Source: Candidatus Minimicrobia sp. QA0096 (GTDB lineage: Bacteria > Patescibacteriota > Saccharimonadia > Saccharimonadales > Saccharimonadaceae). Taken from it: a stretch of 32,000 nucleotides of DNA. The position numbers and the translations under genes are program-made. Positions 1 through 32,000 of the stretch are shown piece after piece. How positions within the stretch are numbered: position 1 is the stretch's first letter; the number at the start of each line of letters is the position of its first letter. The stretch lies in contig NZ_OZ017288.1 in assembly GCF_963967315.1 (NCBI RefSeq), positions 210,001 to 242,000 of the forward strand, written 5' to 3'. Under the pieces are notes generated by a model, which worked only from the letters and a program-made list of their open reading frames with translations, was not told the origin of the DNA and did not search any database.

Positions 1-75
1 TCGTCAATTGAACTTTAGTATCTGATAGTTTTTTTACAGTAGTCTTCATAAAGACTAATTATAACAGATATCAGA

Positions 76-1410
76 CTATATCTCAAACAGAGCGTCTTCA
101 TCGCCATCGTATCGACGATCTTTGACAATTGTCACGATTCGTTCAGCGCTAACCTTCTGCTCATCAGATTCCACCAAGTTTCGAACCGTGTATGTGCCGC
201 TAGCAATTTCATCCTCGCCCACGAACACCGCAAACGGAATTTGCTTTTTCAACGCCGCTTTTATCTGCTTGTCAATCTTTCTACCGGTGATATCCAGCTC
301 TGCTCGCACGCCTTCGCTGCGCAATTTTCGCGCCAAATCGTCCGCGCCAGCCATAGATTCTTTTGACACCGGAATTATATATACATCTGTTTTAGATGCC
401 AATTTAGGCAACAAATTGTGAACTTCCAGGAACTGTTGCATTGTCGTCGCACCCATGCCAACGCCGACCGTAGCAATCGGTTCAACGCCAAATAGCCCGA
501 CCAATCCGTCATATCGTCCTCCACCAAACAACGCTCGGTTATTCTCTGGCGAATTATCAAAAAGCTCAAAAACCATGCCCGTGTAATAGTCCAGTCCGCG
601 CATCAGAGTAACATCAAACACTGCATTCGTAATGCCTTTTTGGCTAAGCAATTTCATCACTTCGCGAAGCTGCTTGACGCTTTCATCTTCCATCAATTCG
701 CTCGGCAAATCATCAACAGATTTCATGCTGATCATCTTAGCCAACTTAGGCAGACCTTCAGCCGCTTGACTTCCAAAAATCTCAATCGCCTGACGCTTAA
801 ATTCTTCGGCAGTAATCTTATTTTTCCTATCAAGCAGCTTCATCATCATCGTCGAACCAACAATATCAAGCTTCAAAAATTGGCTCATCAAACGATTGAT
901 CAATTGGCGATTATTAACCCTGACCGTAAACATTTCCTGCTTGGCGCCAAAATTCATCACGCTAGCGTGGCTCAACTCAATAATCTCCGCGTCCGCCGCC
1001 GCGCCGTCCACGCCAAACAAATCCGCATTCAATTGCCAAAACTCACGCTCACGCCCACGTTGCGGCCGTTCATAGCGCATAAAATTAGCAATTGAATACA
1101 ACCGCGCAGGCATCGCCAATTCCTGACGCTTAGCCGCCACCATTCGAGAAATCGACGGCGTCATCTCAGGACGAATTGCCACCATTCGACCGCCACGATC
1201 TTCAAAAGCGTATGTTTGCTCGCCCGCCAATTCCTGACCCGACTTCGCCAGATAAATATCTAGCGGCTCCAGTAGCGGCGCGCCGTATTCTTCATAGCCA
1301 AAACTCTCAACCGTCTTGTGCCAAACATTAAAAATGTAATTCTGCAGACGCTTTTCCTCTGGAAAATAGTCTCGCGAACCTTTGTAACTTTGTGTAGATA
1401 AACTGCTCAT
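76..1410 (-). CDS. hisS: Histidine--tRNA ligase
   Basis: 444-aa ORF. The N-terminal region (GSRDYFPEE ... AIRPEMTPS) and overall class II HisRS layout with a C-terminal anticodon-binding domain are recognised by family resemblance. Confidence 0.92.
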   Translation of the reverse strand: MSSLSTQSYKGSRDYFPEEKRLQNYIFNVWHKTVESFGYEEYGAPLLEPLDIYLAKSGQELAGEQTYAFEDRGGRMVAIRPEMTPSISRMVAAKRQELAMPARLYSIANFMRYERPQRGREREFWQLNADLFGVDGAAADAEIIELSHASVMNFGAKQEMFTVRVNNRQLINRLMSQFLKLDIVGSTMMMKLLDRKNKITAEEFKRQAIEIFGSQAAEGLPKLAKMISMKSVDDLPSELMEDESVKQLREVMKLLSQKGITNAVFDVTLMRGLDYYTGMVFELFDNSPENNRALFGGGRYDGLVGLFGVEPIATVGVGMGATTMQQFLEVHNLLPKLASKTDVYIIPVSKESMAGADDLARKLRSEGVRAELDITGRKIDKQIKAALKKQIPFAVFVGEDEIASGTYTVRNLVESDEQKVSAERIVTIVKDRRYDGDEDALFEI

Positions 1411-1450
1411 GTTAGCTCCATTATGTCATTATTTCTTATTTATAGCAATC

Positions 1451-1475
1451 AAAAACGCCGAGGCAGAACTCGGCG
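1451..1475 (-). terminator. Rho-independent terminator downstream of the SpoU methyltransferase gene
   Basis: On the minus strand, CGCCGAG-ttctgc-CTCGGCG is followed by TTTTT, just 3' of the stop at 1550. Confidence 0.6.
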
Positions 1476-1549
1476 CGTACAATCAAAAATCAGAGTCCTA
1501 CCTCGGCAACACGTGTGAATGATGGAATTTAGGTAAAATCATGGTACTA

Positions 1550-2074
1550 TTATAGCACATTCTGTTGCAACCAACAATACATCGCCACAGTCGCTGCCGC
1601 ACCAACATTTATAGAGCGAGTCGAGCCGAATTGCTCAATCGCCACAATCTGATCCGCAGCACCGGCCAGCTCTGCAGAAATCCCAGGCCCTTCTTGCCCA
1701 AATACCAAAACCGCACACTTCGGTAACCTCGTCTGCGACATATTAACGCTGCCCGAAATATTATCAATAGCAATAATTTCCCTGCCTTCATTACGCATTT
1801 TTTCAACAAACTCTTCCGTCGTCGCCAAATATGTAATGTGAAGATATTTATCCGTCATCATCGCACCGCGCTTATTCCATTGCCTGCGCCCAATCACATA
1901 AATCTGCCGCACGCCAAACGCATTAGCGCTCCTGACAATTGTCCCCATATTAAAATCTCGCTCGGTATTTTCCAGCGCAATCACCAAACCGTGATCTTCA
2001 GAATCCAACTCATTTATAATTTCCGATTCGCTCCGACCCTTAAACTTATCAATGACATTTCTTTTATCTTCCAT
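1550..2074 (-). CDS. SpoU/TrmH-family RNA 2'-O-methyltransferase
   Basis: 174-aa ORF with SpoU motifs: IVRSANAFGV, VFGQEGPGIS and the knot region IEQFGSTRSINVGAAATVAMY. Confidence 0.85.
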   Translation of the reverse strand: MEDKRNVIDKFKGRSESEIINELDSEDHGLVIALENTERDFNMGTIVRSANAFGVRQIYVIGRRQWNKRGAMMTDKYLHITYLATTEEFVEKMRNEGREIIAIDNISGSVNMSQTRLPKCAVLVFGQEGPGISAELAGAADQIVAIEQFGSTRSINVGAAATVAMYCWLQQNVL

Positions 2075-2128
2075 CTCTGTTATTTTATCAAAGTTCCTAA
2101 GCGAATAACAAAAGTCGAGAGCCTTCTA

Positions 2129-2344
2129 TTGACTTAATCACCATAGAATGGTATAAGTAATATTGGTTTTCGTTAATGAGTTGAGATTACTCCTCATCCG
2201 AAAACGTTCATTGACAAGCAGCCAAAACACGAGATGAGGTTTTATTTCTTCTAAGAGCTTTAAAGAGATAAAATCTCGTCTTGTGCATAAAGAATGCACG
2301 TATATCACACTGAGGGCGAGAAAACACCAGAAAGGTAAAGGGTC
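2129..2344 (+). promoter_or_regulatory. Cassette A: extended -10 promoter plus a conserved structured 5' leader of about 180 nt (unknown RNA family)
   Basis: TTGACT (2129-2134), 17-nt spacer, then TGgTATAAG. The downstream leader aligns with copies at 2688-2902 and 11015-11225(-). Shared hairpins P1-P3 show compensatory changes (for example P3 GTGCAT/ATGCAC here). Confidence 0.7.
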
Positions 2345-2575
2345 GTGAATAAAAAGACCAATACGACGGCACTGGAGAATTTTCTTCGTCGAGCAACCGC
2401 GTCTGTCGAGGGGAAGAAATTAACCCTCGACTATATCCCGAAAGAAGGTCTGATATCACACACGATCGCCACTGATGTAGAAGTTAGGAAACTTCTCGTC
2501 CAGCTAAGCGAAGAAGCCACTGCGCTGGCGCAAGTAGCACAAAGTCTTCTGGACTACACAGAGACAGAAGATTAA
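2345..2575 (+). CDS. Small acidic hypothetical protein (cassette A cargo, 76 aa, GTG start)
   Basis: ORF lies directly behind the conserved leader with purine-rich AAAGGTAAAGGG upstream. The start sits at the same relative position as the cargo ORFs of cassettes B and C. No recognisable domain. Confidence 0.5.
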   Translation: MNKKTNTTALENFLRRATASVEGKKLTLDYIPKEGLISHTIATDVEVRKLLVQLSEEATALAQVAQSLLDYTETED

Positions 2576-2581
2576 CAACGC

Positions 2582-2637
2582 GGGATATATGATGAGTTGA
2601 TCCACATTCTTTTTTATGGCTGCTTGTCATATATCCC
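2582..2637 (+). other. Cassette A 3' closing hairpin containing the anti-leader segment
   Basis: Arms are GGGATATATGA (2582-2592) and TCATATATCCC (2627-2637). The descending side GGCTGCTTGTCA (2618-2629) is the exact reverse complement of leader segment TGACAAGCAGCC (2212-2223). Confidence 0.65.
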
Positions 2638-2652
2638 CTGAAATAATTTTAG

Positions 2653-2678
2653 AATAGTCTCATTTGAGGCTATTTTTA
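2653..2678 (+). terminator. Rho-independent terminator of cassette A
   Basis: AATAGTCTC-attt-GAGGCTATT (one G.U pair) followed by a T run, immediately before the cassette B promoter. Confidence 0.55.
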
Positions 2679-2687
2679 TATATTCTA

Positions 2688-2902
2688 TTGACTTTTTTAC
2701 ACAAGTGTGGTATATATAATATCAGCTTTCGTTGATGAGTTGAGTAATTCCTTGTCCGAAAGTGAACTTTGACAGGCAATCGAACACAAGATGAGTTTTT
2801 ATTTCTTTTTTAAAACCGCCATAAGAGAGATAAGATCTCATCTTGTATTGTAAAGAACAATACGTCGCAATCCTGCGGATGAGAAAACAGGAAGATAGCA
2901 CA
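2688..2902 (+). promoter_or_regulatory. Cassette B: extended -10 promoter plus the conserved structured 5' leader
   Basis: TTGACT (2688-2693), 17-nt spacer, then TGgTATATA. The leader has P1 GATGAG/CTTGTC, a P2 hairpin of about 25 bp (2786-2846), P3 ATTGT/ACAAT, P4 CGCA/TGCG, and a GGATGAGAAAA block before the SD AGGAAG. Confidence 0.75.
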
Positions 2903-3331
2903 ATGTTTATCGATGTCTCTGACGATCTTTCCGCTACGACGAAAGACCTGAGTTCGAAATGGCACACCGCCATGGAGATCATCTGCAAGGACGAGTATAT
3001 CCCCGTCCTTCAAGTAAGGCGATTCGTCCAAATGATTCGCGACACGTGTCAACGAGTACAAGACCTCCAGGTCTATGCGAACATGTGTCTCGCGCAATCT
3101 CCAGCCATCGTTGTGGGTGTCAACATCTACAACGATGCTGTACGCGTCGCTTCAGCCCTAGAGGAGCTGAAAATCTTCGTTGACAAGCACGTCGCCATGA
3201 CGTACGAAGATGACAAGCAGTTCAAGAATATCTTGAACGAGATCGATGATACTCTTCTGTGCTTGATGTACGCAGGAGAATCCATGCAAAGCCGCGACGA
3301 AGCTGTACTCAGTGATCCCTGGATTGACTGA
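2903..3331 (+). CDS. Hypothetical acidic protein (cassette B cargo, 142 aa)
   Basis: This is the in-frame ATG at 2903 of the tracked ORF 2843..3331. I chose it because AGGAAG lies 8 nt upstream and because 2843-2902 is conserved leader RNA. No recognisable domain. Confidence 0.6.
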   Translation: MFIDVSDDLSATTKDLSSKWHTAMEIICKDEYIPVLQVRRFVQMIRDTCQRVQDLQVYANMCLAQSPAIVVGVNIYNDAVRVASALEELKIFVDKHVAMTYEDDKQFKNILNEIDDTLLCLMYAGESMQSRDEAVLSDPWID

Positions 3332-3340
3332 CAGTATATA

Positions 3341-3388
3341 GTCTACATGACAGGTGATTGTTCTTTTACGATTGCCTGTCATGTAGAC
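3341..3388 (+). other. Cassette B 3' closing hairpin containing the anti-leader segment
   Basis: A perfect 14-bp stem, GTCTACATGACAGG (3341-3354) with CCTGTCATGTAGAC (3375-3388). CGATTGCCTGTCA (3369-3381) is the exact reverse complement of leader TGACAGGCAATCG (2770-2782). Confidence 0.7.
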
Positions 3389-3404
3389 TCTGAATTTACA
3401 ACAT

Positions 3405-3435
3405 TAAAAATCACCCTGAGCATGGGTGATTTTCT
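3405..3435. terminator. Bidirectional terminator between cassette B and tRNA-Leu(CAG)
   Basis: AAAAATCACCC-tgagcat-GGGTGATTTT, with A/T runs on both sides. A near-identical copy lies at 10420-10450. Confidence 0.7.
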
Positions 3436-3458
3436 TATGATGAAAAAATGTCAAATAT

Positions 3459-3545
3459 TGGTGCGGATGAAAGGACTTGAACCTTCACGTACTTGCGTAC
3501 ACTAGCACCTGAAGCTAGCGCGTCTACCAATTCCGCCACATCCGC
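3459..3545 (-). tRNA. tRNA-Leu (anticodon CAG), class II with long variable arm, encoded CCA
   Basis: Manual cloverleaf: acceptor GCGGATG/CATCCGC, anticodon stem CTAGC/GCTAG, loop TTCAGGT, T-loop TTCAAGT; 87 nt. Confidence 0.9.
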
Positions 3546-3587
3546 ATGTGGGCTACGCGTCAATTATAGCCCAATTCCCACCCAGTA

Positions 3588-5198
3588 TCAAGCTTGATTA
3601 CGAAGCTTACACCATGCGTTTAATTCCGCCGCCAGTTCCTTTGGTTGAGCCTCCGCTTTGATTCCTGGGTTAAAAATTCCAGCTGGATCAAAGATTTGCT
3701 TCACCTTTGCATATAATTGCTTTTCATCATCTGGCAGATTTTTATAGATAAAGTTAGCCTTCAATCTTCCGTCACCACCAAAGCCCGCAAAAGAACCTTC
3801 GTACTTATTAACAATCTGAGAAATTTCCACCAACAACTGAAGAACCTTCTGGCGTTCACTCACCTTTTTACTATCAAACGTCGGATGCAGAGAAATATAA
3901 TCGCTTGAAAAGTCAACGAAAACTGGCAAATCTACGCCATACTTAGATTCCAGTGACTTCAACTCGCTAAGGAAACTGTCAATCTTTTCTGGCGCCATTA
4001 AAATCCCAGAGAAAACGCGTGGCGTAATCATATGCGGCTCGCTTGGAGTTTCCGCCAAAGCCAAAACAGAATGCAAGCTGAACAAATCCTGCTCTTCCAA
4101 ATGTAGAGTTTTTATGTCAACCGCTTCTGATGATTCCAATTTTCTAGTCAATTTCTTCGCGGCTTTATTGCGCGCTCTGTCAGAAAAGTCGTCAAAGATA
4201 GCCAAGACCACCGCACCCTTAAAGCATTCTTTCGGCGCCCACTCAACCACTTTACCGACGACCGCAGCCTGACGGAAGAATCGCCCATCAATCAGTTCAA
4301 CGGAAGAAGCTTTGCTTTTCATCGCCAATTCCACGGCTGATTGCGCGTCTGACAACTTTTTATATGATGCGGCAACAACTGAATATTCTGGACGAATAAA
4401 TTGCGCCTTCATAATAACTTCGCAAATCACACCCAGACTTCCCTGACTACCAATAAACAGCGGCGTCAAATCGAACGACCCGTCTTTTTGCTTCACCCGA
4501 AAAATTCCGCTGTAGCCAACCGTATCTGGCAAAGCTGGATCCATTTGCGAAATCAGCTCGGTGTTATCTGAGATTAAATTGTCAATCTCTCGATAAATCT
4601 CGCCCTCAAACGTCGATAAGCCTTTTTTCTTACTCAATTCGCGTCGAGATATACGCCCAGTCTGAATCACGTCGCCATTACTTAAAACAATTTCAAGTTG
4701 CTGAATAGTGTCAGTAAAACGACCATGCGCGCCAGATAACATTCCAGACGGAGCTGTGTTAATTGCGCCACCAAGCGTACCATCTTCCGCTACGTATGAA
4801 GTTCGTGGCAAACCTAAGCCTTTATGAGTAGACAAAGTTGCGTTGATTGCTGAAAGAGAAATTCCCGCTTGAGCATGAATCAGTTGCTGGCGAGGATCAA
4901 TACCAACCACACGATTCATATACGTTTTTTCATCAATTGCAATGCCTTTATTCGTCGCTGCGCCAGTCTCATCGGTGCCATTACCCCTAACAAATACAGG
5001 TAAAACATGACCTTTCTCTGCCAATTGAGAACAAAATCGCATCACTTTCCTGATGTCGTTCATATTAGCCGCACGAACAATCATTTCTGGTCGGCGCGCC
5101 AAAAGTCCGTTATCAACTTCAACTTGACTCAATGCAAAATCCTGCGACGCAACTTCGCCGCTAAGATGCTCATTCAAATATTTCGCAACTTTATTCAT
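3588..5198 (-). CDS. FAD-binding oxidoreductase (GlcD / D-lactate dehydrogenase-like, FAD_binding_4 family)
   Basis: 536-aa ORF. The N-terminal FAD-binding region (VRGNGTDETGAA, GISLSAIN) and overall length and layout match FAD-linked oxidases. Substrate is unknown. Confidence 0.7.
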   Translation of the reverse strand: MNKVAKYLNEHLSGEVASQDFALSQVEVDNGLLARRPEMIVRAANMNDIRKVMRFCSQLAEKGHVLPVFVRGNGTDETGAATNKGIAIDEKTYMNRVVGIDPRQQLIHAQAGISLSAINATLSTHKGLGLPRTSYVAEDGTLGGAINTAPSGMLSGAHGRFTDTIQQLEIVLSNGDVIQTGRISRRELSKKKGLSTFEGEIYREIDNLISDNTELISQMDPALPDTVGYSGIFRVKQKDGSFDLTPLFIGSQGSLGVICEVIMKAQFIRPEYSVVAASYKKLSDAQSAVELAMKSKASSVELIDGRFFRQAAVVGKVVEWAPKECFKGAVVLAIFDDFSDRARNKAAKKLTRKLESSEAVDIKTLHLEEQDLFSLHSVLALAETPSEPHMITPRVFSGILMAPEKIDSFLSELKSLESKYGVDLPVFVDFSSDYISLHPTFDSKKVSERQKVLQLLVEISQIVNKYEGSFAGFGGDGRLKANFIYKNLPDDEKQLYAKVKQIFDPAGIFNPGIKAEAQPKELAAELNAWCKLRNQA

Positions 5199-5245
5199 TA
5201 ATCCTCCTTAGCATGTTACTTCAATTTTAACATAAGCGCGGACAG

Positions 5246-5274
5246 TTGATAAGTAGAATTTGTTTTGATATAAT
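5246..5274 (+). promoter_or_regulatory. Promoter of tRNA-Leu(UAG)
   Basis: TTGATA (5246-5251), 17-nt spacer, then TGaTATAAT (-10 at 5269-5274). The predicted start lies within about 2 nt of the mature tRNA 5' end at 5283. Confidence 0.6.
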
Positions 5275-5282
5275 CGGGTTAT

Positions 5283-5367
5283 GCGGATGTGGTGGAATTG
5301 GTAGACACGCATGCCTTAGGAGCATGTGCCTCACGGCGTGAAGGTTCAAGTCCTTTCATCCGCACCA
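5283..5367 (+). tRNA. tRNA-Leu (anticodon UAG), encoded CCA
   Basis: Manual cloverleaf: acceptor GCGGATG/CATCCGC, anticodon stem CATGC/GCATG, loop CTTAGGA, long variable arm; 85 nt. Confidence 0.9.
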
Positions 5368-5435
5368 TTTTAGAGTAAAAAACCCAATTGTCGCCCGAAT
5401 GGGCGATTTTTTTGAATTTTTACTCTAAAATGGTG
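5363..5435. repeat. 19-bp perfect inverted repeat that starts inside the tRNA-Leu 3' end and encloses a terminator
   Basis: CACCATTTTAGAGTAAAAA (5363-5381) pairs with TTTTTACTCTAAAATGGTG (5417-5435). The inner hairpin TCGCCC-gaat-GGGCGA plus a T7 run lies at 5391-5413. Confidence 0.8.
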
Positions 5436-5526
5436 AGATTTTACGCCCACGCTAGAACTTAGTTTAATACAAAGTCGCAAATCTGAGTAATCAGATTTGC
5501 TGGGTTTATTATATAATTTAAGTAGT

Positions 5527-6768
5527 ATGCATTATGGTCGATCAAAGAACTATCTATTTTACGCAATCGGATGGCACGAATGGTCAGAGAGTATTATTGT
5601 CGACGCTCGTCAAAAAGCCAGTAATATTGAAAAGAGTGTTTTTGAAGCAAACAGTCAGGAGCGAATAGTTGATCACATCGTGTCTGGCTATAACTTAGCC
5701 CCGCTGGTGCTGTTGGCGGACAACAAAACTCAGGACATAGTAGAGACCAAGGTAGATGTCACCGGCAACAATATGTATGTACAAGCATTTGACAATAGTC
5801 CAATCAGCGTGCCCGGCTATAAGGTCGTTATTACGATACCGTTCACTGGTTCCGCAGACCTATTCAAAGTCACTCCTACTAGAATACGAATGACGTATGA
5901 TGATGCCGTGATTACTGGCAACGAATTGACTTTTGCGTTGGAGTTTACTGAATCAAACACCACTGCGGAGCGGATAAAGGATGCATTAGACGGAAAGATA
6001 GCATCAATACAACAAAACATAGATTATATAAACAGCGACTTATCTGGGTTTGAAGAGCGTGTTAAAGGCGTGGTAACCGAAGCAGTCGCCAAACGTTTTG
6101 AGCAGATAAACAAACTCGACTCGATAAAGACTGCGCTGAATATACCACTTGAAAAATCAAACAATCCTAGCCCATTAAGTCAAGTTAGGATTTCAGTGCA
6201 AAAGCTGACTCCACTCTCAACCAAAAAAGATGAACCTGGTGGAACAATATCAAGCAAAGATTACGAAACGATACTTGAAACCATACGAAGCATGGGTGCA
6301 TCTATGGAAACCAACCGAGCGTCAGAATCAAAGGACGAAGAAGCGCTCCGGGATATGTTGCTGGTCGGCTTGTCTGCGAGCATAAAGAGTGGCGCGGTCG
6401 GCGGCGAGCTATTCCACAAGAGCGGCAAAACAGACATCTCAATACCCTTCAACAATAAAGCGACTTTTGTTGCTGAATGTAAGCTATGGAAAGGTCAGAA
6501 ATATATAGACAGAGGCATAGACCAGCTTTTGGGTTATTTGACTTGGCGCGACGCCAAAACCGCACTCGTTATATTCAATAAAGACAACGCTAACTTCTCT
6601 GATATACAAAGTAAAGTCGAACTCATATTTACTGAACGAAGCGACTACGTGCGCACAATCAAGCAGCGCGATGGTGAGTGGCGCTTTGTTATGACCAAAC
6701 CTGACGATAACGGCCGACAAGTTGAAGTTCACGTCATGCTGTTTGATGTATATGAGACAAAGTCATGA
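5527..6768 (+). CDS. Hypothetical protein with a C-terminal PD-(D/E)xK nuclease-like domain (island 1)
   Basis: The tracked ORF starts at TTG 5497; the ATG at 5527 follows a TATAAT at 5512-5517. The C-terminus reads EEALRDMLLVGL...GKTDISIP...FVAECKLWKG...IDQLLGYL, which fits the D...E-x-K pattern of PDDEXK-type nucleases. The N-terminal 280 aa are unrecognised. Confidence 0.6.
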   Translation: MHYGRSKNYLFYAIGWHEWSESIIVDARQKASNIEKSVFEANSQERIVDHIVSGYNLAPLVLLADNKTQDIVETKVDVTGNNMYVQAFDNSPISVPGYKVVITIPFTGSADLFKVTPTRIRMTYDDAVITGNELTFALEFTESNTTAERIKDALDGKIASIQQNIDYINSDLSGFEERVKGVVTEAVAKRFEQINKLDSIKTALNIPLEKSNNPSPLSQVRISVQKLTPLSTKKDEPGGTISSKDYETILETIRSMGASMETNRASESKDEEALRDMLLVGLSASIKSGAVGGELFHKSGKTDISIPFNNKATFVAECKLWKGQKYIDRGIDQLLGYLTWRDAKTALVIFNKDNANFSDIQSKVELIFTERSDYVRTIKQRDGEWRFVMTKPDDNGRQVEVHVMLFDVYETKS

Positions 6769-6789
6769 TGCGCCACGGAGGATGTACAG

Positions 6790-7668
6790 ATGACCAATAA
6801 AATCACGAAGATAACCAGGTATGCCATCCTAGAAGTTCTGGACACTTACATGGCCATCGACTTTTATGGCAGATTAAACGAAGTAGAGTTCTGGGAGCGC
6901 ATATTCAACCTAGAAAAACTACCATCTACCGACAGCCGTTACCCTGACATGAAGAGCGACCTGTGGCAGCACCGCGTGAATAACGATGATTGGGATGACA
7001 ACTGGTACATTGATAAGTTTGACCTGCTGGAAACAGAAGACGCCAAGTTCCTGAAATTCCTGGCCGAGTTCTTCCATCCGGAAGTTAGAGATATAAATTG
7101 GAACACCAAAAGAGTCTTGGCGACCATCAACAAAAACTTGGCACTTGATGGCGTAGAGTTGTATGCCAAGTCAAAAGTATCAGGCCGCGACATACTGGGT
7201 GCTAGAAATATCACGCCCGCCACACAGATAGATGAAACACCGCTCGCAATTATAGACAACGACTTTATATCGCTACAGATCAACAAAAATGTTTACGACC
7301 ACATCAAACAGTACTTAATCAACGAGGACTACTTCCATGCGGTGGACGAAGCATACAAATTGGTACGCAGCAAACTGCAAGAGATAACTGGCAACGAAAA
7401 AGCCACCGAAGTGTTCAGTATGAATGCCGAGAACAGAAAATACTACATGCAACTGTTTGGCAAATCGGACGGCACAACCCATGCCGAAAAAGATTTCTTC
7501 CGCGGTGTCGGTTACCTGAACCTGACCATACAATTTTTACGCAATGAAAAAGCGCACACACCGGCAGCAGCTCTTGAGCGTAACCTGGCTATTCACTACA
7601 TATCGCTTTCTAGTTTGGCCTATGATTTGATTACTCGCAATGAGACAGAACAAGATGACAAGGTCTGA
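6790..7668 (+). CDS. AbiJ-like protein: AbiJ-NTD-like N-terminus plus a C-terminal HEPN / TIGR02391-type domain
   Basis: GGAGGA RBS, 21 nt after the upstream stop. The C-terminus (DHIKQYL..HAVDEAYK...FLRNEKAH) carries the HEPN R-x4-H motif. The N-terminus (ITKITRYAILEVL...FWERIFNLEKLPSTDSRYP...FLKFLAEFFHPEVRD) resembles AbiJ N-terminal domains. Confidence 0.6.
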   Translation: MTNKITKITRYAILEVLDTYMAIDFYGRLNEVEFWERIFNLEKLPSTDSRYPDMKSDLWQHRVNNDDWDDNWYIDKFDLLETEDAKFLKFLAEFFHPEVRDINWNTKRVLATINKNLALDGVELYAKSKVSGRDILGARNITPATQIDETPLAIIDNDFISLQINKNVYDHIKQYLINEDYFHAVDEAYKLVRSKLQEITGNEKATEVFSMNAENRKYYMQLFGKSDGTTHAEKDFFRGVGYLNLTIQFLRNEKAHTPAAALERNLAIHYISLSSLAYDLITRNETEQDDKV

Positions 7669-7676
7669 TAAAACCC

Positions 7677-8131
7677 CGATGAGCCAGTAACGACAGTCAA
7701 AGAAGATAGGCTGATCGCACTGATTTTGCTAAAGGTCTAGCTGAAGTGCTCGTCAAAGTACCAAACTCTGAGTCATTCACGGTCGGGTTATATGGTGCTT
7801 GAGATAGTGGCAAAACATCCGTGGATAAAATAACCGAAGAATGTCTGACTCAAAAAAACATCCAAACGATATCGAGATTATGGACTTCAGTCCGTGGCTA
7901 TTTACTAGCATAGAAAACCTGCACATAATGTCCTTTGGCACACCAGCACAGGAACTCAGTAAGAAATCAGTAGCCGAGCTAACTGGCACAACCGGGGCGC
8001 CACTATTTGCTCGCATAGCATCTGGAGGTCTATCAGCCTTGAGTGGTAATAAGACCGTAAGTGCCGAAGCGCAATGCGCCTCAAAGTATATGATAGATTG
8101 TAAAATTAAATGCGGCACCTCTAGCAAGTAA
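7677..8131 (+). pseudogene. KAP-family P-loop NTPase pseudogene (N-terminal fragment, stop plus frameshifts)
   Basis: One frame reads DFAKGLAEVLVKVPNSESFTVGLYGA*DSGKTS, placing a TGA stop inside the Walker A motif GxxxxGKT. Homology continues in another frame (IEIMDFSPWLFTSIENL). There is no intact start and the region is truncated downstream. Confidence 0.6.
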
Positions 8132-8192
8132 AAAACTCATACTAACTTCGTGTAAAATGTTAATAACAACAAAAACACACACGGAGGTTAAT

Positions 8193-8517
8193 ATGAGTCA
8201 TAGTTATCTTACCCTAAACGATGGAAATAATATAGAGGTAAGGAATTTGCTTGTTATGAAAAAGTAAAAATGAATTAAACGTAGACTTTTATTTCGCAGA
8301 TCCATATAGCGCTTGGCAAAGAGGGACTAGCGAAAAATAGTAATGGCCTACTTAGAGAATTCTTTCCAAAGAAAACTGATTTAGCTAAAATCAAAAATAA
8401 AGAACTAGTAGATGTTATATATAAAAAAACTCCAGACCGAGAAAATGCCTAGAGTTTGATACGCCATTTGAACGTTTCATGCACGAATTAAATTTGTTAG
8501 GAGAGGTGTCGCAATAA
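8193..8517 (+). mobile_element. IS30-family transposase relic (internally deleted and frameshifted)
   Basis: An N-terminal fragment MSHSYLTLNDGNNIE is followed by C-terminal catalytic-domain pieces spread over three frames: FYFADPYSAWQRGTSE / NSNGLLREFFPKKTDLAKI / NSRPRKCLEFDTPFERF. Confidence 0.65.
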
Positions 8518-8576
8518 TTATTGCAATTCAACATAAAATAAAGAGAGTCTTTAGGGATCCGTAACTCTTATATGCT

Positions 8577-8661
8577 TGGTGTGGATGAAAGAACTTGAAC
8601 CTTCACGCCGTGAGGCACATGTTCCTAAGACATGCGTGTCTACCAATTCCATCACATCCGC
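8577..8661 (-). pseudogene. Degenerate inverted copy of tRNA-Leu(UAG)
   Basis: Full-length 85-nt copy with 5 substitutions relative to 5283-5367. The anticodon-stem change is compensated (CATGT/ACATG). C2.A71 and A10.C25 mismatches arise in the acceptor and D stems. Confidence 0.6.
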
Positions 8662-8737
8662 ATAGTTTGATATTGTGAAATATTTCTGTAAGTAAGTATA
8701 TCGGTAGATAAAATAAATTACCACATTTTTAATATTT

Positions 8738-10030
8738 TTATTTAACAGGAATTTTCTTTGCTAAATCTAATAACAACTCAATCAATTGCGAACTCATAAT
8801 AGGAGCCTCCTCTTTGCTTTTAAATAATCCTTTTGATTTTTTGACTTGATTATTCTCTTCATTATTGAATATTCGGTATGCAACTGTTTTGATAATTTCA
8901 TTTCTTAGTTTTACATCACCTTCAATACTTAGCAGATAAGGCTTTAGTGCTTTAAGTTGATGAGCTGTTCGTTGGTTAGCTCGCTGTGCTTTGCGGTGCT
9001 CGCTTGATTGAGTGGCTGTATATCCTGCTACACCTCCAGCAAATAGCATAACAAATGCTCGAGCTACTAAGGGTTGCCATGACACGGCCTTAGTATTAAT
9101 AACTTCATAAACTACCCAGCAAGAAAATCCTAACATTGCAAGCAGTAAAATTGCTGTTACTACACTCCATATATAAGCAACTATTTTATCTTCCTTAGCA
9201 CTACTAGAATAATCGTGGATTAGTGTTTTATCTCCAGCCATATTCAATAATTCATCTATTCTAGCAAGACTATCTTCTGCCTTCGCCTCAGTAGCGTTTA
9301 GCTTTTTATCTATGTCATCCGTAATGCGATCGGCTTCATTACTCTTTTTGCTAAATGTCTCTTCAATTGTACGTTTCTGCTCTTCAATAAATTTATTAAC
9401 CATCTCATTGCGTACATTTTCAGATTTTGTAAATGATAATTGCTGCTCAGCAGAGATTTTATTTGACGAATCTTTTATGTCTTTTAAATCTTTATTAAGT
9501 TCAGCCACTTTTGCACCAAGTGTTTCAAACTCGTTCTTAGCTTCAGTAACTTTTTCGTCAATGGTCTTTTCTGAGGCGGCTCCTTTAGCGGATATGCTAT
9601 TAATCTCTTTTGCTGCTACACGCTTATATTGACCGACTGACCTATTCAATCCCGCAATAGCTTTGCGAGTTTCTTTTATGTCCATAGCGGGTGTTAATGA
9701 AGGGATGTATGACAATATATTATCGATATATCCATTCATATAAGAAATATCTAGATACGCATCATTACGATAGTTTTGCCAGTTATCAAAGCACGAGCTT
9801 ACACCTGAAAGATAGTTGTTGATATTGTCAAGATTTGATATTGATATTAAGCGGTCGTCTGTATTATTAAGTCTATCTATTAAAAGTTCAATGACTAGTT
9901 TTGCCCGATTAATATCATCGATTGCTTCAAGAGATACATTACCAAGATCTACCTCATCAAATCTGGTTAATAGTTTCTTGGCTGCAGTGTATGTGGCACT
10001 ATTCTGTATACGATCTTCCCATTTACTCAT
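8738..10030 (-). CDS. Coiled-coil protein with two C-proximal transmembrane helices (unknown function)
   Basis: 430-aa ORF in a visibly AT-rich segment. It has its own extended -10 promoter (TGATATAAT on the minus strand, -10 at 10091-10096) and an AAGGA RBS. The N-terminal 270 aa are heptad-like and charged. Hydrophobic segments are IVAYIWSVVTAILLLAMLGFSCWVVY and LVARAFVMLFAGGVAGY. Confidence 0.65.
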   Translation of the reverse strand: MSKWEDRIQNSATYTAAKKLLTRFDEVDLGNVSLEAIDDINRAKLVIELLIDRLNNTDDRLISISNLDNINNYLSGVSSCFDNWQNYRNDAYLDISYMNGYIDNILSYIPSLTPAMDIKETRKAIAGLNRSVGQYKRVAAKEINSISAKGAASEKTIDEKVTEAKNEFETLGAKVAELNKDLKDIKDSSNKISAEQQLSFTKSENVRNEMVNKFIEEQKRTIEETFSKKSNEADRITDDIDKKLNATEAKAEDSLARIDELLNMAGDKTLIHDYSSSAKEDKIVAYIWSVVTAILLLAMLGFSCWVVYEVINTKAVSWQPLVARAFVMLFAGGVAGYTATQSSEHRKAQRANQRTAHQLKALKPYLLSIEGDVKLRNEIIKTVAYRIFNNEENNQVKKSKGLFKSKEEAPIMSSQLIELLLDLAKKIPVK

Positions 10031-10345
10031 GAGGCATTATTCCTTTTTGCTTAGTTGATTCGCTACCCCTTATTAAAAACTTTAAGTACCATTATATCAC
10101 CCTTGTTTTTAAAATTGACCACCTCTAAGAGTAGAGAACTTTACTTATTCAATTTGGCTAATTAAACTCCGCCCCAGACTCCAGAATTGACTCCTTGCGC
10201 CCCGTACAATAACAAACAAAAAACAACGAGCTAGAACTCTTATATCATTTTTGCCTTTATTGCCCATTATTTGCCTGTTGTAAGCCTTTTGTCGGCGGTG
10301 TGCGTAGTTCCTCCGCTAAGTGAAAAGAAAGCTTAATCATCTAGT

Positions 10346-10398
10346 CTTAGGAGCATGTGCCTCACGGCGTGAAGGTTCAAGTCCTTTCATCCGCACCA
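10346..10398 (+). repeat. 53-bp exact direct repeat of the 3' part of tRNA-Leu(UAG), an attR-like island boundary
   Basis: CTTAGGAGCATGTGCCTCACGGCGTGAAGGTTCAAGTCCTTTCATCCGCACCA is identical to 5315-5367. No tRNA 5' half lies upstream. Confidence 0.85.
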
Positions 10399-10419
10399 AG
10401 AATTGAATTTTTTACCATA

Positions 10420-10450
10420 AGAAAATCACCCATAGTTAGGGTGATTTTTA
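10420..10450. terminator. Bidirectional terminator between the tRNA-Leu fragment and cassette C
   Basis: AAAATCACCC-atagtta-GGGTGATTTT. This is homologous to 3405-3435 in inverted orientation. Confidence 0.7.
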
Positions 10451-10472
10451 ATATCATAAATTCACATTTCAA

Positions 10473-10525
10473 AGAAGGGGTTGACAGGCAACCGTAAGTA
10501 GAACGGACACTTATCAACCCTTTCT
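10473..10525 (-). other. Cassette C 3' closing hairpin containing the anti-leader segment
   Basis: Arms at 10473-10484 and 10514-10525 (GGGTTGA/TCAACCC core). The minus-strand CGGTTGCCTGTCA (10482-10494) complements leader TGACAGGCAATCG (11132-11144) with one G.U pair. Confidence 0.6.
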
Positions 10526-10561
10526 CATGGTCACGGCGAGATGCATGGACGTTTTAAATCA

Positions 10562-11014
10562 TCATCCCACGTACGGATAGAGATACTCGTCCTTATACAC
10601 TTCAGACTTGTATTTGTACCCGTATACCATACGGAATATCTGCGCCCAATCGCGCAGATCCCTCAAAGTCTCCGTCTTCTCTTTCGCGGCGTTTCTACAC
10701 TTGCTCCAGAGTTCTGACGTCTCCGGATAAGAACTCCTGTCCTTCCAGTAGTTTCCGCCATTTTTCACGATCCCAAGGAGGGATTCGCTGAATACCTTCT
10801 CGTAGTAGTCAGCGCGGACTTCGGCCTCAAGAGCCTCTTTTTCCGCCTGCTTAACGCAGGGGCGAAGGTAACCTTTCAGCTCCCGAAAACGTGCCATGGT
10901 GGCGCGCAACTCGTCCTCTGCTGCTTCTACATGCCGGAATGGACGAGGATTCTCGCTCGACCCGTAAATAAGCTCAGAGTCAGACTTTCCAAAAATGCGT
11001 CTGAGGATACTCAT
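10562..11014 (-). CDS. Hypothetical protein (cassette C cargo, 150 aa, Tyr/Lys-rich C-terminus)
   Basis: ORF lies directly behind the third copy of the conserved leader. No recognisable domain, and no resemblance to cargos A or B by eye. Confidence 0.6.
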   Translation of the reverse strand: MSILRRIFGKSDSELIYGSSENPRPFRHVEAAEDELRATMARFRELKGYLRPCVKQAEKEALEAEVRADYYEKVFSESLLGIVKNGGNYWKDRSSYPETSELWSKCRNAAKEKTETLRDLRDWAQIFRMVYGYKYKSEVYKDEYLYPYVG

Positions 11015-11225
11015 TGTTCCATCTTTCTTCTCATCCTCACGGGAACGTGATATGTACTATTCTTCAGTACAAGATGAGATTTCATCTCTCTCAACGATTC
11101 TTAAAAAAGAAATAAAACCTCATCTTGTATTCGATTGCCTGTCAAAGTTCACTTTCGGACAAGGATTTACTCAACTTGTCAACGAAAGCTACTTTCATTT
11201 ATACCATACTCGTGCAAAAAGTCAA
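11015..11225 (-). promoter_or_regulatory. Cassette C: extended -10 promoter plus the conserved structured 5' leader
   Basis: On the minus strand: TTGACT (11225-11220), 16-nt spacer, then TGgTATAAA (-10 at 11203-11198). The leader has P1 GACAAG/CTTGTC, a long P2, P3 GTACT/AGTAC, P4 CACG/CGTG and a GAGGATGAGAAGA block. Confidence 0.75.
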
Positions 11226-11321
11226 TTAGAATATACTCGGCATATCTTGTCAGGACTTGAAACCTGAACTATAATTAGCTCACATCACGAGTTCGTTAAA
11301 TAAAACGACAGATGTAATTAC

Positions 11322-11398
11322 GGGAAATTAGCTCAGTTGGCTAGAGCGCACGATTCACATTCGTGAGGTCACAGGTTCGAGCCCTGTATTTCCCACCA
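11322..11398 (+). tRNA. tRNA-Val (anticodon CAC), encoded CCA
   Basis: Manual cloverleaf: acceptor GGGAAAT/ATTTCCC, anticodon stem CACGA/TCGTG, loop TTCACAT, T-loop TTCGAGC. Confidence 0.9.
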
Positions 11399-11417
11399 TT
11401 TCACGTTAGGTATAAAT

Positions 11418-11939
11418 ATGGAATCTTTTTACGTTACGTCAACTCATCTTGACATAGATATGGCGACTGAACCTCATCCTTCTGGATTGGTTATATTCTC
11501 GCGAGAATTATCTACAAACGGGAAGCCGACTGGGCACATAATAGTATCTCCCGAGAACCATCATACAGATGTATATTACGATTATCTTACAAGGAATGAA
11601 GCTTTAGTAGCAGAACGTGAACATTGGGGAGTAAAAAATCAACAAGGCAAGATCGTAAATTACTTCGCCCGAACAGAACCTGCTTACGGAATATATATAC
11701 CCCGGTTAGACAGCATGCCAGACTACCCCGAACTACTAATAGCTTGTACGAAGAATAAAAAAGCGAAGAGATTAGCTCATCAAGAATTAAGAGTAGACTC
11801 GACGCAAGTTAAATTGGCGACTCAAGCTCTCGGTATAGTAATGGCTGATCTAGATATTTTACATAGAGCCGACGGTAAAACTCGGCTGATAAATTTCCCA
11901 AAAGACCAACTTGACGAACAGCAAATTACAGTATATTAA
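11418..11939 (+). CDS. Hypothetical protein (173 aa)
   Basis: An ORF of reasonable length in an otherwise empty interval after tRNA-Val. No recognisable motif. Confidence 0.45.
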   Translation: MESFYVTSTHLDIDMATEPHPSGLVIFSRELSTNGKPTGHIIVSPENHHTDVYYDYLTRNEALVAEREHWGVKNQQGKIVNYFARTEPAYGIYIPRLDSMPDYPELLIACTKNKKAKRLAHQELRVDSTQVKLATQALGIVMADLDILHRADGKTRLINFPKDQLDEQQITVY

Positions 11940-12012
11940 AGTATTAAACACAACTTTCACTCTTTTTATTTTCCCCTTATCGTGGTAAAATTTTATATTA
12001 AGAGGAAGGTCT

Positions 12013-13860
12013 GTGTTAATATCAGACCATATTTTTATGAAGGACGCTAGCAAGATTCGAAACATTGCCATTATTGCCCACGTCGACCACGGCAAAACAA
12101 CCATGGTTGACGGGCTATTAAAGCAGTCGCGAACATTCCGCGACAACCAAGCCGAGATGAGCCAGGAATTGATTATGGATTCCGGCGATCAAGAACACGA
12201 GCGCGGCATCACCATCACCGCCAAACAAACGTCAATTTTTTACGGCGACTATAAAATAAACATCATCGATACGCCAGGACACGCCGATTTCTCTGGCGAA
12301 GTTGAGCGAACCTTGAATATGGCTGACGGCGTTCTGTTGATCGTGGACGCACAGGAAGGTCCGATGCCTCAGACCAAATTCGTATTGGCGAAGGCACTTG
12401 AGCTGGGGCTGAAGCCTGTTGTGATTATCAATAAGATTGACAAGCCAGCCAGACGAATTGCCGAAGTTGAAGATGAGTTGAGCGATCTGTTTTTGGAGCT
12501 AGCGACCGACGATTCTCAATTGCAATATCCAATTTATTACGCAATCGGACGCGACGGAAAATCATGGAAAGAAATTCCTACAAACACCGACGAAGACGCG
12601 GATTTGACGCCAATTTTTGACGCGATTATTAACGATATTCCAGCGCCAGACGTGACGGAAGATGGCGCGTTTCAATTACTTGTTACCAGCTTACAATATG
12701 ACACATTCCAGGGGAAATACGCGATTGGGCGAATTGCTCGCGGATCTGTTAAGCGTGGCTTGCAAGTCAGTTTGATGAAAAATGGCGAAGTCGCGGGCTC
12801 GGCGCGAATTGAGAAAGTTTTTGGCTATCGCGGCTTGAATCGCGAAGAGCTTGACGAAGCTTTTGCTGGCGACATTGTGGCGCTGGTTGGCGTGGCTGAC
12901 GCGCATATTGGCGATACGATTGCCGACAAAGAACAGCCTGAAGCGCTACCGACAATCGACATTGAAGCGCCAACTCTGAGTATGTACCTCGGACCAAACA
13001 CCAGTCCAATGAAAGGGCGCGAAGGCGAGTTTACAACATCCAGGCAAATTGGCGACCGATTGAAGCGAGAGCTTGAAACTAACGTGGCGCTACGTGTTGA
13101 GGAAAACGGAATTGGCTTTACGATTTCTGGACGCGGTGAATTGCACCTAAGTGTTTTGATTGAAACTATGCGACGTGAAGGCTTTGAGTTTGAGGTTGGA
13201 CGACCGCAAGTCGTTACAATTACCGAGGACGGCGTCGAAAAAGAACCGATTGAAGAATTGCAAATTGAAGTTGGAAGCGAATTTATCGGCGCGATCAGCC
13301 AAGAGCTTGGCGCGCGACACGCTGAAATGAAATCCCAGGAAACGACCACCGTTGGCGCTGTTCGTTTGACTTACATTTTGCCAACGAGAGCTCTGATTGG
13401 TCTGCGCAACATTTTATTGACCGCCACTAGAGGTACGGTGATTATGAACTCCCTGCCTCACGGATATCAACCGATTGGCGGAAAACTGCCAAAAACCCGC
13501 AATGGAGTTTTGATTGCATTTGAAGCTGGCACAACAACACCTTACGCTTTGCAAGCAGCCGAAGCCCGTGGCGAATTATTAGTCGGACCAGGAACAGAAG
13601 TTTACGCCGGAATGATTGTCGGGATTTACAATCGCCAAGAAGATATCGAAATCAACGTTTGTAAAGCCAAGCATTTGACTAACATGCGCTCCAAATCGTC
13701 GGATGGAACTGTGCAATTGACGCCATTTACGCAATTTAGCTTGGAGCAATGTATCGACTTTATCGAAGATGACGAGCTTTTGGAAGTTACGCCAAAATCA
13801 TTACGACTTCGCAAGCGATATCTGGACGCAAATGAACGAAAACGCGCCGCAAAACAATAA
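12013..13860 (+). CDS. typA: Translational GTPase TypA/BipA
   Basis: [16 protein letters not shown] (G1), DTPGHADF (G3) and NKID (G4), with an EF-G-like domain layout and a TypA C-terminal domain. The start is either GTG 12013 (AGGAAGG only 3 nt upstream) or ATG 12037. Confidence 0.93.
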
Positions 13861-13879
13861 TTGCGTTAACCACAAAAAT

Positions 13880-13910
13880 AACCGCCCCGTAATGGAGCGG
13901 TTTATTTTTA
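13880..13910. terminator. Bidirectional terminator between typA and the convergent membrane-protein gene
   Basis: ACCGCCCC-gtaat-GGAGCGGT (one mismatch), flanked by A-rich sequence on one side and TTTATTTTT on the other. Confidence 0.6.
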
Positions 13911-13924
13911 TACGCAGACAGGAA

Positions 13925-14494
13925 TTAGTTGACAAGAGTTTCTTTGACTCGGCGAGAAGCAAAGAAGTACAAGATTACCAATCCTTCTACTATTAGCATT
14001 GTAACGATTCCGGTAATAAATGCTGAAACGTCTACTCCTGACCTTCCGGATGCATATATAACCACCGCATTTGCAACATTGCCCAATCCAGCCGTGGCGA
14101 TCGTAGCAACAGCTAGCCACTTACCAAGACGCTTCTGCATCGTTATAAACACAACCGCACAAATAGCCAAGACTACTAGTACAGGTGAAAATATCAAAGA
14201 AATGACGTTCTCTGGCTGACTAAGATTCATTATCGCCTGAAAAAACACTGCTGTATTGACAAGGCTACCGATAACGAAACAAACCACAAAGAACATTAAC
14301 CAACCCTTAACACCCTTCAGGGATTCTGCCATCACGACATATTGCACTGGCGCTGCTTGAGGTTGCGCAAAATATTGTTGACTAACTGGTTGCTGTTCAT
14401 ACGGTGTGTTCTGAGGTTGCGGTGCGGGACCGTATTGTGCATTTGGATCAGGCTGTGGCGCATATTGCGGCTGCTGAGGTTCTTGTTTTGGCAT
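13925..14494 (-). CDS. Membrane protein with a Pro/Gln-rich N-terminus and about 4 TM helices
   Basis: I chose the ATG at 14494 (AAAGGAGAAG RBS 5 nt upstream) over the tracked start at 14530. The PQ-rich repeats (PQQPQYAPQPDPNAQYGPAPQPQ) are followed by hydrophobic helices. Confidence 0.7.
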   Translation of the reverse strand: MPKQEPQQPQYAPQPDPNAQYGPAPQPQNTPYEQQPVSQQYFAQPQAAPVQYVVMAESLKGVKGWLMFFVVCFVIGSLVNTAVFFQAIMNLSQPENVISLIFSPVLVVLAICAVVFITMQKRLGKWLAVATIATAGLGNVANAVVIYASGRSGVDVSAFITGIVTMLIVEGLVILYFFASRRVKETLVN

Positions 14495-14530
14495 ATTAAC
14501 TTCTCCTTTTAAGAATATTGGTAATGCCAA

Positions 14531-15703
14531 TTATACCACATCCTTAATTTCCTCTGGTAAAAATCCTTTGTCGTGCTTAAAGCCAGCTTGCCACTTATAG
14601 TCCTTGTTATAGCCCAAATCTTTCATCAATTTGGTCGGAGCGTTTCTGAGATGCAACGGCACGGGAGAATTCGGATATTTGTGCGCCAATTCAAAAGCGC
14701 CATACATTAAATCGGTAATTTCACGCGACTTCTGACTGCGAGCCAGAGCAATAGCGCAATGGAATAAATTATACTTCGCCTCCGGAAGACCGACGCGCTC
14801 GACAGCCTCAAATGTTGCAATTGCCAAGCTCAGCGCACCATTGCCCGCCAGTCCAATATCTTCCGATGCAAAAATCACCATCCGCCGAGCAATAAACTTC
14901 GGATCCTCGCCCGCATCAATCATTCGCGCCAAATAATACGTCGCAGCCGTCGCGTCACTGCCCCTTAGCGACTTGATAAAAGCGGAAATCACATCGTAAT
15001 GCGAATCGCCTTTTTTATCATAGCCCGGAAGTCGCTTCTGAGCCGCCGCCTTAACCACTTCCGGCGTTACTTTTTCATTAAAACTCAGAGCCAATTCCAA
15101 ATTGCCCAGCGCCACCCTTGCATCGCCATCCGATAATTCCGCCAAATAGTCCAGAGCTTTGGGCGAAACCTGCTTAGACTTTTTCAAGACTTTCAGCGCT
15201 CTTTTTAATACGGATATAATCTCGTCTTTTGTCAATCGCTGGAGAACTAAAACTCGTGAACGCGACAGTAGCGGCGTGATGACTTCAAAGCTCGGATTCT
15301 CGGTCGTCGCGCCGATTAACGTAATTAGCCCACTCTCAACGTGCGGCAAAAACGCGTCTTGTTGAGCTTTATTAAATCGATGAATTTCGTCAACGAATAG
15401 AATTGTCCTAAGTCCTAAATTCCAATTTTGACGGGCGTGTTCAATTACCTGCTCAACGTCCTTTTTCCCGCTCGTAACCGCCGATAATTCAATGAACTCC
15501 GCCTTCACCTCGCGCGCAATAATCCGCGCCAACGTCGTTTTTCCAGTTCCCGGCGGACCCCACAATATCAAACTGACCGGCTCGCCATTCTTAACGATTC
15601 GCCTCAATAACTCGCCCTCGCCAAGCAAATGACTCTGCCCTATCACCTCATCCAGCGTCTGCGGTCTCATCTGTTCAGCCAGCGGCTGTCTACTATCACT
15701 CAT
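14531..15703 (-). CDS. rarA: Replication-associated recombination protein A (AAA+ ATPase)
   Basis: Walker [16 protein letters not shown], Walker [11 protein letters not shown], and a MgsA C-terminal domain. The ATG at 15703 is preceded by GGGAG and TATAAT; the tracked 15769 start adds 22 unlikely residues. Confidence 0.9.
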
Positions 15704-15804
15704 ACTCCCATTATATCGCGAAATCCATAAAGCCAAAAAGTCTCCGCCGTTTACACTTTCCTCGCACAAAATGCTACAATAGATCTATATAAATAGGAGG
15801 AAAA

Positions 15805-16551
15805 ATGGGAGCATTTGTAGTAATAATCTTAGTATCTATCGGGCTTTATGTGCTTGGTGGCATTAAAATTGTCAATCAATATCAGCGCGGCGTGGTTTTA
15901 ACACTTGGCCGATTCACCGGCGTTCGTGAACCAGGATTAAGAGTCGTCATTCCAGGATTGCAGACAATGATGTTGGTCGATATTCGTTCAACTCCAATTG
16001 ACGTTCCAAAACAAGAAGTCATCACCAAAGACAACGTCACGGTCGGCGTTGATGCGGTGGTTTATTTCCGAGTCATCAACGCGCCAAAAGCCGTGCTAGA
16101 AACCACGAACTATATTTACGCGACTAGCCAATTTGCCCAAGCAGCACTGCGCGACGTCACCGGAAATGTCGACATGGACGATTTGCTCGCCAAGCGCGAA
16201 GAAATTTCCCAGCAAATCAAGGAAATTGTTGATGCCGAAACTGACAAATGGGGTATCGATGTCGAGAACGTTAAGATTCAGAATATCGAGCTTCCTGGCG
16301 ATATGAAGCGTGCCATGGCCAAACAAGCCGAGGCAGAGCGCGAGCGCCGCGCCAACATCATCAACGCTGACGGTGAAAAAGCCGCAGCCGAGACATTAGC
16401 CCAGGCTGCAGAAATCCTAGCAAAAACTCAAGGCGCTATCAATCTGCGAACATTGAACACCTTAGAGCGAATCTCTACAGAGCCAAGCCAAAAGACGATG
16501 ATGCTATTCCCTATCGAACTCATCGATGCAATTCGTGGCGGTAAGAAATAA
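15805..16551 (+). CDS. SPFH/band-7 (stomatin-like) membrane protein
   Basis: An N-terminal TM helix, then IVNQYQRGVVLTLGRF...ITKDNVTVGVDAVVYFRV and a coiled AKQAEAERERRA segment. AGGAGG RBS. Confidence 0.88.
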   Translation: MGAFVVIILVSIGLYVLGGIKIVNQYQRGVVLTLGRFTGVREPGLRVVIPGLQTMMLVDIRSTPIDVPKQEVITKDNVTVGVDAVVYFRVINAPKAVLETTNYIYATSQFAQAALRDVTGNVDMDDLLAKREEISQQIKEIVDAETDKWGIDVENVKIQNIELPGDMKRAMAKQAEAERERRANIINADGEKAAAETLAQAAEILAKTQGAINLRTLNTLERISTEPSQKTMMLFPIELIDAIRGGKK

Positions 16552-16569
16552 ACCACCTATCAATAAAAT

Positions 16570-16605
16570 AAGCACTCTTGTAATTTTACAGAGTGCTTTA
16601 TAATT
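16570..16605 (+). terminator. Terminator after the SPFH gene
   Basis: AAGCACTCT (16570-16578) pairs with AGAGTGCTT (16590-16598), followed by T-rich sequence. Confidence 0.55.
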
Positions 16606-16607
16606 TC

Positions 16608-16682
16608 TGGTGCGGATGGGGAGAGTCGAACTCCCATCTCAACCTTGGGAAGGTCACATAATAGCCGCTATACGACACCCGC
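16608..16682 (-). tRNA. tRNA-Gly (anticodon CCC), encoded CCA
   Basis: Manual fold: acceptor GCGGGTG/CATCCGC (one G.U pair), anticodon loop TTCCCAA, T-arm GGGAG-TTCGACT-CTCCC; 75 nt. Confidence 0.8.
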
Positions 16683-16749
16683 GCTCGATAGAATTATAAC
16701 ACCCTTGCCAGATGGCGACAACTTTAGTACAATTAAATAGCAAGTTTGT

Positions 16750-16825
16750 GGCTCTTTAGCTCAGTTGGTAGAGCAGAGGCCTGAAGAGCCTTGTGTCCCC
16801 AGTTCAAGTCTGGGAGGAGCCACCA
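16750..16825 (+). tRNA. tRNA-Phe (anticodon GAA), encoded CCA
   Basis: Manual cloverleaf: acceptor GGCTCTT/AGGAGCC, anticodon loop CTGAAGA, T-loop TTCAAGT; 76 nt. Confidence 0.9.
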
Positions 16826-16874
16826 AATATTGCATTTCATTCACGACTTTGTTACAATAAATCGTGAACAACAT

Positions 16875-16950
16875 GCGGGTATAGCTCAGTTGTTAGAGCG
16901 CTTCCTTGCCATGGAAGAGGCCAGGAGTTAGAGTCTCCTTACCCGCACCA
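16875..16950 (+). tRNA. tRNA-Gly (anticodon GCC), encoded CCA, with atypical D-loop and T-loop nucleotides
   Basis: Acceptor GCGGGTA/TACCCGC, anticodon stem CTTCC/GGAAG, loop TTGCCAT. The D-loop is AGTTGTTA (U at position 19) and the T-loop is TTAGAGT (A at position 56). Confidence 0.8.
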
Positions 16951-16995
16951 ATTCGATATTTAGCCATCCGAATGGGTGGTTTTTTCGTATTTATA
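16948..16995 (+). repeat. Left copy of a 48-bp direct repeat bounding island 2 (includes the tRNA-Gly CCA end and its terminator)
   Basis: CCAATTcGATATTTAGCCATCCGAAtGGGTGGTTTTTTCGTATTTATA recurs at 21476-21523 with 2 mismatches. It contains the terminator CCATCC-gaat-GGGTGG plus a T6 run. Confidence 0.8.
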
Positions 16996-17016
16996 CCCGC
17001 CAATATACAACAAAAG

Positions 17017-17219
17017 TGCTATAATAAAAGAGTCCAACCAACAATATAACATTTAGGGATTACCTAATATTTTTGGTATTCAAACCAGGAAAAACGGGCA
17101 CTTGCTCGAAAGACATTTGGTTTGAATTCCGATTGTTGGTTGGACGCCTAGAGTAGGTGTCCGTTTTTTTATTACGGACAATAAATACTCACATAATAGC
17201 AACTAACTCAAAGGCGTCC
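17017..17219 (+). promoter_or_regulatory. Extended -10 promoter and a highly structured leader of about 190 nt upstream of the methyltransferase
   Basis: TGcTATAAT at 17017-17025. A perfect 14-bp outer stem (GTCCAACCAACAAT 17032-17045 with ATTGTTGGTTGGAC 17132-17145) encloses hairpin 17053-17067 and the stem ATTCAAACCA/TGGTTTGAAT (17078-17127). A further hairpin TGTCCGT/ACGGACA lies at 17158-17180. Confidence 0.55.
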
Positions 17220-18287
17220 ATGAGTATAGAATCACTAGAAACAAATGTCATAATCCAAGGTGACTGCGTTGAAATACTAAAAACCATACCAGACAAATCA
17301 GTAGATTTAATTTTTGCCGACCCACCCTATAACCTGCAGCTCAAAGGTGACCTGTGGCGACCAAATAACACAAAAGTATCTGCAGTCAGTGATGACTGGG
17401 ACAAATACGACAGTTTTGCAACTTACGACGATTTTACAACCAAATGGCTGACGGAGTGTCGGCGTGTGCTTAAAGACAATGGCACAATTTGGGTCATTGG
17501 AAGTTACCATAATATTTTCCGCGTTGGAAAAATCGTTCAAGACCTCGACTACTGGATTTTTAACGACATTCTTTGGATCAAAACAAACCCTATGCCGAAC
17601 TTCAAGGGCACACGCTTTAATAACTCGCACGAAACACTCATATGGGCGGGTAAGTCCGAAAAGTCAAAGCCGACTTTCAACTACAAAACTATGAAAACAT
17701 ATAACGAAGATAAGCAAATGCGTAGCGATTGGTTTATTCCGATATGTAGCGGACAAGAACGCGTAAAAATTAATGGCGAAAAAGCACACTCGACGCAAAA
17801 ACCACTTGCTTTACTCCGTCGAATTATCAATGCAACATCAAAGCCTGGCGATATTGTGCTTGACCCATTTCTCGGCAGTGGCACAACCGCAGTTGCCGCA
17901 AAAGAACTAGGGCGGCAATATATCGGTATTGAGCGTGACGATACCTATATTAAAGTTGCGAAGCAACGACTCGACAAAACAACACTGCTTGATGAAGCAT
18001 TGGTATCAAGCAAGTTAGAGGCAAAAGCACCGCGCGTCGCCTTTGGCTTGCTGGTTGATATCGGACTTATCAAGAGTGGAACGATACTTACAAGTAAAGA
18101 CGGTAAATACTCGGCGGCAGTTACCGTAAATGGCTCGCTAAAAAGTGGCGACATAGAGGGCTCTATTCATAAGGTCGGTGCAATTCTACAAAACCAACCG
18201 TCATGCAATGGATGGATGTTTTGGTATATGAATAATCTACCAATTGACAATATCCGTCAAAAGTATCTGGAGGAAAATCATGCTTGA
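17220..18287 (+). CDS. Beta-class N6-adenine DNA methyltransferase, CcrM/M.HinfI-like (probable GANTC specificity)
   Basis: Motif IV DLIFADPPYN precedes motif I FLGSGTTAVAAKELGRQYIGIERD. Long stretches are collinear with CcrM as I recall it (VLKDNGTIWVIGSYHNIFRVG, NPMPNFKGTRF, HETLIWA, QMRSDW, KAHSTQKP), and there is a C-terminal extension. I preferred the ATG at 17220 to the tracked GTG at 17157, which lies inside a leader hairpin. Confidence 0.85.
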   Translation: MSIESLETNVIIQGDCVEILKTIPDKSVDLIFADPPYNLQLKGDLWRPNNTKVSAVSDDWDKYDSFATYDDFTTKWLTECRRVLKDNGTIWVIGSYHNIFRVGKIVQDLDYWIFNDILWIKTNPMPNFKGTRFNNSHETLIWAGKSEKSKPTFNYKTMKTYNEDKQMRSDWFIPICSGQERVKINGEKAHSTQKPLALLRRIINATSKPGDIVLDPFLGSGTTAVAAKELGRQYIGIERDDTYIKVAKQRLDKTTLLDEALVSSKLEAKAPRVAFGLLVDIGLIKSGTILTSKDGKYSAAVTVNGSLKSGDIEGSIHKVGAILQNQPSCNGWMFWYMNNLPIDNIRQKYLEENHA

Positions 18288-19161
18288 ATATGAGATTTTC
18301 AAAAATATTTTTAATGAAAAAATATTCGCAAAGTCAAAACCTGATTTGCTCAAGAAAGTCGCCGAGTACCCCGATAGATACGTGGGGCTATTCCGCCCGA
18401 CCAAGCCAGAGGCAAAATTGCTACAAAACCTGTTGCAGTCAAATGAAATCCGTTTTGGCGACGCGTTCGAGGTGGCAATCAAGCAATACTTTATCAACGA
18501 GGGCTGGCAGCCGTTACCGCAAAAGATTACATCGAAAGAAGGTGACGCTCTCGACATAGATCAGTTGCTCGTCAAAGATGACAAAGTACTATTCATTGAG
18601 CAAAAGGTACGCGACGACCATGATTCAACCAAAAAACGTGGTCAGATTAGTAACTTTGAAAAGAAACTTGAGACACTTGTCGACATTTATGGTGATAGAG
18701 TAACGTGGGGATTTTTCTATTTCATTGACCCAAGCCTTGTCAAAAACCGAAACTTTTATCAGCCGGAGCTACAAAAACTGCAAGAATCGTGGGGTGTGCA
18801 CTTGTCAGTGTCGTACGGACAAGACATGTTTAACCAGCTCGACTTATCTCATATTTGGCCTGACATCATGAATAATCTACAAAAATGGCGTCAAGACATA
18901 CCAGACTTACCAAACGTCAATTTTGACAGTAGCCCCAAAGAATCTGCCGAAGAAATAAAAGATCTACCGCTACGCACATTCCGTAAGCTCTTTGATGATG
19001 AGCGAATTGTAAGCCAGATACTGCCCGTGTTGTTCCCGACCGGTGCAACGCTTGCGATACTTGAGCCATATTTTCGCGCACAAAACATAATGGTTACGCA
19101 TAAAATAGCTGATTCAATACTTCTATATCTGCAATCATCGCCCACCAAAATATTGTTGTAA
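18280..19161 (+). CDS. Type II restriction endonuclease (PD-(D/E)xK), partner of the CcrM-like methyltransferase
   Basis: The ATG at 18280 follows GGAGGA and overlaps the MTase stop by 8 nt. The candidate catalytic region is DALDIDQLL...VLFIEQKVRDD (D...E-x-K). Specificity is inferred from context only. Confidence 0.65.
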   Translation: MLEYEIFKNIFNEKIFAKSKPDLLKKVAEYPDRYVGLFRPTKPEAKLLQNLLQSNEIRFGDAFEVAIKQYFINEGWQPLPQKITSKEGDALDIDQLLVKDDKVLFIEQKVRDDHDSTKKRGQISNFEKKLETLVDIYGDRVTWGFFYFIDPSLVKNRNFYQPELQKLQESWGVHLSVSYGQDMFNQLDLSHIWPDIMNNLQKWRQDIPDLPNVNFDSSPKESAEEIKDLPLRTFRKLFDDERIVSQILPVLFPTGATLAILEPYFRAQNIMVTHKIADSILLYLQSSPTKILL

Positions 19162-19223
19162 ATCGCCCCACATCACGCCTGTTTAATTAAGCCGTAGTGC
19201 GACGAGTGTCCGCCAAATAGATT

Positions 19224-19511
19224 TTACTTTATCTTGATGTGCTTTGAGCCACGAAACGCTTTTTTGAGCATATTCTTCATCTCGCGCTCTGCGTAGTTCA
19301 TTACCATTGCGTCAACCTGCTCTTTGTTTGCCGTATATATAAACATCAGTGGTTCGGCGGCGTGATGACAATTCTCACAGATGATGTCCTGCAGTTCACC
19401 AGTTTTGTCATCTTTAGCAATAGGCGCAAAGAACGATATAAGGCACTGCGGACACTGGAGTCTGTGGTTGCCATCCTTATCTGGGTCTGATGTGATCGTT
19501 AAGTCAGCCAT
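19224..19511 (-). CDS. Small zinc-ribbon protein (95 aa)
   Basis: It has CPQC ... CENCHH cysteine pairs, lies 2 nt downstream of the HNH gene stop, and is apparently co-transcribed. Confidence 0.6.
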   Translation of the reverse strand: MADLTITSDPDKDGNHRLQCPQCLISFFAPIAKDDKTGELQDIICENCHHAAEPLMFIYTANKEQVDAMVMNYAEREMKNMLKKAFRGSKHIKIK

Positions 19512-19513
19512 AG

Positions 19514-19843
19514 CTAGTAGCTCCTCACTGCACAGTAGTTGAGCGAAAGACTATCACCCTTTGCGCGGTTGTTTTGCCATTGTAGCGGTTGCAAGTTAGT
19601 GATGACATCAGTACCTCCGAGCGATTTAGGTATGATATGGTCAATCTCCCAGCCACATCTACTTGTTGTATCTCCGTAACTCCCCCATTCAATGAGAGCA
19701 CCACACACGTCGGCACGAACGTATGCAGAGTTATAGCCTTGTACTATACGTGCCTTATTCCATACGTCAATTTTTTGTTGTTCTGTATATTGTTTTTTGG
19801 TTAGTACTCGCAAAAGCGGAGTGTATTGATGATTGTATGCCAT
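19514..19843 (-). CDS. Stand-alone HNH endonuclease (109 aa)
   Basis: The HNH core is GWEIDHIIPKSLGGTDVITNLQPLQWQNNRAKGD. A strong RBS (AAGGAGAAAAATC) precedes the ATG. Confidence 0.85.
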   Translation of the reverse strand: MAYNHQYTPLLRVLTKKQYTEQQKIDVWNKARIVQGYNSAYVRADVCGALIEWGSYGDTTSRCGWEIDHIIPKSLGGTDVITNLQPLQWQNNRAKGDSLSLNYCAVRSY

Positions 19844-20073
19844 GATTTTTCTCCTTTTTTATATGGCTCAACATTGTTGTTGTGCTAGAATAGGAGTGTA
19901 CGAGGGAAGCAAATCTTGCACACTGGTACTGGCGCGAGCCAGTACTTTTCCTATTCTAACGTTGTATTACGGACGGGTACCCTCCGCTTTGACGACCCGC
20001 CCACACAGCTCCACCGTTTGTGTTTTACAGGTTCGTATTCTCATTATATCACAACTGCACACTTATATGTCAA
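19844..20073 (-). promoter_or_regulatory. Promoter plus a GC-rich structured leader of about 195 nt for the HNH / zinc-ribbon operon
   Basis: On the minus strand: TTGACA (20073-20068) and TGATATAAT (-10 at 20048-20043). Stems are GGGCGGGU/ACCCGUCC (20003-19971; the G.U pair forms only on this strand), GUACUGGC-ucgc-GCCAGUAC (19945-19926), and the enclosing TAGAATAGGA/TCCTATTCTA (19958-19886). Confidence 0.55.
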
Positions 20074-20097
20074 CTATACAAACAAATAGTCGTAATA

Positions 20098-20127
20098 TTG
20101 ACATAGTTACGCGCGATGTAGTATACT
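20098..20127 (+). promoter_or_regulatory. Promoter of the XRE-Panacea/toxin operon
   Basis: TTGACA (20098-20103), 18-nt spacer, TATACT (20122-20127). The RBS AAAGGAAG lies 5 nt before the ATG at 20153. Confidence 0.6.
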
Positions 20128-20152
20128 GTACATATAAGAGAAAGGAAGCAAA

Positions 20153-20833
20153 ATGACTCTTGAAAAGAATCTACGCGAACTCCGGGCGATCTACGGACTA
20201 TCACAAGATGATGTGGCGAAAGCGATTGATGTGAGTCGCAGTAGTGTTGTAGCCACCGAAAAAGGCGAGCGTGAACTGAGTAGTGAAGAACTAGGTAAGC
20301 TTGCTGATTTTCTTGGTGTCGATATCATTGATCTTTTATCACAAGAAATCCCAAATTACGAGAAATACCGCGAAATGATAGTGGAAACGCTGCGTCGCTA
20401 TACAGAATACGCAGGCAAAAGCGCAACGAAGACGCTACTCGCAAAACTTATCTACCTTGCAGACTTTGCATGGTATTATGAGCATTTGCAGCCGATGAGT
20501 GGCATGAAGTACCGTCGCTTGCAGTATGGTCCAGTACCCGACCAGTATTTTCGTATTGTTGATGAGCTTATTGATGAAGGTAAGGTATCACTCAAGGTTG
20601 GCGATGAGGCCCAGTGGCTCAATCTCACGCGATCTGCACAAGATACTCCACCTCAGCACCTCTCGACTAGTGAACTTGACTTGATTGATAAAATTGCACA
20701 AAAATGGAAAGATTCAAATACAAAAGAAATCGTACACTTTACACACACACAACTTCCTTGGCAAATCTGTAGGCAAAACGAATATATACCCTACGAGCTA
20801 ATTACCCAGGAAGAGCCGAGCCGTGTTTACTGA
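20153..20833 (+). CDS. XRE-family HTH fused to a DUF4065 (Panacea/SocA-like) antitoxin domain
   Basis: The N-terminus LRELRAIYGLSQDDVAKAIDVSRSSVVATEKGERELSSEEL is an HTH_3-type motif. The C-terminus KLIYLADFAWYYEHLQPMSGMKYRRLQYGPVPDQY is typical of DUF4065. Confidence 0.75.
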   Translation: MTLEKNLRELRAIYGLSQDDVAKAIDVSRSSVVATEKGERELSSEELGKLADFLGVDIIDLLSQEIPNYEKYREMIVETLRRYTEYAGKSATKTLLAKLIYLADFAWYYEHLQPMSGMKYRRLQYGPVPDQYFRIVDELIDEGKVSLKVGDEAQWLNLTRSAQDTPPQHLSTSELDLIDKIAQKWKDSNTKEIVHFTHTQLPWQICRQNEYIPYELITQEEPSRVY

Positions 20834-21236
20834 TAACTACCGTGTACTATTTGAAGATTACTCCGAACGCCACTACGCCAAAGCGTTCAAAAAGAATTAT
20901 GGCAATCAATGGCTTGTAACACGCAAAGCGCTCGTAGCGCAGTTTGCACACATTGATCAGCTAGTGCTTAATGGAAGAACAAATCCTCCGATTCATCGAA
21001 CTGACGACAATAAGGAATGGATTATCAAACATGAGTTTGTCATTGCGGGACGCAAACAATCTGCAAAAGACTCTGGAAACAGAGTGATTTTATATGTAAA
21101 TCATAATGATCGCACCGTTCGTGTTTTACTGCTTTACCACAAGGGTTATCTGGGTAAATCTGCAAGTGAAACTGCTACTTGGCGAGGTATTATAAAACAA
21201 GAGTTTAAAGACTTATTGACTAGGTTTAGTCTTTAG
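20823..21236 (+). CDS. Putative toxin partner of the Panacea antitoxin (137 aa, family not recognised; possibly RelE/ParE-like fold)
   Basis: The GTG start overlaps the upstream stop by 11 nt. The segment FVIAGRKQSAKDSGNRVILYVNHNDRTVRVLLLYHKG loosely resembles addiction-module toxin cores. The assignment rests mainly on context. Confidence 0.45.
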   Translation: MFTDNYRVLFEDYSERHYAKAFKKNYGNQWLVTRKALVAQFAHIDQLVLNGRTNPPIHRTDDNKEWIIKHEFVIAGRKQSAKDSGNRVILYVNHNDRTVRVLLLYHKGYLGKSASETATWRGIIKQEFKDLLTRFSL

Positions 21237-21475
21237 GTTTTACCAATAACCTACGAGGTTAAGACACTTAAGCACGGCAGCTTTGCCACCTAAACGAAAC
21301 ACCAACACCTCTACTGTCATAACAGTAGTCGTCCCTGCCCAGAAAACACCTTTTTCAACTAAAAAATAAAAAAATCGGCAGGGAAAATTTCAAAAAGATA
21401 ATTCAAAGGATTTTTCTAGTGGGACGAGCAGACGCTTGCGCTCGAACTAGGTCCGAGCTTTGGTGTATATTGCTG

Positions 21476-21523
21476 CCAATTAGATATTTAGCCATCCGAA
21501 CGGGTGGTTTTTTCGTATTTATA
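21476..21523 (+). repeat. Right copy of the 48-bp direct repeat bounding island 2
   Basis: CCAATTaGATATTTAGCCATCCGAAcGGGTGGTTTTTTCGTATTTATA, with 2 mismatches relative to 16948-16995. Confidence 0.8.
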
Positions 21524-21632
21524 ACATTATTTATCGTCAACCTCTAACACATAAGTAAAGTATTGATAATCGTTTTGAAATTTTCTAGACTACGCCATTC
21601 AACACAGCCAGTCCTTAGATAGCTAATTACAT

Positions 21633-21662
21633 TTGACATAATACCCCCAGGGGGTATATGAT
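21633..21662 (+). promoter_or_regulatory. Promoter with an embedded CsoR-type operator palindrome
   Basis: TTGACA (21633-21638), then the 17-bp palindrome ATACCCCCAGGGGGTAT (21641-21657) overlapping the -10 TATGAT (21657-21662). GC-tract inverted repeats of this form are the known operator type for CsoR/RcnR repressors. Confidence 0.65.
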
Positions 21663-21668
21663 TATTTT

Positions 21669-21956
21669 ATGGATACAGCAGACATCAAACGACGAGCCCT
21701 GCATCGCACAAAGATCATATTAGGACAAATGCGCGGACTCGAGAAACAAATTACCGACGACACGTATTGCATGGATGTTTTAACCCAAAGTCTAGCAATA
21801 CAAAAATCATTGGCATCGCTTAATAAACTTATTCTGGAACGACATCTCCGCACGCACATTGCCGATAAAATGGCGTCCGGCGACAAAGCTCAACAAAGTA
21901 AAGCGATAGAAGAATTACTCAATCTATATGAATTAAATAATATAAGGACAAAATAA
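21669..21956 (+). CDS. CsoR/RcnR/FrmR-family metal-sensing transcriptional repressor
   Basis: The 95-aa sequence LHRTKIILGQMRGLEKQITDDTYCMDVLTQSLAIQKSL...ERHLRTHI matches the DUF156 helical-bundle pattern. The ligand positions read C...H-x3-H. Confidence 0.8.
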   Translation: MDTADIKRRALHRTKIILGQMRGLEKQITDDTYCMDVLTQSLAIQKSLASLNKLILERHLRTHIADKMASGDKAQQSKAIEELLNLYELNNIRTK

Positions 21957-22432
21957 TGAATCACGAATCTCATAATCATTGCAATACAAAAAATTCAATC
22001 AAACGTATGGCGCTATCGGCAAGTTTACACTGCCTGGCGGGATGTATGATCGGTGAGATGATCGGCGTTACCATCGGCACGCACGCTGGATTTGCGCCAC
22101 ATACTACGGTCATTCTGGCATCAGTCTTAGCTTTCATTTCCGGCTACACCGCGTCAATCATACCATTAGTACGCGCCAAATTATCGCTTATAAAATCCTT
22201 AAAGTTAGTTTTCGCCGCCGACACATTATCCATACTGTCAATGACCGTCGTAGACAACATAATTATGCTAATCATTCCGGGCGCCATGGATAAGAACTTA
22301 GCTCATCCGATTTATTGGGTTAGCCGAATAATCTGTATGCTAGCCGCGTTTGTCGTATCATATCCCGTCAATCTATATTTGCTACGTCGAGGTAAGGGTC
22401 ACGCGTTGACTCATCATTATCATCACATGTAA
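21956..22432 (+). CDS. DUF4396-family membrane protein with a His-rich C-terminus
   Basis: Start overlaps the repressor stop (TAATG). It has the LHCLAGCMIGEMIGV motif typical of DUF4396, four hydrophobic segments and the tail HALTHHYHHM. Confidence 0.7.
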   Translation: MNHESHNHCNTKNSIKRMALSASLHCLAGCMIGEMIGVTIGTHAGFAPHTTVILASVLAFISGYTASIIPLVRAKLSLIKSLKLVFAADTLSILSMTVVDNIIMLIIPGAMDKNLAHPIYWVSRIICMLAAFVVSYPVNLYLLRRGKGHALTHHYHHM

Positions 22433-22477
22433 TTCATTTGCTTTGATTTTCTCTATCATCTCGCTTATACTTAGACC

Positions 22478-24064
22478 ATGAAAACTTGGCAAGATGTCGC
22501 CTCTCTTTATCAAATTTATCCGCGCAGTTTTCTGGATACGAATGGCGATGGAATTGGCGATTTGAACGGCATTACCGAGAAGCTGGATTATTTATCATGG
22601 CTGGGTATCGATTCGATTTGGATCTCCCCATTCTTCGTATCGCCGCTGACCGACTTTGGCTATGATATCGCAAATTATCGAGCTATTGATCCGACTTTTG
22701 GTCAAATGGAAGATTTCCAAGCGTTACTTAAAAAGGCTCACGACCTCGACATTAAAGTTATGATCGACCTCGTTCCCTGTCACACTTCAGACCAACATCC
22801 GTGGTTTCAAGAATCTAGATCTTCACGCGACAATCCCAAGCGAGATTACTATATTTGGCGCGACGGAAAAGATAATGGCGAGCCTAACAATTGGCGAAGT
22901 TTGTCTGGCGGCAGTTCGTGGGAATTTGACGAGCACACTGGGCAATTTTACCTGCATTCGTTCCTAAAAACACAGCCAGATCTGAATTGGGATAATCCTG
23001 AAGTGCGTGCTGAAATGAAAAACATAGTGCGATTTTGGTTTAATATGGGCGTTGATGGAATGCGCGTCGATGCAATTTGGGGAATTTCCAAAGATCCCGA
23101 CTTTAAAGACGATTCTCCAAATCCTGATTTTTATGGCAATCCAGACGATTACGGAGCATTTATCCACGACCACTGTAAAATGGGGCCGCATTTTCAGGAA
23201 TATTTGCGAGAATTAGCGTCAGTCTGCGATGAATATAACGACAAGCAAATGGTGTTTGAATTTTATCCCGACGATAAGCTAGGTGATATTTATCATCAAT
23301 ACAGCCAAATCCTGACAGTTCACCCAAAAGCCTCGGCGTTTTTTATGGAATATCGCGACAACGAATGGCACGCTAAAAATATTGAGAAAAAAATCGAAAA
23401 TTACTTGCAATCAGCGAGCTCAACCACGCCATTTTTCTGCATCGGAAATCACGATCAGCCGCGAGTCGCCTCCAGATTGGGCGAAGAACGCGCCCGCGCC
23501 CTCAGCTTCTTAAATCTCCTCACTCCAGGAATTAGCGTAGTATATTACGGCGACGAAATTGGCATGACGAACGGAGAATTGACCGCTGATGACATTCAAG
23601 ATAATTTTAGCCCCGCCAATTCTGTTGTTGATAGCCGAGACTTAGAACGCACGCCAATGCAATGGAATGATTCGCAATTTGCAGGCTTTTCAAGCGCAAA
23701 ACCTTGGCTTCCTGTTAATGATAATCGCACAAGAGTCAACGTTGATAGCGAAAAAATCGTAAACGATTCCCTGCTTAACATGCACCGAAAGCTGCTAAAA
23801 TTACGCCAAACTCTCCCGATTCTTAAAAATGGCGATTTGAGTATTGTAGAAAACACTGGAAACGGCTTTATTCTTGGATTAAAAAGAGAGCTAGCCGGTC
23901 AACGTGCCTACGTTTTCATCAATTTCGCAGACGAGAAACAAAGCTTCTCCATTCCAGAAAACGCAAAGATTATAACCTCGACTCACTCTGTCAATTTAAT
24001 TACCGCAGAAAATCTCCAAATGACAATCCCAGGATATTGCGGAGTTTTGCTTATTGTCCAATAA
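22478..24064 (+). CDS. GH13 alpha-glucosidase / oligo-1,6-glucosidase-like enzyme
   Basis: YQIYPRSFLDTNGDGIGDLNGI, GVDGMRVDAIW (nucleophile Asp), FEFY (acid/base Glu) and GNHDQPRV. Exact specificity is not determinable. Confidence 0.88.
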   Translation: MKTWQDVASLYQIYPRSFLDTNGDGIGDLNGITEKLDYLSWLGIDSIWISPFFVSPLTDFGYDIANYRAIDPTFGQMEDFQALLKKAHDLDIKVMIDLVPCHTSDQHPWFQESRSSRDNPKRDYYIWRDGKDNGEPNNWRSLSGGSSWEFDEHTGQFYLHSFLKTQPDLNWDNPEVRAEMKNIVRFWFNMGVDGMRVDAIWGISKDPDFKDDSPNPDFYGNPDDYGAFIHDHCKMGPHFQEYLRELASVCDEYNDKQMVFEFYPDDKLGDIYHQYSQILTVHPKASAFFMEYRDNEWHAKNIEKKIENYLQSASSTTPFFCIGNHDQPRVASRLGEERARALSFLNLLTPGISVVYYGDEIGMTNGELTADDIQDNFSPANSVVDSRDLERTPMQWNDSQFAGFSSAKPWLPVNDNRTRVNVDSEKIVNDSLLNMHRKLLKLRQTLPILKNGDLSIVENTGNGFILGLKRELAGQRAYVFINFADEKQSFSIPENAKIITSTHSVNLITAENLQMTIPGYCGVLLIVQ

Positions 24065-24077
24065 TAAAAACGCTCGG

Positions 24078-24392
24078 TTAGAATAATGTTCCTGTTTCTA
24101 GATCACATTCTTCCATAGGATAAACGCCCGCACATCGAGCCGCCAGATCTGCCATTTTCTTTTTAGTTCTCTCATCGTCGGCAGCCTCGGTGAGGGCTTC
24201 CAGGTCTAGATAGTAATCATCAAGAACATCTGGATAGCTGTTTTGGCTAGATTCTGTCGTATCGTTTTCTAACTCCTCGTTATCAACCTTGCTGACTTCC
24301 CCATAAGTGCCGAAGCCACCTAGCTTATCGTTCAATATTACTCGTTGCGAATTTGTGTTTGTTCCACTTGGCAAATAATCAATACACGGCAT
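24078..24392 (-). CDS. Small acidic hypothetical protein (104 aa)
   Basis: An ORF in an otherwise unoccupied interval, with GAGGAGGAATG-like purine-rich sequence upstream. No motif recognised. Confidence 0.4.
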   Translation of the reverse strand: MPCIDYLPSGTNTNSQRVILNDKLGGFGTYGEVSKVDNEELENDTTESSQNSYPDVLDDYYLDLEALTEAADDERTKKKMADLAARCAGVYPMEECDLETGTLF

Positions 24393-24521
24393 TTCTCTAC
24401 ATTCCTCCTCTTTTCACTTTATCTATAAATTATTATACACCGCCACCAGATGTAGTGGTAGAGTTAACTTCACAACACTATCAAACAACAACGTTTTTCA
24501 TCCTGTCCAGTTAATTCACCT

Positions 24522-25154
24522 TTAATTATAAGCAGTCAGAATCAAATCACCGTCGACATACTCGCCTAAAAATACATCTCCATAAGATTCTAAGCCTTGT
24601 TTTTTAAGCTGACCAAGCAACCACTTTTCGTCTTTTCCGATTACGTCCAAAATATCAGCCTGCAATTGACCGTCCGTTATTAACGGGAATTTCGGATTTT
24701 CCTCGTCTTTGTGCGAAATAATAAGCTCGCCATCCTGTTCAACAACAGCCCTTTTCACGTCTTTCGTCGAGTAAATATTATGGGTTCGAAGCTTGAAAGA
24801 CACATCATGAGCGCTCAAGCCGACCCTCTCGCAGTTTCCGATATCTATCTTCCCATTGTCTATAATTATCAAAGCCTTACCGTCAATCAGCTGTTTAGCC
24901 TTAACGCTATGTTTCTTTATCCACTTCAGTGTTAACACTAGCACACACCATATGCACAAAATCCCAACATAGTCCAAAATCTTAATATCATTGTTATAAA
25001 TAACGCCACCAATAATACCACCAAGTACGTAATTCTGAACTTGATCACTGGCGGAAGATGGCGCCAAATTACCTTTTCCTGTAACGTTAATTATTATCGT
25101 CAGGGCAAAAAATCCGATCAATAATTTTATTGCTACTAAAATAAATTCATTCAT
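24522..25154 (-). CDS. DUF421 (YetF-like) membrane protein
   Basis: Three N-terminal TM helices (LLIGFFALTIIINVTGKGNLAPSSASDQVQNYVLGGIIGGVIY) and a soluble C-terminal domain, as in the DUF421 family. Confidence 0.7.
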   Translation of the reverse strand: MNEFILVAIKLLIGFFALTIIINVTGKGNLAPSSASDQVQNYVLGGIIGGVIYNNDIKILDYVGILCIWCVLVLTLKWIKKHSVKAKQLIDGKALIIIDNGKIDIGNCERVGLSAHDVSFKLRTHNIYSTKDVKRAVVEQDGELIISHKDEENPKFPLITDGQLQADILDVIGKDEKWLLGQLKKQGLESYGDVFLGEYVDGDLILTAYN

Positions 25155-25213
25155 AATTTACCTACTTTTTTCTATTAAAAACGCTCTGATATTTATCAGA
25201 ACGCTCATCAGAC

Positions 25214-25774
25214 TTATTTCAATCGTAGGAACTTGGTGAGGTGCGCCTCCCCATAACTACGACTGTCCACCACAACAGTTTTGTCTTGAACCGGCACCTC
25301 ACCTATTCCTGGATGTGATAATATCATAGTTCCACCCGGTTTGAGTAGTCTCATTAGCTTAGAAACTGTGGAAAACTGTGGATTATGGTATGGCGGATCG
25401 GCAAAAATAATATCGAACTCCCCTGTTGAACTCGCACTTTCCAGCCAATTTATTATTGTTGTTTTTATTACAATAGATTTTTCTTCGACACCCAAAATGC
25501 TTATATTTTCAGCAATTACTCGCCGAGCGACTCGATCTCGCTCCACGAAAACCGCCGATTCTGCGCCGCGACTTAATGCCTCTAGTCCAACAGCACCAGA
25601 CCCCGCAAAAGCATCCAAAACCCGCGCGCCGCGTATCGATTCGCCTAAAGAATTGAACATAGCTGAACGCACTCGCTCGCCCATAGGATGTGTCGTTGAG
25701 CCGGGCGGAGTTTTTATGAATCGTCCGCCAAATTCGCCAGAAATAATCCTAACTCTCACTTTTTTCTGCCTCAA
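25214..25774 (-). CDS. rsmD: 16S rRNA (guanine966-N2)-methyltransferase
   Basis: RIISGEFGGRFIKTPPGSTTHPMGERVRSAMFNSL, LDAFAGSGAVGLEALSRGA and FADPPY. Confidence 0.85.
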   Translation of the reverse strand: MRQKKVRVRIISGEFGGRFIKTPPGSTTHPMGERVRSAMFNSLGESIRGARVLDAFAGSGAVGLEALSRGAESAVFVERDRVARRVIAENISILGVEEKSIVIKTTIINWLESASSTGEFDIIFADPPYHNPQFSTVSKLMRLLKPGGTMILSHPGIGEVPVQDKTVVVDSRSYGEAHLTKFLRLK

Positions 25775-26573
25775 GTTTCCAAATGGACGCCAGCCAACCC
25801 AGCATCACCGACTTTATAATAATCGGCATTAGTTCGTGATTTGTCTGCCAAGCAAGGTCTGTCGTCCAACCACTCTTGCTAAAATTGTCATACATTTTCA
25901 TCGATGCCACGGCGTGAACTTGGTCCAAATAATACTCACGATAGCCGTGATTTTTCACTTGCAATATCTCATCGTCACTCGGAATTGCGTCCTTAAAACG
26001 CGGATATGCCACCACGCTAGCTACGCCAGCCTCAAACGCCACGTGTGTCGTCATCATACCTTTGGCGCCCCAGAATTTCCAGTTGTTCTTAATCAGTTCA
26101 ATTCCGTTATCGCCCTTCATGAGATTTTTCTTCAAAATTGAAGTTCGCGTCTCCAACCCTTCACCGCCGCGAAGTTCCGCCATAGCTTGTTCCAGAGGAA
26201 AATGATGCGCTGGAGTCAAACCGTCAGTAATCGCGTGCGCCATCCAAGCCGCCTCAAACGCTGCTCGCTCGGAATTATTTGTTCGCAGTGCTTGGGCTAA
26301 ATTGCCAATATGTCCGTCAATCATCTCCAAAAGTGCAATGTCATTCGGATCGTCCGGATTTATAAAGTGCCAAGGCTCATCCACCGCTGGACTTTTTCGT
26401 TTAACACCATCAGGACCATTCTTGCCCTCAAAATGAAGAATGTTTTTAATGTCAGGAAAATCACACCAATCAGGAAGAATTGGTTCTATATTTTTTCTTG
26501 CGACTCGATCTATTTTTTGGTGGACGCCAATAAATCGACCAGAGCTATCCCTAATTGTTGTTCCTGCGTACAT
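25749..26573 (-). CDS. Hypothetical protein (274 aa; possibly a Zn-dependent phospholipase C / P1 nuclease-like fold)
   Basis: A long ORF within the tyrS-recG-rsmD operon. His/Asp-rich motifs (WHFINPDDP, AHAITDGLTPAHH) are suggestive only. Confidence 0.55.
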   Translation of the reverse strand: MYAGTTIRDSSGRFIGVHQKIDRVARKNIEPILPDWCDFPDIKNILHFEGKNGPDGVKRKSPAVDEPWHFINPDDPNDIALLEMIDGHIGNLAQALRTNNSERAAFEAAWMAHAITDGLTPAHHFPLEQAMAELRGGEGLETRTSILKKNLMKGDNGIELIKNNWKFWGAKGMMTTHVAFEAGVASVVAYPRFKDAIPSDDEILQVKNHGYREYYLDQVHAVASMKMYDNFSKSGWTTDLAWQTNHELMPIIIKSVMLGWLASIWKLEAEKSES

Positions 26574-26574
26574 A

Positions 26575-28617
26575 TTAATTTAAAACAGTTAATCGCTGAT
26601 AGCGACTGACGGCGTGCGCCAGATGATTATATTGTAGCAAATCTTGCCCCTCTTTGACAAAACGTTCGGCTTCGGTTTGAGCGCGAGAAATTAGCGCCGT
26701 ATCCGCCAGCGAGGCAATTTTCAAGTTCAAATCCCCGTGTTGCATTTTGCCGTAGATCTCACCGGGTCCACGCAATTTCAAATCAACCTCCGCCAAATAA
26801 AATCCGTCTTGCGATTTTTCAATCTCCCGAAGTCGTTGGCTCGGCTTATCGTGGCCGCTCATCATCAAATGACAAAAACTCTGATGTTTCCCGCGTCCAA
26901 CTCGACCGCGCAATTGATGCAATTGACTCAATCCAAAATTGTCCGCATTCTCAATCAACATCACCGTCGCATTCGGCACATTCACACCAACCTCAACCAC
27001 AGTCGTACTCACCAACATATCCAGCTCGCCGTCCGCAAATTTCTGCATCACTTCAGCTTTTTCTTCGACAGGAAGCTTTCCGTGCAACAGCCCAACTCGA
27101 CGATGGCTAAAAATAGTCTTAGATAGTTTATTATATTCCGCCTCCACCGATTTTTTATCGTTATCTGGATTATCGTCAATTAACGGACAAATAACGTAAG
27201 CTTGGCGACCTTTGGCTAGATCATTTTCAATCGATTCGTAAAGCTTCGGAGCTGACGCCGGCGACCAAATCTTTGTCTGAATCGGCTGGCGCCCAGACGG
27301 CAACTCGTCCAAAATGGAAATGTCCAATTCTCCGTACAACGTCAGCGCCAAGCTGCGCGGAATTGGCGTGGCTGTCATACTTAAAAGATGCGGCATAAAA
27401 TCAGACTTTTCCAATAAAGCTTGTCTTTGCTTCACGCCAAATCGATGCTGCTCGTCGATCACCGCAAACCCCAATTTATGATACGCAACCTTTTCCTGAA
27501 TTAACGCGTGTGTGCCGACCACAACATCAATGTTACCGCTAGCCAAATTGTCCAACAATTGACTGCGCGCCGCACCTTTCACGTGACCCGTCAGAAGCGC
27601 AACAGACACACCAAATGGCGACAATAACTCGTCAAGCGTTTTCGCGTGTTGCTGTGCCAAAATCTCCGTCGGCGCCATAATTGCCGTCTGAAAACCAGCC
27701 TTCGCCACTTCCGCAGCCACCAATCCAGCAACGACAGTTTTTCCCGAGCCAACATCTCCCTGCAACAACCGATTCATCGGATGATCAGACTCCAAATCTT
27801 GCAGAATTTGCCACGCGGCGCGACGCTGGGCATTTGTCAGTGGAAACGACAATTGGTCGACAAAACTTTTCACGACCGACTTATTAAACGGAATTTTCCA
27901 GCCTGTTAATCTGGTCTGCTCTTGCTTATTAAATTGTGCCGCCAATATCATTTCGAACAGCTCCTCAAACGCCAGGCGCTCACGACCACGGGAAATTTCC
28001 TCGTGAGTTTTTGGTGCGTGAAGAAATTTAACCGCCTCAGAGCGACTAACCAATTTTTGGCGCCGAATAATGTTTTCCGGCAAAGTCTCGGGCAAAAAAT
28101 CCATAATCGGACGAATATTTTTCATCAAATCCTGCACGGTTTTTGGGCGAATATTTTTAATCGACTTATAAACTGGCTGAATTCCAGAATTATTTTCTGC
28201 AGCAGTTTTAGCAACTTCTTTCGCCAGCTCGACGGACGGATTATTGATTTGATAGCGATTATATTGCATATCAAATTGGCCAGAAAAAATAAATTCCGCA
28301 TCAGATTTTAATTGCGTTTCGCGGTACGGCTGATTGAACCAAACCGCCTTAACTTTGCCTGATTTATCCGCCAAAACCGCGGTCGTGATTCTAAGTCCGC
28401 GCCGAACAATACGCGTCGAAACCGACTCGCAGCGCGCCTTAACAGTAACTTTTCCCGGCTGAAGATCTGCGATATTAACCGCAGTTGAATAGTCGTCATA
28501 TGCTCGCGGTAAGAAATTCAGGGCATCAGAAACCGTCGTAAGACCGGCCGCCGCTAGAGCTTGAGCAGTTTTCGGACCGACACCTTTAATTTGCTCGAGA
28601 GGAGTTGCTAGTTTCAT
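26575..28617 (-). CDS. recG: ATP-dependent DNA helicase RecG
   Basis: An N-terminal wedge/OB region followed by SF2 helicase motifs: LQGDVGSGKTVVA, DEQHRFG, SMTATPIPR and QLRGRVGRG. Confidence 0.93.
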   Translation of the reverse strand: MKLATPLEQIKGVGPKTAQALAAAGLTTVSDALNFLPRAYDDYSTAVNIADLQPGKVTVKARCESVSTRIVRRGLRITTAVLADKSGKVKAVWFNQPYRETQLKSDAEFIFSGQFDMQYNRYQINNPSVELAKEVAKTAAENNSGIQPVYKSIKNIRPKTVQDLMKNIRPIMDFLPETLPENIIRRQKLVSRSEAVKFLHAPKTHEEISRGRERLAFEELFEMILAAQFNKQEQTRLTGWKIPFNKSVVKSFVDQLSFPLTNAQRRAAWQILQDLESDHPMNRLLQGDVGSGKTVVAGLVAAEVAKAGFQTAIMAPTEILAQQHAKTLDELLSPFGVSVALLTGHVKGAARSQLLDNLASGNIDVVVGTHALIQEKVAYHKLGFAVIDEQHRFGVKQRQALLEKSDFMPHLLSMTATPIPRSLALTLYGELDISILDELPSGRQPIQTKIWSPASAPKLYESIENDLAKGRQAYVICPLIDDNPDNDKKSVEAEYNKLSKTIFSHRRVGLLHGKLPVEEKAEVMQKFADGELDMLVSTTVVEVGVNVPNATVMLIENADNFGLSQLHQLRGRVGRGKHQSFCHLMMSGHDKPSQRLREIEKSQDGFYLAEVDLKLRGPGEIYGKMQHGDLNLKIASLADTALISRAQTEAERFVKEGQDLLQYNHLAHAVSRYQRLTVLN

Positions 28618-29373
28618 CTACGAAACAGCGTTGATGCCTTCCAGAGCGTAGGCCGTATCTTCCCAGCCTCTCACGCCGATTGAATCTACGCCCATTTGCT
28701 TCACTGGAAAATCATTGCCACCTTCTTCAATTTTGTCGCCAAAGAACAGCGTTTCCTCTTTCGACCAGCCATTCAGTTCAAGCAACCTAACAATTCCATA
28801 AGCCTTATCAATTCCCGGAAGCGTGATGTCAGTACTGGTCGTACCACCAATTCGCACCTCAAGCCCAGGCAACTTTTCCGCCACCTTGTCGCGATATATC
28901 GGTCGAACATCCTTATATTTTTCAGCCCATGCATATTTATCTTCAGGTGTGGCTTGTTGACCCAAAGCCGACATAGTAATCTGGCTATGTCGATCTTCAA
29001 TTATTTCGCCCGCAGGATTTTCGCACCAAATACCCATTTCCTTCGCAACTTCTTCCAACGCCGCAGTTATCTGAGTTTTTTGTTCGTCAGACAAATCATT
29101 CGCATACTGAATTTTCCATTCATGATCGGCAGCGTCAAATCTATAATATCGAGTACCGCAAGTTGGCATCGCGTGGAACTTCTGAAGCAACTCTGGAGTA
29201 ACGTTCAGCCTGTCAATCACCTGCTTCTTTATCTGCTGAAACGTGCCGCCAGTAATCACGCAAACGTCATAATTCTCAAGTAATCGACTAAGAATTCCAG
29301 CCATACGATCGCTAATTGGCGATTTTGTAATTGCTAGCGTATCATCCAAATCAAAACCAATAATTTTTTTCAT
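28618..29373 (-). CDS. HAD-superfamily (IIB-type) hydrolase, phosphomannomutase-like
   Basis: Motif I FDLDDTL, VITGGT, and C-terminal GDK...GGND. Substrate is unknown. Confidence 0.7.
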   Translation of the reverse strand: MKKIIGFDLDDTLAITKSPISDRMAGILSRLLENYDVCVITGGTFQQIKKQVIDRLNVTPELLQKFHAMPTCGTRYYRFDAADHEWKIQYANDLSDEQKTQITAALEEVAKEMGIWCENPAGEIIEDRHSQITMSALGQQATPEDKYAWAEKYKDVRPIYRDKVAEKLPGLEVRIGGTTSTDITLPGIDKAYGIVRLLELNGWSKEETLFFGDKIEEGGNDFPVKQMGVDSIGVRGWEDTAYALEGINAVS

Positions 29374-30593
29374 TATTCATTCTCCCCCATAATTAATACA
29401 AATGTGTTTTTACCCTTCTTAAGTAGCGACGTGTCATTGACGACTTTGTTTTCGGCAAGTTTTTCGCCGTTTAGGCTAATGGCGCCAGATTTTAACAATC
29501 GCTTCGCTTCGCCGTTAGAGCTAACTGCGCCAGACTCTACCAACGCTTCAATCACATCAACTCCAGCATCAACGCAAGGAATTTCCTCAGCCAAAGCACC
29601 TAAATCATCGTCCGACAATCTCTTAAAATCGCCACCACCGAATAAAACTTCGTTCACACGCTCAACAGATTCACGACGCGCGCTACCGTGAACAATGTCA
29701 GTAACTTCACGAGCCAAAACCTTCTGCGCCGAACGAGCACCAGGATTGACGGCGTGGTTTTCAGCAATAGCCTCAATGGTATCACGATCCAACATCGTAA
29801 ATATCTTCATATATTCAATCGCGCTCTCGTCATCGACATTCAGCCAGAATTGATAGAATTTATAGACGCTAGTCTTATTATCATCAAGCCAAACCGCGCC
29901 ACCTTCAGATTTGCCAAATTTACGACCAGTCGACTTATTGATAAGCAGTGGCGCGGTCATTGCATAGACTTCAGTGTTTTCTTTTTTGCGAATCAGATCC
30001 ACGCCTGACAATAAATTACCCCATTGATCTGATCCACCAATTTGCAGATTCACGCCATATTGATTAAATAGATGCCAAAAATCATAGCCCTGAAGTAAAG
30101 TGTAAGTGAATTCCGCAAAGCTCAAACCTTTGCCGTTGTTAATGCGCGCCTTGAAAAATTCGCGGCTCACCAAATCTGCCATATTGAAATTCTTACCGAT
30201 ATCGCGAAGAAACGGCAACAATTCCAACTCAGCCAGCCAGTCAGCGTTATCAACCAAAGTAAAATCTCGTCCAGCAAAAATCCTCGAAACTTGGGATTTT
30301 AAGGCTTGTTTATTATGCTCAATTTCCTCGTACGAAAGCAAATTTCGCTCTTCCGTGTCGCGCATATCGCCAATCATTCCTGTGCCGCCGCCAACGAGCA
30401 AAAACACCTTATGTCCGCGCTCCAGAAAATGTCGAACCATCATATAAACAGCCAAATGCCCAACATGCAAGCTGTCCGCCGAAGGATCCGTCCCCAAATA
30501 GAGCGTGAAATTCTCCGAATCGATAAGTTTGTCGTCAGTAAATGTGGTCTGATTCCAGAATCCACGCCATTGTAATTCTTCTGATAATTTCAT
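29373..30593 (-). CDS. tyrS: Tyrosine--tRNA ligase
   Basis: A HIGH-type motif (SLHVGHL), KFGKS (KMSKS motif) and a C-terminal S4-like domain (SNGEAKRLLKSGAISLNG). Confidence 0.93.
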   Translation of the reverse strand: MKLSEELQWRGFWNQTTFTDDKLIDSENFTLYLGTDPSADSLHVGHLAVYMMVRHFLERGHKVFLLVGGGTGMIGDMRDTEERNLLSYEEIEHNKQALKSQVSRIFAGRDFTLVDNADWLAELELLPFLRDIGKNFNMADLVSREFFKARINNGKGLSFAEFTYTLLQGYDFWHLFNQYGVNLQIGGSDQWGNLLSGVDLIRKKENTEVYAMTAPLLINKSTGRKFGKSEGGAVWLDDNKTSVYKFYQFWLNVDDESAIEYMKIFTMLDRDTIEAIAENHAVNPGARSAQKVLAREVTDIVHGSARRESVERVNEVLFGGGDFKRLSDDDLGALAEEIPCVDAGVDVIEALVESGAVSSNGEAKRLLKSGAISLNGEKLAENKVVNDTSLLKKGKNTFVLIMGENE

Positions 30594-30666
30594 ATCACTC
30601 CTTTTCTATATATTAGTATATCAATTTTACAATTGAAGCGAAACATATGCGTGATATAATAGAATT

Positions 30667-32000
30667 GTGAAGAAAAAGACTACGATAAGCACCGCCGGAC
30701 ACGGCTCAAGCGATAAGAAATCTCCGTCGAAACGGATGAACTTATATGCCAATTTGGCGCAGAAACATAAGACTAAAAAAGACAAGGACGCGCGCGAACG
30801 AGCGGAATATTTGGCGACTTTGCCGAAACATCCCGTAAAGCGATTCTTTTATCGATTACATCCGAAGCGACTAGCGAAATATTGGTTCTCCAAGCGCGGC
30901 GGACTGATGGCTCTGAAAATTCTTGGCGTCGGTATTTTGTTGATGTTGCTACTTATCGGCGGAATGTTCGCTTACTTCCGTAAAGACCTCGATAAAATTC
31001 GCCCTGGCGAGCTTGCTAAGCGCGTTCAAACGACTGTCACTAAATATTACGACCGCAACGACAATTTGCTTTGGGAAGATAAAGGCACAGGTAATTATCA
31101 ATTGGTTGTCGAATCTGACCAGATTAGCGACTATTTGAAAAAAGCCACTGTCGCAATCGAGGACCGAAATTTCTACAATCACCACGGCATCAGTATTAGT
31201 GGTATGTTGCGCGCAATGCTCTCAACCGCTTCACGCCGCCAAGTTCAGGGTGGATCGACTCTGACACAGCAGCTAGTCAAGCAAGTCTTCTTCGCAGATG
31301 AGGCCGGCGACCGATCAATTAGCGGTATTCCTCGAAAGATCAAGGAAATCATCCTCGCAATCGAAGTTGAGCGCATGTATAGCAAAGACCAAATTCTGTC
31401 ATTATATCTGAATGAGTCTCCATACGGCGGTCGTCGCAACGGCGCAGAATCAGCCGCTCAGACGTACTTCGGCAAGCACGCCAAAGATCTGACGCTGGCG
31501 GAAGCGGCGCTAATTGCCGGTATTCCACAGAATCCAACTTACTATAATCCATACAACACCGCTGGAAATAAGGCTTTGATTGCCCGACAACATACAGTTC
31601 TGGATTACATGGCTGAGCAAGGCGTTATCACCAAGGATGAGGCTGAAAAAGCTAAAAAGATTGATATCTTAAGCACGCTTAAGCCACAGACCGAGCACTT
31701 GGAGAATATTAAGGCTCCTCACTTCCTATTGATGGTTCGCAATCAGTTGAGTAAAGAGCTTGGCGAATCAGTCGTTGGACGCGGTGGATTGACGATTAAA
31801 ACCACCCTCGACTGGCGAATTCAGGAGAAACTTGAAAATGAAATGAAATCGTTCTTTGCAACGGGTCGACCAGATTCTGTGCGAATTAGTAACGGCGCCG
31901 CAACAGTCGAAGACGTTCAGACTGGACAAATCGTAGCGCTTGTTGGTAGCCGTGACTTTAATTACACTGGCTTCGGTCAGGACAACGCCGCAGTTTCCTA
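30667..32000 (+). CDS. Class A penicillin-binding protein (GT51 transglycosylase domain), partial, running off the window
   Basis: This is not in the ORF track because no stop is reached. My translation gives EDRNFYNHHGIS, GGSTLTQQLVK and RKIKEIILAIEVERMYSKDQILSLYLNESPYGG after an N-terminal TM helix. The start is uncertain: GTG 30667 (directly after TGaTATAAT at 30652-30660) or ATG 30736. Confidence 0.85.
   Translation, partial: MKKKTTISTAGHGSSDKKSPSKRMNLYANLAQKHKTKKDKDARERAEYLATLPKHPVKRFFYRLHPKRLAKYWFSKRGGLMALKILGVGILLMLLLIGGMFAYFRKDLDKIRPGELAKRVQTTVTKYYDRNDNLLWEDKGTGNYQLVVESDQISDYLKKATVAIEDRNFYNHHGISISGMLRAMLSTASRRQVQGGSTLTQQLVKQVFFADEAGDRSISGIPRKIKEIILAIEVERMYSKDQILSLYLNESPYGGRRNGAESAAQTYFGKHAKDLTLAEAALIAGIPQNPTYYNPYNTAGNKALIARQHTVLDYMAEQGVITKDEAEKAKKIDILSTLKPQTEHLENIKAPHFLLMVRNQLSKELGESVVGRGGLTIKTTLDWRIQEKLENEMKSFFATGRPDSVRISNGAATVEDVQTGQIVALVGSRDFNYTGFGQDNAAVS

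Follow-up and report, generated by a model that had tools for sequence, protein, structure and literature searches.

To our knowledge, hardly any work exists on structured RNAs that are peculiar to the Candidate Phyla Radiation, and pairing between the 5' and 3' UTRs of a bacterial mRNA is otherwise known to us from isolated genes (hok, icaR and hbs). Stem-loops at the 5' terminus stabilise mRNA in the ompA 5' UTR and in the Bacillus aprE and ermC leaders, which are single hairpins in single genes. In hok mRNA, long-range 5'-3' pairing competes with local structures (PMC9841398); the message encodes a membrane toxin of roughly 50 aa and has an antisense RNA partner, and the pairing controls access to the Shine-Dalgarno (SD) sequence after 3' trimming. 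The 3' UTR of icaR in Staphylococcus aureus pairs with the SD region of its own 5' UTR and controls the expression of this single gene (PMC3868564). In T4-type phages, ORFans are flanked by PeSLs, cassettes of a promoter and a stem-loop terminator, and recombination shuffles the genes (PMC2839356; PMC4122927); PeSLs are compact composite motifs of phage hyperplastic regions. Repetitive intergenic sequences surround small orphan genes also in the rAID-1 arrays of Bacteroidales (10.1101/471110), which have an XerD-like recombinase at their 5' end and genes akin to those for immunity proteins. Integrons and rAID-1 arrays have in common small, strain-variable orphan genes in tandem, each with an imperfect palindrome or intergenic repeat, and an adjacent tyrosine recombinase, and the cassettes of integrons are promoterless.

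The window, by which we mean the whole 32-kb stretch of DNA analysed, holds three cassettes (A, B and C; Table 1). The first-pass annotation had recognised their promoter and leader modules at 2129-2344(+), 2688-2902(+) and 11225-11015(-), and all three copies are present there. Each ORF is then followed by a conserved ~110-nt 3' module, consisting of a ~20-bp hairpin and an intrinsic terminator, and a box in the leader (e.g. TTGACAGGCAATCG) is complementary to the 3' arm of this hairpin, the anti-box. We consider it probable that these parts form a portable bipartite UTR frame that works as a two-state post-transcriptional device, with conserved flanks through which, as homology arms, cargo is exchanged; there is good support for the structure of the frame, and its function is what we infer from it. 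The earlier interpretation, a cis-regulatory RNA or a mobile cassette, stood in each testable part but had missed the 3' module and the 5'-3' pairing, and it was incomplete rather than wrong: the unit is the bipartite frame and not the leader alone, and its regulatory function is proposed rather than proven.

The frame is like PeSLs in having a conserved sigma-70-like promoter and a stem-loop terminator around orphan genes. However, PeSLs have no ~175-nt multi-hairpin leader, separate 3' hairpin or 5'-3' complementarity, and the frame is about 330 nt long, with helices that covary as RNA, and chromosomal in Saccharibacteria instead of located in phage hyperplastic regions. Pairing of the two mRNA ends against local folds resembles fold-back inhibition (fbi) in hok, but the cargos here are diverse (63-274 aa), the models of B and C are soluble and helical, and a long distance separates the box from the SD. 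As in icaR, a 3'-UTR segment would pair with its own 5' UTR, but at an upstream box between the leader hairpins P1 and P2 and not at the SD region, and in a multi-copy, portable and class-specific form. P1 begins within a few nt of the predicted 5' end, as do the hairpins of ompA, aprE and ermC, which have no conserved multi-helix frame with a 3' partner.

Table 1. Parts of the three cassettes in the 32-kb window
Feature	Position (strand)	Details	Basis
A, promoter-like site	2129..2157 (+)	TTGACT 2129-2134, spacer 17 nt, TGg+TATAAG 2149-2157	sequence reading
A, leader	2165..2344 (+)	start GTG at 2345	fold z = -4.46
A, leader parts		P1 2166-2205; box TTGACAAGCAGCCA 2211-2224; P2 2229-2284; P3 2285-2297; then purine block and SD	
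A, cargo	2345..2575 (+)	76 aa, cargo cluster 3	ORF
A, 3' hairpin	2582..2637 (+)	GGGATATATGATGAG...CTTGTCATATATCCC; holds anti-box TGGCTGCTTGTCAT 2617-2630	
A, intrinsic terminator	2651..2683 (+)	abuts cassette B promoter	terminator scan
B, promoter-like site	2688..2716 (+)	TTGACT 2688-2693, spacer 17 nt, TGg+TATATA 2708-2716	
B, leader	2722..2902 (+)		fold z = -2.52; covariation
B, leader 5' parts		P1 2724-2763; box TTGACAGGCAATCG 2769-2782; P2 about 2786-2846	
B, leader 3' parts		P3 2845-2863; P4 2866-2877; purine block about 2878-2886; SD about 2889-2896	
B, cargo	2903..3331 (+)	142 aa, cluster 0	
B, 3' hairpin	3340..3389 (+)	8 nt past stop codon	local hairpin -35.5 kcal/mol
B, terminator	3406..3437 (+)	AAAAATCACCC-TGAGCAT-GGGTGATTTTCTT; kept in most cassettes	sequence reading
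C, promoter-like site	11198..11225 (-)	TTGACT 11225-11220, spacer 16 nt, TGg+TATAAA 11206-11198	
C, leader	11015..11192 (-)	centroid: P1, P2, P4 formed, box unpaired	fold z = -3.88
C, leader 5' parts		P1 11190-11151; box TTGACAGGCAATCG 11145-11132; P2 11129-11068	
C, leader 3' parts		P3 about 11070-11054; P4 11050-11037; purine block and SD 11036-11016	
C, cargo	10562..11014 (-)	150 aa, cluster 4	
C, 3' hairpin	10471..10527 (-)	anti-box CGGTTGCCTGTCAA 10494-10481	
C, terminator	10417..10449 (-)	abuts 53-nt tRNA-Leu(tag) 3' fragment 10346-10398	

The promoter-like sites of all three cassettes have TTGACT, a 16-17-nt spacer and TGnTATAxx, as had been read before, a layout shared by 81 distinct upstream regions, of which 64 have TTGACT and 12 TTGACA as the -35 element; the form TTGACT/TTGACA-17-TGnTATAAA is found in 76 of the 81. 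A consensus promoter scan did not call the three sites because their -10 hexamers (TATAAG, TATATA and TATAAA) are without the final T. The leader of about 175-180 nt is composed of P1, the box of 13-14 nt, P2 of 22-28 bp, P3, P4 and a purine-rich SD region, the box being ~115-130 nt upstream of the SD and start codon. The compensatory P1 stems described earlier (ATGAG/CTCAT in A, GATGAG/CTTGTC in B and GACAAG/CTTGTC in C) and the purine block before the ribosome binding site were found, and P2, announced as about 25 bp and rich in G.U pairs, is G.U-rich and 22-25 bp long in the window copies. P1, P2 and P3 are predicted in the leader fold of A, with the box unpaired; in the MFE structure of the B leader P1 is not formed and its 3' arm pairs with the box. 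The P1 word TTTCGTTRAYRAGTTGAG has three exact occurrences where 0.28 are expected, and a repeat search returned a 135-nt arm pair between B and C (87% identical) and a 62-nt pair between A and B (77%). The 5' modules of A, B and C share 69-81% pairwise identity, and their coding sequences 38-52%, which is the level of noise.

In 33 diverse leaders 98.4% of the cells are paired, compared to 45-55% when the partners are slid, and compensatory double changes occur at 12 leader pairs against 0-4 with slid partners, although the copies are kin by descent and gene conversion and such compensatory-cell counts overstate the independent events. None of 500 shuffles reached the observed values. These pairing tests confirm a structured RNA and the covariation of P3 and P4 proposed in the first-pass annotation; P3 alone has at least 10 different stems beneath its conserved loop. 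There is also a variant leader class with the same architecture and a different P2 sequence (z = -5.5). Conservation by a reading frame is ruled against by stops in all three leader frames. P2 could be read as an upstream ORF or a leader peptide (MRFYFF...), but this was rejected since the AUG is GCG or GUG in several copies; the 3' arm of P2 has changes that compensate for these replacements, and the stop is not at a constant position. The GAUGA/CUGA words were also considered as a K-turn or C/D box, which was rejected by eye only, on unfit geometry.

The element is predicted to act as a sense-strand RNA, as had been suggested from the G.U pairs of P2. Folding is more stable in sense than in antisense for P1 (MFE -11.2 vs -7.7), for P2 (-29.2 vs -18.7; 62/62 hairpins) and for the 3' hairpin (-27.6 vs -19.3; 67/70), an advantage of 3.5-10 kcal/mol, and G.U pairs far outnumber A.C. 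The strand bias alone cannot exclude a role at the level of ssDNA, as G.T wobbles are tolerated in ssDNA hairpins too.

The box, which had been taken as single-stranded, is one strand of a predicted long-range helix with the anti-box, 200-1000 nt downstream. In cassette A the two are complementary and form 13/13 bp in the full-transcript MFE structure; in B the anti-box is CGATTGCCTGTCAT (3369-3382), complementary to the box at 2769-2782, and the local 'mimic' arm is ATGACAGGTGATTG; in C all 14/14 positions are complementary, one of them as G.U, and the helix is present in the full-transcript MFE. Two box classes coexist in the window, and each box fits its own anti-box. Across 29 distinct box/anti-box combinations 99.2% of the cells are paired (27-54% with slid partners), with compensatory changes at 5/13 positions (G-C/A-U; U-A/A-U/C-G and others). 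The covariation score of the helix is 0.373 compared to 0.175 in shuffles, none of 500 of which reached 0.373, a signal carried by only about 5 box classes and seen also in a second, independent count. A 13/13 Watson-Crick match downstream was found for the true boxes of 24/32 cassettes and for 0/960 shuffled boxes. The 13 anti-box nucleotides are Watson-Crick complementary to the distant box in 97% of cases (937/962), whereas against the local arm the same nucleotides are 69% Watson-Crick, 23% G.U and 8% unpaired; the long-range helix has 17 G.U pairs vs 2 A.C. Between orthologous cassettes the 5' module is 89-92% identical, and the 3' module is 91-94% identical in the three full-length orthologues and 77-86% in two with shorter coding sequences, while the coding sequence of orthologues falls to 52-71%. 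The UTRs are under selection: the modules are kept while the coding sequence diverges.

According to the folding predictions, the long-range helix and the local hairpin are mutually exclusive and close in energy. When full-length transcripts were folded by MFE (n=92), the long-range helix appeared in 44, the local 3' hairpin in 48 and both together in 0. The long-range duplex alone is predicted at -20 to -23 kcal/mol and the very stable local hairpin of class I at about -33 kcal/mol, and in two-fragment cofolding the long-range helix wins only 24/83, so that, for the commonest class, closure is not favoured by thermodynamics as modelled. A toehold model would need the six class-specific anti-box nucleotides to be free within the 3' hairpin loop, and it found no support: the main class leaves 0/6 of them unpaired and the other classes 1-2. 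Logan contigs were discarded as transcript evidence; they run past the promoter and are for that reason DNA.

The frame runs from a near-consensus extended -10 promoter through the leader and an exchangeable ORF to the ~20-bp hairpin and the intrinsic terminator. The anti-box would pair either locally with a wobble-rich mimic of the box or with the leader box itself, and in the latter case a 13-bp, almost purely Watson-Crick helix could close the mRNA on itself in the cell. It seems that such a frame, if expressed from these promoters, may set the fate of the mRNA, its stability and perhaps its translation, by the 5'-terminal stem-loop and a switchable 5'-3' closure. The stop codon is a median of about 6 nt from the 3' hairpin, and closure may be triggered by ribosomes that terminate beside the hairpin and open it, an idea that does not suit the family of cargo C, whose stop codons lie about 35 nt from the hairpin. 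With the box ~115-130 nt above the SD, it is not obvious how closure would mask or expose the ribosome binding site. Independently of any RNA function, the conserved flanks of ~215 and ~110 nt may act as homology arms, which is our proposed reason for different cargo at the same few tRNA-linked sites. More tentatively, the frame might be a lineage-specific 'mRNA chassis', in which small exchangeable genes share a standard frame whose class-coded helix closes the transcript into a reversible circle. The end of translation, or processing, would switch the 3' element out of its local hairpin into long-range pairing, mRNA survival or re-initiation would be coupled to use, and the flanks would move cargo between sites, strains and prophages. 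If true, this would be a general RNA-level cassette system, for which we know of no described bacterial counterpart.

A leader that senses a trans-acting factor (protein, small RNA or metabolite), with the cassettes as one regulon and the 5'-3' complementarity secondary or working in trans, is in our opinion unlikely. One leader ahead of unrelated genes does resemble a regulon, the unpaired segments are highly conserved (the P1 loop GUUGAGUAAAUC, the P3 loop AAAGA and the purine block GGAUGAGAA), and the recurring purine words are candidate protein-binding sites. However, each box fits its own anti-box even with two classes in a genome, which favours pairing in cis, no further copies of box or anti-box are found elsewhere within the 32-kb window, and no conserved SD-sequestering or terminator/antiterminator alternative was seen. 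The element had been said to match no known family, and this agrees with Rfam 15, in which a cmscan of the whole window brought only tRNAs above the gathering thresholds, and thus no riboswitch, T-box, ribosomal-protein or other leader, ribozyme, group I/II intron or retron msr. Over 2000-3500 at E <= 10 the best matches were to miRNA precursor models and RAGATH-10 (24 bits vs thresholds of 41-100), and no riboswitch, T-box, leader or retron model matched even at this limit. Searches of the accessible literature returned no description of this element and nothing on structured or non-coding RNA in Saccharibacteria.

Still less likely is a DNA-level cassette system, in which box, mimic arm and anti-box would be recombination sites (attC-/rAID-1-like) or ssDNA hairpins for an HUH or tyrosine recombinase. 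Every ORF has an imperfect palindrome with strand-biased mismatches at its 3' end, one word flanks the ORF in direct and inverted copies, cargo varies at identical sites, cassettes A and B are in tandem, cassettes adjoin tRNA genes and integrated islands, and the rAID-1 arrays would offer a precedent. On the other hand, no integrase of IntI or other type, Xer, XerD-like or HUH domain was found in the neighbours scanned in the window or at related loci, and reading of the sequence showed no attC core sites (RYYYAAC/GTTRRRY) in the 3' hairpins (CTACATGACAGG...CCTGTCATGTAG or GGGTTGATA...TGTCAACCC). Unlike integron cassettes, each cassette is a complete transcription unit with its own promoter-like site and terminator, and the structured parts coincide with the predicted transcript ends. 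P2, P3 and P4 covary, which would be useless for recombination, the mimic arm departs from the box by transitions that preserve RNA-type G.U pairing, and the cassettes occupy a few syntenic sites instead of being dispersed. DNA inversion between box and anti-box, as in a phase-variable segment, was rejected, as the intervening ORF is forward in nearly all of 95 cassettes; in a few of them a reverse ORF is about as long or longer. A retron would have a reverse transcriptase (RT) gene beside it and a non-coding msr-msd between its a1/a2 inverted repeats, but here a translated-looking ORF fills the space, and the neighbours have no RT domain.

We found about 130 copies of the element, which is virtually confined to Saccharibacteria, in 70 species-level genomes (97/101 genome matches in Saccharibacteria, from 70 assemblies), the carriers being human-associated (mouth, gut) Nanosynbacter, Minimicrobia, TM7 HOT-352 and relatives. 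The cassettes are for the most part syntenic and on the chromosome, between the genes for SpoU, tRNA-Leu, an FAD oxidase and tRNA-Val. At the same two syntenic tRNA-linked sites the cargo families differ between genomes, with 7 clusters per hot spot, which bears out the mobile-cassette behaviour expected earlier, and recombination within the frame shows in chimeric boxes such as GGCAGCCA. All copies had been placed beside tRNA genes or island junctions, and this holds for B, whose terminator is convergent with tRNA-Leu(cag) (3459-3545(-)), and for C, where the tRNA-Leu(tag) fragment marks an island junction (repeats D2, I4, I5), but cassette A adjoins B and the SpoU methylase gene. The cassette region is also rich in defence and toxin-antitoxin genes (AbiJ, a restriction-modification methylase and a Panacea antitoxin).

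A phage collection of 50,697 records had no match to the element, and IMG/VR had a single contig, a prophage-host junction with a real prophage (TerL, SSB, Sak4, ExoVIII). There (L001) the prophage is fused to the cassette exactly at the P1 start, where homology to phage-free genomes begins, and at another locus (L059) SpoU and the FAD oxidase gene enclose the same cassette and a 224-aa gene. It follows that the cassette either belongs to the host DNA or came in via the shared 20-nt promoter/P1 word, and a phage moron reading was rejected. It is quite improbable that the cassettes have no dedicated RNA function, being fast-evolving paralogues or phage morons whose flanks are alike by gene conversion or recombination and whose hairpins are incidental terminators or stabilisers. 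The junction at P1 would fit this, clusters 0, 1 and 6 of the cargo are remote homologues, and PeSLs are known conserved promoter-terminator flanks around ORFans (PMC2839356). Gene conversion homogenises, however, and creates neither compensatory changes nor class-specific matching of box and anti-box. The variant leader class keeps the architecture with a different sequence, complementarity is kept higher to the distant partner than to the local one, no relationship is detectable among at least 10 cargo families, and the cassettes are mostly chromosomal and syntenic. A hok-like type I toxin-antitoxin or post-segregational module, in which 5'-3' pairing keeps a toxic mRNA inert until 3' processing, is very improbable despite the competing local structures that are a hallmark of hok (PMC9841398) and the neighbourhood with AbiJ, the methylase and Panacea, given hydrophilic cargos of 63-274 aa that are too diverse for one toxin type, with helical models for B and C and no short hydrophobic peptide, no evident antisense promoter or RNA and a pairing that leaves the SD and start region untouched.

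With about 130 copies and covariation in every helix, the bipartite frame is a large and well-supported new RNA motif, unusual in its conserved 5'-3' closing helix common to many unrelated genes. If true, family-wide, class-coded 5'/3'-UTR pairing would be testable by natural covariation. In these ultrasmall epibionts the element also flags tRNA-linked hot spots at which a pool of orphan small proteins is exchanged rapidly, and the cargo proteins are plausible players in interactions with the host, phages or competitors. Relatives of Nanosynbacter have been reported to be naturally transformable, and the frame could possibly serve as a ready-made native expression frame for Nanosynbacter.

The cargo falls into 17 BLAST clusters and at least 10 unrelated families of 63-274 aa. 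The claim that it is variable and unrelated holds for A, B and C, for which BLASTP and hhalign agree (hhalign probabilities 0.4-1.3%), but not for the remotely homologous clusters 0, 1 and 6, which together form the commonest cargo superfamily. No match to Pfam, PADLOC, PHROGs or NCBIfam points to a cargo function, and the best immunity-family match, Imm5, is below threshold (E = 0.047). The AF2 models are generic helical bundles with nothing below E = 0.04 in Foldseek against PDB: cargo B is modelled as a four-helix bundle (pLDDT 77, best match E = 0.045) and cargo C as a long helical hairpin (pLDDT 81, Foldseek without an informative match). Cargo A has seven homologues, all behind class II leaders. 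Cargo C has 23 homologue clusters with identity down to 39%, and all the homologues retrieved are syntenic and behind the same leader.

The window holds three copies of one cassette, A, B and C, at the positions that the first-pass annotation had assigned to them (see table). Each consists of a promoter-like site, a leader of about 180 nt (hairpin P1, a box of 13-14 nt, hairpins P2, P3 and P4, a purine block and the SD), an ORF as cargo and a 3' module. The repeat search in the window recovered a B/C arm pair (135 nt, 87%) and an A/B direct repeat (62 nt, 77%), and the P1 word occurs exactly three times there against 0.28 expected. The 5' modules are 69-81% identical and the ORFs behind them align at 38-52%; the three cargos had been called unrelated, and BLASTP and hhalign agree (probabilities 0.4-1.3%). 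Stop codons interrupt all three reading frames of the leaders. The leader had not been matched to any known riboswitch, T-box or leader family, and this also stands, as seven tRNAs alone pass the Rfam gathering thresholds in the window, and at E <= 10 the region 2000-3500 yielded only noise. The box had been described as single-stranded, and this has to be withdrawn: it is the reverse complement of the 3' arm of a hairpin beyond the ORF. This arm, the anti-box, has a constant position within a conserved 3' module found downstream of each ORF, in which the hairpin of ~20 bp is followed by a short spacer with CTGAA and then by an intrinsic terminator (AAAAATCACCC...GGGTGATTTTCTT in cassettes B and C). 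The distance from box to anti-box ranges from 209 to 1036 nt, and the box word matches nothing else in the window than the six box and anti-box sites.

Elements of cassettes A, B and C and their positions in the window
Element	Sequence	Position
Copy A, promoter-like site and leader		2129-2344(+)
Copy B, promoter-like site and leader		2688-2902(+)
Copy C, promoter-like site and leader		11225-11015(-)
Cassette A leader box	TTGACAAGCAGCCA	2211-2224
Cassette A 3' anti-box	TGGCTGCTTGTCAT	2617-2630
Cassette B leader box	TTGACAGGCAATCG	2769-2782
Cassette B 3' anti-box	CGATTGCCTGTCAT	3369-3382
Cassette C leader box	TTGACAGGCAATCG	11145-11132
Cassette C 3' anti-box	CGGTTGCCTGTCAA	10494-10481
Terminator word at cassette 3' end (predicted transcript end)	GGGTGATTTT	

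Relatives were sought in one genome per GTDB species with a degenerate pattern over the P1 loop, CCGAAA and the box. Among the 101 stretches found, 97, from 70 assemblies, are from Candidatus Saccharibacteria, including Nanosynbacter, Minimicrobia and TM7 HOT-352; the other four have no anti-box and were discarded as chance matches. The pattern matched one contig in IMG/VR and none in the INPHARED phage set. Carriers in culture include Nanosynbacter sp. TM7-008 (CP157587), TM7-053/075/076/087 and Ca. Minimicrobia vallesae. The retrieved loci of cargo C homologues, from a set reaching down to 39% identity, are without exception syntenic, with the same leader in front of the gene. The window and the related loci together gave 133 pattern copies and 95 distinct complete cassettes.

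RNAalifold on 33 diverse leaders recovered P1 (two stacked helices), P2 (22 bp) and P4. Across these leaders 98.4% of the helix cells are paired, compared with 45-55% with slid partners, 12 pairs are changed on both sides (0-4 with slid partners), and none of 500 shuffles reached the observed pairing or covariation score. P3 abuts P2. Its AAAGA(A) loop is conserved and sits on no fewer than 10 different stems, for example TGCAT/ATGCA, TATTGT/ACAATA, TATCGT/ACGATA and GTGTG/CACGC. Single-sequence folds of leaders A, B and C gave z = -4.5, -2.5 and -3.9. A variant leader class, with the box AGCAGATG and cargos of 225-274 aa, retains P1 and the box and continues in a different sequence of the same shape, with a 28-bp analogue of P2 (z = -5.5). 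Of 81 distinct upstream regions, 76 contain the promoter-like site (-35 TTGACT or TTGACA, a spacer of ~17 nt and TGnTATAAA), whose position predicts a transcript start within a few nt of the P1 foot. A consensus promoter scanner did not call these sites because the last T of the -10 hexamer is missing from them. The inner stem of P1 reads GAUGAG/CUUGUC in most copies, two of its pairs being G.U (2724-2782 in cassette B, and equivalents). The 3' arm of P1 can pair with the box (GACAGG) instead, which in cassette B is the MFE of the leader alone, and this pairing may act as a second switch at the 5' end, tied to the state of the 3' element.

The boxes and anti-boxes sort into matching classes (GGCAATCG, AGCAGCCA, AGCAGCCT, AGCAGATG and wobble variants). 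Over 29 distinct combinations their 13-bp helix is 99.2% paired, with double changes in five pairs, and slid controls are 27-54% paired. The covariation score is 0.373 versus 0.175 in shuffles, none of which (0/500) reached 0.373, and the cells outside Watson-Crick pairing are 17 G.U, 2 A.C and 1 other. As the anti-box was found by a best-complement search, a control for search bias was run: shuffled boxes found 12/13 Watson-Crick complements in 2 of 960 trials and 13/13 never, while true boxes reached 13/13 in 24 of 32 cassettes. The parts of the cassette and their covariation are established, and the element is very likely a sense-strand RNA frame with real pairing between its 5' and 3' ends.

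The anti-box also has a local, wobble-rich partner in the 3' hairpin, which mimics the box (ATGACAGGTGATTG in cassette B), and the long-range and local pairings are mutually exclusive. In 74 distinct cassettes the 13 nt of the anti-box are 97% Watson-Crick against the distant box, compared with 69% Watson-Crick, 23% G.U and 8% unpaired against the local arm. The better complement is thus the distant one, which argues that selection maintains the far partner; a purely local hairpin would need no such superior complement far away. Of 92 full-length transcripts, 44 form the long-range helix in their MFE structure and 48 the local hairpin, and in two-fragment cofolding the long-range helix wins 24 of 83. 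The energy is -20 to -23 kcal/mol for the long-range duplex alone and -22 to -36 for the local hairpins. We read the 3' hairpin and the long-range helix as a two-state element that is near-isoenergetic in these folding models.

P1 is proposed to be a protective stem-loop at the 5' end of the transcript, and the box would be captured either by the P1 3' arm, as in the MFE of cassette B, or by the anti-box. During transcription the 3' hairpin would form first. The stop codon lies at a median of ~6 nt upstream of this hairpin, and ribosomes terminating there could open it and favour closure of the long-range helix, thus coupling the fate of the mRNA to translation. Such a translation-coupled switch specifically seems rather doubtful. 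Weak points of the mechanism are that the box is far from the SD, that the stop codon in the cargo-C family is ~35 nt from the hairpin and that the local hairpins of class I (one of the box classes) have high stability. Analysis of the local hairpins did not support a toehold variant of the model either.

A role for the hairpins at the level of single-stranded DNA is disfavoured. The sense strand folds more stably than the antisense strand in P1 (-11.2 vs -7.7), in P2 (-29.2 vs -18.7; 62 of 62) and in the 3' hairpin (-27.6 vs -19.3; 67 of 70). The structured parts start at the predicted transcript start and stop before the terminator, the ORF between leader and 3' hairpin is forward in nearly all of the 95 cassettes, and the scanned cassette neighbours yielded no recombinase, integrase, HUH or RT domain. 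The case against the DNA role goes no further than this, because G.T is also tolerated in hairpins of single-stranded DNA.

We consider it probable that the RNA frame is a bipartite UTR which combines the two-state element with flanks that behave as homology arms. In C-type orthologues with a full-length CDS, the 5' module is 89-92% and the 3' module 91-94% identical, compared with 52-71% for the CDS. The cargo ORFs form 17 BLAST clusters; hhalign joined clusters 0, 1 and 6 (91%) and perhaps 8 and 10, which leaves at least 10 families with no detectable relationship. A convergent tRNA-Leu(cag or tag) lies <= 100 nt from the end of 49 of the 95 cassettes, and a divergent tRNA-Val(cac) lies upstream of 21. 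Seven cargo clusters occupy the tRNA-Val/tRNA-Leu(tag) site across genomes, and seven, partly shared with these, the tRNA-Leu(cag) site. In the leaders of the related loci L070(-), L058(+) and L029(-), the chimeric boxes GGCAGCCA and GGCAGTCA join P1 and the box start of class I to the box end and 3' module of class II, with pairing preserved via G.U. These boxes look like breakpoints inside the 14-nt box and so point to recombination within the frame; taken with the conserved flanks and the swapped cargo, they suggest that the flanks act as homology arms. We infer that exchange proceeds by homologous recombination, perhaps after natural transformation. No cargo matched any of four profile libraries. 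AF2 models cargo B as a four-helix bundle (pLDDT 77) and cargo C as a long helical hairpin (pLDDT 81), and neither model had an informative neighbour in the PDB. Since the cassette neighbourhood is rich in defence and TA genes, a role of the cargo in immunity, anti-defence or interaction with the host (Actinomyces/Schaalia) is plausible but speculative.

The PeSLs of T4-type phages, in which a promoter and a stem-loop flank ORFans, mediate shuffling (PMC2839356, PMC4122927), and in this respect the frame works most like them. It differs from PeSLs in its chromosomal location in a CPR bacterium, in being about five times larger, and in its 5'-3' pairing and the covariation of its leader. The pairing resembles the fold-back inhibition of hok (PMC9841398) and the 5'/3'-UTR interaction of icaR (PMC3868564), but it is not directed at the SD, and the cargos do not belong to the type I toxins. 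Integron attC and rAID-1 arrays (10.1101/471110) present a similar picture, with small, variable genes set between palindromic spacers that recur; they need a recombinase and have no promoter in each cassette. The frame joins a portable regulatory cassette with pairing of the mRNA ends, and as an RNA motif it is undescribed.

Partial cassettes and phage junctions were also seen. In a genome otherwise near-identical to the window, truncated cassettes (L002 6316-6383(-), L007 875-943(+)) keep the promoter and, as far as GTTGAGTAAA, the first half of P1, and are fused there to unrelated sequence; they lie upstream of a Ham1-like gene and directly downstream of tRNA-Val. A Saccharibacteria prophage (TerL, SSB, Sak4-like, ExoVIII, HJ resolvase) occurs in L001 and L049, and its promoter region (around L001 11250-11320 and L049 4640-4730(-)) ends in TTTATATATATCAGCTTTTG, a word that also starts some cassette leaders. 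In L001 the phage DNA is joined to the cassette exactly inside the P1 5' arm; in L049 other genes follow the same phage sequence, and the cassette is reached 3 kb later. At the L001 junction, either the phage attached or recombined at a site in the cassette promoter/P1, or the DNA between two copies of the word was deleted.

Two islands in the window are bounded by tRNA repeats. The first (5283-10398) has a 53-nt, 100% direct repeat of the tRNA-Leu(tag) 3' end (5315-5367 and 10346-10398) and no recognisable integrase. It encodes an AbiJ_NTD3 + Hypoth_Ymh protein (6790-7668), a second tRNA-Leu(tag) copy (8577-8661(-)) and proteins of 423 and 430 aa without family match, the latter with a weak SLATT hint. 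The second (16948-21523), at the tRNA-Gly(gcc) 3' end, has a 48-nt, 96% repeat (16948-16995 and 21476-21523). Within it are encoded an N6/N4 DNA methylase containing a RAMA domain (17157-18287), an overlapping 305-aa ORF without family match that may be its restriction partner, an HNH protein (19514-19843(-)) and an HTH + SocA/Panacea antitoxin (20153-20833) overlapped by a 137-aa ORF. Beside the cassette hot spot lies a conserved 173-aa protein without family match (11418-11939(+)); tRNA-Val and BipA flank its gene in most of the related loci examined. The 430-aa gene has an equivalent position beside the cassette in L004-L010, L013 and L014, and in L003, L011, L012 and L015 the FAD oxidase gene comes directly after the cassette.

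Follow-up and report, generated by a model that had tools for sequence, protein, structure and literature searches.

[quoted passage not shown]

The hbs mRNA of Bacillus subtilis stands out as a close, experimentally studied counterpart of the element analyzed here; its 5' and 3' untranslated regions (UTRs) form a 14-bp helix that modulates the access of RNase Y to the leader (Braun, Durand, Condon 2017; PMC5737220). The cassettes found in the present window (the whole stretch of DNA that was analyzed, 32 kb in length) resemble hbs in that the mRNA is short, monocistronic, and presumably expressed at a high level, and in that it combines an extensively structured 5' UTR with a 13-14-bp 5'/3'-UTR helix; they also display the hallmark of mRNAs of the hbs and icaR kind, namely complementary 5'/3'-UTR segments that are conserved with covariation. 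However, sequence or structural homology to hbs is absent, and the two occur in different phyla. In addition, the 3' partner in the cassettes also takes part in a competing local hairpin, and the element is common to at least 24 unrelated ORF families.

The hok mRNA is closed by a long-distance 5'-3' helix between its tac and fbi elements, and the availability of alternative partners makes it a conformational switch (PMC9841398). Although the cassettes likewise combine a 5'-3' helix with alternative partners, their ORFs do not encode small membrane toxins, no antisense RNA was found in a consensus promoter scan, and their helix uses an internal linker instead of the extreme 5' end, with no direct sequestration of the Shine-Dalgarno (SD) sequence. 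In Staphylococcus aureus, the icaR 3' UTR is reported to control expression by pairing with the SD region of the 5' UTR, which generates a site for RNase III (PMC3868564). The cassettes share with icaR the pairing of 3' UTR to 5' UTR on the same mRNA and differ from it in that the paired linker lies ~110 nt upstream of their SD. Known examples of conserved, covariation-supported 5'/3'-UTR pairing in bacterial mRNAs comprise only a handful of single-gene cases. Outside bacteria, plus-strand RNA viruses with genome cyclization or kissing between a 3' element and the 5' UTR (flavivirus 5'-3' UAR/CS, plant-virus 3' CITEs) set a long-range 5'-3' helix against a stem-loop local to the 3' end, and function depends on how the linear and closed forms are balanced. 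As eukaryotic viral genomes served by other machinery, these offer an analogy to the cassettes only.

Architecture of the three cassettes in the window

Each cassette is a monocistronic unit of a Saccharibacteria (TM7) chromosome, composed of a strong sigma-70-type promoter, a conserved leader of ~165 nt, an SD sequence, a small orphan ORF, and a 3' hairpin that is distinct from the intrinsic terminator further on. The order of elements within the leader is hairpin P1, a 13-nt single-stranded linker, the long hairpin P2, and the small hairpins P3 and P4. In cassettes A, B, and C alike, the 5' partner of the long-range helix is the linker that separates P1 and P2, while the hairpin located just 3' of the stop codon provides, with its descending arm, the 3' partner. 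The promoters, the transcript ends, and both conformers are putative, as read from the sequence, and the positions of promoter and terminator fit the placement of linker and arm on a single transcript.

Cassette A (plus strand) begins with a promoter at 2129-2157, which consists of a -35 element TTGACT (2129-2134), a 17-nt spacer, and a TGn-extended -10 element TATAAG (2152-2157). This block is kept upstream of all homologous leaders, and it was omitted by the promoter scan because the scan rule requires T at position 6 of the -10 element. From the putative transcription start, P1 (2166-2205; RNAalifold consensus) would lie a few nucleotides from the 5' end. It is followed by the linker UGACAAGCAGCCA (2212-2224), which is unpaired in the leader consensus and pairs with 2617-2629, and by P2 (2228-2285), an A/U-rich hairpin of ~25 bp with compensatory changes. 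A pre-SD heptamer GGCGAGA (2315-2321) is complementary to the P2 3' arm UCUCGUC (2275-2281). The ORF (2345-2575; 76 aa) starts with GTG after GAAAGG (2330-2335) and is an orphan of family F1 that matches no known family. The 3' hairpin (2582-2637) has an 11-bp basal stem (GGGAUAUAUGA/UCAUAUAUCCC) and a weakly paired apical part, and contains the 3' arm UGGCUGCUUGUCA (2617-2629); an intrinsic terminator follows at 2651-2682. In the full-transcript ensemble, the probability of the long-range pair is 0.97.

Cassette B (plus strand) has its promoter at 2688-2716 (-35 TTGACT at 2688-2693, a 17-nt spacer, and -10 TATATA at 2711-2716). P1 (from the leader consensus) occupies 2725-2763, the linker UGACAGGCAAUCG 2770-2782, and P2 2786-2846, which is followed by the small P3 (2847-2861) and P4 (2866-2877) and by the pre-SD heptamer GAUGAGA (2878-2884), complementary to the P2 3' arm UCUCAUC (2837-2843). 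The 142-aa orphan ORF of family F0 (2903-3331) starts with ATG after AGGAAG (2889-2894). Its 3' hairpin (3340-3389; 21-22 bp including G.U pairs) begins 9 nt past the stop codon and carries the 3' arm CGAUUGCCUGUCA (3369-3381). At 3406-3436 lies a terminator that cassette B shares with tRNA-Leu(CAG), whose gene runs towards it on the minus strand (3459-3545).

Cassette C lies on the minus strand, with its promoter at 11198-11225 (-35 TTGACT at 11225-11220 and -10 TATAAA at 11203-11198). P1 (11151-11189; leader consensus), the linker UGACAGGCAAUCG (11132-11144), P2 (11068-11129), P3 (11045-11061), P4 (11028-11039), and the pre-SD heptamer GAUGAGA (11019-11025) precede a 150-aa orphan ORF (10562-11014), labelled family 6 and also F4. 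The 3' hairpin (10472-10526) contains the 3' arm CGGUUGCCUGUCA (10482-10494), which forms one U.G pair with the linker, and the full-transcript ensemble gives the long-range pair a probability of 0.885. The terminator past this cassette (10421-10449) adjoins a partial tRNA-Leu 3' half (10346-10398).

An earlier note on this DNA had described three inverted repeats at these positions, and their coordinates hold. It had given the repeat of cassette A a length of 12 nt: TGACAAGCAGCC (2212-2223) is complementary to GGCTGCTTGTCA (2618-2629), and the helix in full measures 13 bp (2212-2224 with 2617-2629). In cassette B, TGACAGGCAATCG (2770-2782) and CGATTGCCTGTCA (3369-3381) form a perfect 13-bp helix, and in cassette C, for which one G.U pair had been reported, 11132-11144 and 10482-10494 form 13 bp with one U.G. 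The identification of the downstream partner as the descending arm of a local 3' hairpin applies to all three cassettes, but the stem of 14 bp ascribed to the cassette B hairpin falls well short of the length measured. The long-range pairing and the local hairpin had been called mutually exclusive, which is only partly correct. Because the arm covers only the apical part of the 3' hairpin, with most of the basal 8-11 bp beyond it, exclusivity is limited to the apical stem, and the RNA may form a pseudoknot in which the basal clamp of the hairpin persists.

Taken alone, a 12-nt inverted repeat is no rarity over 32 kb. Seven distinct perfect 12-mer inverted repeats spaced 150-1000 nt apart are present in the window (11 k-mer pairs, compared with ~2.6 k-mer pairs expected from Markov simulations). 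The significance of the three repeats discussed here comes from their equivalent positions in three homologous cassettes and from their conservation elsewhere. No further copy of either 13-mer occurs within the 32-kb window.

Homologous cassettes and the two competing pairings

Pattern scans of genomes and metagenomes yielded 214 homologous leaders, all from Saccharibacteria (Nanosynbacter and relatives). The linker/3'-arm helix, counted as retained if the linker partner scores ≥20, is preserved in 149 of the 155 distinct cassettes, as opposed to 1/155 with shuffled linkers and 3/155 with reversed ones. In an alignment of 44 sequences, 99.1% of the cells are paired and both sides have changed at 6 of the 13 pairs, while slid controls of the same alignment reach 25-52%. 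At least six covarying linker types exist, with linker/arm combinations that include GGCAAUCG/CGAUUGCC, AGCAGCCA/UGGCUGCU, AACAGCUA/UAGCUGUU, GACAGU/ACUGUC, AGCAGAUG/CAUCUGCU, and AGCAGCCU/AGGCUGCU. Covariation of leader and 3' arm across homologous cassettes, which the earlier note had proposed to test, is present, and the claim of that note that the pairing is under selection is correct. Since the homologs represent one narrow clade, the covariation derives from some six types at the level of lineages, together with isolated point changes, and not from a large number of independent events. The linker and arm are mismatched in a few hybrid cassettes (L004 and L014), in which the linker of one type is joined to the arm of another, so a cassette does not need the pairing in order to persist in a genome.

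The RNAalifold consensus of 64 leaders contains P1 (columns 6-46) and P2 (columns 76-142), both with compensatory changes, and leaves the linker unpaired; across leaders, changes in the P2 3' arm are matched by changes in the pre-SD heptamer. The base of the 3' hairpin lies a median of 6 nt past the stop codon (≤12 nt in 73% of cassettes). As the ORFs enclosed by the helix fall into at least 24 families that are unrelated by BLAST, the helix belongs to the expression unit and not to one gene.

The way in which the helix deviates from Watson-Crick pairing carries a signature of the sense strand. G.U pairs make up 25 of the 30 non-Watson-Crick cells of the long-range helix in the first 69 cassettes, and our own count from the table of the larger cassette set gives ~14 distinct G.U events, 2 A.C, and 2 transversions. 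The local 3' hairpin contains 301 G.U cells compared with 44 A.C, and ten of its stem positions switch only between Watson-Crick and G.U. The descending arm binds the distant linker better than its own ascending arm in 121 of 122 cassettes, with mean duplex energies of -21.4 kcal/mol for arm:linker and -13.2 for the arm with its own ascending region; the pairing with the ascending arm is weakened by G.U and mismatches, whereas that with the linker is all Watson-Crick. Comparison of the homologs demonstrates two alternative partners for the descending arm on the sense mRNA (its own ascending arm and the distant 5' linker), an arm tuned to the linker, and the retention of both pairings, local and long-range, by selection. 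Within the window, the two states are close in energy, with differences (long-range minus local) of -6.7 kcal/mol for A, +9.5 for B, and -1.3 for C. In B-type cassettes, the thermodynamics of nested structures strongly favor the local hairpin, and the long-range pairing would therefore require a pseudoknot or an active opener.

The cassettes sit between tRNA genes and an FAD-oxidase gene at the loci checked for tRNAs. Their ORFs encode 50-220 aa (most 63-220 aa), and the inspected products are mostly hydrophilic, although the singleton families F21 and F23 look hydrophobic. No functional match was obtained for the cassette ORFs in Pfam, NCBIfam, PHROGs, or PADLOC, and homolog searches with the cassette B ORF recovered only a tiny clade-restricted family. 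The product of this ORF is predicted to be a four-helix bundle, and its AlphaFold model is of a generic kind that has no significant PDB match. A common superfamily was rejected after profile-profile comparison gave a single weak link between families (F0-F2, probability 30%), and so was a viral origin, as the P1 pattern was unmatched in viral contigs and the cassette ORFs lack PHROG matches.

Several known RNA classes were also considered as identities for the leader. Only tRNAs reach the gathering score of Rfam (release 15) in the window, and in E-value mode the best matches in 2100-3450 are a plant miRNA model and, on the opposite strand, RAGATH-10, at 24 bits versus thresholds of 100 and 41. 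The RAGATH-10 match (minus strand, 2185-2243; 24 bits against 41.2) involves the A type only and was treated as chance. A hammerhead ribozyme was suggested by the core-like GAUGAG...CGAAA in P1, but GAUGAG is a covarying stem arm (also GACAAG, AAUGAG) and Rfam reports no such ribozyme. An antiterminator chain was prompted by the likeness of the B-type ascending arm GGUGAUUG to the terminator 3' arm and was abandoned, as the pairing is lost in variant ascending arms (GGCAAUUG and others) and in the A and C types. The short Phe-rich frame within P2 of B and C types (MSFYFFF...) has no SD, the start codon is missing in many A-type leaders (GGCGAG), and this frame is probably not coding. A riboswitch or T-box leader has no Rfam match, and at least 24 unrelated orphan ORFs downstream imply no metabolic logic. 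Searches of the literature turned up no relevant account of such a leader or cassette in Saccharibacteria.

Explanations at the DNA and RNA levels

Invertible promoters and shufflons (such as fimS and Bacteroides invertons) carry short inverted repeats that flank a regulatory or coding segment. The earlier note had left open whether the 13-nt pair likewise delimits a phase-variable segment, in which the stretch with P2, P3, ribosome-binding site, and ORF would be inverted (by a recombinase) while the promoter and P1 stay fixed. Perfect 12-13-nt inverted repeats do enclose the ORF, and the 13-8-13 layout of the B-type 3' hairpin is superficially like lox/FRT-type sites. However, a check for both orientations in assemblies and contigs recovered only the forward one: none of 211 scorable leaders is flipped, P2 lies directly 3' of the linker in all, and three leaders that failed the regular expression are divergent forward-oriented variants. 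Moreover, exact matches to the predicted flipped junction are absent from metagenome contigs and from loci L001-L065 (the first 65), no recombinase family was matched by the larger window ORFs in Pfam scans, the leader carries only a half-site, and a DNA site gives no reason for the strong G.U bias of deviations on the sense strand. Inversion is therefore extremely improbable and already largely refuted. Integron cassettes (attC) and T4 promoter-early-stem-loop modules hold unrelated small ORFs within conserved structured flanks at a variable locus, and the flanks described here might similarly act as recombination signals for cassette exchange (in the style of integron attC, a dif module, or the T4 promoter-stem-loop), with complementarity as a by-product. 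Such a role, which is unlikely, would account for the precise swapping of unrelated ORFs between conserved leader and 3' hairpin at one tRNA-flanked hotspot, for the hybrids L004 and L014 that combine linker and arm of different types, and for the correlation of ORF family groups with linker type. Nevertheless, homologous recombination of the conserved flanks would explain the swapping with no need for linker/arm complementarity, and exchange leaves the G.U bias and the arm-to-linker tuning unexplained. Unlike integron cassettes, in which a promoterless ORF with attC forms part of an array beside intI/attI/Pc, every cassette brings along a promoter and a 165-nt leader; Pfam matched none of the larger window ORFs to an integrase, Xer-like, or HUH-type family, and the leader-to-hairpin complementarity has no counterpart in integron or T4 modules. 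Cassette exchange can also coexist with an RNA explanation instead of replacing it. The complementarity could finally be a now functionless relic of an inverted duplication of the P1-linker region at the origin of the cassette, given that P1 is like a miniature 3' hairpin (GAYRAG...CUUGUC versus GACAGG...CCUGUC). This is hardly credible, as a relic would be expected to decay, whereas 99% of the helix is still paired among types with differences at 6 of 13 positions, and gene conversion cannot maintain a stretch as short as 13 nt.

At the RNA level, the linker and the ascending arm could represent two copies of a binding motif (UGACAGG...) for a trans-acting protein or small RNA, one of which is masked by the descending arm, with no helix in cis. 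The two are indeed direct, degenerate copies, a short UGAAC/UGAAA motif recurs 5' of the linker and 3' of the hairpin, and one linker type dominates the cassettes of a genome, which makes trans pairing between cassette mRNAs equally possible. A trans factor is nonetheless unlikely, since a change in the linker is matched by the descending arm and not by the ascending arm, which remains degenerate (a pattern that marks pairing between linker and arm and not a shared motif), and the absence of other 13-mer copies from the window also counts against it. An mRNA of a hok/sok-like type I toxin-antitoxin system, kept inert by the folding of its 3' end onto its 5' end until 3' processing, would share with the cassettes the three-element logic of tac/fbi/ucb in hok, in which one strand has two partners and the 5' and 3' ends are closed (PMC9841398), and a fold-back helix with alternative partners is found in the cassettes. 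In contrast to the small hydrophobic toxin ORFs (<~60 aa) of such systems, the cassette ORFs encode 50-220 aa in 24 families, are mostly hydrophilic where inspected, and in the modelled case of B yield a helical bundle. No toxin match was found in PADLOC or Pfam, the long-range helix involves neither the SD nor the extreme 5' end, and the consensus promoter scan, itself weak evidence, detected no antisense promoter or antitoxin RNA opposite the leader; a toxin mRNA of this type is thus very improbable.

A putative closed-loop switch and its significance

The RNA-level 5'-3' interaction or switch, which was the other explanation offered in the earlier note, is favored by the covarying linker types, the G.U-biased deviations, and the Watson-Crick/G.U variation of the local hairpin. 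Comparative evidence argues that the conserved pairing is a selected RNA contact between mRNA ends, not a DNA inversion switch, and with good confidence it can be regarded as a 5'UTR-3'UTR switch that acts in cis on monocistronic mRNAs and has no earlier description. The mRNA would toggle between two forms, open and closed-loop, and in the latter the 5' linker would be sequestered in the 13-bp helix beside P1 and P2, maybe as a pseudoknot that retains the basal clamp of the 3' hairpin. By analogy with the hbs helix, the switch probably controls mRNA decay and/or translation: loop closure would hide the single-stranded linker from endonucleases and tie both mRNA ends together, and ribosomes terminating a few nucleotides upstream may loosen the local hairpin and thereby favor closure. 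Because the long-range helix makes no contact with the SD, an effect on translation would be indirect, and whether closure stabilizes or represses is a guess. The leader's second three-element module (P2 5' arm, P2 3' arm, and pre-SD heptamer) suggests that the leader itself may also switch.

In a broader reading, which has about an even chance of being correct, the cassette would represent a modular mRNA chassis new to the literature, in which the covarying 13-bp helix (possibly pseudoknotted) and the P2-3'-arm/pre-SD switch form a translation-coupled closed loop. The hotspot between tRNA genes would then be the place where this chassis expresses a rapidly changing set of orphan helical-bundle proteins, and it may serve to diversify them for conflict or for interaction with the host.

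The reuse of one architecture for at least 24 unrelated genes in ~150 cassettes provides unusually strong comparative evidence for a closed-loop mRNA in bacteria. In Saccharibacteria, which are ultrasmall episymbionts, gene regulation has hardly been explored, and the tools for their genetic manipulation are recent. With its strong promoter, defined leader, and defined 3' partner, the cassette is a ready experimental object and could serve as an expression module. Furthermore, as the ORFs are orphan, fast-evolving, and clustered at one hotspot, the element marks a locus that is likely important for strain-specific biology.

Cassette layout and the linker-arm helix

Cassettes A and B (plus strand) and C (minus strand) are small-ORF units whose layout was derived by aligning these three and, separately, 64 homologous leaders. 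Each opens with a promoter-like block (TTGACT, 17 nt and a TGn-extended TATAAA or TATAAG), and the hairpin P1 lies a few nucleotides downstream of the inferred transcription start. P1 is followed by a 6-8-nt spacer and a 13-nt linker that is unpaired in the consensus fold of the 64 leaders. Directly 3' of the linker stands the 25-bp hairpin P2 and, after the small P3 and P4 hairpins, a conserved heptamer of the GAUGAGA type leads on to the Shine-Dalgarno site and the ORF. Compensatory changes support P1 and P2, with both sides changing in 14 of 38 predicted pairs across the 64 leaders. Beyond the stop codon, a further hairpin carries a descending arm (the arm) complementary to the linker, and the cassette ends in a conserved YUGAA(A/U)U motif and then a separate intrinsic terminator. 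No Rfam family matches; one sub-threshold hit, to RAGATH-10 (2185-2243, minus strand; 24 bits with a gathering score of 41.2, E 0.08), lies on the other strand from P1 and the linker in cassette A alone and was treated as chance.

YUGAA(A/U)U occurs at 2638-2644, 3390-3396 and 10466-10472 (minus strand) and lies 3' of every 3' hairpin, the most divergent cassettes included, while a similar UGAACUU stands 5' of the B-type linker (2763-2769); both could be nuclease or protein sites. The 3' arm of B-type P1 (CUUGUC) has an alternative partner in the first half of the linker, GACAGG (2750-2775), which replaces the G.U-rich P1 5' arm. This alternative is used by the full-length minimum free energy fold of cassette B and is not conserved in the A type.

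The earlier note had proposed that an inverted repeat joins leader and 3' hairpin in each unit, and all three lie where it placed them: 2212-2223 with 2618-2629 in A (extendable to 13 bp, 2212-2224 with 2617-2629), a perfect 13 at 2770-2782 with 3369-3381 in B, and 13 bp with one U.G at 11132-11144 with 10482-10494 (minus strand) in C. A single perfect 12-nt inverted repeat is unremarkable alone; the window holds seven distinct examples at 150-1000-nt spacing, and Markov simulations give about 2.6 k-mer pairs. What is notable is their equivalent position in three homologous units.

A leader DNA pattern matched 65 genome loci, 57 of them in Saccharibacteria (Candidatus Nanosynbacter, TM7 oral taxa and Candidatus Minimicrobia); the remaining eight, from unrelated phyla, look like random matches. 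The first genome scan used the P1 sequence alone and so imposed no selection on the linker. TTGACA stood within 20 nt in 72/72 Saccharibacteria-type matches, and nearly all of those with a long enough 3' flank showed a complement of 11-14 bp lying 220-832 nt downstream, in each instance the descending arm of a local hairpin. A further 120 loci came from a metagenome scan, and over all sources the leaders number 214; both scans needed the P1 sequence, and the second TTGACA too. Of the distinct cassettes, 155 have 1,080 nt or more of downstream sequence, and among these the partner score was at least 20 in 149 and at least 24 in 144; shuffled linkers reached 20 in 1/155 and reversed linkers in 3/155, and neither reached 24. 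The refutation named in the earlier note, homologous cassettes without the complementarity, thus did not come about; what had been noticed in three window pairs is borne out and considerably extended.

An alignment of linker and 3' element from 44 sequences has 99.1% of its cells paired and both partners altered at 6 of 13 pairs, and its covariation score exceeds that of 500 of 500 shuffles; sliding the partner by 1-3 columns lowers pairing to 25-52%. Matched linker/arm types include GGCAAUCG/CGAUUGCC, AGCAGCCA/UGGCUGCU, AACAGCUA/UAGCUGUU, GACAGU/ACUGUC, AGCAGAUG/CAUCUGCU and AGCAGCCU/AGGCUGCU. Independent covariation events are limited in number, since the homologues all belong to a single narrow clade. 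Exceptions are rare and are hybrids that join the linker of one type to the arm of another, namely two homologous loci, L004 (4336-5000, plus strand; A-type linker, B-type 3' arm, truncated ORF) and L014 (7200-7751, minus strand; B-type linker, A-type arm), and two others. L004 and L014 indicate that cassette types recombine and that pairing can be lost.

RNA interaction or invertible DNA, and the competing hairpin

Two readings of the repeats had been put forward, an interaction or switch between the RNA ends and the boundaries of an invertible DNA segment. A Watson-Crick pair that undergoes a transition is a priori as likely to become G.U as A.C. G.U makes up 25 of 30 non-canonical helix cells in the first data set, where four of the remaining five fall past the end of shorter helices, and the larger set holds about 14 distinct G.U, 2 A.C and 2 transversion mismatches by table count rather than phylogenetic reconstruction. 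B- and C-type cassettes have 301 G.U cells versus 44 A.C in their local 3' hairpin, and ten stem positions vary solely by exchange of Watson-Crick for G.U pairs or the reverse. This asymmetry marks the sense-strand RNA as the selected entity and supports the interaction between RNA ends. Inversion would leave P1 and the linker outside the flipped segment, so that P1-based scans were able to catch flipped copies; P2 nevertheless lies directly 3' of the linker in 211/211 scorable leaders, and the three leaders that failed the regular expression are divergent forward-oriented variants. Neither the metagenome collection nor the first 65 loci (L001-L065) contained a match to the flipped junction, and no recombinase family matched among the larger window ORFs scanned. 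Wobble bias, orientation and the lack of a recombinase match in that scan together make inversion very unlikely.

The RNA interaction would compete with the local hairpin, which is present in every cassette, even the most divergent (loci L002 and L010). On equal bimolecular footing, the linker is the stronger partner of the 13-nt arm in 121/122 distinct cassettes, with a mean of -21.4 kcal/mol versus -13.2 for the arm's own ascending region. Furthermore, linker changes are matched by changes in the descending arm, and the ascending arm stays a degenerate G.U-rich copy; the arm is thus tuned to the linker. Much of the hairpin's stability comes from an 8-11-bp basal stem largely outside the arm, so the long-range helix could form as a pseudoknot with this clamp retained. 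In full-transcript ensembles, limited to nested structures and with energies that ignore pseudoknots and cotranscriptional folding, long-range minus local ddG is -6.7 kcal/mol in cassette A (long-range pair probability 0.97), -1.3 in C (0.885) and +9.5 in B (about 0). The two states are predicted to be near enough in energy for switch behaviour. Comparison across cassettes shows that selection on the sense RNA keeps both the linker-arm helix and a weaker local hairpin sharing the arm.

A second leader module, the encoded proteins and their setting

Across leaders, covariation links the base of the P2 3' arm to the heptamer directly 5' of the Shine-Dalgarno site. Heptamer variants are GAUGAGA, GGCGAGA, GACGAGA, GGUGAGA and GGUGAGG, those of the arm base are UCUCAUC, UCUCGUC, UCUCACC and CCUCAUC, and the pairs comprise GAUGAGA/UCUCAUC, GGCGAGA/UCUCGUC, GGUGAGA/UCUCACC and GGUGAGG/CCUCAUC. 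Heptamer and arm lie at 2315-2321 and 2275-2281 in A, 2878-2884 and 2837-2843 in B, and 11019-11025 and 11072-11078 (minus strand) in C. Often the P2 3' arm is matched better by the heptamer than by the P2 5' arm, and this second module of one strand with two partners is possibly a second switch. P2 also contains a short Phe-rich reading frame (2791-2853 in B, MSFYFFFKTAIREIRSHLVL, with an equivalent in C; MRFYFF... in A and C) that resembles the leader peptides of Phe attenuators. A leader peptide was rejected, as the frame lacks a Shine-Dalgarno site and GCG replaces ATG in many A-type leaders elsewhere; the U-rich arm probably creates it as a side effect.

The 154 distinct cassette products (among them those of window ORFs 2345-2575, 2903-3331 and 10562-11014) form 24 BLAST-unrelated families of 50-220 aa, with profile-profile comparison adding one weak link between two of them; no ORF family matched Pfam, NCBIfam, PHROGs or PADLOC. 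Close homologues of the ORF B family number 57, and 1.84 billion clusters contain only 8 representatives of it; AlphaFold (pLDDT 80) models the protein as a four-helix bundle, for which the PDB gave no significant match. These orphan families, at least 24 in all, are confined to one clade and concentrated at one tRNA-flanked locus, and those inspected are mostly helical and acidic. ORF swaps are exact from the Shine-Dalgarno site to the hairpin base, the stop codon lies a median of 6 nt from the hairpin start (at most 12 nt in 73% of cassettes), and groups of ORF families correlate with linker type. The element is part of an expression chassis, not of any single gene, and the locus is a gene-turnover hotspot.

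The 32-kb window is bacterial chromosome with HisRS, SpoU methylase, TypA, RarA, RecG and TyrRS genes and seven tRNA genes; at tRNA-checked loci, cassettes lie between SpoU, tRNA-Leu(CAG), an FAD-linked oxidase gene, tRNA-Leu(UAG) and tRNA-Val. An approximately 5-kb insertion (5368-10345) at the tRNA-Leu(UAG) 3' end lies between two identical 53-nt direct copies of the tRNA 3' half (5315-5367, 10346-10398). It contains a PDC-S54 candidate defence gene (5497-6768, E 7e-105), an AbiJ-NTD3/Hypoth_Ymh protein (6790-7668), an extra inverted tRNA-Leu(UAG) copy (8577-8661) and a 430-aa coiled-coil/membrane protein (8738-10030), and no integrase was seen. The insertion is absent from related genomes, and cassette C therefore normally adjoins tRNA-Leu(UAG) directly. 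Additionally, a 96% identical 48-nt direct repeat (16948-16995, 21476-21523) of the tRNA-Gly(GCC) end and terminator encloses about 4.5 kb that looks like a second tRNA-associated island, with an N6/N4 DNA methylase bearing a RAMA domain (17157-18287), an HNH endonuclease (19514-19843) and an HTH-Panacea (SocA-like) antitoxin-type protein (20153-20833).

Proposed mechanism and related systems

The mRNA would alternate between an open and a closed-loop form, with control of decay and/or translation as the preferred function. Loop closure would bury the leader's only long single-stranded stretch and dock the 3' end beside P1 and P2; speculatively, a ribosome terminating so near the hairpin base could favour partner exchange. 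[quoted passage not shown] The hok tac/fbi fold-back (PMC9841398) shares the principle, but its toxin ORF is not matched in the cassettes, and a scan for an antisense RNA showed no consensus promoter opposite the leader; likewise icaR (PMC3868564) shares the principle, but its Shine-Dalgarno pairing is not matched. On comparative grounds, the cassette helix is a cis-acting 5'-3' mRNA element specific to Saccharibacteria: the kind of regulation it probably exerts is known, and this element was previously undescribed.

Follow-up and report, generated by a model that had tools for sequence, protein, structure and literature searches.

In a Saccharibacteria (TM7) genome, neighbouring genes for a predicted DNase (gene 1) and an AbiJ-like HEPN protein (gene 2) raise the question of whether they form a single defence system or are two defence genes that lie side by side. 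Saccharibacteria are episymbionts of ultra-small size and reduced genome, whose phage defences have been little studied. A preliminary description of the window (the whole 32,000-nt stretch of DNA analysed here) had proposed a candidate two-gene defence module. Its statements on the sequence itself were all correct at the coordinates it gave: both open reading frames, the 21-nt gap between them, the GGAGGA site, the protein motifs, the palindrome and the TATAAT box.

Genomic setting and gene organization

The two genes are found next to a tRNA-Leu gene, and the following features define their surroundings.

5283..5367, + strand: tRNA-Leu(tag), left anchor of the variable island (ARAGORN; Rfam tRNA, 59 bits)
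5390..5415, + strand: intrinsic-terminator-like hairpin and T-run 3' of the tRNA-Leu, nested in a 19-nt inverted repeat
8577..8661, − strand: degenerate tRNA-Leu(tag) copy in inverted orientation, bracketing the pair-bearing segment on its right (ARAGORN)
10346..10398, + strand: second copy, exact and in direct orientation, of the 3' 53 nt of tRNA-Leu(tag), att-like end of a ~5-kb variable segment

The arms of the 19-nt inverted repeat lie at 5363–5381 and 5417–5435. The inverted tRNA copy scored only 39 bits against Rfam, and is 94% complementary to positions 5280–5367. Together, the exact repeat and the inverted copy place both genes within a tRNA-Leu-bounded variable segment of ~5 kb, in which no integrase was found. 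These repeats, along with the family matches given below, bore out the earlier claim that both genes are of defence type and belong to a tRNA-linked variable island. A possible third gene or RNA between gene 2 and the inverted copy (7669–8576) was rejected: the region had no Rfam match and no Pfam match, and its open reading frames were frameshifted in relatives.

Within this segment, the two genes and their signals are arranged as follows.

5477..5500, strand not applicable: perfect 10-bp-stem palindrome, GCAAATCTGA-gtaa-TCAGATTTGC, straddling the left junction of the cassette
5492..7672, + strand: two-gene cassette, a conserved and laterally mobile block (identity compared with that of the flanks)
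5512..5517, + strand: TATAAT −10 box, 9 nt upstream of the gene 1 start codon
5527..6768, + strand: gene 1, PDC-S54-family protein of 413 aa (full-length match in PADLOC)
6777..6782, + strand: GGAGGA ribosome-binding site of gene 2, 7 nt before its ATG and inside the 21-nt gap
6790..7668, + strand: gene 2, AbiJ_NTD3 + Ymh-type HEPN protein of 292 aa (Pfam, TIGR02391)

The open reading frame of gene 1 is listed from a TTG at 5497 and stops at TGA 6766–6768. Its start is most likely the ATG at 5527, because positions 3–408 of the 410 in the PDC-S54 profile align to residues 3–410 of the 413 counted from that codon. Gene 2 runs from ATG 6790 to TGA 7666–7668. The TATAAT box was conserved in all copies of the cassette, including that of L085 (see below). 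A consensus scan upstream of gene 1 revealed no full −35/−10 pair, and a Shine-Dalgarno sequence is absent before this gene. Because gene 1 lacks a Shine-Dalgarno sequence and its −10 box is only 9 nt from the ATG, a leaderless or nearly leaderless transcript is probable. Judging from this layout, the two genes are probably co-transcribed; that is, one promoter upstream of gene 1 would serve both, and gene 2 would be translated from its own Shine-Dalgarno sequence.

The palindrome had been suggested to be an operator. Perfect stems of at least 10 bp with loops of 3–8 nt numbered three in the window, against 0.26 expected from Markov-simulated sequence, and the other two were the terminators of tRNA genes. 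Homology to relatives begins at 5492, inside the right arm. The palindrome was present only in the window and in two other loci (L100 and L103), with a flipped loop in a third (L107); more than 20 other loci with this cassette lacked it. We therefore abandoned the operator reading: the conserved cassette does not include the left arm, and most loci with the same −10 box and gene lack this arm, which rules out a conserved operator.

Gene 1: a predicted sensor or scaffold joined to a predicted nuclease

Gene 1 matched the PADLOC profile PDC-S54 from end to end (E = 6.8e-105), and matched no Pfam or NCBIfam model. PDC-S54 is a single-gene 'phage defence candidate' in PADLOC, and its status is that of a candidate; PDC entries in general are candidates of one or more genes that were found within BREX, DISARM or type I restriction-modification (R-M) loci (Payne et al., bioRxiv 10.1101/2024.01.29.577857). 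We found no mention of PDC-S54 in the literature searched. The novelty once claimed for gene 1 is thus lost, since the gene is a full-length member of a catalogued family. We divided the protein into the following parts.

5527..6156, + strand: N-terminal module, aa 1–210, an alpha/beta domain with a long helical hairpin (AlphaFold2)
6157..6243, + strand: disordered linker, aa 211–239 (pLDDT <50)
6244..6765, + strand: C-terminal PD-(D/E)xK nuclease domain, aa 240–413
6406–6408, 6433–6435 and 6475–6477, + strand: catalytic candidates E294, D303 and E317
6481–6483, 6523–6525 and 6535–6537, + strand: catalytic candidates K319, Q333 and Y337

The motifs GKTDISIP, FVAECKLWKG and IDQLLGYL were confirmed in gene 1, and across 40 homologues (of the 419 found) residues E294, D303, E317-C-K319 and Q333xxxY337 were invariant. 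The nuclease domain was modelled with confidence (pLDDT 91.6, pTM 0.89), with D303 and E317/K319 located on strands 303–308 and 312–320 of the model. When the domain was aligned by hhalign to the N-terminal domain of HsdR (Pfam HSDR_N), the match extended over 74 columns and kept the motifs aligned (P = 9e-4); the controls HsdM and HsdS gave P values of 0.23 and 0.77. With moderate confidence, this profile alignment indicates that the C-terminus of gene 1 is homologous to HsdR nuclease domains at the profile level. Gene 1 shares with HsdR-N/RecB-like PD-(D/E)xK domains the motif order E, D, ExK, QxxxY and the order of secondary structures, but it lacks a helicase or translocase, carries an unrelated sensor-like module ahead of the nuclease, and shows a similarity below Pfam detection. 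Foldseek searches with the domain returned local matches to McrC, Cdn1, SfsA, OkrAI and NucS, all at weak E-values. The invariant motifs, the confident model and the HsdR alignment together support the proposed nuclease domain of PD-(D/E)xK type at the C-terminus of gene 1, as well as the annotation of PDC-S54 as a nuclease-effector family.

Several searches with gene 1 were uninformative and were set aside. A Pfam scan of the 40 homologues (E ≤ 10) gave no consistent family, the sole hint of a nuclease being two weak matches to pPIWI_RE_REase. The full-length model returned only acetyl-CoA carboxylase and glyoxalase noise from the PDB in Foldseek, and a single match in BFVD, an HTH_XRE phage protein (E = 9e-5; TM 0.18–0.27, rmsd 18 Å). 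Searching the PDB with a sequence profile yielded nothing but spurious matches to MEF2 and keratin.

The preliminary description had been unable to place the N-terminal region, and rightly so: no Pfam or NCBIfam model covers it. The region was modelled at pLDDT values mostly of 85–96, and its profile matched 4123 cluster representatives. Behind the module, the C-termini were nucleases in 67 cases, TIR domains in 13, and a deaminase and a HEC-07-like domain in one case each. Because the module also occurs in other proteins fused to effectors of the TIR, deaminase or HEC-07 type (P0249 and P0244, among others, place it ahead of HEC-07 or TIR-type effectors), we read it as a sensor; it is predicted to act as a sensor or scaffold. 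The module is thus part of a shared defence toolkit, since it is also found before HEC-07 and before TIR effectors of the PDC-S66/ThsB type, although the copy in the window bears a nuclease and neither a TIR nor a RelE-type effector. Such swapping of effectors is a hallmark of a self-contained sensor-effector design. Thousands of protein clusters contain this ~210-aa module, for which no Pfam model exists. It is joined to no fewer than four kinds of effector (PD-(D/E)xK nuclease, TIR, cytidine deaminase and an RNase arm of HEC-07 type), which makes it a candidate infection sensor that merits structural and trigger studies. In the mechanism we propose, the module would sense an infection cue or mediate assembly, the flexible linker would tether it to the HsdR-N/RecB-like nuclease, and the nuclease, once triggered, would cut DNA.

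Distant homologues of gene 1, from many phyla, were single genes often lodged within type I R-M operons, and they lacked the ends of the cassette. Among 75 distant loci, Pfam-confirmed type I R-M genes were hsdS next to the homologue in 14 (directly upstream on the same strand in 13), hsdR in 10 and hsdM in 8. PDC families were defined by embedding of this kind, so the window copy resembles PDC-S54 in profile and in the habit of its relatives; it differs in lying outside an R-M locus, in the tRNA-Leu hot spot, and in sharing its operon with the AbiJ-like gene 2. The same distribution bears on the idea that gene 1 is a mobility or DNA-metabolism nuclease, serving recombination or repair of the cassette or island, with gene 2 as the only defence gene. 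Recombination nucleases exist among PD-(D/E)xK enzymes, the tRNA-bounded segment lacks an integrase, and the cassette has many junctions and a palindrome with a flipped loop at its end. These points are outweighed by the R-M-embedded solo homologues without cassette ends, by the fusion of the same N-terminal domain to TIR and deaminase effectors that have no role in recombination, and by the cataloguing of gene 1 as a defence candidate. We consider a mobility role highly improbable.

Gene 2: an AbiJ_NTD3-HEPN protein

Both halves of gene 2 matched named families, as the preliminary description had anticipated in calling it an AbiJ-NTD-like N-terminus joined to a TIGR02391-like HEPN domain with an Rx4H motif. 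The N-terminus (aa 4–146) matched PF18860, AbiJ_NTD3 (E = 1.1e-41). The C-terminus (aa 164–277) matched PF09509 (E = 3e-12; 47 bits against a cutoff of 25), and gene 2 scored 75.1 bits against TIGR02391, for which the cutoff is 39.45.

7540..7557, + strand: HEPN catalytic motif R251-N-E-K-A-H256 (RNEKAH)

Residues R251, E253, K254 and H256 of this motif were invariant in 24 homologues of gene 2, some of which had unrelated N-termini. We propose that AbiJ_NTD3 would act as the sensor or auto-inhibitor, and that the Ymh-type HEPN domain (Rx4H) would cleave RNA, leading to growth arrest or abortive infection.

Proteins combining AbiJ-NTD with HEPN have been modelled as single-protein Abi systems that often reside in R-M operons (PMC3710099), and the mechanism of AbiJ itself is not known (PMC13064643). 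Gene 2 resembles these proteins in its AbiJ-type N-terminal domain and C-terminal HEPN Rx4H motif, in the logic of a sensor coupled to a suicidal RNase, and in the association with R-M operons seen among its relatives. It differs from AbiJ in that its HEPN domain is of the Ymh/TIGR02391 family and not of the AbiJ HEPN family, and it had no AbiJ-named match in PADLOC. The published fusion partners of Ymh are AbiJ-NTD1 (and, in the running text, also NTD2), pMORC and AbiTii, with NTD3 absent from the list (Anantharaman et al. 2013, PMC3710099); nevertheless, the NTD3-Ymh combination is common in present-day databases.

Pairing, mobility and proposed mode of action

The cassette in the window was 96% identical to those of four other loci (L001, L003, L006, L009), whereas the flanking FAD-oxidase gene was ~70% identical or undetectable. 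At least five different left flanks or junctions were observed. A second genomic context of the pair was L085, in which gene 1 and gene 2 were 79% and 87% identical to those of the window. Relative to this locus, dS was equal in the two genes (1.17 for gene 1, 1.10 for gene 2), and dN/dS values of 0.10 and 0.06, respectively, indicated purifying selection on both. No relatives of gene 1 or of gene 2 were found on IMG/VR viral contigs. We concluded that the pair behaves as a laterally mobile cassette in the Saccharibacteria lineage.

Within this lineage, the pairing was strict. The intergenic gap was 21 nt in every gene 1-anchored paired locus with called open reading frames (the eight loci L001–L003 and L005–L009, all of which bear gene 2) and in L085/L086. 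Gene 1 was likewise present in 17 of the 17 metagenomic copies of gene 2 that were at least 93% identical and had upstream sequence. Beyond close relatives the picture changed. Searches by tblastn and profile HMM detected gene 2 at none of the 75 more distant gene 1 loci, gene 1 was beside none of about 60 HEPN-domain relatives of gene 2, and about 70 loci of HEPN or gene 2 type lacked gene 1. A gene 1 relative of 76% identity (L094) stood alone. Gene 2 relatives at 81–86% identity adjoined an unrelated 420-aa protein instead, and those at 60–64% resided in type I R-M operons. Neither the 420-aa partner nor the small upstream open reading frames of the R-M-embedded copies proved to be a disguised homologue of gene 1, and no remnant of the 420-aa gene was found in the window. 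A locus first taken for a deep, independent pair (L119; 66% and ~62–71% identity) contained many frameshifts, grouped in each of the two trees with the window clade, and was rejected as such.

The pair is thus conserved only among close Saccharibacteria relatives. This result did not sustain the proposal of a general two-gene system, as co-occurrence was limited to a narrow Saccharibacteria clade and gene 2 was missing from all 75 distant gene 1 loci. The preliminary description had held that homologues which never co-occur would speak against a pair. Taken literally, this is not what we observed, because the close relatives are paired; in its weaker form, that pairing is confined to one lineage, it is.

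A cooperative system, in which the DNase and the HEPN RNase depend on each other through cross-activation, licensing or a heteromeric complex, would account for the strict adjacency and the constant 21-nt gap wherever it was measured (at loci of at least 93% identity and in the 79%/87% pair), for the equal dS of the two genes, and for a sharp-ended cassette that moves as a single block. There is also precedent. PD-lambda-3 is a validated two-gene system of E. coli with reported PD-(D/E)xK and HEPN domains (Vassallo et al. 2022), reported only in Proteobacteria. In a PADLOC scan (E ≤ 1), gene 2 matched only PDC-M01A and PD-Lambda-3_B, the latter weakly (E = 7.6e-5) and over the HEPN part alone, with residues 162–260 aligned to positions 140–237 of 270. 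The two systems are alike in having two genes with the same two domain classes. They differ in that gene 1 had no match to PD-Lambda-3_A (E ≤ 1) and in that the N-terminal domain of gene 2 is different. The preliminary description did not recognise the pairing as a named system; a two-gene system of a DNase-fold and a HEPN protein has already been named and validated, but the pair in the window is no detectable member of it.

The remaining evidence argues against interdependence. Both families are overwhelmingly found apart, and the nearest out-group relatives (76% and 86% identity) are unpaired or have another partner. Each protein has its own sensor-like N-terminal domain and its own effector domain, and the N-terminal domain of gene 1 exchanges effectors inside one polypeptide; component A of PD-lambda-3, as noted, has no counterpart in gene 1. 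We judged a cooperative system to be unlikely. A broader version, that the pair in oral Saccharibacteria is now an interdependent immune system whose N-terminal module is an undescribed shared sensor driving TIR, deaminase and RelE-type effectors elsewhere, also appears unlikely.

An addiction or stabilisation module was weighed as well, in which one product is a toxin, the other product or an N-terminal domain neutralises it, and loss of the cassette is lethal. HEPN proteins are often the toxins of toxin-antitoxin systems in the literature, and the cassette is mobile and resides in a recombination hot spot. Yet MNT or another known antitoxin partner is absent, a 413-aa nuclease would be atypical as an antitoxin, both genes occur singly, and the enrichment of both families in R-M and defence operons points to defence. 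Such a module is improbable.

We concluded that the locus probably consists of two independent defence genes side by side rather than of a new two-gene system, and we assign a probability of roughly 60% to the full reading, in which two single-protein defence genes, each autonomous, share a compact mobile cassette in a tRNA-Leu hypervariable hot spot of a Nanosynbacter-like Saccharibacteria genome. The autonomy of each protein is suggested by the distribution of its family, and we infer the enzymatic activities, triggers, anti-phage function and independence of action of the two proteins. The cassette would provide layered protection, with the DNase as a first line and the suicidal RNase as a back-up, neither needing the other. 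These results do not overturn current ideas; both genes belong to catalogued families, and known patterns are extended. A compact cassette stacking predicted DNase and RNase defence genes at a tRNA-Leu hot spot is carried by Saccharibacteria and passed between their diverged genomes.

Against this reading, the pair has persisted, its 21-nt gap unchanged, over a dS of ~1.1 and through moves between contexts, which would also fit a functional interdependence that evolved within this lineage.

Gene 1, a PDC-S54 protein with a nuclease-like C-terminus

Every sequence feature listed in the preliminary description of this candidate two-gene defence module was found in the sequence. The features that concern us are as follows.

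5283-5367, tRNA-Leu(tag), 59 Rfam bits
5527-6768 (+), gene 1, nuclease-like protein of family PDC-S54
6790-7668 (+), gene 2, protein with AbiJ_NTD3 and HEPN domains
8577-8661 (-), degenerate inverted copy of tRNA-Leu(tag), 39 Rfam bits versus 59 for the first
10346-10398 (+), exact 53-nt direct repeat of the tRNA-Leu 3' end
Flanking genes: HisRS, SpoU methylase, FAD-linked oxidase and BipA

The ORF finder started gene 1 at TTG 5497; we took it as 5527-6768 (413 aa) because the PDC-S54 profile aligned from residue 3 of the ATG-5527 product. No Pfam or NCBIfam match was found for the protein. Its proposed novelty did not survive the PADLOC check, which returned a full-length match to the already catalogued family PDC-S54 (E 6.8e-105). 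The PDC entries are 145 "phage defence candidates", defined through the location of their members inside BREX, DISARM or type I R-M systems (Payne et al., bioRxiv 10.1101/2024.01.29.577857). No mention of PDC-S54 was found in the literature searched. A first search gave 419 homologues, and 350 relatives were found in species-representative genomes from many phyla. Of 75 distant loci, 14 had hsdS beside the gene 1 homologue (13 directly upstream on the same strand), 10 had hsdR downstream, and 8 also contained hsdM; Pfam bore out these identities. The R-M neighbours independently reproduce the PDC "embedding" signal, and gene 1 adds a new member to a candidate family already catalogued.

AlphaFold2 modelled gene 1 as two well-folded domains with a disordered linker between them (residues 211-239), and the C-terminal domain modelled alone was very confident (pLDDT 91.6, pTM 0.89). 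Residues invariant in 40 homologues were E294, G300-K-T-D303, E317-C-K319, Q333, Y337 and T339-W-R-D342, which make up the classical E / D / ExK / QxxxY series of RecB/HsdR-type PD-(D/E)xK nucleases. When the gene 1 profile was compared with that of HSDR_N nuclease domains from HsdR proteins in the retrieved loci, the motifs fell in register (P 9e-4; controls HsdM 0.23, HsdS 0.77). The best local Foldseek matches in the PDB included the PD-(D/E)xK enzymes McrC, Cdn1, SfsA, OkrAI and NucS, none of them statistically significant. We consider the nuclease assignment proposed for gene 1 well supported, although fold search does not prove it.

A profile of residues 1-210 (window 5527-6156) matched 4123 proteins at E<=1e-3 in a search space of 1.84 billion cluster representatives. 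Among the best new representatives, the module was accompanied by a nuclease domain in 67, a TIR domain in 13 (Pfam TIR_2; PADLOC PDC-S66/ThsB-like), a cytidine deaminase in one, and the thioredoxin-like/RelE arm of HEC-07, a validated system, in one (fusion proteins listed: P0244, P0260, P0268, P0281, P0249, P0291). An N-terminal module that stays the same while toxic effectors are exchanged behind it is what marks a self-contained sensor-effector immune protein. The Pfam-less module looks like an undescribed sensor domain common to several effector fusions, and we consider this modular PDC-S54 domain the most interesting by-product of the analysis.

Gene 2, an AbiJ-like HEPN protein

Gene 2 (292 aa) begins 21 nt after gene 1 and is preceded by GGAGGA at 6777-6782. 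Pfam assigned AbiJ_NTD3 to aa 4-146 (E 1e-41) together with Hypoth_Ymh, and TIGR02391 scored 75 bits (cutoff 39). The HEPN Rx4H motif is R251-N-E-K-A-H256, whose R, E, K and H did not vary across 24 homologues. The description of an AbiJ-NTD-like N-terminus joined to an R-x4-H motif in a TIGR02391-like C-terminus was therefore borne out. Proteins with unrelated N-termini kept 50-67% identity to the HEPN domain. According to Anantharaman et al., such an architecture couples a sensor or auto-inhibitory N-domain to a suicidal RNase, and such proteins are often tied to R-M operons (PMC3710099). Gene 2 is a member of this well-described architectural class. It is not AbiJ proper, a protein whose own mechanism is unexplained (PMC13064643): the gene 2 HEPN domain belongs to the Ymh family, and none of the PADLOC AbiJ models matched.

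In one relative's locus (L088, 5477-6001), a 174-aa ORF immediately preceding a gene 2 homologue that is embedded among R-M genes resembled the N-terminal region of other HEPN (Ymh) fusions (P0224, P0233). This split-versus-fused pattern suggests another interchangeable N-module.

Pairing within and beyond the clade

The conserved co-occurrence expected of the two genes held within the clade but not outside it. Each of the eight loci anchored on gene 1 at >=93% identity (L001-L003, L005-L009) carried the pair with an identical 21-nt gap, and the pair was also present in 17/17 loci with upstream sequence in a metagenome scan. By contrast, tblastn and a gene 2 profile HMM built from 120 homologues detected no gene 2-like ORF in 75 gene 1 loci at 30-61% identity, other Saccharimonadales included, and gene 1 was near none of about 60 proteins whose resemblance to gene 2 was confined to the HEPN domain. 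Neighbour-joining trees placed the paired genes of locus L085 as sisters to unpaired ones. A 76% gene 1 relative (L094) stood solo, lacking gene 2, after an operon of a PLD-SNF2 helicase and an Eco57I-like methylase; an 86% gene 2 relative (L095) followed the same operon type and preceded an unrelated 420-aa protein. It seems that accessory defence genes are swapped in and out at the 3' position of such operons. Relatives of gene 2 at 81-82% occurred in GmrSD-MmeI-DEAD-T5orf172 islands, together with the 420-aa protein and a serine recombinase; some of these islands occupied the identical FAD-oxidase/tRNA-Leu or BipA hot spot. Relatives at 60-64% lay inside type I R-M operons.

Gene 2 relatives at 81-86% (L090-L099, L115, L095) were always followed, with a 4-8 nt overlap, by the 420-aa protein (e.g. 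L090, 6864-8126), which matched nothing in Pfam and did not resemble gene 1. Its gene could be either an alternative partner or a further addition to the stack.

A pair of 79% and 87% identity was found at an unrelated site, beside yebC and clpB. Its dS from the window copy was the same for both genes (1.17 and 1.10), and dN/dS values of 0.10 and 0.06 indicated purifying selection on each. Block 5492-8280 was 96% identical to two other loci (L006, L009), whereas the flanks were more diverged (FAD-oxidase ~70%, window 3459-5323; SpoU ~79%, 1553-2074), and at least five different sequences abutted its left end. We concluded from this contrast, the second site and the varied left junctions that the pair is a laterally mobile cassette; the 96% identity beside far more diverged flanks points to recent transfer among oral Saccharibacteria. 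No relatives of either gene were found on IMG/VR viral contigs.

The most economical reading is that two autonomous single-protein defence genes have been stacked, rather than an obligate system; the pairing is a lineage-restricted stacking. Each protein would have its own sensor-like N-domain and nucleic-acid-degrading effector, and co-transcription as a compact cassette would provide one DNase and one RNase layer of protection, a parallel to the HEPN/R-M layering described in PMC3710099. Stability of the cassette over a dS of about 1.1 would be compatible with a lineage-specific functional interdependence of the two genes, which we judge unlikely. The pairing had not been recognised as a named system. 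PD-lambda-3 is a named precedent for a PD-(D/E)xK and HEPN two-gene system; however, its A component was unmatched by gene 1, and gene 2 matched its B component weakly and in the HEPN part only.

The tRNA-Leu island and the cassette junction

The flanking tRNA-Leu copies place both genes within a tRNA-bounded variable segment of ~5 kb, inside which no integrase was found. Their G+C (43-45%) resembles that of the surrounding genome, and the nearest homologues came from Candidatus Saccharibacteria/Saccharimonadales MAGs and the complete genome of Candidatus Nanosynbacter sp. HMT-348. The interval from FAD-oxidase/tRNA-Leu to tRNA-Val/BipA is a hypervariable hot spot of defence genes; in relatives it held GmrSD, MmeI-type, DEAD, T5orf172 and serine-recombinase genes.

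The palindrome at 5477-5500 and the TATAAT at 5512-5517 were exact as described. Perfect hairpins with stems of >=10 bp numbered three in the window against 0.26 expected, the other two being terminators beside tRNA-Leu sequences. The full palindrome occurred only in the window, two near-identical contigs (L100, L103) and, with a flipped loop, L107. Its proposed role as an operator was contradicted by more than 20 other loci that lack the left arm and retain the same -10 box and gene. Because the palindrome is patchy and homology among cassette copies starts at 5492, within its right arm, it is a junction feature and not a conserved operator, possibly a recombination scar, or else a terminator insulating the cassette against the tRNA. 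What is conserved is the TATAAT box, 9 nt 5' of the ATG; this spacing and the lack of a Shine-Dalgarno suggest a leaderless or near-leaderless gene 1 mRNA.

In L107 (89-112), the 4-nt loop was inverted (TTAC instead of GTAA) with both flanks unchanged, which suggests recombination between the palindrome arms. Whole, degenerate and partial copies of the tRNA-Leu and its terminator lie in both orientations around the island, and 3391-3447 is likewise repeated at 10408-10464. Such mosaics typically arise when a tRNA site repeatedly undergoes integration and inversion, although no integrase lies inside the island.

A 430-aa protein encoded at 8738-10030 (-), within a low-GC stretch (34-36%), combines a long coiled coil with predicted membrane helices and weakly matches SLATT_1 (NCBIfam E 0.0016). 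In L005, L006, L007 and L009 its homologue comes after the pair and is encoded on the strand of the pair, so this segment is inverted in the window. The ~900 nt 3' of gene 2 (7669-8576) are 92-96% conserved among relatives at the DNA level with no stable ORF (ORFs of 96 aa and 116 aa are frameshifted in other genomes) and gave no Rfam or Pfam matches; relative to L001 and L003, the window carries a 98-nt insertion at 7673-7770.

Follow-up and report, generated by a model that had tools for sequence, protein, structure and literature searches.

A covarying leader RNA as a probable translational control element of exchangeable HNH/zinc-ribbon cassettes in Saccharibacteria

The analyses described here indicate that the 5′ untranslated leader of a small operon encoding an HNH nuclease and a zinc-ribbon protein is probably a cis-acting translational control element of the HNH/zinc-ribbon mRNA, drawn from an uncatalogued RNA family. 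As delimited by sequence comparison, this family comprises leaders of ~145-195 nt in accessory cassettes of Saccharibacteria. The leaders are structured, their helices covary, they contain competing complementarities and the genes downstream of them are swapped from one locus to another. From these features we infer that two folds may gate translation and that some signal would shift the balance between them. A cis-regulatory role was one of several offered in the original prediction, which had been made from the letters of this DNA, and it is the one that gained ground: the leader belongs with a covarying family, its 3′ helix pairs with the Shine-Dalgarno (SD) sequence and, in leaders of the HNH subtype, the switch strand (S) of that helix has a competing partner further upstream.

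The operon and its genomic setting

The operon lies on the minus strand of the window, by which we mean the whole 32,000-nt stretch of DNA analysed, in a complete Saccharibacteria genome of 689 kb. Its first gene (19514-19843) encodes a 109-aa protein that matched the Pfam HNH family (PF01844) above the curated cut-off (29.3 vs. 21.4 bits) and has the motif D68-H69...N83...N92 intact; D68-H69, N83 and N91-N92 were invariant or nearly so across 12 homologues. The HNH sequence found no match in the PDB. The ATG of the second gene (19224-19511) follows the HNH stop codon after 2 nt, and its 95-aa product carries a CxxC...CxxC motif (C20/C23/C45/C48) and a long basic C-terminal helix. This pair of genes with its 2-nt gap had been predicted and was present as described, and the same was true of a TTGACA promoter ahead of it. 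The predicted promoter (20043-20073, minus strand) combines a -35 hexamer TTGACA (20073-20068), a 19-nt spacer and an extended -10 element, TGATATAAT (20051-20043), whose conserved form is TGnTATAAT. Both hexamers were invariant in seven related loci. A consensus scan, which considered spacers of 16-18 nt, did not list this promoter because its spacer is 19 nt long. The transcript is predicted to start at about position 20036 on the minus strand.

A second promoter (20098-20127, TTGACA-18-TATACT) points in the opposite direction on the plus strand, and an inverted repeat (20062-20079/20121-20138), possibly an operator, spans both promoters. The divergent operon (20153-21236, plus strand) encodes a 226-aa HTH-Panacea antitoxin/repressor, with matches to Pfam HTH_3 and SocA_Panacea (PF13274, 61.7 bits for the latter), and a 137-aa protein whose structural model had the HigB2 and RelE toxins as best neighbours (Foldseek 8a0x_D, E 2.9e-4, probability 1.0). 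Because the modelled 137-aa protein has a RelE/HigB2-type fold, we read the operon as a toxin-antitoxin pair of the Panacea (PanA/PanT) kind whose antitoxin is a DNA-binding protein. Transcription of the HNH operon is probably also controlled, by this divergently encoded HTH-Panacea protein.

The operon is located within a 4.5-kb islet between 48-nt direct repeats (16948-16995 and 21476-21523) that begin at the 3′ end of tRNA-Gly(GCC). The islet also carries a type II restriction-modification pair and contains no integrase gene. A search for the empty site via the right flank in four genomes of the same genus gave no DNA match. The five-part unit of toxin, HTH-Panacea gene, leader, HNH gene and zinc-ribbon gene recurs in other Saccharibacteria beside quite different neighbours, and this synteny, kept despite the changing surroundings, indicates that the unit moves as one block. 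A divergent gene was present in nearly all cassette loci for which upstream sequence was available. It usually encoded a repressor, which was either HTH-Panacea, accompanied by a RelE-type partner, or a LexA-like S24 protein; in two loci it encoded an AAA-type ATPase. Three loci (L088-L090) retained the HTH-Panacea gene beside a remnant of the zinc-ribbon gene, the leader and the HNH gene having been deleted.

Defence operons, DUF2188 operons among them, lie opposite CapH/CapP-type HTH repressor modules (Lau et al. 2022, bioRxiv 10.1101/2022.04.27.489752). The cassettes described here share with these systems a repressor gene placed upstream on the opposite strand, the presence of DUF2188 genes in some members and, in some relatives, LexA-like S24 repressors; the HTH protein of the window matches CapH weakly (1.2e-7). 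They differ in two respects: there is no CapP-like metallopeptidase of the ImmA/IrrE type, and the HTH domain belongs to a protein that also has a Panacea domain and whose partner is a RelE-fold toxin. The RNA leader constitutes an extra layer, not described in Lau et al. 2022.

A covarying leader family before exchangeable genes

The leader of the window operon covers ~193 nt (19844-20036, minus strand). Folded as a 197-nt segment, it reached -64 kcal/mol, compared to -46.0 ± 4.1 kcal/mol for 200 dinucleotide shuffles, none of which did as well (z -4.36), and the leader of a relative with a GIY-YIG gene gave a fold z of -4.9. All the stems that had been predicted were recovered on the minus strand. 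These were an 8-bp helix, H1 (20002-19995/19978-19971; GGGCGGGT/ACCCGTCC, also GGGCGGGU/ACCCGUCC), in which one G.U pair corresponds to A.C on the opposite strand and so forms in minus-strand RNA only; the 8-bp hairpin P2a (19926-19945; GTACTGGC-TCGC-GCCAGTAC, as RNA GUACUGGC-UCGC-GCCAGUAC); and a 10-bp stem (19958-19949/19895-19886; TAGAATAGGA/TCCTATTCTA). The same strand carries the family-wide hairpin P1 (19987-19969, GCGGA-GGGUACCCG-UCCGU), which overlaps H1 and aligns to the first helix of the covariance model R1 described below, and the hairpin P3 (19896-19923, GUGUGC-AAGAUUUGCUUCCCUC-GUACAC), with the conserved loop AAGnUUnG...CCC. The leader had also been described as much more GC-rich than its surroundings, which is correct relative to the adjacent promoter DNA (32%) but not relative to the window (46.7% vs. 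43.5 ± 5.2%); its core, with 52% G+C, lies at about the 95th percentile of the window and the whole leader below it. No similarity was detected between this leader and the other leader modules of the window. An Rfam covariance-model search, which the original prediction had proposed as a check, assigned the leader to no known family: neither the window copy (E ≤ 10) nor the leaders of five related loci had a match, HEARO included.

To place the leader among its relatives, we collected 80 loci encoding homologues of the HNH protein. The leader was found only in the six closest, all from Saccharibacteria, and five of these six kept the zinc-ribbon gene. The remaining HNH genes (45-60% identity; Bacteroidota, Deltaproteobacteria and others) were solo genes in variable contexts. 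The leader was therefore rejected as a trait of the HNH family at large, since the distant loci had neither leader nor zinc-ribbon gene, and the cassette family was delimited via the loci that encode zinc-ribbon relatives. Thus, the expectation that homologous operons would keep an upstream RNA failed for distant HNH genes of other phyla and held for the cassette relatives defined by the zinc ribbon, most of which retain the leader.

In these loci, the gene preceding the zinc-ribbon gene was either HNH or an unrelated GIY-YIG-like gene (~103 aa), whose product matched Pfam GIY-YIG weakly (0.0075). This swap was seen even with zinc-ribbon proteins 68-78% identical to that of the window. A DUF2188 gene came first in two zinc-ribbon loci (L118 and L120), and the GIY-YIG gene was sometimes followed by a gene for a TIR protein or a DUF2779 protein that replaced the zinc ribbon. 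The leaders before HNH, GIY-YIG or DUF2188 genes were of one RNA family, and this included operons of DUF2188 alone. The exchange of HNH for GIY-YIG ahead of a near-identical zinc-ribbon gene points to a zinc-ribbon protein that works as a partner of whichever nuclease is present; an inhibitor specific to one nuclease fold would be harder to fit.

Among 1.84 billion proteins, the rare zinc-ribbon protein had only 15 representatives. Its AlphaFold2 model (pLDDT 80.6) showed a zinc ribbon plus a helix and had no informative match among PDB folds. The resemblance of the cassettes to the PADLOC candidates PDC-M14 and PDC-S16 consists of a match of the zinc-ribbon protein to PDC-M14A (3.6e-11; 1.3e-9 for the protein of a relative) and of the DUF2188 proteins of sister cassettes to PDC-S16 (9e-27). 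Neither the HNH nor the GIY-YIG proteins matched the PDC-M14 models. Both PADLOC entries are untested candidates defined by their enrichment in defence islands, and no paper in the literature collection searched mentioned PDC-M14.

Several GIY-YIG loci shared a conserved leader with an invariant 19-nt core, AGTATAGCGTGAACCGMCC. An exact-pattern scan with this core found the leader before DUF2188 genes, and also before the gene of a 92-aa HNH protein that is 39% identical to that of the window (E 4e-17). The covariance model, R1, was built from nine GIY-YIG/DUF2188-type leaders only, the HNH-type leaders being excluded. This model matched HNH-type leaders from end to end, the matches stopping 2-5 nt short of the start codon, with scores of 29.3 bits (E 8e-5) for L111, 24.1 for L119, 22.3 for L004 and 22.0 for L113; identity to the leader of the window is 84% for L111 and 75% for L119. 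The window copy was not matched with default filters and, with filters off, scored 12.9 bits (E 0.14 over 32 kb, the second-best match in the window), a value that is not significant alone, so that it is assigned to the family through its close relatives and through synteny. The cassette relatives L091, L092, L098-L101, L118 and L120 were not matched by R1. The parts common to the family are P1, with a GGGU-containing loop, the G+C-rich P2a, P3 and a 3′ helix, P4, formed by strand S and a downstream strand, D.

Covariation was evident in two alignments, each a small sample of related members. In the 15-member model alignment, 91.8% of the cells were paired, compared to 31-42% in slid-partner controls, and compensatory changes occurred in 24 out of 33 pairs, compared to 9.9 ± 1.8 in shuffles (none out of 500 reached this value), although the fitting of this alignment to the model inflates the pair counts. 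When 11 HNH-type leaders were aligned separately with MAFFT, the stems that had originally been predicted were 91.5% paired and seven pairs were compensated, compared to 2.6 ± 1.2 in shuffles. Pairing of H1 was complete (100%) across 10 HNH-type leaders, where one change was compensatory and three were one-sided. In P2a the loop varied and the stem was kept, with compensatory changes in six out of six pairs of the family helix. The leader was also more conserved than the third codon positions of the HNH gene (84% vs. 60% and 87% vs. 52%). A pseudoknot between the P1 and P3 loops, GGGU with ACCC, was considered and rejected: its 82% pairing was no better than that of shuffles and no compensatory change was found.

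Regarding distribution, R1 had no match in 150 sampled genomes of the class, the leader DNA was found in none of 200 genomes of the family, and viral contigs yielded neither the leader core nor the zinc-ribbon gene nor a GIY-YIG relative. A leader family this rare and patchy fits an accessory, exchangeable cassette.

Competing folds around the Shine-Dalgarno sequence

Strand S (19886-19897, minus strand, ACUCCUAUUCUA), which aligns to the 5′ strand of the family helix P4, can pair in two ways. One partner is strand U (19949-19958, minus strand, UAGAAUAGGA), a predicted upstream anti-sequestor, with which S forms the 10-bp stem mentioned above. The other is the SD region in strand D (19851-19868, minus strand), which contains the SD sequence AGGAG (19855-19851). 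U nearly repeats the SD-proximal AUAGGAG and constitutes, in the model alignment, an insertion relative to the other subtype. In the HNH subtype this extra strand rivals D for pairing with S, so that two folds are open to the RNA. The pairing U:S would produce a long stem and leave the SD free, and the pairing S:D would bury the SD and block translation. The shift between the folds could be triggered by a ligand, a protein, temperature or co-transcriptional folding.

Predicted energies were in agreement with burial of the SD in much of the family. The probability of an unpaired SD was 0.02-0.26 in 8 out of 12 non-HNH cassette leaders, and for the nine R1-type leaders tested the predicted cost of freeing the SD was 9-16 kcal/mol. 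In the HNH-type leaders the two pairings had overlapping strengths (U:S -12.7 to -18.1 vs. S:D -7.4 to -17.2 kcal/mol), and the minimum-energy fold switched to the SD-buried form in L119 and L122. The three strands had changed in concert in the divergent L113 subtype (GCUAAAAUGGCA/UGCCAAUUCUAGC/GCUAGAAGG). In the window copy, U:S reached -18.1 kcal/mol and S:D only -7.4 kcal/mol, compared to -12 to -17 kcal/mol for S:D in relatives; S:D is weakened here by a 5-nt A insertion in strand D, so that this leader is predicted to be mostly open and translatable (probability of an unpaired SD of 0.85). The GIY-YIG/DUF2188-type leaders have a weak upstream competitor (-3 to -10 kcal/mol), which won with D blocked only in L108, and the two-fold design is thus well founded for the HNH subtype only.

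The RNA strand of the leader has no predicted terminator-like hairpin with a U run, consistent with control at the level of translation rather than attenuation. The leader shares several features with known SD-sequestering leaders, such as translational riboswitch platforms, RNA thermometers and protein-dependent leaders: a covarying 5′ UTR, a 3′ helix that pairs with the SD, a competing upstream strand and the lack of a terminator. It differs from them in having no Rfam match and in serving small nuclease and DUF2188 genes of defence-type cassettes instead of metabolic genes.

The conserved leader could also be a passive structural element that senses no signal, its stable 5′ fold protecting the mRNA from decay and its conserved sequence serving as the 5′ homology arm for gene-swapping recombination. 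Such a role would agree with the exchange of the downstream gene (HNH, GIY-YIG or DUF2188) in loci that retain the leader and, in many cases, the zinc-ribbon gene, with the invariance of the 19-nt core in otherwise diverged members, and with a window copy predicted to be constitutively open. However, compensatory changes keep the SD-burying helix, and U and D co-vary across subtypes, both remaining complementary to S. Since neither mRNA stability nor recombination needs the upkeep of this helix or the co-variation of U and D, we consider a purely passive leader unlikely. In their conserved non-coding frame and interchangeable coding content the cassettes resemble the PeSL cassettes of T4-type phages; they differ from these in sequence, in a conserved frame that includes a protein gene (the zinc ribbon) and in having no 5′-3′ UTR clamp. 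A clamp of this kind was sought and rejected, as the duplex energy (-50.9) did not exceed that of shuffles (-52.9 ± 5.4), indicating no pairing beyond chance.

Improbable trans-acting roles and significance for Saccharibacteria

The RNA might in principle work in trans instead, or be processed into a stand-alone species, for example by binding and titrating the zinc-ribbon, HTH-Panacea or RelE-fold protein or by pairing with another transcript. The strong conservation of parts for which a simple SD switch has no need, such as the invariant P4 loop GAACCGACC of the main subtype, would be accounted for in this way, and 17-22 nt of the 5′ part of the leader are complementary to the mRNA of the 137-aa toxin (21113-21134). 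This complementarity was limited to the window and its two nearest relatives (L002 and L003) and did not occur in L004, L006, L007, L111, L113 or L119, so that antisense pairing between the leader and the toxin mRNA was rejected as not conserved. Further evidence against a role in trans is that no terminator or other 3′-end signal separates the leader from the ORF, that no significant pairing with the 3′ UTR was found, and that the partner proteins differ between loci while the RNA is kept. Taken together, we regard a trans-acting or stand-alone RNA as improbable.

Two further roles had been raised in the original prediction, that of a guide- or scaffold-like partner of the nuclease and that of an antitoxin-type RNA. 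The first would resemble omega RNA in IscB systems and the second a type III toxin-antitoxin system, and both now appear very improbable: the RNA also precedes GIY-YIG genes, as well as DUF2188 genes with no nuclease partner, and it has neither a guide-like segment nor repeats, which favours control in cis. The HNH domain is most like those of Cas9 and IscB, though weakly, sharing their type (DH...N...N, no CCCC zinc site), and the structured RNA lies directly upstream, as omega RNA genes adjoin IscB. However, the protein encoded in the window is a bare HNH domain, whose 109 aa include neither a RuvC nor an RNA-binding domain. It failed the guided_IscB model (17.6 bits vs. a cut-off of 175), and the Cas9 models covered only ~35 residues, all within the HNH domain. 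The HEARO model did not match the RNA, and no hypervariable guide-like segment was found across loci, both ends of the leader being conserved. With regard to an antitoxin, the tandem-repeat RNA that stands upstream of the toxin gene in ToxIN-like systems was not found at this leader, no tandem repeats being present in 19100-20200, and the leader also occurs before operons of DUF2188 alone.

Cis-acting control of translation is thus the role that we favour for the leader. To our knowledge, structured regulatory RNAs of Saccharibacteria and of other reduced, host-dependent bacteria are almost unexplored. The leader described here is new to Rfam, clearly covarying and tied to genes without assigned function that are enriched in defence islands, namely a minimal HNH or GIY-YIG nuclease, a PDC-M14A zinc ribbon and a PDC-S16 DUF2188 protein. 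A more specific and rather doubtful version of the cis-acting role would make the leader a sensor, representing a new class of riboswitch-like RNAs that occurs only in Saccharibacteria and related Patescibacteria. Small defence nucleases and DUF2188 effectors would then stay untranslated until a signal of infection or damage bound the P1-P3 domain and freed the ribosome-binding site. If so, an RNA-level trigger would be added to the repressor-controlled transcription of defence cassettes. In more general terms, if the two folds gate translation, potentially toxic nucleases would be under RNA-level control on top of a repressor and a toxin-antitoxin module, and the leader could provide a handle on what triggers them.

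Boundaries of the islet and the partner of the HTH-Panacea protein

The HNH operon shares a 4.5-kb stretch with a restriction-modification pair and the HTH-Panacea pair, and this stretch is flanked by 48-nt direct repeats located at window 16948-16995 and 21476-21523 (46/48 identical). Each repeat starts where tRNA-Gly(GCC) has its 3′ end and takes in the terminator hairpin of that tRNA gene. The stretch between them contains no integrase gene.

The HTH-Panacea protein has a 137-aa partner, encoded at window 20823-21236 (+), which sequence searches matched to no family. We modelled it using AlphaFold2 (pLDDT 85.7) and compared the model with known structures using Foldseek, which retrieved 8a0x_D (E 2.9e-4) and 1wmi_A (E 7.9e-4). 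The partner is predicted to adopt a RelE/HigB2 toxin fold.

RNA-like signals and leader/toxin complementarity

A 22-nt direct repeat with 86% identity is present at window 20012-20033 and 21113-21134, which makes the toxin mRNA complementary to the leader RNA in its 5′ portion. This repeat was restricted to the window and two related loci, L002 and L003, and we therefore consider that the sequence complementarity probably arose by chance or recently.

On the plus strand, the sequence of the leader's P2a hairpin together with the TTTCCTATTC that follows it scores as a terminator-like site (window 19925-19946, +), but it does not lie just behind the end of any plus-strand gene. Elsewhere, the top match in the window to R1, the covariance model built from GIY-YIG/DUF2188-type leaders only, was found with filters off at 3338-3459 (-) (14.3 bits, E 0.07), adjoining tRNA-Leu. 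It probably reflects generic hairpin similarity.

Decayed and variant cassettes in related loci

Decayed cassettes were found at L088:1-450, L089:1319-1576 and L090:567-824, where the HTH-Panacea gene is followed, after around 90 nt, by a zinc-ribbon remnant carrying an internal deletion; these loci have lost both the leader and the HNH gene. Cassettes lacking the zinc-ribbon gene begin with DUF2188 or HNH, and the next gene encodes a predicted membrane protein of only 76-86 aa (L107:1879-2109, L109:448-708 and, in L128, an 85-aa ORF downstream of the 92-aa HNH gene). At L099:2501-3537, a GIY-YIG-like gene is followed by a gene for a protein combining an N-terminal zinc ribbon with a TIR domain (TIR_2, 6.6e-15), and this operon faces a LexA-like repressor. 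Finally, L118:298-1201 and L120:184-1024 are three-gene operons composed of DUF2188, a GIY-YIG-like gene and the zinc ribbon. The zinc-ribbon proteins of L120 and the window are 78% identical, despite the different fold of the L120 nuclease.
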